Shown here: positions 1 to 64,000 of the stretch, in pieces
How the letters are laid out: each line of letters opens with the position of its first letter
How positions within the stretch are numbered: position 1 is the first letter of the stretch
From: a virus
IMG/VR virus record: IMGVR_UViG_3300005542_000007
Span: 32,001-96,000 of that record
Length of the DNA: 64,000 nt
Direction: 5' to 3' (one strand)
Notes under the pieces: generated by a model
What the model was told of the DNA's origin: nothing
What the model saw: only the letters and a program-made list of their open reading frames with translations
Database searches by the model: none
Program-made: the position numbers and the translations under genes

Positions 1-546
1 GATACAAATTTGAATATAAATGTAGCTTCAACTATCGGCTTTCCATTTGGCACATCAAGTATTGAATCAAAAGTGGCAGAAATGCAGCAAGCGTTCAATG
101 ATGGGGCCGTTGAGTTCGATGTCGTAATCAATTTGAGTGCCGTAAAAACCCACGACTGGTTGAGGGTGAAACATGAATTAGAAGCTCTACGATCAGCAGT
201 TCCAGATTTTATAAATAAATTTCATCCCACCCTTAAGATAATTTTAGAAGTGGGAATGCTTACAGATGACGAAATCAAAAAAGCATCTGAATTATGCATT
301 GAAACTAATTGCGACTTTTTGAAAACGAGCACAGGAATCAATGTAGAATTGGCACCAGCCAAGACAGCCGAGTATGTCAGAATGCTCAAAGATTTCTCAA
401 AGGGTTCTAAAATTAAGGTGAAGGCCAGCGGATATATAAAAACGCTTAGTGATTTCAACATGATGTTGGATGCAGGAGCAGATAGGATTGGAGTATCAAG
501 AACAGTGCAAATTTTAGAGGAGTTTTTAAAAGGAGAGAAACGATGA
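1..546 (+). CDS. deoC: Deoxyribose-phosphate aldolase (5'-truncated at window edge)
   Basis: Motifs IGFPFG, EFDVVIN, LKIILE, FLKTSTG (Schiff-base Lys), VKASG, GADRIG; frame is open from base 1. Confidence 0.92.
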   Translation, partial: DTNLNINVASTIGFPFGTSSIESKVAEMQQAFNDGAVEFDVVINLSAVKTHDWLRVKHELEALRSAVPDFINKFHPTLKIILEVGMLTDDEIKKASELCIETNCDFLKTSTGINVELAPAKTAEYVRMLKDFSKGSKIKVKASGYIKTLSDFNMMLDAGADRIGVSRTVQILEEFLKGEKR

Positions 547-980
547 GTGAGAAATATTACGTGAGTGATGGAAATGGCGGTAAGGAAGTGTCAATCCCAG
601 TTCGTGAGGACCCATTTAAAGCGATTTTAGCGAAGCCAGAGGCCCCAAAGAGCGAAGAAAAGGCCCCAGAGCCTGTCCAAGTAGCTGGTGACGATTTAGC
701 CCAGGAATCAAAAGCTGCATTTAGTGGAAAAGAAGAAGGAATGGTTCCCGAGCAGCCAAAAGAAGTTGTTTACGGCCATTGCAATAATTGTCGTTTGGAA
801 TTGACAGAAGATAAAGTAGTGAAAACTCCAATCGATTATATACGCGCTGAGGATGGAACCTTAACGAAAGCGGCTTCTCGTTTCAGTATTTTCTGCAAAA
901 ATTGTATGAAGTTTGTTACGATTATTGACCGGGACGCGCAAAAGCTTTTGAACGATATGATACGTAAGAATGTTCGCTAA
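543..980 (+). CDS. Hypothetical protein with two CxxC pairs
   Basis: ATGA overlap with deoC stop, AGGAG RBS; HCNNC and FCKNC. Confidence 0.65.
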   Translation: MSEKYYVSDGNGGKEVSIPVREDPFKAILAKPEAPKSEEKAPEPVQVAGDDLAQESKAAFSGKEEGMVPEQPKEVVYGHCNNCRLELTEDKVVKTPIDYIRAEDGTLTKAASRFSIFCKNCMKFVTIIDRDAQKLLNDMIRKNVR

Positions 981-1005
981 GACCAGGAGAAATAGGTAAA
1001 CTAAA

Positions 1006-1224
1006 ATGATCGCTACTGCCGAGGTTCCAATGATCAAATTCACTGAAAATAGAATTTTATGTCCTAATTGTCAACGCAATAACAATTTTGAAATTGTTAT
1101 TAAGCAAGAGGATTCTAAATACTATTTGGGTGAGAAGTGCCCCAAGTGCGACCATTTTGAAGATTTTAGAGAAGTGACGAAACGAGAAGCTTTAAAGTAT
1201 TTAGTTTTGGAAGACCTTCAGTAA
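1006..1224 (+). CDS. Small zinc-ribbon protein
   Basis: CPNC...CPKC; purine-rich RBS upstream. Confidence 0.65.
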   Translation: MIATAEVPMIKFTENRILCPNCQRNNNFEIVIKQEDSKYYLGEKCPKCDHFEDFREVTKREALKYLVLEDLQ

Positions 1225-1261
1225 CCCCGCCGTATAAATCTGCCGCATAAGGAATCCCGTT

Positions 1262-1912
1262 ATGAAAAAGTTTTTATTGGGGCTTGTCGCCCTTTCTTTG
1301 TTGTTTTCTGCCTGTACGCCCCATGATGTTGCCGTTGCCAAGAGAATTTCCAAATCCACTGTTCTAGTTCACATTCGTTTAAGAAAAGGTGAAAGAACAG
1401 GCGGAGCACTTTGTAGTGGTGTTGTAGTCTCTCCCAATGAAATTCTTTTAGCGGCCCATTGCGTCAATCCCCCAGAAGGGATTTCAATAGATAAAATTTG
1501 GGTTCGTGATTTTAATGACAGGGTACAAGAAGCAACAGTAGAAAGAAAAGAACCACAGCAAGATTTGGCAATCCTCAAAGTTAAGAAGCGGGAAATACCT
1601 GCAAGAATTGGTAGTGAGGTTCGTGTAGGACAGCCTGTAATTGTTGTTGGGATGCCGCTTGGCGTTGAGTGGTGTGTCACAAAGGGAATAGTTTCTAAAA
1701 CAGATGTGAAAGTGGAGACGGTTCCTTACGCCATATTTTTCATTACAGATGCAACAGTGCTTCCAGGAAACAGTGGTGGTGGAGTTTGGAATGAACGTGG
1801 AGAGCTTGTAGGAATTGTTAGTATGAGCACTTCTATTCTTGGGGGATTTGGAGCAGCGGGATTGGGAATTATTGTTGATACTGAAACTGTAAGAGGATTT
1901 TTGGACAGATAA
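1262..1912 (+). CDS. Trypsin-like (S1/HtrA-type, no PDZ) serine protease, predicted lipoprotein
   Basis: Catalytic triad motifs LAAHC, DLAIL, PGNSGG; N-terminal MKKFLLGLVALSLLFSAC signal with lipobox-like Cys. Confidence 0.9.
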   Translation: MKKFLLGLVALSLLFSACTPHDVAVAKRISKSTVLVHIRLRKGERTGGALCSGVVVSPNEILLAAHCVNPPEGISIDKIWVRDFNDRVQEATVERKEPQQDLAILKVKKREIPARIGSEVRVGQPVIVVGMPLGVEWCVTKGIVSKTDVKVETVPYAIFFITDATVLPGNSGGGVWNERGELVGIVSMSTSILGGFGAAGLGIIVDTETVRGFLDR

Positions 1913-1919
1913 ATTAAAA

Positions 1920-4900
1920 ATGAAAAAGATTGTAGCTAATATTCTCGATTGGCCTAAGCCGTCACTTGAGCCAGCTATATGGAGTGAAGATAATACCCTG
2001 AAACCAGAGGTAAAGAAATTTATCCTCGATTTCATTTCTTCGTTTGCCCAAGCGAATAATTTTAAAGCAACAGACCAATGGATTACTGAAGTGAAGTTTG
2101 TGGGGTCTTTGACAACCAATTGTTGGAATTCCAATTCTGATATGGATATTCACATTGGGGTGGACCTTCCCAAGTTTGTTGAAGTAGAACGACCCGAGAT
2201 GTCTGATAAAGAAGCCAGTAATTACTTGGACGAGATTCGTAAACAGGTTGACCAAGTAAAAGCAAAGGTACCAGGAACAGAACATCCCACTGAAATTTAT
2301 TTTGAAACTGAATTTACAACTCATGCCAGTCAAGCATTCTCTGGTACCTATTCTGTTTTAGAAGATAAATGGTTGGTTGAGCCACATATTGTTGGGCAGG
2401 ATTTTGACATCTCCACATTACATCCAGACCTATTAAATTTAGCTAAAGAAACGGCCTCCGAGCTTGATGCTGCTTTCGGTGAAATTAAACGCGATGTGGC
2501 AGATATTAAAGAGCTTAACGAAACCATTAATGATTGGCCAGCCGAACAACGATCCCTTTTTGAGAAAAAACTCCAAAAACGATTAGAGGACCTCGAATCA
2601 GAAATTAAAGAGCTTGTTGTTATTCGTGAAGATGTAGCAGAGAAGCGCAAACATTATGATGCAGTATCGGAGCAAGAGGTCCGATTTAAGTACCTCCAGA
2701 AGTATTTTTACATGCACGTTCTCACCGACCTTAAAACCCTCCTAAAACAATCCCCCGAACTATCTGTGAAAGATATTCCAGTTGTTGAGAATATTATGCA
2801 ACAAGCTAATCTAAAACTCGCCTATCATGAAGATGAAAATAGAATCCTTGTAGATATGGATGACACTATTTGTCATGAAACTTCCGATAATGAATGTGGT
2901 GAACCAATGGAAGGAGTTAAAGAAGCCCTTACGAAGCTTAAAGAACAGGGTTTTGAGATTGTTATTTTTAGTCACCGCGCAGATGAGAAGCACGGCGAAG
3001 ATGAGATTAAAAAATATTTAGAGGTTCATGAAATTCCCTACGATTCTATATTCCAAGGGGAGAAGCCACTAGCTAAATTTTATGTAGACGACCGAGCAAT
3101 TCATTTTGATAATTGGAACAGTGTATTAAAGCAGATTGAGAAATCTGCATCCCTTCCCAACGGATACTGGATTGATCCTTCTGGAAAAAGATACCCTGTA
3201 ACTGGATTATCTGGCGGCATGTCCCACGTTGATTTTATTTATAAGCATTTTGGGGTAGGCCGAAAAGACTTCGATAAAAAAGAAAAGGAGATGTTTAAAG
3301 AGGGTTGGTCTAGAATTTCACACGACTATACAAGTGAGCAACAATTTTTTATTCAAGTTGGAAATTTAAGAAACCTACCACCGTATTTAGATGGTTTTAT
3401 CGCTGAATTTTATAAACCAAACGATCCTGTTAAAGGCATTTTAATGGAAGATGGAAAGGAATATATTACTGTAAATGATCCTTTCCCCTCTCTACAAGAA
3501 GCTGTTAACGAAGAATTGAAAAGGCCCAAAATAGAATCCTCAATCGATCTTCCAATTATCGACCCCAAGACTTTTCAACGTAAAGAACCATATGCCCTTT
3601 TCATTGGCACAGGTGATTATGGCAGTGCTGGTAAAATTGATATGTTCAATGTGTATGGCAAGCATCCCATGATTACAGAATCTAATGCCGTGCCTACAGT
3701 TACATTGGATACATTGGTTAAAGAGAATATTCCAGTGATTGGCAAGGAACCTCGTGCAGGAGATAAGCAGCCAGTGCAGGATATCTCAGGGTTGGTTAAA
3801 CAAGCTCAATTAGGCTCTAAATACGATTATTCTTCTACCCATTTTCTTCTACCAACCAATATTGCCGAAAAGATTATTAGGTGGGGAGTGGAAAATATTC
3901 CAGAGGAGGAGATTGTTCACGACCCAGATGGAACAAAGGGAATCCAAGTTGAGAGTCACGTTACGCTGAAATACGGATTGCTAACCGATGACTTTGAAGA
4001 GGTAAAGAGAGTATTGGATGGTGAAAAAGCGCCTCATATTAAATTTGGAAAGACTTCTTTCTTCGAACCAGAAGGCAAGGATTACGATGTAGTAGTTATT
4101 GAGGTTGAAAGTGAAGATTTACAGGATTTAAGCAAAAAGCTTTGCTCTCAGGTCAAATGCAATGATGAGCATGATGGATACAATCCGCATGTAACTGTTG
4201 CTTATGTGAAGAAAGGACTTGGGAAGAAGTATGAAGGTAAGGACATCATAACCGGAGAGGAAATTTATCTAGATACTTTAACCTTTTCGCCCAAGGAAGG
4301 CGAACCAAGACAATTGGAACTGAAGAATAAAGTGAAAAAAAATGCGTCCGATTATGTGCATCGAGCGTATAACCCACAAAATCCTACCGCACCAGATATA
4401 TTTATTTATAAAAATCCATCCTTAGAGAAATTTAAGCAGCTATATATTGAATCTGGTATGGGCCTTAGATACTTTATAACTAACAGCGGTGATATGTGGG
4501 TTTGGGATTCTTTAGAACTTATACATCAAGACGTAGCAGAACAATTGGGTTATGATTACAACACAGCCTTTGAAGATTTGGGACAAGTAGAAGACGACAA
4601 AACTTTTAATAAATTTATAAAATTTTATTTTTCTAAGCCACAAAAAGAATCATCCTTCATGCCAAGTAATACCGATCTAGCTCCAAGTAATGATTGGAGT
4701 GGAGATGTAGGATGGCCTGGGAATGAAGAGATGGACCCCGTATGGCCCAGAGGTGACGGAGAAAATTATTATTCGCCAATGGATGATCGTCCACGAGAGA
4801 AAAGTGTTTGGTGGAAGCTTTTAAATATGTTTAAGAAACAACAGCCAATGAGTAAGAAAGATGTTGTGCCTGTGAAAGAGGCTTCTTCCAATGTTTTTAT

Positions 4901-6755
4901 GTTAGAAACAGATTCTGGATTGCAAACCAAAGCATTAAGAGATCCCACTCCAGAACAAGCTGGAAATTTATTTAATAGTACTCGTGGAGAGGTTCACCAG
5001 CTTCGTTGGTTTATCCCAATTGATGGACACCTTTATATGTGGGATGCCTATGATTTAACCCATTGGGATGCCATAAAGCAAATAGGAATTCCAGCTACTA
5101 AATTAGCTGAAGATATAAATACTGGAGTTGCACGTACAGATCAGGAAGCCGAAATAATTGCTGAAGAATTTAAAGAATTTGGTTTTGTTAATATGAATAA
5201 ACAAGCAAAACAATGGACAACACCTAAAGAACCAGTTAACCAACCAGGAATGTCTTGGCAATGGGCTGATTATATTTACGATTACATAGCTGAAATGTGG
5301 AGAGATTTGTTGCATGACTGGCTTGGACTTGATCCAGATAATTATGTGAAACCTGTTATTTTAATCCAAGAGATTTACGAAGACGAAGGCGTTGTATCAG
5401 CCTGGGTCCATTTGGAATTCATCAATAAAGCTGGCACTTCGGATGCCTTTATGAAGTTTGTTATTTCGGCCAAGATTGAAGGTGAAGAGAATGTTGAACC
5501 AGAAGGCAGGGAATACTACGAACACTTAACGGATTGGGAAATGGAAGTGGTGGATTATGGGAAGAGTGACGAACTAGAGAAGAGTTCTAGTTATGGTCCA
5601 ACAAATTACAAAGGGCCTTCTGTAGCTGATGAACTTTACCAAGATTCCCCATATCGCATGAATGTCACGTATTCGCCCGAAGAGGATGAAGAGTTGATGG
5701 ATCAAAACGGGAAAGGTGGATACCCCAATCGCTGGATGAGTAGGCACCGTGGACCTTACTACACGAACGAAGGCAAAGTAGTAAAGATGCTTGAAGAGAC
5801 GAGCGCCCTAGAAACTTTACCAGAACAACAGCCAATGCCAGAGCAAGCTAATACTGCTGTTATGACGGATGACGGATCTATTTATTATAGTAACGATCCA
5901 TACATGATTCATGTTAAGTTGATTAGAGAATTTGGCATTCCTGTTGAAAGAATTATCAGTGGTGGACATATAGTAGATGGAGTTTATTATGATACTGGTT
6001 CTAGGTCAGATACGATGCGATACGTTGAAAGGGAACTTGCTAAAAAAAGAGTTGAACAAAAGCACAAAGCATTAGGAAGGAAAGATATTAAAGCAGACAT
6101 TTCAGGTCAAGTAATTAACAATATTTTGAAGCTCATCCAACAAACTGGCGGAGCTACGTACAATTTAAGCAAAGGAAATCTCGTCGGAACAAATGCTTTT
6201 GCTGTGGCTATTTATCCTGACCGAGAGCAGATAGTTGAGGGCATTGATTTTGATACGTTGGAAGGATACGTTGCACAGAACGAAGATTTGCTTTCTAATT
6301 CCAATAATTCTTTTGGTGCGTGGGTTTCAAATGGGAAAGTATATCTGGATGTGGTTGCTACCGTACCAACGAAAGAACAAGCGATGGAGTTGGGTTACAG
6401 GCATAAGCAGCTTGCAATCTTTGACCTCAAGAATTTAGTTGAGATTCCATTGCAGAGAGTGGCAAAATTAGCTGCTGCTGTAAGCGATAAAGAGCAACAG
6501 GCATACTATGATAAAATATTTTCAGATAGGTGGCGCGATTCATCCGATCCCATAGATGGCGGTAATGAATACAACAAGGGTTGGAGTGAACTTAATGGCA
6601 ATGATTTTCCAGGGCCAAAAGATTTGGATAAAGAAAGAGCATTGCTTGACCAACTTGAAAAGCCTGTTAATCGTAATAATCCGGTTGGTTTGGGTGAATA
6701 TGCAATCACTTATTATGATGCTTTTCCCGACCAGGGTGACCAGGGCGGTATCTAA
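1920..6755 (+). CDS. Multidomain polyprotein (nucleotidyltransferase + HAD phosphatase + 2H phosphoesterase + small unknown domains), putative internal head protein
   Basis: GSLT..SDMDIH Pol-beta NTase motif (~2100-2155); DMDDT HAD motif I (2853) and YVDDRA motif IV; HVTL (3957) and HVTV (4188) 2H motifs; domains separated by K-x-A/S linkers. Confidence 0.8.
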   Translation: MKKIVANILDWPKPSLEPAIWSEDNTLKPEVKKFILDFISSFAQANNFKATDQWITEVKFVGSLTTNCWNSNSDMDIHIGVDLPKFVEVERPEMSDKEASNYLDEIRKQVDQVKAKVPGTEHPTEIYFETEFTTHASQAFSGTYSVLEDKWLVEPHIVGQDFDISTLHPDLLNLAKETASELDAAFGEIKRDVADIKELNETINDWPAEQRSLFEKKLQKRLEDLESEIKELVVIREDVAEKRKHYDAVSEQEVRFKYLQKYFYMHVLTDLKTLLKQSPELSVKDIPVVENIMQQANLKLAYHEDENRILVDMDDTICHETSDNECGEPMEGVKEALTKLKEQGFEIVIFSHRADEKHGEDEIKKYLEVHEIPYDSIFQGEKPLAKFYVDDRAIHFDNWNSVLKQIEKSASLPNGYWIDPSGKRYPVTGLSGGMSHVDFIYKHFGVGRKDFDKKEKEMFKEGWSRISHDYTSEQQFFIQVGNLRNLPPYLDGFIAEFYKPNDPVKGILMEDGKEYITVNDPFPSLQEAVNEELKRPKIESSIDLPIIDPKTFQRKEPYALFIGTGDYGSAGKIDMFNVYGKHPMITESNAVPTVTLDTLVKENIPVIGKEPRAGDKQPVQDISGLVKQAQLGSKYDYSSTHFLLPTNIAEKIIRWGVENIPEEEIVHDPDGTKGIQVESHVTLKYGLLTDDFEEVKRVLDGEKAPHIKFGKTSFFEPEGKDYDVVVIEVESEDLQDLSKKLCSQVKCNDEHDGYNPHVTVAYVKKGLGKKYEGKDIITGEEIYLDTLTFSPKEGEPRQLELKNKVKKNASDYVHRAYNPQNPTAPDIFIYKNPSLEKFKQLYIESGMGLRYFITNSGDMWVWDSLELIHQDVAEQLGYDYNTAFEDLGQVEDDKTFNKFIKFYFSKPQKESSFMPSNTDLAPSNDWSGDVGWPGNEEMDPVWPRGDGENYYSPMDDRPREKSVWWKLLNMFKKQQPMSKKDVVPVKEASSNVFMLETDSGLQTKALRDPTPEQAGNLFNSTRGEVHQLRWFIPIDGHLYMWDAYDLTHWDAIKQIGIPATKLAEDINTGVARTDQEAEIIAEEFKEFGFVNMNKQAKQWTTPKEPVNQPGMSWQWADYIYDYIAEMWRDLLHDWLGLDPDNYVKPVILIQEIYEDEGVVSAWVHLEFINKAGTSDAFMKFVISAKIEGEENVEPEGREYYEHLTDWEMEVVDYGKSDELEKSSSYGPTNYKGPSVADELYQDSPYRMNVTYSPEEDEELMDQNGKGGYPNRWMSRHRGPYYTNEGKVVKMLEETSALETLPEQQPMPEQANTAVMTDDGSIYYSNDPYMIHVKLIREFGIPVERIISGGHIVDGVYYDTGSRSDTMRYVERELAKKRVEQKHKALGRKDIKADISGQVINNILKLIQQTGGATYNLSKGNLVGTNAFAVAIYPDREQIVEGIDFDTLEGYVAQNEDLLSNSNNSFGAWVSNGKVYLDVVATVPTKEQAMELGYRHKQLAIFDLKNLVEIPLQRVAKLAAAVSDKEQQAYYDKIFSDRWRDSSDPIDGGNEYNKGWSELNGNDFPGPKDLDKERALLDQLEKPVNRNNPVGLGEYAITYYDAFPDQGDQGGI

Positions 6756-6760
6756 AACCC

Positions 6761-6796
6761 CCCTTAAAAATATAATAAAATCAGGTATTATTAGGG
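6761..6796 (+). promoter_or_regulatory. Conserved 36-bp intergenic element, copy 1 (putative late promoter/operator)
   Basis: CCCTTAAAAATATAATAAAATCAGGTATTATTAGGG; near-identical copies at 16816 and 44420. Confidence 0.7.
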
Positions 6797-6865
6797 AATG
6801 CTGTACCTACGCCCACAATTTTTATTTTAGAAGTAATTTTAATTAGACGTTTTTGGAGGTATCAA

Positions 6866-8029
6866 ATGAAAGATGTAACTCGTGAAAATTTCGAACGTGC
6901 TGAAAAAGAATTAAAGAAACAAGCTGAAGAGCTTGTTAATAAAGTTGAGCCCACTCCTACTATCCCAGAGATACAGGAAGTAGAGGCCGACCTCAAGGAT
7001 TTTTCTCTTACTGATAATGGAGCTTATTTGTCAGTCGCTCATCCAGCATTGCATGATGCTATGATTGGCGTGGTATCCAAGAACGAATACTCCAATGGCA
7101 ATAAAGAAGCTATTTTACGATCTGTTTTAGAAAATAAATTCGCTGATTACGTTTCAACGCACTCCCTTAAAATTGTTGGTTCTTTCACAGAACCCACAAT
7201 CAATCCCGCCCCTAAAGAAGAGGTGGTTGTAATTCCTGTCGAAAAGAAAGCTTCTGAAGAAAAACAAATTGAACCCGCCAAAGAAATAACCTCCGACCTT
7301 CCTCTACTCCGGTCTGCTGATTCTTTTCGCCAGAGCGTAGAAACGGTCGCTTTCCGATCCTCAGAAAAGCTTAATCGTTTTGTTACTGCTGCTACCAACG
7401 GCCTTGTTGAACATCTCAAGGGATTGCGTTATGACATGCCAAAGGTAACAGAAATCGATGCTGCTAATTTGTCAGAAAATGGTGAGAGTTTCAACGGTTT
7501 CATTACTGCTTCTGTTTCCTTAGAAAATGCAACAGGACCCAAATATTTAAACCTTCCAATTACAATCTCCGCTTCTAAAGTTGTTTATCCCAACGAGAAA
7601 GAAACAGCAGATTTTGTTTCTAAAGGCATTGATCTTCGCTCTAAACTTGAAGAAACTCTTGCTCTCGAAACTCTTACAGCAATGGCCAAGGTTGACGCTG
7701 AACAAGAATGGATTGACGAAAATGTATCGAACATCCTTTCTGAACGAACGGCTGAAATAAAGAAACAGGCTTCGGATTACACCGACGGAATCGCGTCGGT
7801 AAATCCAGGTTCACACATAAAAATGCAGAAACACCTGCTTCCAGGAGAATTAGAATCATGGGATGTAGGCGATTGTATTTACTCCGACGGGAAGAAATTT
7901 AAATTGGTTAGTAAGGGTGACGGCATAGACAGCAATGATAAGAACGCTGGAAGTGCGAGTCTTTGGGATTTCGTAGAATGTCTTCCTGATGAAGCTAGTA
8001 AAGAAACAAAGGCTGATATTCCCCGCTAA
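6866..8029 (+). CDS. Hypothetical protein, putative head-associated
   Basis: GGAGG RBS, 387 aa, KKAS and KQAS motifs, follows conserved intergenic element. Confidence 0.6.
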   Translation: MKDVTRENFERAEKELKKQAEELVNKVEPTPTIPEIQEVEADLKDFSLTDNGAYLSVAHPALHDAMIGVVSKNEYSNGNKEAILRSVLENKFADYVSTHSLKIVGSFTEPTINPAPKEEVVVIPVEKKASEEKQIEPAKEITSDLPLLRSADSFRQSVETVAFRSSEKLNRFVTAATNGLVEHLKGLRYDMPKVTEIDAANLSENGESFNGFITASVSLENATGPKYLNLPITISASKVVYPNEKETADFVSKGIDLRSKLEETLALETLTAMAKVDAEQEWIDENVSNILSERTAEIKKQASDYTDGIASVNPGSHIKMQKHLLPGELESWDVGDCIYSDGKKFKLVSKGDGIDSNDKNAGSASLWDFVECLPDEASKETKADIPR

Positions 8030-8035
8030 ATAAAA

Positions 8036-8908
8036 ATGAAACATGCACACAACTTTGTTGATTTAACAGGACAAGTATTTAACTTACTTACAGTTATTAA
8101 ATATCTTTATACTAAAAATAAAAAGGCCCATTGGCTTTGCAAATGTGCATGTGGAGATTCAAAATACGTTATTGCTTGTACACAGACCCTCAAGGAGAAT
8201 CGTACCAAATCTTGTGGTTGTTGGAAACAGGAGTCTTTCCGCAAAAGATCCACAACTCATGGTTTTAAATCCTCCGGCATATTTGAAAGCAATTTTTATG
8301 ATTTGTGGGGCGGTATGAAGGCGCGTTGTTTTAATCCCAATCATAAATCTTATCCCGACTATGGCGGTCGCGGAATAACTGTTTGCGATAGGTGGCTAAA
8401 ATTTGAAAACTTTCGAGATGATATGTGGAAAGAGTATTTACAAAGACGACAAGCTGGTGAAATTATTTCTCTGGATCGTCTTGAAGTAATGGGAAACTAC
8501 AAACTCTCTAATTGTAAATGGGCCACGGATATAGAGCAGGGTAAAAATACAAGAGCCTACGCGCAGTCAGAAAATCATAAAGAGCATGTTTATTGGAAAA
8601 ACTACATTGGCTCTTCTCTCAGCAGGTTGATTGCCCACCGCTGTAAAAGATCTAAAGTTATTGAGCCTTACTTAGGCTGTTCATTTTTAGAATTTAAACA
8701 ACACATTGATAGCCAGTTTCAACCAGGAATGTCCTGGGATAATTATGGCCGGGGTGTTGGAAAGTGGGAAATCGACCATATTTTAGGTTGTAACAATTTC
8801 GATCTTTCCAAAGAAATAGATCGTTTAAAATGTTTTAACTACACAAATCTCCGACCTTTTTGGAGTAGTGCAAATAGGCAAAAGAGTAGAATTTTAGTAT
8901 CTCGTTAG
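8036..8908 (+). CDS. Free-standing HNH homing endonuclease (two nuclease-like modules)
   Basis: N-terminal DLTGQ.F..L..WLCKC.CG..KSCGC..YGGRGI.VCDRW..F.NF..DM module; C-terminal LGCS..F.PGMSWDNYG..WEIDHI..NYTNLRP HNH module. Confidence 0.85.
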   Translation: MKHAHNFVDLTGQVFNLLTVIKYLYTKNKKAHWLCKCACGDSKYVIACTQTLKENRTKSCGCWKQESFRKRSTTHGFKSSGIFESNFYDLWGGMKARCFNPNHKSYPDYGGRGITVCDRWLKFENFRDDMWKEYLQRRQAGEIISLDRLEVMGNYKLSNCKWATDIEQGKNTRAYAQSENHKEHVYWKNYIGSSLSRLIAHRCKRSKVIEPYLGCSFLEFKQHIDSQFQPGMSWDNYGRGVGKWEIDHILGCNNFDLSKEIDRLKCFNYTNLRPFWSSANRQKSRILVSR

Positions 8909-8920
8909 GAGCCTCACAAA

Positions 8921-11900
8921 ATGAAAAATTTACTAGCTTCTTGGTTTCGCAATTTAACCGCCTTCGACGAAGGACCTGTTGAACAGTCCTTCAGTATTGT
9001 AGACCCTACTGCGGCTCAAGCAGATGGATTGAACACGGTTATACTTTCTGTGAATCCTTCTGATGAGAATTCTCCTACTATTGTGTCATTAAGGTTTGAC
9101 CCAAGCGGGGTTAAATTATTTGAGAAGAAATATCAGAATGACGCCGAAGCACAAACCGAGATGGCTGCAATGGCTACAGATTTAAATGAAGCTTCTTCTC
9201 TTTCTAAGGCAGGAAAAACCGAGGAGGCCAAGAAATTGGCCGAAGCACTATTTGAAAAATATAAAAGACATTCAGAGCCAGTTGTGAATGAACAGCCAAC
9301 ATCTACAATGACTCAAGCTTCTCAAGACTCTTTACAATATAAGGGTTGGGCCATTCATAAGCGTCCCGAAGGTGACTGGATGGCAGAACACGATGTAATT
9401 AGTTTTCGTGCCGACAGTGTTGATACTTTGAAAGCAAAGATTGATAACGCTACACGCAAAGCTATAGGCCGTAAGCTCAAAGCGGGCATTACAATGCAGA
9501 ATCTGTTTTTTGATACCGTTGATGAGGCTATGGAATTCCAAGAGAAAACAAAAGCTCTCCAAGGTCCAGAAGGTTCTGAGGAAGGCAAGCCATTATGGGA
9601 ACAGATGGGTGCAGGAGAAGAGCAAGTAGCTCCTTCTAATGAAACAGAACCTGAAGAAGATACTGAGCTTGCTCCTCCAAGCTTAAGCTTTGATCGCATT
9701 GAGAAAGATAAAGCTAAAACTGATAAAGACATCGGCAAGCGTATTAAAGAGCAGGTTAAAACTGAAGTGGAATCCGCTTTGGAACAAAAGAGTGCATCCG
9801 TGTTTGGTCCAGACCAAGAAGAGCTTGTTGAAGCTCTTCGTAAGAATGGCCGCAACTGGGATGAAATTAAAAAGATTTTTACGAAAGAACTTTCTTATAA
9901 TGAAGATGACACAACTGTATTTTTAGACAGCATTCGACAGAAGGAAGAGGGCGGTCCCGCAGAAGGATTACCCATGGCTCCCAAGCCACCCGAAGATTTA
10001 GTATCGCCTGAAACCCATGATAAATTGGTTAAAGAGATTGAAGATAAATCTGAACCAAAGCCAGAGCCTTTGCCTTTAGCTGATGAAATCGCTCGTGCAG
10101 ATAATGCTGAAATTAGAAAGGTTGCAGATGTTACAGATTCTAGCCGAGGTCGTAATTGGAAAGTTACTTATTATGATAAGAATGATAAAGTAATTTCTTC
10201 TCATACAATTAAAGATCGCACAGAAGCAGAAGCTTCTAAAGAAGCACAGGGAGATATGCCTTCAGGTTGTGAAGATTGGTCCATGATGCCAGTTAAAAAC
10301 AAAAAGTCTTCACAAGAGAAAGTAGCACTCAACCCACTCCAAGAGCCTCCAGCCGTTGGACAAGCTCCTGGTCAGCCTTTGGCTGCTCCAGTAGAAGAAA
10401 ATCCAACATTTGATTCTCCAGTTCCTCCATCGCAAGACTCTAATCCAGAACCTGAATTTCTAGAAGCACCTCAAGCAGGTGACAGAGTTTATGTTATGGG
10501 AGATTATGAAACTGGTGAAGATGGATACGAAGGAACGATGGTTTCTGATTATACAAGCAAAGGCGATGAGTATGCTGTTATTTCTAAAGATAATGGAGAG
10601 AATGCAGAAGTTGCTTTGCATCGTGTTGTAAAGGCTTCCCAGAAGAAAGTAGCTCAGGTTTATTATGAAAAAGTAGCTTCTGAAATTTATTGTAAAAATC
10701 CCGATTGTAAACGCAAAGCTACAGTTCGTAGGCCGGATGGAAATTGGTGTGAAAAACATGCTCCCACCTATGAGAAGAAAGCTGCTAAAACATGCCCTAA
10801 TTGCGGAAAAGAAATTTGGGATGTTTCAACTGTAGATCAGCGTTTAAATAAATGCTGGAATTGTGGCATACGTTTTGATAATCCAGAGGAAGAATCAATT
10901 GAATCAGAAGCCGATCTAGAAGTTGAAGGTAAAGGCAACGAAGATGTAATTAGAATGTTCATTTCAGATTCTTTCCCAAAGGATAAGATGCCTGTTTGGG
11001 GAACAAACAATCTTAAAATTACTAAATACCCCAATGGTTGGGCTTTGGTTAATTATCAAACGCCCATTCTTTATAGAGGCAATGACAATCCCGATGTAAT
11101 TGTATTTAATGCACATAAGTATTCAGTTACTACAAGTAAGATTCAGACTCAGATTCGACGTATGTTTACTGGACAGTCTGTTAAAGAAACAGACGAATCT
11201 GGAATCTATGCCGCAATCGACCAGTCTAATTTAGCCGTTCCAGAACCAGAGTTTACTACAGAGCTTAAAAATGCCAGTTTAGCCGGACAGGATAGAATTG
11301 TAACAATGGTTTCTCAAATTATGGGTAGAGAAAAGAATCTCAATCAAGAAACCGTAGCCGATCTCGGTTATATAAAAATGTACGCGGAAGATGAACTTAA
11401 AACCACTTATGGTACTGATCTTCAATCTCTTCATGAATCTGCTTTAAAATTACAGGCTGAATTGGAACATGAAGGTGAAATTGCTATTTATTTTCATAAA
11501 GAAGGGATTGAAAAGAAAGCCGATATTTATGATGATTCTGCATTTGAAGCCAACGGATGGTGCAGGGTTTGGATTCAAGAACTTGCCATTACCTCAGATG
11601 CAAAATATCCAGAAATTTTAAAAATAGCTGATGAAAATGCTCGTATTACAGCTTTGAAAGAATTTGCAAGAGAGTTAGCTCACGAGGCATTGAGAGATGC
11701 TGATAGTGCTGCTAGTAAGGTTGGAGTACAATCTTGGTTTGAATCCTTGCAACCTTCCAACCATGATAGGATTGATTGGGTTTCTTTGGCTAACCCAACA
11801 CAAGAGAATGTGGAATCTTCTCTTAAAACAGCAGCCGATTCAGTTCCAGAAGTATCTAAAGAAGTTCCCACACAATTTAAAAATTTAGAAAGAGCCCCCG

Positions 11901-12454
11901 CTAAAACAGAGCGTGAGAAAGCTCAACCCGCTACCGAAGAACAAGCTAAGTTGGTTCAGGAAATGCAGAGTTCTTTAAGCAGCCTTGAATCTATCAAATC
12001 AATGGTAGCTCAAGCTAAAGCCAAATTAAATGAAGAAATTAAAAATATCGAACAGTCAGGTGGAAGAGTTAACCTTGAAGCAGGACTTAAAGAAAAAATG
12101 GAACGTCTTGCCAAGCTCGTCGAAGCTACAGAAAACCAGATGATTAATGCTGGAGATACCGTAGTTCGTTTAGTGCAAGAAACCAAAGAGAAACCTTTTA
12201 AACCCTCAGATGCTTGGAAGGTACAGAAGCTTGTTGAGAAATTCGCAGGTGCCCAGGAGTATCTAGATAAGGCAATTGCTGGTGCTCAGAGTTTGGCCAC
12301 AACCGAACAAGTTAGGGACTTGGTATTCTTTCCTCGCAAAGTAAGTAAACTTCACAAATCGGCTGGATTTGTAGAAACCCTTGACGCTGTATATAACGAT
12401 GTTCTTGAAGCACTAAAACTTATTATTGGAAGTGACGAACCAGCGGTGGCGTAA
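8921..12454 (+). CDS. Large acidic multidomain protein, putative internal head/core polyprotein
   Basis: 1177 aa with about a dozen K-x-A/S linkers (KSAS, KVAD, VKAS, KVAQ, KVAS, KKAA, KNAS, KKAD, KTAA, KSAG), two small Zn-finger segments, C-terminal coiled coil. Confidence 0.65.
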   Translation: MKNLLASWFRNLTAFDEGPVEQSFSIVDPTAAQADGLNTVILSVNPSDENSPTIVSLRFDPSGVKLFEKKYQNDAEAQTEMAAMATDLNEASSLSKAGKTEEAKKLAEALFEKYKRHSEPVVNEQPTSTMTQASQDSLQYKGWAIHKRPEGDWMAEHDVISFRADSVDTLKAKIDNATRKAIGRKLKAGITMQNLFFDTVDEAMEFQEKTKALQGPEGSEEGKPLWEQMGAGEEQVAPSNETEPEEDTELAPPSLSFDRIEKDKAKTDKDIGKRIKEQVKTEVESALEQKSASVFGPDQEELVEALRKNGRNWDEIKKIFTKELSYNEDDTTVFLDSIRQKEEGGPAEGLPMAPKPPEDLVSPETHDKLVKEIEDKSEPKPEPLPLADEIARADNAEIRKVADVTDSSRGRNWKVTYYDKNDKVISSHTIKDRTEAEASKEAQGDMPSGCEDWSMMPVKNKKSSQEKVALNPLQEPPAVGQAPGQPLAAPVEENPTFDSPVPPSQDSNPEPEFLEAPQAGDRVYVMGDYETGEDGYEGTMVSDYTSKGDEYAVISKDNGENAEVALHRVVKASQKKVAQVYYEKVASEIYCKNPDCKRKATVRRPDGNWCEKHAPTYEKKAAKTCPNCGKEIWDVSTVDQRLNKCWNCGIRFDNPEEESIESEADLEVEGKGNEDVIRMFISDSFPKDKMPVWGTNNLKITKYPNGWALVNYQTPILYRGNDNPDVIVFNAHKYSVTTSKIQTQIRRMFTGQSVKETDESGIYAAIDQSNLAVPEPEFTTELKNASLAGQDRIVTMVSQIMGREKNLNQETVADLGYIKMYAEDELKTTYGTDLQSLHESALKLQAELEHEGEIAIYFHKEGIEKKADIYDDSAFEANGWCRVWIQELAITSDAKYPEILKIADENARITALKEFARELAHEALRDADSAASKVGVQSWFESLQPSNHDRIDWVSLANPTQENVESSLKTAADSVPEVSKEVPTQFKNLERAPAKTEREKAQPATEEQAKLVQEMQSSLSSLESIKSMVAQAKAKLNEEIKNIEQSGGRVNLEAGLKEKMERLAKLVEATENQMINAGDTVVRLVQETKEKPFKPSDAWKVQKLVEKFAGAQEYLDKAIAGAQSLATTEQVRDLVFFPRKVSKLHKSAGFVETLDAVYNDVLEALKLIIGSDEPAVA

Positions 12455-12456
12455 CT

Positions 12457-12711
12457 GTGGACACATTATTAGAATTGCTCGGAAGTATTAAAGTAATCGG
12501 GCCCATAGGAGTTATTGCTCTTATAGAGATGTGGGCCATCTACTCTTTGTTCAATCGTCTACAGGACCTTCAAGACAAAAGACTGCAAGACTATGAAAAA
12601 ATGAAGGACGAGTACACGCAGCTATCGCAGGATATTAATCGCACTTTAGACACTGTTTTAAAAGTTATGGGCAAAAAAAATGGTAACGGGAATGGTACTA
12701 CAAATGGATAA
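12457..12711 (+). CDS. Small membrane protein (single TM + coiled coil)
   Basis: GTG start; hydrophobic IGPIGVIALIEMWAIYSLF followed by heptad pattern. Confidence 0.55.
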   Translation: MDTLLELLGSIKVIGPIGVIALIEMWAIYSLFNRLQDLQDKRLQDYEKMKDEYTQLSQDINRTLDTVLKVMGKKNGNGNGTTNG

Positions 12712-12850
12712 AAATGAATTGCTCGTAGGTAAAATTAAAGAACAAATTTCTCTAGCTGGTGTACAGGTAAAGCAACGAATGCAAAAGATTCAGCTAGAAC
12801 TATTGGAAGAACTGAACAATGAGAACGGAAACGGGGTTGATTTGCATTAA
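12704..12850 (+). CDS. Hypothetical 48-aa protein (not in ORF track)
   Basis: MDKNELLVGKIKEQISL...; overlaps upstream stop, fills the gap. Confidence 0.45.
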   Translation: MDKNELLVGKIKEQISLAGVQVKQRMQKIQLELLEELNNENGNGVDLH

Positions 12851-12983
12851 TTGTGGTAATGAGTATTGGCACGTCTTATACGATTTTCATATGGGACATG
12901 GCGATGAAGAAACTCATTTGGAATTATTACGCTGCATGGATTGTGGCGTCATAAGAACAGAAAGATTTGAAACGATAAGGTAA
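12819..12983 (+). CDS. 54-aa zinc-ribbon protein (not in ORF track)
   Basis: MRTETGLICINCG...RCMDCG; ends 8 nt before terminase start. Confidence 0.55.
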   Translation: MRTETGLICINCGNEYWHVLYDFHMGHGDEETHLELLRCMDCGVIRTERFETIR

Positions 12984-12991
12984 AAAACTAC

Positions 12992-14620
12992 ATGTATGAT
13001 TTCTCTACTTTAGTTTCGTCCAATTATGACGAAGCCAAAATCACCAATTTATCTAAAGCTGCCTATGACCCTAGCTTTTGGGCTTTACAAAATTTGGGTG
13101 TAGACCTTTACGACAACCAAGTGGATATCATTGAAGCTTCCTGTGATATCGGTGTTAAATATCTGGCTATCCTTTGTGCTCGTGGTACTGGGAAGTCTCA
13201 CGCAGTAGCGGTGGCTATCGTTAAACTTTGTTTGGATTATCCAGGTCTTGCCGTAGGTATATTTGCCCCAAAAGAAGAACAGGCCAATCGCATTATTAAA
13301 GAAGAACTTATTGGGCACCTCCTTCTTCCATCCTCTCCTTGTTACAATTTTATTGACTGGAGCAACACGTCCCATTCCCACGTTCGTTTTAAGAATGGGT
13401 CAGACGTTTTAGCTCTTTCAGCTTCAGAACAAAGTCAGCAGGAAGGATATCACTTTTCAGTTGTAATTGTAGACGAAGCCCATGCCGTAAGCGACGCAAG
13501 TATTGCTACTCGTATTTCAGGAATGCTTGGGTCGTTTAAAATCTCTAAGCTCATTAAACTTGGAGTGGCAGTGGGCAGAAACCATTTTTGGAAAAGCTGT
13601 GCCGCTCCTAATACCGCTTTCAAAGTTATCGTAAAAGATTGGACACAGTGCCCAATTCTTCTTAATCAGGGTTCTCTCACTTATCAGGGAATGGAACTTC
13701 CAAAAGAAGTAATTGATAAGATGCCCATCACTTTGAAAAAGCAATATTTTCCTGATAGGCCTGACCTTCATTATGATTCTGTTGTAGGCATGACGGAATT
13801 GGATTTTAATTCCCACTATGCGATGATTTGGGAAAATGATGCCAATTTGGTTCTTAATGAAGAGAATCAAATTAGATTGGTTTCTGGAGATTTTGAACCA
13901 CTTGAGAGAGCTAATAAAGCAAGGATGGATAAGTACTTCTTTGGACTTGATACAGCATCGGGCTCAATCCTTCCAGGTAGGAAGGACCGAGATTTTAACA
14001 ACTTGGCTATTTGGCGTAAGACCCACGATAATATCTGTCAGAAAGTGGCTGTGTTTGAGTGGCAGGATGTTCCACCTTCAGATTTGATGGAAGATATAAA
14101 AGCAATCATTCATCCAGAAACTGGTTTGTTCCCTTGCGTATTTGGACTGGCCGACTTCAGTAATATTGCGATTAGTATGGTGGATTTTTTTAAGAAAGAG
14201 AAGATTCCAATAGACGGAATCCAGTACCAAGCTACTGAACCAACAACTCATAAAAATTATAAAAACGCGATGTTCGATCAGTTTGTATTTGAACTTGAAT
14301 GTGGAAGGGTGCAATATCCGAAGCTTGAGAAATTTCAGCAGGATAGAGTTTTCAATAAATCCTACCAGGAATGGTGTTTTATTGAGAGGCATCAGAAGCA
14401 AGGAATCAATGCAATTATTGAAGCGCCCTCTGCGGATTTTCACGATGATGCTCCTAACGCAGATGTTCTCGCAGTGTGGGCGGCAACACGAGTAGAAAAT
14501 TACCAAGGAACTTTTGCAACTCGTCCAATGATACAACCTTTGAGCGGTCCTGGTTCTATAGCGTCCCGAGGAATCCCAAATCCCGCAGACACCACTTTGA
14601 AAAGTAGGTTTTTGAAATGA
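12992..14620 (+). CDS. terL: Terminase large subunit
   Basis: Walker A ARGTGKS, Walker B VVIVDEAH, RNase H-like FFGLDTA and HDDAPNAD; immediately upstream of portal. Confidence 0.93.
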   Translation: MYDFSTLVSSNYDEAKITNLSKAAYDPSFWALQNLGVDLYDNQVDIIEASCDIGVKYLAILCARGTGKSHAVAVAIVKLCLDYPGLAVGIFAPKEEQANRIIKEELIGHLLLPSSPCYNFIDWSNTSHSHVRFKNGSDVLALSASEQSQQEGYHFSVVIVDEAHAVSDASIATRISGMLGSFKISKLIKLGVAVGRNHFWKSCAAPNTAFKVIVKDWTQCPILLNQGSLTYQGMELPKEVIDKMPITLKKQYFPDRPDLHYDSVVGMTELDFNSHYAMIWENDANLVLNEENQIRLVSGDFEPLERANKARMDKYFFGLDTASGSILPGRKDRDFNNLAIWRKTHDNICQKVAVFEWQDVPPSDLMEDIKAIIHPETGLFPCVFGLADFSNIAISMVDFFKKEKIPIDGIQYQATEPTTHKNYKNAMFDQFVFELECGRVQYPKLEKFQQDRVFNKSYQEWCFIERHQKQGINAIIEAPSADFHDDAPNADVLAVWAATRVENYQGTFATRPMIQPLSGPGSIASRGIPNPADTTLKSRFLK

Positions 14621-14841
14621 GAAAAGAACGAGCATTGAGCGAATCAAAAAACTATCTAATTTCTGTACATGATACTCTTCGAAAAGTTTTTAGAGATGCT
14701 GCTCCAGAGGAACAAGTATTTATTACTGCTGCTTTAGAAGGCATAGAGAAAGATGTAAAACAATTAGAAATGTTAGAGGATATGATGAAGGTTTGGAAGG
14801 CAACTAAAGGAAAGAATCTAGAAACGATAACAGAGGAATAA
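14617..14841 (+). CDS. Hypothetical protein
   Basis: ATGA overlap with terL stop; 74 aa helical. Confidence 0.6.
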   Translation: MRKERALSESKNYLISVHDTLRKVFRDAAPEEQVFITAALEGIEKDVKQLEMLEDMMKVWKATKGKNLETITEE

Positions 14842-14845
14842 AATT

Positions 14846-16567
14846 ATGGGACGACCCAAGGGCTCAAAAAATATTACTAAAAGCGCTGAACAAGTAAAAG
14901 CACCCGTATCTATTGTTACAGGTGAAGGAATTACTGGCTCCACCACTTCTTTTGGTGTAGATGCAGGATTGATGAAAATTGGTTCTTTGAATAAGCAAGC
15001 CAATTATGGTGTATCACAAACTTCTTCATTTTTCTACAGTCCAGAATTAACCACAGAATCATGGCTCCTTCCTAAGTCCCGCCAAGAAACTTGCCGCTGG
15101 GCTCGTGTATTCTACAATTTAAATCCTATTGTGCATAGCGTTATTAACATGCATTCGAAGTATCCTTTTTCCAAATTTGAGCTTGTTTGTGGAGACCCAA
15201 CGGTAAAACAATTTTACGAGCAAATGTCATTTAATAAAAATTTCAATTTGTACGATTTTATGTTACAAGCTTCCCTTTCCTACGAAAAATTTGGTGAGGC
15301 CCTTTGCTTTGGTACGATGGAGAAAAAGGGTGACAAGGTTCAATGGACCAAGTTCGTTCTTCTTGAGCCAGAACTCATTGATGTAAAGTCGGATATGATG
15401 AGCGGAAAGCAAACCTTTGAGATGGTTCCAACATCTGAACTCAAACAACTTGTTACTTCCACTCGTCCTGAAGATTCTGAGGCTCAAAAGCAACTGGAAG
15501 AGTGGTCCCCAGAAATTGTAAAAGCCATTAAGGAAAATAGAAACATTCGTCTTTCAGATGAAAATGTTTCTATTATTGCAAATCTTACTGATCCTTCAGC
15601 CACTCGTGGGACAAGTCGTATTCAGTGTCTATTTAAAGATTTGATTCTAAATGACTTCATTCGTTTGGCGCAGATGGCGTATGCTCAACGTTATGTATTT
15701 CCAGTTGAAATGTGGTCCATTGGAGATATTGCAAACAACATCATTCCAAGCACGACCGATTTACAGAACTGGAAACAGCTTATCAATCAGTCTATTCAAC
15801 AGCCTCCATTTTCACTTGTTACACCTCCATATGTTAAGTATGAAGCTTTGAGTACAGCAGGAAAAACATTCCCGGTAAACACAGAATGGTATGAGTATAC
15901 GCTCAGCCAATTGATGATTGGGTTAGGTGTAAACAAGAATTTGATGACTGGTGATGGACCTTCATTCAGTGCAGGACTTAAAGGAATGTCCCTTCACCGT
16001 TTAATGATGGAATATAAAGCGGTTAGAGACAAATTTGAAGATTGGATTATTCATAAATTCTTTGAACCAATCGCAGAAAAGAACCAATTTTATACAGTTG
16101 AAAATGGAATGAAGAAGCTTATTCTTCCAGAACTTTCTTGGAAGAAATCCCTCGACATTGAAGATGCTGAAGCAGAACGCGAAATGTTCGTAAAAATGTG
16201 GGAAGCCGGAGTTATCAGCACGGAAACTCTCTTCACGAAATTCCCCACTCTTGACTTCAAGACGGAACAGAAGAAATTGGAACTTGAGCGTGGAACTATT
16301 TTTGATAAGGGTGATGGTGCTAGGTTGCCTGAGAAAATTCACAAGTCAGTTGTTAAGCCAGGAGGCGATACTGGATTTGGTGGAAAAGGCGGTGGCGGAG
16401 CAGCCCCAGGCGCTGTGAAACCAATAAAGCCAGTAAAACCCACCAAACCTGGAGAAGTTCCTGAAGGTGGAGAGCCAGCAGCCCCAGGCGCACCTGAAGG
16501 TGCTGCCCCAGCAGGTGGTGAAGCTCCAGCAGCAGCCGTTACACCAGCAACACCGACAGTGGAGTAA
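14846..16567 (+). CDS. Portal protein
   Basis: Synteny after terL; R.FY..NPIV..VI...SKYP, YEKFGEA, RGTSRI motifs; Gly/Pro/Ala-rich disordered C-tail. Confidence 0.88.
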   Translation: MGRPKGSKNITKSAEQVKAPVSIVTGEGITGSTTSFGVDAGLMKIGSLNKQANYGVSQTSSFFYSPELTTESWLLPKSRQETCRWARVFYNLNPIVHSVINMHSKYPFSKFELVCGDPTVKQFYEQMSFNKNFNLYDFMLQASLSYEKFGEALCFGTMEKKGDKVQWTKFVLLEPELIDVKSDMMSGKQTFEMVPTSELKQLVTSTRPEDSEAQKQLEEWSPEIVKAIKENRNIRLSDENVSIIANLTDPSATRGTSRIQCLFKDLILNDFIRLAQMAYAQRYVFPVEMWSIGDIANNIIPSTTDLQNWKQLINQSIQQPPFSLVTPPYVKYEALSTAGKTFPVNTEWYEYTLSQLMIGLGVNKNLMTGDGPSFSAGLKGMSLHRLMMEYKAVRDKFEDWIIHKFFEPIAEKNQFYTVENGMKKLILPELSWKKSLDIEDAEAEREMFVKMWEAGVISTETLFTKFPTLDFKTEQKKLELERGTIFDKGDGARLPEKIHKSVVKPGGDTGFGGKGGGGAAPGAVKPIKPVKPTKPGEVPEGGEPAAPGAPEGAAPAGGEAPAAAVTPATPTVE

Positions 16568-16569
16568 AC

Positions 16570-16812
16570 ATGGCACTCAATAAAACAGGCAGTCCAACCA
16601 AACTTACAGTTTTAAAGCAGAGCGCATTTGAGGTGGATTTAAACGTTCTAGCAAGTGTAATTTCTGACAAATACCCAGAAAAGAAACTCTCTATAAACGA
16701 TCTTCACGAAGTTCTTAAAACGCTTGGAGTTACTGATTACAAAGCCGAGGATATGCAGGAACTTGCTGGAAGGTTACATGCAGTAGGAATTACTGTTATA
16801 GGAAACGTCTAA
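16570..16812 (+). CDS. Hypothetical head-module protein
   Basis: GGAG RBS; N-terminus MALNKTG resembles protease N-terminus MALTKRG. Confidence 0.6.
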   Translation: MALNKTGSPTKLTVLKQSAFEVDLNVLASVISDKYPEKKLSINDLHEVLKTLGVTDYKAEDMQELAGRLHAVGITVIGNV

Positions 16813-16815
16813 AAC

Positions 16816-16851
16816 CCCTTAAAAATATAATAAATTGTGGTATTATTAGGG
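16816..16851 (+). promoter_or_regulatory. Conserved 36-bp intergenic element, copy 2
   Basis: CCCTTAAAAATATAATAAATTGTGGTATTATTAGGG, identical to copy at 44420. Confidence 0.7.
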
Positions 16852-16904
16852 GATATTGTCCCTAGGTAATTTTAAAACAAAGGAAAGAATAGATAGGAGA
16901 ATTT

Positions 16905-17168
16905 ATGCCAAACGAGAAACCAAGAAAAGAGATAAATTTCATCACTATTGATGAACATGGAAATGAGCATTTGAATCTGCATATTTTTATTGAAAGCTTG
17001 CTTACATTATCAATGGGCACAGCCCTAGATATGGGACGTTTGGCTATTCAGCACAAAGAAGCATTTGAACAATTTCAGCGAACTGTGAAAGACGATTCAT
17101 ACGACCGTATTGAATTTGCACACAAAATTTTAAAGAAGTATGGTTACGAAGACAACACTAGGATTTAA
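16905..17168 (+). CDS. Hypothetical protein
   Basis: AGGAG RBS, 87 aa. Confidence 0.6.
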   Translation: MPNEKPRKEINFITIDEHGNEHLNLHIFIESLLTLSMGTALDMGRLAIQHKEAFEQFQRTVKDDSYDRIEFAHKILKKYGYEDNTRI

Positions 17169-17171
17169 AAA

Positions 17172-17507
17172 ATGCAAGAAAGCAACGAGTGGTCAGCAAA
17201 CTTAGCTGAGAAGCACAGCATTTCGAAAATTGCTGTTGCAACAGAAGTGAGTTTGCCAACCTTCCAAAGATTATTGGGAGATGGATACACAATTGCTATT
17301 TGGAAAACTATTAATCCAGTGCCCTGTATGCGTTGTCAGGATTTAGAAGCACAACAATTTAACTTTGCTGATTTTGTAAACAGTACGACGCACGATGCCC
17401 CGATCTTCTCCAAATCTCATCCGAACTGCCGTTGTGTCATTATTTGTACCGGAGATGGGCTACCTACTCTTCAAATCGATTTTACAGGAAATCCTTCAGA
17501 GGCTTAA
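17172..17507 (+). CDS. Minimal MuF-like head morphogenesis protein
   Basis: C..C..L plus HPNCRC signature of the Mu gpF/SPP1 gp7 family; located between portal and protease. Confidence 0.7.
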   Translation: MQESNEWSANLAEKHSISKIAVATEVSLPTFQRLLGDGYTIAIWKTINPVPCMRCQDLEAQQFNFADFVNSTTHDAPIFSKSHPNCRCVIICTGDGLPTLQIDFTGNPSEA

Positions 17508-17510
17508 TTT

Positions 17511-20500
17511 ATGGCATTGACAAAACGTGGAACCATTTTAAGGATTACTAAGACTGCTGCATCTGCAACGGAGCTTCTTATTGACCGCCCTCTAATAGAA
17601 GAGACAAAAGTGGTTGAGGGAAAAAATCCTGAGTTTCTATACTTTGTTGCCAAAGCAATTGCAGCAGGGGATGAAGGTCCGATTGATAAAAATGGTTCTA
17701 GAGAGCCTAACTACAACGGAAATGCCGACTACTTCCCTAAGAAAGAAATTGAAGGCGCATATCAAACATTTATTGGCAAAGGTATTTACCTCGACCACAA
17801 CGCATCCAGCGTTATGTATTCTGTTGGTAAGATTATCGATGCTTTTCCCACGGTAGACCCAGATAATAAAGAGTGGAGCATTTCTTGTCTCGCCAAGATT
17901 GATAGAAAGCTCCATCCAGAAATTGCTCGTAAAGTAGAGACGGGTGAACTAAACACCGTTTCTATGGGTTGTTCTTGCGGTGAATCAAAGTGTTCTGTTT
18001 GTGGAACAGTCCTTAGAACTGACGATGATCCAAAATGCGCTCACCTTTCTCCTGGGAAATTGATGCATGATTTTGAAGCAGAGATTGACCTTCCAGAGTT
18101 TGGAATTCATAAGGGGCAGACCGTAAAGAGTTTTGCTATTAACTCTGAAATTAATTTTAATGAGCTTTCGCTTGTCGGCGTTCCTGCATGGCCACGAGCA
18201 TTTGTCACAACAATTTTAAGTAATCTTAAGAATACAATTAGTAAACAAGCTTCTCTTACGAAAGAGGAGCAACTCGATTTAGTAGCGCAGTTTGAAAAGC
18301 TTGTGGACACTTTAGATGCGAACACAAAAGAACAGGTCAAAGCCGAATTTTGCGGTTGCCCAATTGTTAAGGAGAACAACATGTCCGATACCCCCCAGAA
18401 ACAATCGAACGACGAAGTAACAGATTTATTGAAGAAAGTGAGTGCTTATGAGATGGAGAAGCTTGAGAATTATATCCAACATAAGACACGCAAAGCAGAA
18501 GCGACCGCTGCTGCTGATACAAAGACCAATGATTCCAATTGGATGAACGGCATCCTTGAGAAAGCAAAAAATACGGCTGCTGGGAAGGTATTTGCAAGAA
18601 CGATTCAGCGATTGGCTGAAGAGGAAAAAGTAACAAAAAAGGCAGATACCGATCCTGATAAATGTGCAATTTGTGAAAAAAAGCTTGGCGACAATGATGA
18701 TTATATATGTGCCAAATGCAAAGTTGAAGATGAAAAGAAAGATAAAAAATCATCCCTCACAGCTACATTTACAGTAAACAAAGCAGAACCAATGAAATCT
18801 TCTTGGACTCTCCTAGACGGTAATGACAAAGTTATTTTAGATGCTTCACTCCATGAGATTTGGGGAGACCAGTTTGAAGCAAATCAAGATTTTGCAATCA
18901 GTGAAGAATATGGCAGAGCAATTGCCGCACGATTTTTAGATCCTAAACTTGGAGGCGTTGAGAAACTTGCCGACCTTTGGGATGTTTCTTATAAATTAAA
19001 TAAAGAGGCTATTATGGACAAAACATCCGAACACGGCGAATTTTTCAAAGCTAAAGATTTCTTTGTACCTGGAAGTGATTCTTCTAATAAATACACTCCA
19101 GAGGAGATTAAACATATGCAAGAAAAAGAACACACAGAAGCGAAGGGTAAAAAGGTTGAGGCTGGGCATATTGACGAAAAATTTGATATTACGGAAGGTA
19201 AGGGCAAACTCTTTGATGCAAAGAATTTCTTTGAGCCCGGATCAGATTCCTCAAATAAGTGGAATGATAAACGAGTTAAAATTGAATACAATATTAAGTT
19301 CCCTGGGCAAGAGGAAGGTCAAAAAGGTCCAGCCGCTCCCAAGAGCAAAGATGTAAAGACAGAATACAATATTCCAGGTAAGGCTCCAGAGGCTGGTCAA
19401 AAAGGCCCTGCGGCCCCTAAGCACGAAGATGTTAAAACAACCTATGATTTTAAAAAGCCAGAAGGCGAGTTCGTTAATACAAATAAGAAAACCAAACTTG
19501 ACGAAGAACATGCTAAGTCGGAAGAGAAAGTCAAAACTGGTTACAAAGGCGATTTGATGTATGATGAAGAGAAAAAGTCCGAGAAAAAGGCTGCTAAAAC
19601 TGTAGGGGACGCTCCCGAAGGCGCAGTGGCAGAAAGCCAATATCCCAAGAAAGATGCCAAAACTTCTGGTGATGAACCAGATTCTTCTTATAATAAAACA
19701 GCAAAAACCGTTGGCGATGCTCCTGAAGGTTCTGTTGAAGAGAGCCAATATCCAAAAGCCTCCGAACCAAATAAAGATCCCGAAGCTTCAGTTGCTGAAA
19801 ACAATATGCCAAAGGGCACACCAAATCTAACAAAAACACCTGATAGTTCAGTTCAGGAAAAGATGCCAGCACCCGCTAAATCGGATAAAGATCCTGAAAC
19901 ATCCGTAAAGGATACAGAATTTAAAAAGCATCCAGACCTCACAAGTAAGCCTGAAACTTCTTCTAAGGAAGACCAGTATCCTACTCCAGCCAATCCAGAT
20001 AAGGACCCAGATTCTTCAGTACAAAAAGGTTCTAATCTTAAAGTTGCCAAAACCCCGGAAGGTTGGGAACATGCTGTTCGTGAAATGAAGAAAGAAAAGG
20101 ATATTGATAATCCTTGGGCAGTGGCGAACTGGATGAAAAATAAAGGTTATACGCCTCATAAGAAATCTGAGCTTGATTTGAAAGCCGATTCTGAGATGTG
20201 TGAGAAATGTTCCATGCCGCTACATGAATGTGCTTGCATGGCCGCTCAGGAAGACATGGGCCCAGCAATGGATGCTCCCAAGCCGGAAGTTGGCTCAGCT
20301 TTTGACAAGGTTGAAGACAAACTTACTATTGGTGATGGGTACGATGCTTCTAAGGACAAAGAAACCAAAGAGATAGTTATTTCCAAAGATGGCAAGGAAA
20401 TGAAGCGTCTTCCAGATGGTTTTGGTGCTGATGTTGCTTCTGTTACAAGTCTTCTAAAAGCCGTTCTTGGTCTTCCTGCAACGGAAGAGAAAAAAGATGA

Positions 20501-28563: not shown

Positions 28564-29346
28564 ATGGGTTCAGTAATCCCCCCAGAATTTGGAGTTCCCC
28601 TTACAGCCGATGAATTGATGTCTACGATTCCCACGTCGGTTTTGTACGGCGTGACCCCTTCAAACGAATTTATTCCAATTCAAATTACCAGTACTGGTGA
28701 GCTTGTTGTTGAAGCTACCTTTTCTGGTTCTATTACCATAGGTGAAGTGGGTGTCGATGACAAATCTTCTTTTACATACGGCACATCGTTAGAGCAGCCA
28801 GTTGGAGGTGTGTATCAAGATACGTCACCAACATTAACTGCGGGGCAAACCGGAGCCGCAAGACTTACACAGTATAGAGCCTTTCATGTAAATTTAAGAG
28901 ATTCAAATGGTGTAGAAATAACTCCTGCTACTCAAGTAACGTCATTAGCTATTCTCTCAGATTTAAATAAGTTTCAGTTTAGTAGTGGAGCTTTGATTGT
29001 AACCACGACAGGCGCAGCAGGAACTCCTGTAAATGTTTTCGCAGAAAATACCACAGTTCCTTCATCCATTTTAACGGCTATTTTAAGTTACACAGTTCCT
29101 GCCGGAAAAACCTTAAGTATTACAGGGGTTTATGGTTGGGGACAAGCAGATGGAGAATTTGTAATCAAAGTAGACAGTGTTGTAGTTGGCGGTGGTTGGT
29201 CTTCTCCATCATTTCGTACTTTACATTTGGATTATATAGCTGCGCCAATACCTGCAACATCAGGACAAGTTGTAACAGTGAATGTTACACAATATCAAAC
29301 ATCAACACAAGATTTTAAAGCAAACTTATTGGGTACATTGAATTAA
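28564..29346 (+). CDS. Putative virion fibre/decoration protein
   Basis: Thr/Ser/Val-rich, PTLTAGQ..RLT repeat variant, C-terminal YTVPAGK beta-sandwich. Confidence 0.6.
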   Translation: MGSVIPPEFGVPLTADELMSTIPTSVLYGVTPSNEFIPIQITSTGELVVEATFSGSITIGEVGVDDKSSFTYGTSLEQPVGGVYQDTSPTLTAGQTGAARLTQYRAFHVNLRDSNGVEITPATQVTSLAILSDLNKFQFSSGALIVTTTGAAGTPVNVFAENTTVPSSILTAILSYTVPAGKTLSITGVYGWGQADGEFVIKVDSVVVGGGWSSPSFRTLHLDYIAAPIPATSGQVVTVNVTQYQTSTQDFKANLLGTLN

Positions 29347-29364
29347 AGATAAGAGGAGAAGAAG

Positions 29365-29562
29365 ATGGCAGACATAATGCCGAATTTAGAATTGAACAAG
29401 AAACGTTTAAGTGTTCATGTAACAGAGATGAAACTTCAACTAGAACGTCTCGATTTGCGTAAATTAGAAATTGCAGAAGAACTTAGAAAGATTGACGAAA
29501 ACATTAAAGCAACCAATTTGGATATTCAGAATACTCAAGATTCTATAGCGAAGATGAAGTAA
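29365..29562 (+). CDS. Small coiled-coil protein
   Basis: GAGGAG RBS; continuous heptad pattern. Confidence 0.6.
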   Translation: MADIMPNLELNKKRLSVHVTEMKLQLERLDLRKLEIAEELRKIDENIKATNLDIQNTQDSIAKMK

Positions 29563-29575
29563 TAGGAGAATTACA

Positions 29576-30376
29576 ATGGCAGATTTTGATGCACAACAAC
29601 CAGTAAGAACTACCGCAACAGAGTTTACAACAGAAATAGCTAATGCTGCTGGAACAACTATTAATCCAGCCGAGGATTATGCTCAAGGTTCTACCACTTC
29701 TGGACAGAATGGTGTTTTAGATCAGACTGCTACTACAACAGCCGCACCAACCTATACAACAGGCACAACCAATCCACTTTCTACAACAACGTCTGGAGAT
29801 TTGAGAACTGTTTCTAAACTTGAGGATGGATCTGGAAATTCCATATCTTCCACCAGCAGTTCATTAAATGTCAATGTTACCAATTTTCCTACAGATGCTG
29901 ATGCATATGCACAAGGATCTACAACTTCCGGTCAAGTAGGTAATTTGCCTCTAGGTGCCGCAACTACCTCCGCACCTACATATGTTACTGGAACTTCTAA
30001 TCCCCTATCTCTTGATACAAATGGAAATCTTCGCGTAGCTGTTGAAAATACCTCACCGACGCCAACTCCAGTTCTTACTTATTTTACAGATTCTGCTGTG
30101 GCAAGCGGCGCTACGACAACGCATTCTGTTGCAGGTCCGGTTACGTTGGATAAGATTGATTTTACAGCATCAGGTGAGATGAAAGGTACCGTTGCTATTG
30201 GTGTTACAAGCAGTGAAGTGACATATTGGAATGGTTTTAATAGCGCGTCTCATCAAGATTTTAGTTTTGTTTTGAATTTTCCTTATGTTATTCCTACAGG
30301 ATCGTCTGTGAAAGTTACTCTTAAAAATAGAGACACACAAGCACAAGATCTTTACGTTACTTTCTTTACCCATTAA
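29576..30376 (+). CDS. Putative virion fibre protein with QGSTTSGQ repeats
   Basis: Two AQGSTTSGQ.G...TT.APTY.TGT.NPLS..T.G.LR units. Confidence 0.65.
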   Translation: MADFDAQQPVRTTATEFTTEIANAAGTTINPAEDYAQGSTTSGQNGVLDQTATTTAAPTYTTGTTNPLSTTTSGDLRTVSKLEDGSGNSISSTSSSLNVNVTNFPTDADAYAQGSTTSGQVGNLPLGAATTSAPTYVTGTSNPLSLDTNGNLRVAVENTSPTPTPVLTYFTDSAVASGATTTHSVAGPVTLDKIDFTASGEMKGTVAIGVTSSEVTYWNGFNSASHQDFSFVLNFPYVIPTGSSVKVTLKNRDTQAQDLYVTFFTH

Positions 30377-30411
30377 TTAATTTAAGATAAGTTTTAAGCA
30401 AAGGATAAGAA

Positions 30412-31611
30412 ATGGCTGATTTACCTATTACGAGCGATGCGGGTGCAACGCCCATTGTCGTTAATGATCCGACTACGACAGCGAATGTTGCTAATGTAAA
30501 AGCAGCTTCCACTGCCGCTGTTGTAGGCGATAATTCGTTAGTAGTAGCTCTTTCTCCAAATTCTCCGGTACCTACTGGAACTAACAATATAGGAGTTACG
30601 GGAGTTGCACAAGGGTCAACAACTTCTGGAGAGCATGGGGATTTGATTCAGGGCGCTGTTACGACAGCAGCACCTTCATATTCCACAGGACAAACCAGCC
30701 CGCTGTCTTTGACCATTGTTGGTAATCTACGAGTAGATGGAAGTTCAGTTACTCAACCAGTATCTGGAACTGTTACAGCTAATCAAGGAACTGCTAATAC
30801 AGCGGCCAATAAGTGGCCAATCGAGATTGTGGATTCGGGTGGCGTTAATATAGCTACGGTCAATGCAACGAATGAGTTGCTTGTTACTGATACTGATTTA
30901 ACGTTGACTCAAGGGTCTACTACGTCTGGTCAATTGGGTCCATTAATACAAGGGGCAGTTACAACATCGGCTCCTACGTATGTAACGGCCCAAACTAATC
31001 CCTTATCTTTAACTACATCGGGAGATTTGAGAGTTGTTTCTAAAACCGAAGATGGTTCAGGAACCGCTATTACATCAACGGCACTAGATGCAAAGCAGGG
31101 AATAGATGTAAATTTAATTGCTTCTCCGAGCCAGTCTGCCGCGTCTTCCGGCCAGATTTATGTAACATCATTTGAATTTAATCTTCCAACAAATGGAACA
31201 GAATCTCCGGCAGTATATATTAAAAATCCAAGTGGGTCTGGAAAAACATTAATTTTAAAAATAATATCTGCTTCATGTGAAGATGCGACAAATGGAGCAG
31301 CAGTAATTCGTATATATGGAAATCCAACCACCTCCGCAAATGGAACATCGCAAACAATTTCATCAACAAGTATTGGTGGTGGAGCGGGTGCCTCAGCAAT
31401 GACAGCTTTTTCAGGACCTACAGCCTCCGCCAATGGTACAGTATTATTTGCAGTAAATACAGGATCTGGAAATGTAATTGAACCTGGGCATATGCCAATA
31501 GATTTCGATGGCTTAATTAGGGTAGCAGCAAATAACACTTTGTTAATTACTGGAGAACCACAAACTAATAACATGAACTATTCCTTTACAGTTATGTGGC
31601 AAGAGGTATAA
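30412..31611 (+). CDS. Putative virion fibre protein with QGSTTSG repeats
   Basis: Two repeat units plus C-terminal beta domain ending WQEV. Confidence 0.65.
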   Translation: MADLPITSDAGATPIVVNDPTTTANVANVKAASTAAVVGDNSLVVALSPNSPVPTGTNNIGVTGVAQGSTTSGEHGDLIQGAVTTAAPSYSTGQTSPLSLTIVGNLRVDGSSVTQPVSGTVTANQGTANTAANKWPIEIVDSGGVNIATVNATNELLVTDTDLTLTQGSTTSGQLGPLIQGAVTTSAPTYVTAQTNPLSLTTSGDLRVVSKTEDGSGTAITSTALDAKQGIDVNLIASPSQSAASSGQIYVTSFEFNLPTNGTESPAVYIKNPSGSGKTLILKIISASCEDATNGAAVIRIYGNPTTSANGTSQTISSTSIGGGAGASAMTAFSGPTASANGTVLFAVNTGSGNVIEPGHMPIDFDGLIRVAANNTLLITGEPQTNNMNYSFTVMWQEV

Positions 31612-31612
31612 T

Positions 31613-32152
31613 GTGGCGCAGAATTCATCTGGAATAATTACGGCATTAAATGGAACAATCGTTGTTCCAATAATTGGGGAAGCTTCCATAGTCTTTAATG
31701 TTACTGGAACATGGCAAGCAACATTAGGAGTTAAAGCTACTGTTGACGGCATAAATTGGTTTTCTATTCCAGGATTTATACTAGCTACACAATCCATTGC
31801 TTCGTCATTTTCTTCTAACCAAGCAGTAGCTATTAGTTGTTCTGGATTTTTGCAAGTACAATTGATTGCAACGTCTTTTACTTCTGGTACTATCAACGTA
31901 GCATGGGCAAGCAGTGGCGCAGGAACAAATGTTGTAAGTGTAACGGAAACTCTAAATATAGATGGTTCCCCAACAACCCAAATAGTTGATAATGATGGAA
32001 TTTTATTTAATACAGGTCTAGCTTTACATGTGACAGATTATCTAAATAGACAGATACAAGAACAAATGCTTTTAATGGCAGAGGCTAATTTATTATCCAC
32101 AGAATTAGCACGAGAAAAAACAAGCAGGTATAATTTTAAGGAGATACGCTAA
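31613..32152 (+). CDS. Putative virion structural protein
   Basis: Beta domain VFNVTGTW.ATLG..AT.DGINWFSI paralogous to middle of 33430 gene. Confidence 0.6.
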   Translation: MAQNSSGIITALNGTIVVPIIGEASIVFNVTGTWQATLGVKATVDGINWFSIPGFILATQSIASSFSSNQAVAISCSGFLQVQLIATSFTSGTINVAWASSGAGTNVVSVTETLNIDGSPTTQIVDNDGILFNTGLALHVTDYLNRQIQEQMLLMAEANLLSTELAREKTSRYNFKEIR

Positions 32153-32153
32153 A

Positions 32154-32807
32154 ATGCTATCAGAAATTAGAACAGGTGTAATTGTAACATCGAACGGAGC
32201 CGTAAACCCATCAAGAAGTGACAAAACAGGCGCATTGGTTGTGACAGATGGACATGGGCATTGGTCAGAAGCGGCCTCACAGCAAAAATTGTTTACTGCA
32301 ATTCTTTCTCAAGGGACCACCACTGTCGCAGCGGGTAACATTGTAGGCGCAGCGGCAGCAGCTTCTACTCAATTTGCTGTTTGGAATCCTTTGGGGTCTT
32401 CTGTAAACTTAGTGCTTCAAAAGCTAAGAATTCAGCAATACTCGGGAACTCCCACAGCCGGAGGTTTGACACTTTCTTATTTTAATGCTTCTGGTGTTGC
32501 TACATTTTTATCTACTTCTGGAGCCGTTCACAGTAATTACATTAATGGACCTTTGGGGCAAGGTGTATGTTTGGCCTCTGCTGCGGGTGCAGCATTGACT
32601 GGCGGATCAGCACTAACGACACTTTTAAATACAGGTTGGTCATCTTCTGCAACAGCATTAGCGTCTCCTGCTGGTATTGGATATGTGGAAAACTTCGATG
32701 GTGAAGTTGTTGTTCCTCCTGGTTTTGGCGTAGTGCCTACATGGGCAGGAGCAGGAACTACTTATCTCGTTGGTTATAGTTTAACATGGGAAGAAGTTAA
32801 TTTTTAA
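32154..32807 (+). CDS. Putative virion structural protein
   Basis: AAGGAG RBS; WNP.GS..NL motif; ends WEEVNF. Confidence 0.6.
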   Translation: MLSEIRTGVIVTSNGAVNPSRSDKTGALVVTDGHGHWSEAASQQKLFTAILSQGTTTVAAGNIVGAAAAASTQFAVWNPLGSSVNLVLQKLRIQQYSGTPTAGGLTLSYFNASGVATFLSTSGAVHSNYINGPLGQGVCLASAAGAALTGGSALTTLLNTGWSSSATALASPAGIGYVENFDGEVVVPPGFGVVPTWAGAGTTYLVGYSLTWEEVNF

Positions 32808-32823
32808 TGGAGGTTAATTTCTA

Positions 32824-33426
32824 ATGGGTGGACCTTTAGATCCTGAATTTTCTGCCATAACAGATAATAATGGAGATGTTTTAAATGTTAACCCTAACGG
32901 GTCCATTTCTAGCTCTCCTCTTGATGGAACTAAAAATACATATTCTTTATGTACCTCCGCCATAAGTCCCCCAACCACTGCTACAGATATTTTTCTAATT
33001 CAGGGGAGTAAAACGAAAGTAATTAGGGTTTTACGAATTGAAGTTACTGGCACACAAACTACGGCAGGACAAGTGCTACTCATATTGATAAAGAGGCTCA
33101 TTGCAAATACTGGAGGTACTGCTTCTACTTATCTTAATTGGCCTGGACACGATAGTGAAAATCCTCCAGCAACTGCTACGGTATTACAATATTCGGCTAA
33201 CCCAGTAATCACTGCTGGCGCTTTTTTGTTTGTAAGACAAAATACAACATTTATTCCAGCAGCACTTTCTGTTGCTGCTACTGTTCCTACGGTATGGACT
33301 TTTGGAGATAGGCCAGGACAAGCTATAGTGCTCCGAGGCGTAAATGAGCAGTTGGCTATAAATTTAAATTCTGTAACTATTACTGGTGGATCATTTCTAG
33401 TTAGTGTTGAATGGACAGAGGAATAA
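32824..33426 (+). CDS. Putative virion structural protein
   Basis: Paralogous to C-terminal domain of 33430 gene; ends WTEE. Confidence 0.6.
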   Translation: MGGPLDPEFSAITDNNGDVLNVNPNGSISSSPLDGTKNTYSLCTSAISPPTTATDIFLIQGSKTKVIRVLRIEVTGTQTTAGQVLLILIKRLIANTGGTASTYLNWPGHDSENPPATATVLQYSANPVITAGAFLFVRQNTTFIPAALSVAATVPTVWTFGDRPGQAIVLRGVNEQLAINLNSVTITGGSFLVSVEWTEE

Positions 33427-33429
33427 TAT

Positions 33430-34713
33430 ATGAAAGAAGTTGGCGTTGACTATTCAACATTTAAATCTCTAGTAACTAATAAAGGATTATTGACACAATA
33501 TGTTGATAATGGCAATCAATATTTTATTTTTGCCGCAGAAGCTGATATATCGTGGGAAACAGTTGTACAGAAAGATGGTGGAGCGAATCAAACCGATTTT
33601 GAAACTAATTACAAATCTACTGCCAACAAAGCTTTTGGTACGACAAAAAATAATACTGGAACTATAACGTCTTTGAATGGAACAGTCATAGCTCCAGTAC
33701 AGGGCAGTTCCACTATAGTTTTTAATGTTACAGGTACATGGTCTGCGACTCTTGGATTACAAGCAACAACAGATGGTATAAATTGGTTTAGTATATCTGG
33801 CTATGTTCCAACAAGTCAAGCTATTACATCATCGTTTTCGGTAAATCAGCCTGTCATCGTTAATTGTGGTGGATTTTATCAAGTTCAATTAATAGCTACT
33901 GCTTTTACATCTGGAACCATATCTGTTAATTGGGTTGCTAGTTCTGGCGATAATTCTTTACAAGTATATAGTACATCGGCACAGACGTTTATTGTTTGGG
34001 CACAATTGAAAGATGGGGTTGGGAATAATATTACTTCCCAAGTAAATGGAACCAAACAAGCTCTTGATGTAGGCATTGATGTGGCTGGTACGCAGATTGA
34101 TCCAAGATTGGTGGAAGGAGCCGTTACTACAAATCCACCTACCTACGCGACAGCCACCAATCAACCGCTATCTTTAAGTACTACTGGTGCGTTACGTACT
34201 GAACAACTTTTAAGTTCTAAACAATATTATGGAGTAAGTACTGGAGCCTTTACTCCTCCTTCTACCCCAACTGATGTAGCTATTATTACAGGCAGCGCCA
34301 CGAAAACTATTAGAATTACAAGATTGGAATTATCTACTACTCAAAGCACTGCTGGAATAAACACATGGTTCATTGTTGTTCGGTCGTCAGCAAATAGTGG
34401 AGGAACTTCAGCAACTCCAACTATAGTTCCGTTAGATTCTACTAATAATGCAGCAACCGCCGTAGTTAGGAGTTATACAGCAAATCCAAGTTCGCTTGGT
34501 TCGGCTGTTGGTACATTAAGGACCTCTAGGATTTTGTCTGACACTACCACTACTGTTTCCCAGCCAGCATATGTTTTTGATTTTACGAATTCTGGAATTA
34601 GCTCAGGAATTGTACTTCGTGGCACATCCCAGGTATTGGCTTTAAATTTTAATGGAGCGACCTTACCCCTTGGGTTGAGTGTTGCTTGCAATTTTGAATG
34701 GTCCGAAGAATAA
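33430..34713 (+). CDS. Mosaic virion structural protein
   Basis: Combines modules similar to those in 35109/36119, 31613, 30412 and 32824; ends WSEE. Confidence 0.65.
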   Translation: MKEVGVDYSTFKSLVTNKGLLTQYVDNGNQYFIFAAEADISWETVVQKDGGANQTDFETNYKSTANKAFGTTKNNTGTITSLNGTVIAPVQGSSTIVFNVTGTWSATLGLQATTDGINWFSISGYVPTSQAITSSFSVNQPVIVNCGGFYQVQLIATAFTSGTISVNWVASSGDNSLQVYSTSAQTFIVWAQLKDGVGNNITSQVNGTKQALDVGIDVAGTQIDPRLVEGAVTTNPPTYATATNQPLSLSTTGALRTEQLLSSKQYYGVSTGAFTPPSTPTDVAIITGSATKTIRITRLELSTTQSTAGINTWFIVVRSSANSGGTSATPTIVPLDSTNNAATAVVRSYTANPSSLGSAVGTLRTSRILSDTTTTVSQPAYVFDFTNSGISSGIVLRGTSQVLALNFNGATLPLGLSVACNFEWSEE

Positions 34714-34736
34714 AATTATATTGAAGGAGAAATATT

Positions 34737-35087
34737 GTGGCCGACCCAACGACTAATTTACATACAGGTACAGAAACTGCAAGTGGAACTAGCATTGCCT
34801 TTGGTCTTCCTACCAACCAAATAGTAGGAGTATTTGTAAATGTCTCTGCTGTTTCTGGTGTTTTACCAACTCTTGCTATTTCTGTAGAGCAGTCTCCCAA
34901 TGGAACTGATTGGTATAATATTCCAAATGCTTCAGGCACTGTTTCTTTTGCGGGTATTAATACTGTTGCACTTTTTAGCGTATTTCCTCCAACTGGTCAA
35001 CCCTGCTGTGATACTATACGATGTGCCTGGACGATTGGTGGAGTAAATCCAAGTTTTACTTTTACCGTGGATATTGTTAACTATTAA
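34737..35087 (+). CDS. Small beta-sandwich structural protein
   Basis: AAGGAG RBS, GTG start; VSG..PTL..SVEQSPNG.DWY..WTIGG..PSFTF. Confidence 0.6.
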   Translation: MADPTTNLHTGTETASGTSIAFGLPTNQIVGVFVNVSAVSGVLPTLAISVEQSPNGTDWYNIPNASGTVSFAGINTVALFSVFPPTGQPCCDTIRCAWTIGGVNPSFTFTVDIVNY

Positions 35088-35108
35088 TTTTATATAGGAT
35101 AAAAAATT

Positions 35109-35360
35109 ATGCAATTACAAATGTTGTCCCTCGCTTACGATCAATGGAAACAAATGCGAACTTTTTTAGCTGTTAATACCTATTACATAAAAGACAATAA
35201 AGAATATCGCCTTTTATTAATAGATTTTGGGCGTGGTTTTATTGCCACTTCTAATATTTCTTCGGCGGTAGACATAGTAGATTTTGAAGCGAATATAAAA
35301 AGTACGGCTATTTCATCGATTTCGGTAGATGCTGCGATAGCGGCTCAAATAATTGGATGA
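35109..35360 (+). CDS. Hypothetical protein
   Basis: Similar to N-terminus of 33430 (Y..W/FK...Y.D...Y....DFE.N.KS.A). Confidence 0.55.
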   Translation: MQLQMLSLAYDQWKQMRTFLAVNTYYIKDNKEYRLLLIDFGRGFIATSNISSAVDIVDFEANIKSTAISSISVDAAIAAQIIG

Positions 35361-35364
35361 GCTA

Positions 35365-35862
35365 ATGGTTACACAAGAAGACCTTCATCCTGGAGATTTA
35401 CTTTTATTTAAAGTGAAATCTTCTTCGTCTTTGGTCTCCAAATTCATCGGATGGGGACAAAAAGTTTTAGGACATGCACCAACAAAGAGCGAGTATTGCC
35501 ACGTTGCTTTAGTAGCTTTTGATCCAACGTATCTTATGGAAGCAAGATGGCCAAAAACAAGAATTTGGAAAATTGATTGGTCGTACCTAAATAAAGAATA
35601 TGATGTTCAATTGTTCAGAGTTAAAAATGTAACTCCAAGACAGCAATTAGATGCGATTCATTGGGCTGAAGATCATTTAGGTGAATGGTATGATTTGCCT
35701 GAATTGTTGGGTGGTTGGATAGCTTTTAAACATGCCCAAATATGCAGTACTTATGTTACCCAAGCAGAAAAGGCGGCGGGAATAATTTTTAAAACAGAAG
35801 AGAATGGGTTTATTACCCCAGATGAAGTAGCAGCAGATCCTCTAATTTGGAGAGTGAAATGA
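35365..35862 (+). CDS. Permuted papain-like NlpC/P60 (YiiX/YebB-like) enzyme
   Basis: PGDLLLF, YCHVAL (His), MEA, G.WYD, ICSTYV (Cys after His), ITP. Confidence 0.8.
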   Translation: MVTQEDLHPGDLLLFKVKSSSSLVSKFIGWGQKVLGHAPTKSEYCHVALVAFDPTYLMEARWPKTRIWKIDWSYLNKEYDVQLFRVKNVTPRQQLDAIHWAEDHLGEWYDLPELLGGWIAFKHAQICSTYVTQAEKAAGIIFKTEENGFITPDEVAADPLIWRVK

Positions 35863-36107
35863 TTAGAAAAGAACATGAAACAAAGAACGTCGAAGTAATC
35901 AAAGATGTTCTGTGTAATAAATGTGGTGCTAGTTGCAAGGCAATAGATTGTGATAATTTTAATTGTGCAGAACTGAAAGTTCATTGGGGATATGGAAGTA
36001 CCTACCACGATGGAGAAATTCACGAAGCTCATTTGTGCGAACAATGTTGGGAAGGTATTGTTAAAGAATTTAAGATACCAGATTTAGTGGTAGAGAATCA
36101 ATATTAA
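35859..36107 (+). CDS. Zinc-finger hypothetical protein
   Basis: CNKCG, WGYGS..DG, LCEQC; ATG at 35859. Confidence 0.6.
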   Translation: MIRKEHETKNVEVIKDVLCNKCGASCKAIDCDNFNCAELKVHWGYGSTYHDGEIHEAHLCEQCWEGIVKEFKIPDLVVENQY

Positions 36108-36118
36108 AGGAGTAAACA

Positions 36119-36382
36119 ATGGCAAATATTCAGATTTACAATTTAACATGGACCGAATGGGCAGCTAAAGGCGGTACCGCTTATTATATTGATTACGGAA
36201 CTTCCTATCAACTCTATAAGGTTGATAGCACTCTCGCCAATCAAATACTTTGGGCCACGCATATTTTTTATGCTCCACCATTGACTTCTACGCAGCAGAT
36301 TGATTTGACAGCTTTTCTAGCTATTAAAGCCGGGTCTACTCAAGTTGATAGCGTTGACGAGGTTGTGTCAGCGAATTTCTAA
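36119..36382 (+). CDS. Hypothetical protein
   Basis: AAGGAG RBS; distant paralogue of 35109. Confidence 0.55.
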   Translation: MANIQIYNLTWTEWAAKGGTAYYIDYGTSYQLYKVDSTLANQILWATHIFYAPPLTSTQQIDLTAFLAIKAGSTQVDSVDEVVSANF

Positions 36383-36394
36383 TAAGGATCTAAC

Positions 36395-37207
36395 ATGTCT
36401 TTAAATCTTCCAATAGCTCCTATCATTAGTGGGATTTCTCCAACAACATTTACAGTATCTACTGGAAATGATGGGAATCCTCCTGGGACATTTTATAGCT
36501 TTCGTGTAATCACGAACGGTCTTATTAATTATGTAACTAGTGCTGGCATTTTATCCTCGGCTAATATGTACAACAATCTCCAGACTATCACGGTTGTTAA
36601 CGTTGCACCATCTACACAGTTCATGCTTTCTGCTTCTGCGGCTCAAGATGCCCAGGGAACAAATTCTACGGCGTATGGACCGTTTACTACATTTGTTACT
36701 TTACCTGCCGGAGTAGCAACATCTGGACCTTTTACACCACAGCAGCAAATTATTATTGAACAAAGCAGATTGTTGATGCCGCAGAAGTTTAGTGTTAATT
36801 GTAGTGATGAACGTATTCTTGCATTTGCTGAGGTTGTATTGGCAGATATTAATTTATTTCCGCCTCTTCAAGGATTTACGACAGATACTTTAACCCCGGC
36901 AGCGCTGCCTCTTCTGTATTTTGGGATTAGCTTGATGGCAGAGTTGTTCTTTCAAATGTCGGCCACACTCCAAGACTTTAATTACAATGATAATGGACTT
37001 TCATTGAATATTGACCAAACCGGAAAAATTGCTCAGAGTTACCAAAATATGTTAGAGTTTTACCGCCACATGATTACCAATTTTAAGAAGACACAGATTT
37101 TTGCACAAGGAGCCTTTGGTATTTCAAGCCCCAGGTATCAATCGCAAATTGGGCAGTTTTTGAAAATTTCATTAGGTTCCAGTTTCAATTGGAATTCACC
37201 GTCGTAA
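36395..37207 (+). CDS. Putative head-tail adaptor (neck) protein with N-terminal FN3-like domain
   Basis: Helical C-terminal domain LADIN.FPP..F.YNDNGLSL.ID; N-terminus similar to 37785 gene. Confidence 0.6.
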   Translation: MSLNLPIAPIISGISPTTFTVSTGNDGNPPGTFYSFRVITNGLINYVTSAGILSSANMYNNLQTITVVNVAPSTQFMLSASAAQDAQGTNSTAYGPFTTFVTLPAGVATSGPFTPQQQIIIEQSRLLMPQKFSVNCSDERILAFAEVVLADINLFPPLQGFTTDTLTPAALPLLYFGISLMAELFFQMSATLQDFNYNDNGLSLNIDQTGKIAQSYQNMLEFYRHMITNFKKTQIFAQGAFGISSPRYQSQIGQFLKISLGSSFNWNSPS

Positions 37208-37230
37208 CATCCCAAACCCAGGAGTTGTCT

Positions 37231-37785
37231 ATGAACGATAAACTACCATTCAGTGAGGCCAGCGGCAAAAAGCCGTTACATGGCACTTACAAAGTATCTT
37301 TTACGATTAATATAGATGTGGAAGATAGGATTCTCGCTTCTGATTTTGGGTATTTTATTACCGATGGTTTTGGGGAAAATCTTGTGGAGAAAGTGGCCTC
37401 GCTTGACGTGGAGAAAATTTATAAAGTAGCTAAGGTGGAACTTAAACCTGGGGATTTAGTTTACTTAAGTCGAGATATTTCTGTTACAGCCACAGTTGTA
37501 AAAGATAATGGTGGTATTTATTGTGTGGGATCTGTTGGCCAACCAGTTTGTGAGAAATACACTTTGAACTTGCCTCGTGGTATTGTGGCAGAAGTGAATA
37601 AAGTAGCTGAAGGTCAAGCAGAACTTTTGGGCTTCGACAATGTTATTGAAGCGGCGTTTATCAATCCTGAAACAGATGAGCCTTTTTGGGAGAATGTACG
37701 AATTGATTTAATAGCTGTAGATTTAGATGCGGTAGAGAAGATTGAAAATACTCCGAAGCCTGTGGATGACGGGGAGGTAGCCTAA
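37231..37785 (+). CDS. Hypothetical protein
   Basis: AGGAG RBS before ATG 37231. Confidence 0.55.
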   Translation: MNDKLPFSEASGKKPLHGTYKVSFTINIDVEDRILASDFGYFITDGFGENLVEKVASLDVEKIYKVAKVELKPGDLVYLSRDISVTATVVKDNGGIYCVGSVGQPVCEKYTLNLPRGIVAEVNKVAEGQAELLGFDNVIEAAFINPETDEPFWENVRIDLIAVDLDAVEKIENTPKPVDDGEVA

Positions 37786-38939
37786 TGCCTTTAAATACTC
37801 CCGTAGCGCCAACAATTTCTGCTATAACCTCGTCTGGTTTTACTGCAACTAGAAATCCAGATGGAAATCCTGGAGGTACCTATTACCTTTGGATGATTTC
37901 ATATAATACTTCCACGTTTTATGCAGATGGAAGTGGAGGATTAAGCAGTACGCCAATTTTTCTCTTGGGGTCGTCCCAAAATGTATCAAGTATTCCTCCA
38001 AACACAACAGCTTCCGTTGCTTTAGAAGCTGCTCTTGATTCAAGTGGAGGAGGGCATACTGGTTTTGGTCCGGCAGTGGGTCCAACTACTTTGGCTACCG
38101 CACCTATAGCACAGCCTTACCAAGCTATTTTTTCAACAACCGTTACAGCCTTTTGGCTACCAAATGGTAATCCCAATGGGACACAATTTGATGTCCAATT
38201 GTCAACAGACCCAAGTTTTTCAATTGGAGTACTTGATTCTGGCTGGATTACAGCACCGACACATGAATTTACAAATCTTCTTCCCAGCACTATTTATTAC
38301 GGTCAGGTAAAAGCTCGAAATTCAATACTTGTAGAAACCTCCTTTACATCTTTAGGGCCAGTTACGACTCTTACTGGGCCCTCCAATGTTAGAGCTTTAC
38401 AAGTAACAAACCTGCTTGATAACAGAGGTTTCTTATTGCAATGGGCTCCAAATATTGAAAACAATATTGTCGCTTACAAAGTATACAGAAGCAGTTCTCC
38501 CACGGACATAAGTAGTTTTTCTTTAATTAATAGCACACCCGCGAATGTCACGTCATATATCGATAACGTTTCATTTACCTTTGGGTTGGTGTATTACTAC
38601 ATTGTAACTGCTTTGGACAACGGAGGAAACGAATCTTCTCTAGACACAGCCAATCCCACTCAGGATATGTCTTTTCATTCGTTCGAGGAACAGCCATTTC
38701 CTACTGTTATACTGTCTTCGGATGTAATTAACAATGAAACGCCAAGTGGGTTAGTGAACGGAGCGAATACTTTATTTACTACAGCATATCCGTACAAAAA
38801 TCAAACGCTTTCGGTTTATCTAAACGGAGTTAAATTAATGCTTACTGTGGATTATATTTTAACTCCTCCTCAGCAGTTTACTCTTTTAGCGGCTCCCCTT
38901 TCTACAGATTTTCTTCGTATTGAATACGTAAGATATTAA
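37785..38939 (+). CDS. Fibronectin type III repeat virion protein
   Basis: W..NGN..GTQF, LLPSTIYY.QVKARN, LQW..YKVYRS..YYYIVTALD..GNES; C-terminal ETPSG..NG.NT.FT..VYLNG module. Confidence 0.75.
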   Translation: MPLNTPVAPTISAITSSGFTATRNPDGNPGGTYYLWMISYNTSTFYADGSGGLSSTPIFLLGSSQNVSSIPPNTTASVALEAALDSSGGGHTGFGPAVGPTTLATAPIAQPYQAIFSTTVTAFWLPNGNPNGTQFDVQLSTDPSFSIGVLDSGWITAPTHEFTNLLPSTIYYGQVKARNSILVETSFTSLGPVTTLTGPSNVRALQVTNLLDNRGFLLQWAPNIENNIVAYKVYRSSSPTDISSFSLINSTPANVTSYIDNVSFTFGLVYYYIVTALDNGGNESSLDTANPTQDMSFHSFEEQPFPTVILSSDVINNETPSGLVNGANTLFTTAYPYKNQTLSVYLNGVKLMLTVDYILTPPQQFTLLAAPLSTDFLRIEYVRY

Positions 38940-38948
38940 GAGGTAATT

Positions 38949-49063: not shown

Positions 49064-49088
49064 AATAATGAAAGGGAGGTATAATCAA

Positions 49089-49244
49089 ATGATCGCGCTA
49101 GTAATTTTAATCGTAGCTTGTGCGTTTGTTTTTGGCAGTATCGGAAGTTTACTTAATTTAGATAGCCGTGATATAAGTACGTTAATGACATGGGGCTCAA
49201 CAATAGTTATTTGCTCTTTACTTATCTATCTTGGTTTTAATTAA
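49089..49244 (+). CDS. 51-aa two-TM membrane protein (moron-like)
   Basis: GGGAGGT RBS then ATG 49089; two hydrophobic helices. Confidence 0.7.
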   Translation: MIALVILIVACAFVFGSIGSLLNLDSRDISTLMTWGSTIVICSLLIYLGFN

Positions 49245-49329
49245 AATAAATAGTAATTTTGTATTGAAGTTTTTATAGCAGCCACTTTGTAGTTCCAACC
49301 TAACGTAGTATAATTCCGAGGATATTCCA

Positions 49330-51084
49330 TTGGTAGACCCAATATTGGGCCCTTCTGGGCAACCATTACCACCATCTAATCCGCTCCTTTCTCAGCAACC
49401 TGGGAACCTAAGTGCTACGGCAACTGTAAGCACAGGTTCTGCTCAGAGGGCTTTCGCTGAATTGCAGAAGGTTTTAGACAACATTATGAAGTCTTTTAGT
49501 GGGAATTGGGAAAAGGCTTCTAATGATAGTTTGAAAGCCCAGGAAAGATTTTATAGGTACGTTGGGGACAAAGACAATGAAAGAAGGGCCGCTTTAAAAC
49601 GTTATAGTAATGAAGCTATAGCGGCTATAGATGAGGAAACAAAAGCTAAACTAGAAGCTTTAGATTTCGAATTACAGGCTAAAAAGAAAACTCATGAAGA
49701 AGGCGAAAGAGAAAAAACTAAAATAACCACAGAAGCTTCTAGACTCAGGTCCAATATTGAACGAGATGCTCTTCGTAAAGAAGTAGATTCTAAGAAAATT
49801 TTAAATAGAATAGGCGGTGGAATTTCGTCTGTTGGAAGCCAAATAGGAGGTCCAATAGGTGGTCTGGTTTCGGGAGTAGGAAATTTCCTTACCAACCCAG
49901 CAGAGCTTATTCCAGCCGCCATTGCTGGGTCCATTATAGAAATGATGAATACCAGGGCTGCTTTCACAGCAACTGGAGCAAGATTGGCTGGTGCTGGTTT
50001 TGGTGTTGGTGCTGGAGCAGGTGCTGGATTAGATTTTACAACTGGACTTTTTGGCGGTCCCATTAGCCCATTTGGTCGTTCTTTATCGCAGTCGCAGCAA
50101 CGAGATATTATAAGTAATATGGCTGGGTCGCGTACAATGATTGACCAAGCCAGAGCCGCTGGTGGAATGGATGTTCTCAGAGGAAATCTTGGACTTTTTG
50201 CCAACATTCTTCCCGACGCTTCCAAAGAGATGGAGTTGTTTACTGATGCTACGAAGACCTTGGGAATGTCCCAAAAGGATATTTCTGGTACGTTCATGTC
50301 TTCTCGTGTAAATGCAGAAAGATTAAAAATAACACAACTCGATGCAATCTCAACGCAGATAGAAATGCAGAGAGCCCTTCGTAATATTACAAATGATGGG
50401 ACTGTCGCTGCAAGTGTTTTATTTAATGTTGGTGGGTTTTTAAAGGGTATTGGTACTTCTGAAGCAGAACGTCAACGCATAACTCTTGGTATTGCTCAGG
50501 CTGGAGCTAATCTTTCTCTTCCACAAATAGCTGGTATGCTTGCTTTCACCAGAGGAATGAGTCCAACTGGTCAGGGTATGGAACGTGCCATTTTTGGAAC
50601 CAATGGTGCTGGTGGAATGTTGGGCAATAAAGGTACTGGCGTATTTGGGTTGATGGGAGAGTTTTTCAATAAAGTTGGTGGACAAGCAAAAGATCCTATG
50701 CAGCGCTTGTTTATCGCAGATGCCATGAATCGGCAATTTGGGCTCGGACTTCGTACTCAGGATATTCCACAATTTTTCAATCTGTCTGAAAGACTAAGAA
50801 CAGGTGGAATGAATGAAAGGGAATATTCTAAACAGGTAGAATCTTTAACAAAACAAGCCAAAGCGATTACAATTGAAGGTATGGATAAACTGGTAAATGT
50901 TGTTAATCCCATAACACAACTTGAGAATGTATTCACAAATTTTTGGACAAAGATGGATCAACTTCTTTCTAAATATTTTGGAGATGCGACACATCCAAAA
51001 AATTATTTGCACAACGCCCCTAGAAAAAGTACTGATCGTAAACCTACTGCTGGACATGGGTTTGATGTGTATAAGGGGTTCTAA
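49330..51084 (+). CDS. Tape measure protein
   Basis: Follows chaperone; helical, Ala/Gly-rich; TTG start after GAGG. Confidence 0.75.
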   Translation: MVDPILGPSGQPLPPSNPLLSQQPGNLSATATVSTGSAQRAFAELQKVLDNIMKSFSGNWEKASNDSLKAQERFYRYVGDKDNERRAALKRYSNEAIAAIDEETKAKLEALDFELQAKKKTHEEGEREKTKITTEASRLRSNIERDALRKEVDSKKILNRIGGGISSVGSQIGGPIGGLVSGVGNFLTNPAELIPAAIAGSIIEMMNTRAAFTATGARLAGAGFGVGAGAGAGLDFTTGLFGGPISPFGRSLSQSQQRDIISNMAGSRTMIDQARAAGGMDVLRGNLGLFANILPDASKEMELFTDATKTLGMSQKDISGTFMSSRVNAERLKITQLDAISTQIEMQRALRNITNDGTVAASVLFNVGGFLKGIGTSEAERQRITLGIAQAGANLSLPQIAGMLAFTRGMSPTGQGMERAIFGTNGAGGMLGNKGTGVFGLMGEFFNKVGGQAKDPMQRLFIADAMNRQFGLGLRTQDIPQFFNLSERLRTGGMNEREYSKQVESLTKQAKAITIEGMDKLVNVVNPITQLENVFTNFWTKMDQLLSKYFGDATHPKNYLHNAPRKSTDRKPTAGHGFDVYKGF

Positions 51085-51088
51085 TTAA

Positions 51089-51586
51089 ATGGCACAAATA
51101 TATCCCGTTAGAATCAATAATTTAAATTTCTTTGTAAATCCTCGAAATATGAAGATTACAAAAAATGTTTCGTATGGTACTCTTCCAACTCAGGGTGGAG
51201 TTCAATATCAAATTTGGTACAATACTCCAGAAACACTTGTTATTACTGGAGCCTCCGCTGGACAGACTGCGTATCAGGAACTTTTGTTCCTTAAGCAGCA
51301 ATTTGAGATGAACAATAAACTTTCCACCCTATTTTATAAAACGCAAGTTTATCAGGGTTTTATTACGCTGTTGGATGTGGAAGCTTCTACAGGACATTTG
51401 AATGAGTTTACATATACAATAAATTTTCAGCTTCTCTTTGGGCAACAATTTGCTATTGAAGATTTTTCAATTTCTACAACGAACAACGGATTAATTCAAG
51501 GTGCTATTGGTCGATTACAAACTATCTTAAATATTCCGCTAAATAAGGCTAGTGCGAATATCACGAATTTATTGAATAAATTTTAA
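51089..51586 (+). CDS. Baseplate/tube initiator protein
   Basis: FFVNP.NM.I.K..T.GG..Q.W..ITG, F.YTINF; follows TMP. Confidence 0.65.
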   Translation: MAQIYPVRINNLNFFVNPRNMKITKNVSYGTLPTQGGVQYQIWYNTPETLVITGASAGQTAYQELLFLKQQFEMNNKLSTLFYKTQVYQGFITLLDVEASTGHLNEFTYTINFQLLFGQQFAIEDFSISTTNNGLIQGAIGRLQTILNIPLNKASANITNLLNKF

Positions 51587-51588
51587 CC

Positions 51589-53889
51589 ATGGCAACAAAC
51601 GATCAGGTAAGCCAAGAGTATTTATTAATAAAGTGCTTTCTCTATAAATATACGCCCCCTTTTTCACAGGTGACGGTGCCTCCATCTGTATCCAGTAATT
51701 TTTCTCTTTCAACTTTTACACCCTATTCTGTACCGCTCGATGACACACAGTATTTTACAAAATATGACATTTCCAGATTTGTTACCGACTATACATTTGA
51801 ACAAAATATAGATGAAACAACTTATTCGTGGTCCGTGGAATTACAAGATTTGGCTTTGAGTTTTGGAACGATTAACAATAGCCTGAAAGTTACCCCAATA
51901 GCTGGAAACACTCTTAAGAATGGGCTTTCCTTTTCCCAAAGTACAGACTCACTTTCTTTGTTATCTGAGTATGAAACTGGGGCCAACACTTTCAATAATA
52001 ACAATCCAGCAACTGGAGAGTTGCCAATTTTAGGAGCAAAATCCAATCGTGGGTTAACTCCAGGACCTTTGACAGTACAAAATACAAACCTTAATTCAGC
52101 ATTATCGACAGTTCATGGATTGCGACTTAGTGATTTGATTCAAGAGTACGATTTTATTTCGGTGTTTCTTTATAAGAATCAAACTCCTATTACAGATATT
52201 TGGGGAGTATTCACTGTTGATGATTCTATAGCAAATAACCCGTTGCAGATTTTTACATACAAAGTTACTTCAAATACGACACCAGCATTTCAAAATTTTC
52301 AGAATCCTGTTGACCCATTTTTGCAGCAGGAATCCGTACTTTTAACAAAGATGCCAAATGGACAAACCCTCTTTTCCAATGAATTAAATGGGTTTGTTAT
52401 TAAAAAAAATGCAACAAGCTCCATCAACCAAGTAGATAGAGTTGTGGTAAGTGGAAATGGTTGGAGCAGATTATTCGGTTCAACCAGACGTGCCATAAAA
52501 ACTTCGTTATTTGCTAACGCTTTGTATCAAGCTGGACAAGTAACTGGTTTGAATGACGTGACTCCATATGAAAATATATATGCGGGTCAACCCATATCGA
52601 ATATTATCCAGGATTTATTTGATACGGTTTATAGGATTGATTTTAATACAACAACCAGCACCGCTGTTTCCGCTGCCGCGACACCCATAAATCCTTTAAA
52701 TTCTACCAATTTGGATACTTCTACGCAGGTACAGACAAACTTTTTTGCAAGTCCATTGGGACCATCGGGAACCACTTCTGCATCTGTATTTTCAGGACCG
52801 TCTCTTCCCCCACTTGGGTCAAGCTTTTATAATATTACGTCCTTGATTGTGGGAAATTCGTACCCAGCAAATTTATTTACTCTGCCTCAATATCTGTTAT
52901 CAACGGCAATGAAGTTCAGGCCGTTTGCTTATATTGAGCCAATCAATGTTCCAGCTTCCGCTTCTTTTATAAGTGGAGCCACATCAGCCGCTTTAAGTTT
53001 GGCTGGCGCTGGTTCTACTGGACAAATTTCACCAGCAATATTTCAGCAAGCGATTCAGAACTTTGATACGAGTGAACAGGTTATAAATTATGGCAGCACA
53101 AGTCCTGTATTTGTAGACCCAACTGTACAGAACCTAAAGGCGTATTTTCAATTTTTAGATACTGTCTTTTTACCTTACAGCCCTGAATTGCAAACACCCT
53201 ACGAGATTTTGGATCAGATTCGAGCTATTACATTTGTCGAAATTTATGAACAGCCCAACGGTCAATTTATTGTTCGTTCTCCTCAGTACAACAATTTTGC
53301 AGCTTCTGTTCCTGGACGATCTGATATAGGACTCATTCGCAGTAGCAATTTAGGTATCGTTTCTACTAATTATATGGAAACCGTAGAGAATTTGGTGAGC
53401 AAGCTTCTTACAGGCTATTCTCCAAATATTACACCCATTGATACATTGCAGCAATTTGGATACTGTGATGGAAAGCTTCTTATTCAAAACGGTTTATTAG
53501 AAATGGAGACAGCAGCAAATCCAAATGCAGCAACCGCCTCTTTATCCAACACGACAACCAATAACAGCAAGACAACTGGGATTTTTGGATGGGCAGAGTA
53601 TTTGATGGAACTATCAAACGCCAAATTGAAAACAGGCGCAATTGTTTGTGATTTGGATAACACAGTTCAGGTAGGACAAACTTTCATTGATGAGACAAAG
53701 TTTAAGTTTGGATATGTTATTGGGATAAGCAAACATGTATCTGTTACTGGTACAGCAACAATGACTCTCTCGTTATCCTATGTTAGAGATGCAGTTCCTG
53801 TATACAACGTTGATAATTCTATTCGAACTATTAATACAGACTTGCTTCCAGTTTTGACAGATATTGAAAATTCGTTTGCGAGTACTTAA
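51589..53889 (+). CDS. Baseplate hub protein
   Basis: Synteny; E.Y...G..IVR.PQYN; GYV.GISK..S...TMTLSLSYVR C-terminus. Confidence 0.65.
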   Translation: MATNDQVSQEYLLIKCFLYKYTPPFSQVTVPPSVSSNFSLSTFTPYSVPLDDTQYFTKYDISRFVTDYTFEQNIDETTYSWSVELQDLALSFGTINNSLKVTPIAGNTLKNGLSFSQSTDSLSLLSEYETGANTFNNNNPATGELPILGAKSNRGLTPGPLTVQNTNLNSALSTVHGLRLSDLIQEYDFISVFLYKNQTPITDIWGVFTVDDSIANNPLQIFTYKVTSNTTPAFQNFQNPVDPFLQQESVLLTKMPNGQTLFSNELNGFVIKKNATSSINQVDRVVVSGNGWSRLFGSTRRAIKTSLFANALYQAGQVTGLNDVTPYENIYAGQPISNIIQDLFDTVYRIDFNTTTSTAVSAAATPINPLNSTNLDTSTQVQTNFFASPLGPSGTTSASVFSGPSLPPLGSSFYNITSLIVGNSYPANLFTLPQYLLSTAMKFRPFAYIEPINVPASASFISGATSAALSLAGAGSTGQISPAIFQQAIQNFDTSEQVINYGSTSPVFVDPTVQNLKAYFQFLDTVFLPYSPELQTPYEILDQIRAITFVEIYEQPNGQFIVRSPQYNNFAASVPGRSDIGLIRSSNLGIVSTNYMETVENLVSKLLTGYSPNITPIDTLQQFGYCDGKLLIQNGLLEMETAANPNAATASLSNTTTNNSKTTGIFGWAEYLMELSNAKLKTGAIVCDLDNTVQVGQTFIDETKFKFGYVIGISKHVSVTGTATMTLSLSYVRDAVPVYNVDNSIRTINTDLLPVLTDIENSFAST

Positions 53890-53890
53890 T

Positions 53891-54505
53891 ATGACTAAAA
53901 AATATGCAAAAAAATACAATAGAGAATATTATCAACTACATAAAGAAGAAATTAAAGAAGCTAGAAAAAATTATTATGAATTAAATAAAGATAAAATTAA
54001 AGAGTATCAAGCTGAGAATAAGGAAAAAATTAGAGAATATAAACACGAATATGATATCAAATATAATAAATTACATAAAGAAGAAAATGCTGCTCGTTGC
54101 AAAGAATATCAAGCAATACACAGAGAAGAAATTAGACAGTATAAAAATGAGTATCAAGATAATAGAAGAAAGACAGATCCTCTTTTTAAACTAGCTTGTA
54201 ATTTGAGAAAGAGAATACGTGCAGCGATTAAACAAAATAACAAAACTGGTTCTGCTGTTAAAGATTTAGGTTGTACCATTGAATTTCTAAAGAAATATAT
54301 TGAATCTAAATTCTACGGTGATATGACATGGGATAATTGGGGTACAGTTTGGGAACTAGACCACATAGTTCCGTTATTTAAATTTGATTTGATGGATAAA
54401 AAGCAGTTTAAGAGGGCTGTCAATTACAAAAATCTTCAGCCATTGACCAAAAAGGATCATAGAAAGAAAACGAATAGAGAAGTAAGTGAATGGAGTAATC
54501 ATTAA
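53891..54505 (+). CDS. Free-standing HNH homing endonuclease
   Basis: K/E/Y-rich helical repeats then LGCTIE.LK.YIESKF..MTWDNWG..WELDHIVP..NYKNLQPL; visibly AT-rich. Confidence 0.85.
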   Translation: MTKKYAKKYNREYYQLHKEEIKEARKNYYELNKDKIKEYQAENKEKIREYKHEYDIKYNKLHKEENAARCKEYQAIHREEIRQYKNEYQDNRRKTDPLFKLACNLRKRIRAAIKQNNKTGSAVKDLGCTIEFLKKYIESKFYGDMTWDNWGTVWELDHIVPLFKFDLMDKKQFKRAVNYKNLQPLTKKDHRKKTNREVSEWSNH

Positions 54506-54509
54506 TTAT

Positions 54510-55532
54510 ATGGCAGATTATCGTATATTCCAGGCTCAAATTTTAGCCAAAGACCCAACGACCCCAAGGCAGTATTCGGTTGTTGAGATTCCAAATGGAC
54601 AGAAACTAGTTGGTGTTCAGCTTGGAAATGCCCTTAAAGACCAAAGTGCTCCGTTGCTTGGAAGTATTGTTTTGGTTTTGCAATTGGACGCCTATCGCTC
54701 TTATATTTTGATGGTGTTGCGAGAACCATTTAATTTTCTCACTACCAATACTCAATACCGTGGATTTATTCCAGCTACTGGAAATGTCAGTCAAGATATC
54801 GCAATTGGTGCAAACCCAGTACAAGATGGTGAAATTTTTATGGAAGCAACTGGTCCTGCTTCCCCCACCGGAGAAGGCATTCCAGGATTTGGTGCTCATC
54901 TATACTTGGGTAACAATGGAGTAGCACAGATTGAATCGGGCTCCATGGGAGAAAAGCTTATTATTGGTGGTGAAGGTTCTTCAGATGATCACGAAGTTAT
55001 TCTTTCAGCCGATAATGGGTTTATTGAAGGAAATCCAAACGATATAACTCAGATCCAAAGCACCTTTAATTGGGACAGTTTAAATAATTTGCAGTTTGGG
55101 AATGTGATTGCCAACCCAGTTACTTCCATTACAATTCCCCTAAGTGAATTGATGATGGATGCAATTGGGAACATTACTCTTCGAAATACTACCATAGGAA
55201 CTGGGGTGAGTTTGGCTTCTTTGAATATGGACCCCATTGGAGATATTTCGTTAACGGGAACTACAATTTCATTGAACAATGGTACTGAAGGCGTTGCTCG
55301 ATTGAACGATTTGACCACTTCCAATTTGGCAATCGATCCCCTATACTGGAAATTCGTTACTGCTATTCAGGCATTCTTTACAGCTTTATCTGCATTCCAA
55401 GGCGGTAATCCGGTTCTTCAATCTCAACTTGGAGTATTGGGGTCAACCTTTTTAGCCCAAGTTCCTATAGCACCCACTTCTTTAACGAGCAAGATTTCTA
55501 CGTCATCTATTACTGTAACGGCAGGTAACTAA
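54510..55532 (+). CDS. Baseplate spike (gpV/gp5-like)
   Basis: N-terminal OB-like P.LGS.VLV; beta-helix strands; GVARLND near C-terminus. Confidence 0.6.
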   Translation: MADYRIFQAQILAKDPTTPRQYSVVEIPNGQKLVGVQLGNALKDQSAPLLGSIVLVLQLDAYRSYILMVLREPFNFLTTNTQYRGFIPATGNVSQDIAIGANPVQDGEIFMEATGPASPTGEGIPGFGAHLYLGNNGVAQIESGSMGEKLIIGGEGSSDDHEVILSADNGFIEGNPNDITQIQSTFNWDSLNNLQFGNVIANPVTSITIPLSELMMDAIGNITLRNTTIGTGVSLASLNMDPIGDISLTGTTISLNNGTEGVARLNDLTTSNLAIDPLYWKFVTAIQAFFTALSAFQGGNPVLQSQLGVLGSTFLAQVPIAPTSLTSKISTSSITVTAGN

Positions 55533-55533
55533 A

Positions 55534-56013
55534 ATGCCAAATCCAGCAACAACTCTTGGTCTTTGTGCAGTACAGTTCATTAGGGCTGTACTTTGTGGCA
55601 ACCCAACACTTAAAAGTACATTTAAAACTTTTCTAAATAGCCAGATTTTAGCTGCTGATGCTGAGATAGCAATTTTGGGGGCACAGGTTGCTAGACTTGA
55701 TATTTTAAATGAATTTGCTAATTTAGAAATTCAAACCTTAGCAGCAGTACAGAATAAAATTCAAGCTGATCTTAATGTGGTTCTTGGTCCTATGCAAGGT
55801 TCCGCAGCATGTCCAGTCATTAGTCAATTTATGCAGCAAGCGCAAAGCGGCTCTACTTTGAAAGCTCTTGCTGGAATTCAGAATCTAATTTATTCTTATA
55901 ACAGACGTGCATACGTAGCAAATGCAATTTCTAATCAAGTTAAAAGTTTGCAGAATTTTGTAAATACCGCCCAACAATTTTTAAATTTAATTGATCAAGT
56001 TTGTAGTTCTTAA
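55534..56013 (+). CDS. Hypothetical helical baseplate-region protein
   Basis: 159 aa, tight gene packing. Confidence 0.55.
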   Translation: MPNPATTLGLCAVQFIRAVLCGNPTLKSTFKTFLNSQILAADAEIAILGAQVARLDILNEFANLEIQTLAAVQNKIQADLNVVLGPMQGSAACPVISQFMQQAQSGSTLKALAGIQNLIYSYNRRAYVANAISNQVKSLQNFVNTAQQFLNLIDQVCSS

Positions 56014-56024
56014 GGAGAAACTAA

Positions 56025-56501
56025 GTGAGCGATTTATTTTTATCGACAGCTAATACACCGGGACAACCACAATATCCACCTCAACAAGGAAGTCCACAAT
56101 TTTACTTTGGAGAACAGACTAATGATCTTCAGATAGGTACAGATAATGATTTTACTTTAGTAAGTGGAGTCGAAGAAACAACACAAGACGTACAGAAAAT
56201 TCTTATTACGGAACAGGGAGATAATACATTGTTTCCATTATATGGAACATTGCTTCAGAGTCTCATTGGAAATAAAATAAATCCAAATACAATTTCTGGT
56301 TCTGTGCAGCAAGAGATTGTGCAAGCTTTACAAGTACTCTTTTTACTTACACAGAATAGATCAAATCCAGCAGAGATTGTACAAACTTTATACTCTCTAC
56401 AAACTACATTACAGAGCGATACTAATATAGCAGCATTGCTTACGGTTATTGCAGCCTCCGGGCAAGAAATTACTACGGGTATTCAAATAGGTAATATCTA
56501 A
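56025..56501 (+). CDS. Baseplate wedge protein, gp25/gpW-like
   Basis: LVSG.E...Q...KILIT..G....P.YGT.L..LIG. Confidence 0.8.
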   Translation: MSDLFLSTANTPGQPQYPPQQGSPQFYFGEQTNDLQIGTDNDFTLVSGVEETTQDVQKILITEQGDNTLFPLYGTLLQSLIGNKINPNTISGSVQQEIVQALQVLFLLTQNRSNPAEIVQTLYSLQTTLQSDTNIAALLTVIAASGQEITTGIQIGNI

Positions 56502-56512
56502 GGATTAAAATT

Positions 56513-58381
56513 ATGGCACTTCCTACATTTTCACAAATCGTTAGTTCGATGCTCTCCTTTTTGCAAGCAGAAAGGCCGGATATTAATACAAATACAGGAA
56601 CCGTAGTAAATGACGTAGTTGTATCTACAGTAGCGAATCAATTATCGGCTGAGAATGGTACATCTCCAAGCGTTTATTCTTCTATACAATATGTCCAAGA
56701 TGTTCAAGCCTTCGTTGATAATGCTGCTATTTTAGTTCCAACAGATTTAGACGCAATAGGTACAAACTATGGATTGGTAAGAAATCCAGGAACTCAAGCT
56801 ACGGGAATTATCACATTCCGTATTCGAAATTATACGCCTTCGAGCCCTATTGTTACTGTTCCATCGGGCACCGTAGTTTCTACATTAGCAACATCTCAAG
56901 CTCCCGCTGTTTCATTTTCTACTACGGCTACGGTAACTTTTACCCCCTCTCTCGCTCCTTCTTATTACAATCCTGTCACTGGTTTTTATGAGCAAAGTAC
57001 CACAATTGTCTGTCAGACAATTGGCACTGTTGGGAATGTTGGGGCTGCAACCATTGTTTCTCTTGTCGGTCCTACTATAGGAATTGATGCTGTAACTAAT
57101 ACAACAGCTACTACTGGAGGCACAAACGTAGAGAGTAATGTAGCCTTTGCAGGACGTATTCAAATTAAATTGGAAGGAAATAATGTTGGTACTCCAAATG
57201 GAATTATCAGTTTGATGGAAACCAACCCAAACGTTATCCAATCTCTTATTGTAGGGCCCAATGATCCTGAGATGATACGGGATCAATTTGGTGGAAGTGT
57301 GGATGTTTATATTAGAGGTCAGATTCCTGTAACGACAACCGATACTCCTACTTATACCACGACAGGATCTCAACAATTTGTCTTAGTTAATCAACCCGCT
57401 TTGTCTGTTGGGTCCGTTACAGGTATTGTTGGTGGTAATCCTTATACATTCGTCCCCAATACTGATTATAGTTTTGTGGAGAACCCAAATATTCTCTTTT
57501 CTGGAAGTATAGATGCAGCTAGTTATATTGTTTTTGGTACCAAAACATTTTTTAATATTGTAACCGTCGGTCTTCCGTTCACAGTAACTTCGGTAACAGA
57601 CGGTACCCATTTGTTGGTGAACAGTGTTACGGGAATGAGTCCCAGTGATACAATTGTTCAAGGAAGTAATACTACTACTATTACGGCAATCAACCCCATA
57701 GGATTTCCACCAAATACAATCGCCGTGGGAAGCACTATTGGTTGGATTGGTGGGGGAACGGCTGCGGCTGACATTTCAGTGTCACAATTAGTTGTTAACA
57801 CGACAAATGGTATGAATCCCGGCGACATAATTGTTCAGGGAGCCTTTTCTACTACGGTTAGTTCAGTTACAAATTCAACTACAGTAGTTGTTGGAAGCGT
57901 GTCTGGTTTTTCAGTAGGAACAGCCCATTTTACTGGGTTTTCACCCGACAATAATACAGTTATTACAATTACCTACACTTATGATAGTTTGATAGCAACA
58001 CTCCAAGCCCTTATTAATAATAACTCCAATCATATTGTTGCTTCCGATGTTTTAGTGCGGGAAGCAATCCAAGCATTGATTAATATAACGGCTGGAATTC
58101 TAATTGTTCCTGGATTTGTTCCATCCACGGTAGTGGCTAATGTAGAAACCGCACTTACCGATAATATCAACGCTCTTGGACTTGGAGCAGTACTTATTCT
58201 AAGTGAAATAGTTGCTATTATACAAGATGTACCAGGAGTGGATGAAGTCGATCTCACTAGTTTAGTTATTCAATCTACAGAAGGCATTGTTACTACCACC
58301 ATTCCCCCAGGGCAGCAAATTTCCGTAGGCAAAAATGCCTATACCGTTACAAACAATTTGACTATAACAGTAGAGTCATAA
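56513..58381 (+). CDS. Baseplate J-like wedge protein with nested inserted beta modules
   Basis: LDAIG.NYGL.R..GT.ATG, GTVGNV, TGGT..ES..F..RI, GSVDVYI, IQDVPGVD. Confidence 0.88.
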   Translation: MALPTFSQIVSSMLSFLQAERPDINTNTGTVVNDVVVSTVANQLSAENGTSPSVYSSIQYVQDVQAFVDNAAILVPTDLDAIGTNYGLVRNPGTQATGIITFRIRNYTPSSPIVTVPSGTVVSTLATSQAPAVSFSTTATVTFTPSLAPSYYNPVTGFYEQSTTIVCQTIGTVGNVGAATIVSLVGPTIGIDAVTNTTATTGGTNVESNVAFAGRIQIKLEGNNVGTPNGIISLMETNPNVIQSLIVGPNDPEMIRDQFGGSVDVYIRGQIPVTTTDTPTYTTTGSQQFVLVNQPALSVGSVTGIVGGNPYTFVPNTDYSFVENPNILFSGSIDAASYIVFGTKTFFNIVTVGLPFTVTSVTDGTHLLVNSVTGMSPSDTIVQGSNTTTITAINPIGFPPNTIAVGSTIGWIGGGTAAADISVSQLVVNTTNGMNPGDIIVQGAFSTTVSSVTNSTTVVVGSVSGFSVGTAHFTGFSPDNNTVITITYTYDSLIATLQALINNNSNHIVASDVLVREAIQALINITAGILIVPGFVPSTVVANVETALTDNINALGLGAVLILSEIVAIIQDVPGVDEVDLTSLVIQSTEGIVTTTIPPGQQISVGKNAYTVTNNLTITVES

Positions 58382-58393
58382 GAGGATAAAAAT

Positions 58394-64000: not shown

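What the first reader, a model, noticed from the sequence alone, without database searches (positions are those of the whole stretch)
1920..4350. Nucleotidyltransferase + HAD phosphatase + 2H phosphoesterase in one polyprotein: injected counter-defence or RNA-repair kit
Seen: Pol-beta-type GS..SDMD motif, HAD DMDDT/YVDD motifs and paired HxT motifs (SHVTLKYG, YNPHVTVAY), each bounded by K-x-A linkers. Known: T4 Acb1 (gp57B) is a 2H phosphoesterase that destroys CBASS cyclic nucleotides; 2H cyclic phosphodiesterases and HAD 3'-phosphatases heal RNA ends after anticodon nuclease attack. Inference: enzymes delivered with the genome could act before phage gene expression, by degrading immune signals, repairing tRNA ends or nucleotidylating a host target.
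Basis: partly seen in the sequence, partly recalled or inferred. Interest (0 to 1): 0.8.

Follow-up and report, generated by a model that had tools for sequence, protein, structure and literature searches.

The report
Phage head-cargo polyprotein with K-x-A joints
A 142-kb uncultured phage strings a nucleotidyltransferase, a small phosphatase and an Acb1-like 2H phosphoesterase (plus about nine unknown modules) into one 1,611-residue protein. The joints carry the same Lys-x-Ala tag that marks its capsid, portal and head-protease proteins, so the chain is probably cut up inside the capsid and delivered with the DNA; this is a tidy, widespread variant of the known 'polyvalent' phage effector proteins.

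Summary
Window 1920-6755 (+) is one 1,611-aa ORF. Its first 809 residues hold five modules:
- a Pol-beta-type nucleotidyltransferase (aa 1-301)
- a cap-less HAD phosphatase (aa 302-410)
- two unknown modules (aa 411-629)
- a 2H phosphoesterase (aa 630-809)

All catalytic motifs are intact and conserved in relatives.

The K-x-A linkers are real. Whole-module insertions and deletions against a 74%-identical relative start and end at them. In distant relatives, 53% of 294 module boundaries carry K-x-A, against 9% of random positions. The pentapeptide [IV]-T-K-[ST]-A lies within the first 16 residues of the portal, prohead protease and major capsid protein, and at only one other place in the genome's ORFs.

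The NTase module heads a large family of 900-4,000-aa phage proteins, about 30 of which share the NTase-HAD-2H core. Cutting by the prohead protease, packaging, ejection and counter-defence activity are all inferred, not shown.

By sequence profile, the nearest solved 2H relative is the Acb1-type PDE-9. There is no ligase or kinase, so classical RNA repair is less likely.

The kind is known (polyvalent proteins, Iyer 2017; multidomain phage 2H PDEs, Doherty 2025). The scan has already noted K-x-A cargo polyproteins and this same family on other DNA. I class it as a new variant of a known kind.

The parts
1920..6755 (+). 1,611-aa modular polyprotein (P0001), about 12 modules
   Evidence: Single ORF. 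A 74%-identical 1,789-aa relative exists in IMG/VR. Module architecture in 57 large relatives.
1920..2822 (+). Module 1, aa 1-301: Pol-beta-type nucleotidyltransferase core (aa ~29-160) plus a helical bundle (aa 164-300)
   Evidence: G62-S63, D74-x-D76, H122 and E125 are conserved. AF2 pLDDT is 92.2. The Foldseek top hits down to rank 30 are all Pol-beta NTases, but weak (E about 5e-3). Pfam MTPAP-like_central hits 17 of 39 family members and NTP_transf_2 hits 14 of 39. 1,190 representative clusters match at E<=1e-3.
2814..2822 (+). Junction K299-L-A301, followed by Y302
   Evidence: Conserved in P0002. K-x-A follows the NTase module in many relatives of 35-40% identity.
2823..3149 (+). Module 2, aa 302-410: minimal cap-less HAD phosphatase (D312, D314, T316, S351, K382, D390, D391)
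   Evidence: PHROG 1238 E 4e-24. TIGR01689 E 7e-14, below its cut-off, plus HAD-IIIC/IIIA. Profile against PDB: 1xpj 1.2e-11, 2obb 2.7e-4, 9iqw 6.4e-4, Pnkp1 0.013.
3141..3149 (+). Junction K408-S-A410, followed by S411
   Evidence: Conserved in P0002. Relatives carry K-[TKIAN]-A-S at the same place.
3150..3539 (+). Module 3, aa 411-540: 'WIDPxGK' module of unknown function. It is the most often repeated module in the family.
   Evidence: 1 copy here, 3 in P0002, up to 9 in relatives. A paralogue lies in the 1,479-aa protein upstream. No Pfam, NCBIfam or Atlas match.
3540..3806 (+). Module 4, aa 541-629: unknown. It ends in junction K627-Q-A629, followed by Q630.
   Evidence: Found in 9 relatives, often just before the 2H module. 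Junction motif shown.
3807..4346 (+). Module 5, aa 630-809: 2H phosphoesterase (H680-V-T682, H757-V-T759). It ends in junction K807-N-A809.
   Evidence: Pfam PF13563 E 7.8e-10. AF2 pLDDT 91.7, with only the linker ends disordered. Foldseek PDB: drCPDase, LigT, Usb1, cGAMP PDE and Acb1, E 3e-6 to 1e-4. Profile against PDB: Acb1-type 9q2g at 4.3e-7. Stand-alone homologues of 165-192 aa begin and end where the module does.
4347..6755 (+). Modules 6-12, aa 810-1611: two paralogous small domains, a low-complexity module, two unknown modules, a PHROG 17808 module, and a C-terminal module that is terminal in 21 relatives
   Evidence: No enzyme family detected.
1262..1912 (+). Trypsin-like serine peptidase with a lipoprotein-type signal peptide, 7 nt upstream of the polyprotein
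   Evidence: Trypsin_2 E 2.4e-25. N-terminus MKKFLLGLVALSLLFSAC. The same gene order and a signal peptide occur in L001 and L005.
14846..16567 (+). Portal protein with N-I-T-K-S-A at aa 9-14
   Evidence: PHROG 16240 E 1.2e-38. Motif.
17511..21089 (+). Prohead protease fused to a long scaffold-like tail. It has R-I-T-K-T-A at aa 11-16, K-Q-A-S just after the protease domain, and 32 K-x-[AS] sites in all.
   Evidence: PHROG 18299 E 2.5e-15. Sequence. Counts.
21861..22829 (+). Major capsid protein beginning M-S-E-Q-V-T-K-T-A-S
   Evidence: PHROG 2522 E 1.5e-35. Sequence. Motif.

Best explanation
The ORF encodes a modular head-cargo ('polyvalent') polyprotein. It is made late, with the head genes, and is taken into the procapsid. 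There the phage's prohead protease most likely cuts it at the K-x-A/S joints, the same tag that the protease appears to remove from the portal, from itself and from the major capsid protein.

The freed enzymes would then travel in the capsid and enter the cell with the DNA, before any phage gene is expressed. Among them, the 2H phosphoesterase most likely hydrolyses cyclic-oligonucleotide immune messengers, as Acb1 and PDE-9 do. Its products end in a 2',3'-cyclic or 3'-phosphate. The cap-less HAD phosphatase most likely removes such terminal phosphates. The Pol-beta nucleotidyltransferase acts on a 3'-OH of a nucleotide or RNA, or on a protein hydroxyl; its substrate is unknown.

Shown: the domain identities, the intact active sites, the modularity, the placement and conservation of the motif, the head-gene neighbourhood, and the recurrent NTase-HAD-2H core.

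Inferred: cleavage, the enzyme that cuts, packaging, ejection, and every substrate.
For: Domains.

Modularity and joints:
- The three large indels between P0001 and its 74%-identical relative are whole modules bounded by KNA/KES, IKA/KQA and KLA/KVA.
- In relatives below 60% identity, 53% of 294 module boundaries have K-x-A within -10/+6 residues, against 9% of random positions. The controls R-x-A, E-x-A, K-x-G and K-x-L are flat.
- Within P0001, 9 of 14 K-x-[AS] sites are at junctions and only 5 are inside modules, where about 13 are expected.
- Stand-alone 2H proteins start and stop where the module does.
- The 2H model is disordered only at the linker ends.

Link to the head protease:
- [IVL]TK[ST]A occurs 4 times in 45,191 residues of this genome. 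Three of these are in the first 16 residues of the portal, protease and MCP.
- The scaffold-like tail of the protease protein is rich in the motif.
- Phage G is the nearest cultured relative (MCP and TerL about 29% identical). It has K-Q-A and K-T-A near the N-termini of its portal and protease.

Head context: trypsin-like gene, polyprotein, 387-aa gene, second giant, TerL, portal, protease, MCP, all on the + strand. The same order occurs in a relative whose NTase module is 38% identical.

Family:
- The NTase module is the N-terminal module of many 900-4,000-aa proteins. NTase, HAD and 2H co-occur in about 30 of 57 large members.
- One member carries ART-PolyVal, the signature domain of polyvalent proteins.

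Literature:
- Phage polyvalent proteins carry 2H domains that were predicted to degrade nucleotide signals (PMC5512222).
- Acb1 does so (PMC9117128).
- 13 of 75 phage 2H PDEs are multidomain, some with HAD domains (bioRxiv 10.1101/2025.08.21.671373).
Against: - There are no proteomic, expression or enzymatic data for this phage or any close relative.
- There is no embedded peptidase, and no N-terminal capsid-targeting peptide of the T4 kind. How the chain would be recruited to the procapsid is unknown.
- The prohead protease family could not be placed by Pfam or PDB sequence search, so its specificity is only inferred from motif sharing.
- Module boundaries in P0001 were partly drawn at the motif itself, so the within-protein statistics are not fully independent. 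The indel and distant-relative tests are independent.
- Two junctions (aa 540 and aa 1392) lack a canonical K-x-A.
- The phage G MCP has no K-x-A at all.
- The 2H fold does not discriminate Acb1 from LigT/CPDase/Usb1. Pfam Acb1 is below threshold for this protein (19.4 against 27). Doherty et al. show that substrate range cannot be read from the 2H fold.
- Stand-alone homologues of the NTase and the 2H in Maribacter phages sit among non-structural genes and are not adjacent. The enzymes therefore do not need packaging to work.
Confidence: 0.55

Rival explanations
1. Ligase-independent RNA 3'-end repair kit. The 2H module opens 2',3'-cyclic phosphate ends left by host defence RNases. The HAD module removes the remaining 2'- or 3'-phosphate. 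The NTase rebuilds or tails the 3' end, for example the CCA of a tRNA. The E. coli CCA-adding enzyme with its phosphohydrolase domain does something similar, as does the TUT1/Usb1 pair on U6 snRNA.
For: - The NTase-HAD-2H trio recurs in about 30 large relatives, and in different orders, which suggests one pathway.
- The NTase family's best Pfam matches are the palm domains of RNA-tailing enzymes (MTPAP-like_central in 17 of 39 members).
- The top 2H fold matches are RNA 2',3'-cyclic phosphodiesterases: drCPDase, LigT and Usb1. TIGR02258 matches at E 8e-6.
- The HAD module has weak matches to polynucleotide kinase-phosphatase families (PHROG 415 E 2.8e-6; Gordonia phage PNK; Pnkp1 E 0.013).
- Single family members carry RNA_ligase and cREC_REC (cyclic-phosphate processing) domains.
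Against: - No kinase or ligase is present in this protein.
- TIGR02258 is far below its cut-off (25.8 against 65.7).
- By sequence profile the 2H module is closer to Acb1-type enzymes than to LigT.
- The HAD module's best relatives are small EcbF/BT0820-like phosphatases of unknown substrate.
- Iyer et al. found that polyvalent-type 2H domains do not associate with RNA ligases (PMC5512222).
- I know of no host defence that damages only tRNA 3' ends in the likely hosts.
Confidence: 0.2
2. The protein is not capsid cargo. It is a cytoplasmic multi-enzyme protein or polyprotein. The K-x-A joints are flexible linkers, or sites for another protease: the adjacent trypsin-like enzyme, the phage's ClpP-like protein, or a host protease. 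The enzymes act late in infection, on nucleotide pools or RNA.
For: - A trypsin-like peptidase gene lies 7 nt upstream, and the pairing is conserved in a distant relative with overlapping stop and start codons.
- Stand-alone homologues of the NTase and 2H in Maribacter phages lie among non-structural genes.
- No capsid-targeting signal was identified.
Against: - The trypsin-like protein carries a lipoprotein-type signal peptide in all three phages examined, so it should be exported from the cytoplasm.
- The motif is shared with the extreme N-termini of the portal, protease and MCP, which is the hallmark of prohead-protease processing.
- The gene sits inside the head-morphogenesis block.
Confidence: 0.15
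3. The protein is packaged but stays uncut. It would be a giant internal head or ejection protein whose enzyme domains stay tethered, with K-x-A being a conserved linker feature rather than a cleavage site.
For: - Many polyvalent proteins are thought to be transferred whole (PMC5512222).
- The extreme C-terminal module is conserved in 21 relatives and could be an anchor.
- No cleavage has been observed.
Against: - The motif is depleted inside modules (5 seen, about 13 expected).
- The motif sits where propeptides are usually removed from the MCP, portal and protease.
- Module gain and loss exactly at the motif fits independent, separable units.
Confidence: 0.1

Closest known systems
Polyvalent proteins of phages and conjugative elements (Iyer, Burroughs, Anand, de Souza, Aravind 2017, PMC5512222)
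   Same: - One polypeptide carries several unrelated effector enzymes.
- It is encoded beside portal, terminase and head genes.
- It includes a 2H phosphoesterase that the authors predicted would destroy nucleotide immune signals.
- It is presumed to be packaged and injected with the DNA.
- One family member found here carries their ART-PolyVal domain.
   Different: - There is no embedded peptidase. Release seems to depend on the prohead protease acting in trans at a short K-x-A code.
[quoted passage not shown] Here a 300-aa NTase with a helical bundle is the constant N-terminal module.
- HAD phosphatases were not listed in that survey.
T4 internal proteins IPI-III and Alt with the capsid-targeting sequence (cut by gp21 at L/I-x-E), and the phiKZ/SPN3US inner-body and ejection proteins (cut by gp175/gp245 at S/A/G-x-E or A-x-E; PMC10052503)
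   Same: - A three-residue cleavage code is shared by capsid, portal, protease and internal cargo proteins.
- The cargo is ejected into the host.
- At least one T4 cargo protein is a counter-defence factor.
   Different: - The motif differs (K-x-A/S, apparently cut after the small residue).
- There are many cuts per chain, releasing whole enzymes, rather than removal of one N-terminal propeptide.
- There is no N-terminal targeting peptide.
- The protease is of a phage-G-like lineage that Pfam does not place.
Acb1 / viral 2H phosphodiesterases (Hobbs 2022, PMC9117128; Doherty 2025, bioRxiv 10.1101/2025.08.21.671373; PDB 7t26, 9q2g)
   Same: - The 2H fold with both H-x-T motifs.
- The nearest solved sequence relative of the family profile is PDE-9 of Burkholderia phage BCSR5 (E 4.3e-7), followed by FBB1 Acb1 (6e-4).
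- Some relatives pass the Pfam Acb1 threshold.
- Doherty et al. report 2H PDEs fused to HAD and other domains.
   Different: - This module scores below the Pfam Acb1 cut-off (19.4 against 27).
- By fold it is as close to LigT, drCPDase and Usb1 (TM 0.5-0.66).
- It is one module of a 1,611-aa chain, not a free early protein of about 150 aa.
- Its substrates are untested.
T4 Pnkp / Pnkp1-type RNA end-healing phosphatases and LigT/ThpR RNA 2',3'-cyclic phosphodiesterases
   Same: A HAD-type cap-less phosphatase and a 2H enzyme are the two chemistries that heal 2',3'-cyclic phosphate RNA ends.
   Different: - There is no kinase or ligase partner.
- The HAD module's best relatives are 1xpj, BT0820 and EcbF-like.
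- TIGR02258 is below its cut-off.

Membership tests
2H phosphoesterase superfamily | Two H-x-[TS] motifs on the two lobes of the fold | tested here: met
   H680-V-T682 and H757-V-T759 are invariant in 15 homologues.
2H phosphoesterase superfamily | The 2H fold, and a Pfam PF13563 score above the gathering threshold | tested here: met
   PF13563 scores 39.4 bits against a threshold of 27. The AF2 model has pLDDT 91.7. Foldseek matches 5h7e, 1iuh and LigT at E 3e-6 to 1e-5, with probability 1.00.
Acb1 (PF23474, anti-CBASS nuclease) | A Pfam Acb1 score above the gathering threshold | tested here: not met
   The score is 19.4 bits against a threshold of 27. Some relatives do pass, and the family profile hits the Acb1-type 9q2g at E 4.3e-7.
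Acb1 (PF23474, anti-CBASS nuclease) | Hydrolysis of 3'3'-cGAMP or cyclic tri-nucleotides, and rescue of phage from CBASS | not testable with these tools
   This needs an enzyme assay and infection assays.
LigT/ThpR RNA 2',3'-cyclic phosphodiesterase (TIGR02258) | A score above the equivalog cut-off | tested here: not met
   The score is 25.8 bits against 65.7.
HAD phosphatase superfamily | Motifs I (DxDxT), II (S/T), III (K) and IV (DD) | tested here: met
   D312, D314, T316, S351, K382, D390 and D391. Motifs I, III and IV are invariant in four modules of 39-88% identity. PHROG 1238 matches at E 4e-24 and 1xpj at E 1.2e-11.
Polynucleotide 3'-phosphatase (T4 Pnkp / Pnkp1 type) | Specific sequence relationship to the Pnkp phosphatase domain, and a kinase partner | tested here: inconclusive
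   PHROG 415 matches at E 2.8e-6 and Pnkp1 4xrp at E 0.013. No kinase domain was found. The closer relatives are EcbF/BT0820-like.
Pol-beta nucleotidyltransferase superfamily | An hG[GS] motif, a [DE]h[DE]h motif, and a third carboxylate on the next strand | tested here: met
   G62-S63, D74-M-D76 and E125 (with H122). D74 and D76 are invariant, G62, S63 and H122 are nearly invariant in 39 homologues, and E125 is nearly invariant in the 25 large relatives.
Pol-beta nucleotidyltransferase superfamily | Family-model or fold match | tested here: inconclusive
   - This protein is below the Pfam cut-offs (NTP_transf_2 17.5 against 21; MTPAP-like 19.5 against 27).
- Even so, 17 and 14 of 39 family members hit these models, best E 3.8e-6.
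- The Foldseek hits down to rank 30 are all NTases, but at E of 5e-3 or weaker.
- The VIA searches were filled by the helical bundle.
- ESM Atlas neighbours carry NTP_transf_2.
Polyvalent proteins (Iyer 2017) | Two or more unrelated effector domains in one polypeptide of a phage, encoded with the portal and terminase genes | tested here: met
   Three enzyme domains plus about nine other modules. TerL, portal, protease and MCP lie within 20 kb downstream on the same strand.
Polyvalent proteins (Iyer 2017) | An embedded peptidase (MPTase or similar) for self-processing | tested here: not met
   No peptidase family was detected in the 1,611 aa. This feature is frequent in the class but not obligatory.
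Polyvalent proteins (Iyer 2017) | Packaged in the capsid and transferred with the DNA | not testable with these tools
   This needs virion proteomics.
T4-type CTS cargo (IPI-III, Alt) | A short N-terminal targeting peptide that ends in the protease site | tested here: not met
   The first K-x-[AS] of the protein is at aa 97-99, inside the NTase fold. The N-terminus is part of the conserved module.

The most novel reading that the evidence does not exclude
The NTase-HAD-2H core is a conserved three-enzyme pathway, delivered ready-made from the capsid by a large, so far undescribed lineage of phage-G-like phages. In it, 2H cleavage, dephosphorylation and nucleotidyl transfer act in sequence on one class of substrate, either immune cyclic oligonucleotides or damaged RNA 3' ends. 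The K-x-A code of the prohead protease acts as a general, evolvable 'cargo cassette' system: any module placed between two tags is loaded, cut free and injected.
Probability: 0.2. Interest if true: 0.8.

Novelty: new variant of a known kind. Interest (0 to 1): 0.55.

Why it matters
If the reading holds, it gives a simple, readable code (K-x-A) that marks which proteins a whole lineage of large uncultured phages loads into the capsid and injects. That would turn hundreds of giant ORFs of 900-4,000 aa into catalogues of candidate first-minute counter-defence enzymes.

It would also add a new, widespread Pol-beta nucleotidyltransferase family of unknown substrate. The NTase module has about 1,190 representative clusters. 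It is repeatedly joined to phosphatases (HAD, PAP2), kinases, cytidylyltransferases and 2H enzymes.

Finally, it would show that Acb1-like enzymes can be pre-packaged rather than expressed early. That matters for how fast CBASS or type III CRISPR signalling can be quenched.

Maribacter phages Molly and Colly carry stand-alone homologues of the NTase and the 2H enzyme, and so offer a culturable handle.

Tried and rejected
- **DNA search.** Megablast of the ORF against 50,697 phage records found nothing. Only protein-level matches to single modules exist.
- **Finer classification of the NTase core.** The VIA-align searches (pdb_via_wide and pdb_via) were filled by four-helix-bundle matches to residues 167-301 and say nothing about the core. 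A sequence profile against the PDB gave only E 0.013 to a minimal NTase.
- **Trypsin-like peptidase as the processing enzyme.** I rejected it as the first choice, because it has a lipoprotein signal peptide in three phages.
- **Plain over-representation of K-x-[AS] in the protein.** It is not over-represented: 14 seen against 13.6 expected. Only its placement is non-random.
- **NTase-2H gene adjacency in a cultured phage.** Colly1_26, next to the NTase homologue, is not a 2H protein (hhalign probability 0.3). The Molly/Colly 2H gene lies about 19 kb away.
- **Neighbourhood of a stand-alone NTase (P0059).** It gave only a 2.6-kb contig without informative genes.
- **Published cleavage motif of the phage G protease.** The structure paper (PMC7316594) is not held. 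The other phage G papers give no cleavage data.
- **Family of the prohead protease.** No Pfam or PDB sequence match.
- **The WIDP module.** No ESM Atlas hit.
- **Promoter and terminator scan.** It gave no signal above the shuffled controls.
Full report
**Setting.** The window is bases 32,001-96,000 of a single 141,877-bp virus contig. It has about 40% G+C, and nearly all genes lie on the + strand. The finding lies in one ORF, window 1920-6755 (+), of 1,611 aa (P0001).

The surrounding genes, in order, are:
- upstream, two more giant ORFs of 1,003 and 1,479 aa, which end just before the window
- a DeoC-like gene
- a trypsin-like peptidase (1262-1912)
- the polyprotein
- a 387-aa gene
- an HNH endonuclease (8036-8908)
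- a 1,177-aa ORF
- the large terminase (12992-14620)
- the portal (14846-16567)
- a 1,192-aa protein with an N-terminal head-maturation protease domain (17511-21089)
- the major capsid protein (21861-22829)

The gene therefore sits inside the head-morphogenesis block. The nearest cultured relative for both the MCP and TerL is Bacillus phage G, at about 29% identity.

*NTase, aa 1-301.*
- The motif G62-S63...D74-M-D76 is followed by H122-P-x-E125.
- In an alignment of 39 homologues of 21-85% identity, D74 and D76 are invariant, and G62, S63 and H122 nearly so. E125 is nearly invariant in the 25 large relatives.
- AlphaFold2 with that alignment gives pLDDT 92.2. The model has an alpha/beta core (aa ~29-160) followed by a long helical bundle (aa 164-300).
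- The Foldseek PDB hits down to rank 30 are all Pol-beta-superfamily enzymes (CdnE CD-NTases, aminoglycoside nucleotidyltransferases, LinB, MNT). They are weak (E of 5e-3 or more, TM about 0.2) because the helical part differs.
- When every family member is scanned, 17 of 39 hit Pfam MTPAP-like_central (the palm of non-canonical poly(A)/U polymerases) and 14 of 39 hit NTP_transf_2. The protein itself is below both cut-offs.

*HAD, aa 302-410.*
- Motifs I-IV are intact: D312, D314, T316, S351, K382, D390 and D391.
- PHROG 1238 matches at E 4e-24.
- NCBIfam places it with the small cap-less class III phosphatases (TIGR01689 at E 7e-14, below its cut-off, plus HAD-IIIC/IIIA and BT0820).
- A four-sequence profile finds 1xpj (1.2e-11), 2obb/BT0820 (2.7e-4) and a capsule-biosynthesis protein (6.4e-4). 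The RNA-repair phosphatase Pnkp1 appears only marginally (0.013).

*2H, aa 630-809.*
- H680-V-T682 and H757-V-T759 are invariant in 15 homologues.
- Pfam 2_5_RNA_ligase2 matches at E 7.8e-10, above threshold. Pfam Acb1 scores 19.4 bits, below its threshold of 27.
- The model has pLDDT 91.7, with disorder only at residues 1-3 and 177-181, which are the linkers.
- Foldseek PDB gives D. radiodurans CPDase, TT0787, E. coli LigT, Usb1, poxvirus cGAMP PDE and Acb1, all at E 3e-6 to 1e-4 and TM 0.5-0.66.
- The family's sequence profile is nearest to the Acb1-type PDE-9 of Burkholderia phage BCSR5 (9q2g, E 4.3e-7). Next come FBB1 Acb1 (6e-4) and YjcG (2e-3). LigT is not reached.

*The remaining span.* Residues 411-629 hold two further modules with no match in Pfam, NCBIfam or PHROG. 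An ESM Atlas search of the first (aa 411-540) also found nothing.

**The K-x-A joints.** Their placement does.

- *Indels.* IMG/VR holds one relative, a 1,789-aa ORF that is 74% identical. The three large differences between the two proteins are whole modules. A 102-residue module is present only here, between K-N-A and K-E-S. Modules of 138 and 131 residues are present only in the relative, between I-K-A and K-Q-A and between K-L-A and K-V-A.
- *Placement within the protein.* Nine of the 14 sites lie at module junctions and only 5 inside modules, where about 13 are expected. Part of this is circular, because I drew some boundaries at the motif.
- *An independent test.* The NTase module alone finds 1,190 representative clusters at E<=1e-3 among 1.84 billion proteins, 276 of them at E<=1e-10. 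Most of the best hits are proteins of 900-4,000 aa in which the module occupies residues 1-300. I mapped the twelve modules of P0001 on the 150 best hits and projected the module ends onto relatives below 60% identity. K-x-A lies within -10/+6 residues of 53% of 294 boundaries, against 9% of random positions in the same proteins. The controls R-x-A, E-x-A, K-x-G and K-x-L show no enrichment.
- *Typical joints in relatives.* Examples are V-K-Q-A|Q, E-K-K-A|Q, N-K-K-E-A|S, D-K-T-A|S and I-K-E-A|F.
- *Stand-alone 2H proteins.* Those of 165-192 aa begin and end exactly where the module does.

**Which protease.** Two candidates exist.

*The trypsin-like peptidase.* It lies 7 nt upstream, and the pairing recurs in a relative whose NTase module is only 38% identical, with overlapping stop and start codons. 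However, in all three phages examined it begins with a lipoprotein-type signal peptide, for example M-K-K-F-L-L-G-L-V-A-L-S-L-L-F-S-A-C. It should therefore leave the cytoplasm.

*The prohead protease.* It is the better candidate.
- The pentapeptide [IVL]-T-K-[ST]-A occurs four times in the 45,191 residues of all ORFs of this genome. Three of the four are within the first 16 residues of the portal (N-I-T-K-S-A), the protease (R-I-T-K-T-A) and the major capsid protein (M-S-E-Q-V-T-K-T-A-S).
- A K-Q-A-S follows the protease domain, and the long scaffold-like tail of that protein holds 32 K-x-[AS] sites.
- Phage G has K-Q-A at aa 18-20 of its portal and K-T-A at aa 43-45 of its protease gp19, though none in its MCP.
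- A short code shared by capsid, portal, protease and internal proteins is how T4 gp21 (L/I-x-E) and phiKZ/SPN3US gp175/gp245 (A-x-E) substrates are recognised (PMC10052503).

The inference that the polyprotein is cut in the procapsid is therefore well founded. It remains an inference. The protease family itself could not be placed.

**The family and its core.** Among 57 relatives of 800 aa or more, about 30 hold NTase, HAD and 2H together. They usually come in that order, with NTase first. They are interspersed with one to nine copies of the unknown 'WIDPxGK' module and other small modules, and often end in the same C-terminal module. More distant proteins have the trio in other orders (HAD-2H-NTase; NTase-2H).

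Other members carry LMW phosphatase, cREC_REC, RNA ligase, DNA ligase, LigD PrimPol and ART-PolyVal domains. ART-PolyVal is the signature domain of the 'polyvalent proteins' of Iyer et al. 2017 (PMC5512222). That paper already described 2H domains in phage polyvalent proteins. It noted that they do not associate with RNA ligases, and it predicted that they degrade nucleotide signals of host defence. It found Pol-beta NTases only in conjugative-element polyvalent proteins, and it did not list HAD phosphatases. Doherty et al. 2025 (bioRxiv 10.1101/2025.08.21.671373) found 75 phage 2H phosphodiesterases. Thirteen of them were multidomain, some with HAD-superfamily domains, and the authors showed that substrate range varies widely within the fold.

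By shape, the NTase module also occurs in viral ESM Atlas clusters, where it is fused to cytidylyltransferase-like, PAP2 phosphatase and AAA_33/zeta-toxin-type kinase domains. In Maribacter phage Colly_1 it is a free 265-aa protein among small non-structural genes, next to a NUDIX gene. The same phages have a free 2H gene about 19 kb away. The module is thus an enzyme in its own right, tied to phosphoester and nucleotide chemistry, and not a structural anchor.

**Mechanism.** My best reading, at about 0.55 for the whole chain of inference, runs as follows:
1. The protein is made with the head genes and enters the procapsid. How it is recruited is unknown; the conserved C-terminal module is a candidate.
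2. The prohead protease cuts it after K-x-A/S into free enzymes.
3. These leave with the DNA at infection.

For the individual enzymes:
- *2H.* It most likely opens cyclic oligonucleotide messengers, as Acb1 and PDE-9 do. Those enzymes give linear products ending in a 2',3'-cyclic phosphate.
- *HAD.* A cap-less HAD has an open active site suited to large or polymeric substrates. This is general knowledge of the superfamily, not tested here. It could remove the terminal phosphates.
- *NTase.* Its substrate is open. Options are an RNA or oligonucleotide 3'-OH (favoured by the PAP/TUTase-like palm matches), a nucleotide, or a protein hydroxyl.

The main rival (0.2) uses the same three chemistries for ligase-free repair of RNA 3' ends. 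It fits the conserved trio and the CPDase/LigT/Usb1 fold matches. It lacks a kinase or ligase, a specific Pnkp relationship, and a known matching host weapon. Lesser rivals are a cytoplasmic, non-packaged polyprotein (0.15) and a packaged but uncut giant (0.1).

**Novelty and verdict.** The kind is known:
- head-packaged multi-enzyme 'polyvalent' proteins
- protease-coded head cargo
- Acb1-like 2H enzymes, including multidomain ones

The scan has also met it before on other DNA: K-x-A or K/R-x-A cargo polyproteins (e1-5662030, e1-5366632), and this very family in another genome (e1-5790531, e1-5790541).

What is new here:
- the size and coherence of the family
- the constant N-terminal 300-aa NTase of unknown substrate
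- the recurrent NTase-HAD-2H core
- the clean evidence that module gain and loss happen at the protease tag, with release in trans rather than by an embedded peptidase

I class it as a new variant of a known kind, with interest 0.55. Nothing about activity, cleavage or packaging has been measured.

Noticed in passing
window 1262-1912 (+); L001:7115-7987; L005:4018-4791: A trypsin-like (Trypsin_2) peptidase with a lipoprotein-type signal peptide lies directly upstream of the giant gene in three phages. One of them has an NTase module only 38% identical, and there the stop and start codons overlap. An exported protease conserved next to a presumed capsid cargo gene is unexplained. Possible roles are superinfection exclusion, envelope remodelling, or a part in lysis.
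   Followed up: partly
window 8036-8908 (+): An HNH endonuclease gene (PHROG 374, E 1.9e-51) sits between the 387-aa gene and the 1,177-aa giant. The 74%-identical relative has no ORF of 120 aa or more in the 29-nt gap at the same place (L001:13469-14632 is followed by 14662-18561). This looks like a homing-endonuclease insertion polymorphism.
   Followed up: partly
window 3150-3539 (+), aa 411-540 of the polyprotein; also aa 1278-1398 of the 1,479-aa ORF that ends 209 nt before the window: The 'G-Y-W-I-D-P-x-G-K ... G-W-x-R-I' module of about 130 aa is the most amplified unit of the family. There is 1 copy here, 3 in the close relative, and up to 9 in a 2,525-aa relative. It has no match in Pfam, NCBIfam, PHROG or the ESM Atlas.
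   Followed up: partly
window 14846-16567, 17511-21089, 21861-22829: The portal, prohead protease and major capsid protein all carry [IV]-T-K-[ST]-A within their first 16 residues. The only other occurrence in the genome is in a minus-strand ORF at window 101591-102232. Phage G has K-Q-A and K-T-A near the N-termini of its portal and protease gp19.
   Followed up: yes
window 23148-23222 (+): A single tRNA-Met (CAT) gene lies between the major capsid gene and the next structural gene.
   Followed up: no
P0025 (L005:4791-12746), P0036 (L003:6335-13912) and other relatives: Family members swap in other enzyme modules between the same tags: LMW phosphotyrosine-type phosphatase, cREC_REC, RNA ligase, ATP-dependent DNA ligase, LigD PrimPol, ART-PolyVal and DUF5662. 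The largest relative listed is 3,973 aa.
   Followed up: partly
Maribacter phage Colly_1 MT732450.1, 13207-14004 (Colly1_25); Molly_1 MT732451.1, about 119121-119417: The cultured flavobacterial phages Molly and Colly encode free-standing homologues of the NTase module (27% identity) and of the 2H module (32% identity). They are not adjacent, and the NTase lies next to a NUDIX gene. These are possible experimental stand-ins.
   Followed up: partly
window 1-546 (+) (the ORF starts 167 nt before the window): A DeoC/LacD-family aldolase-like gene (PF01791, E 1.2e-8) lies between the upstream giants and the trypsin-like gene. This is an odd neighbour in a head gene block.
   Followed up: no
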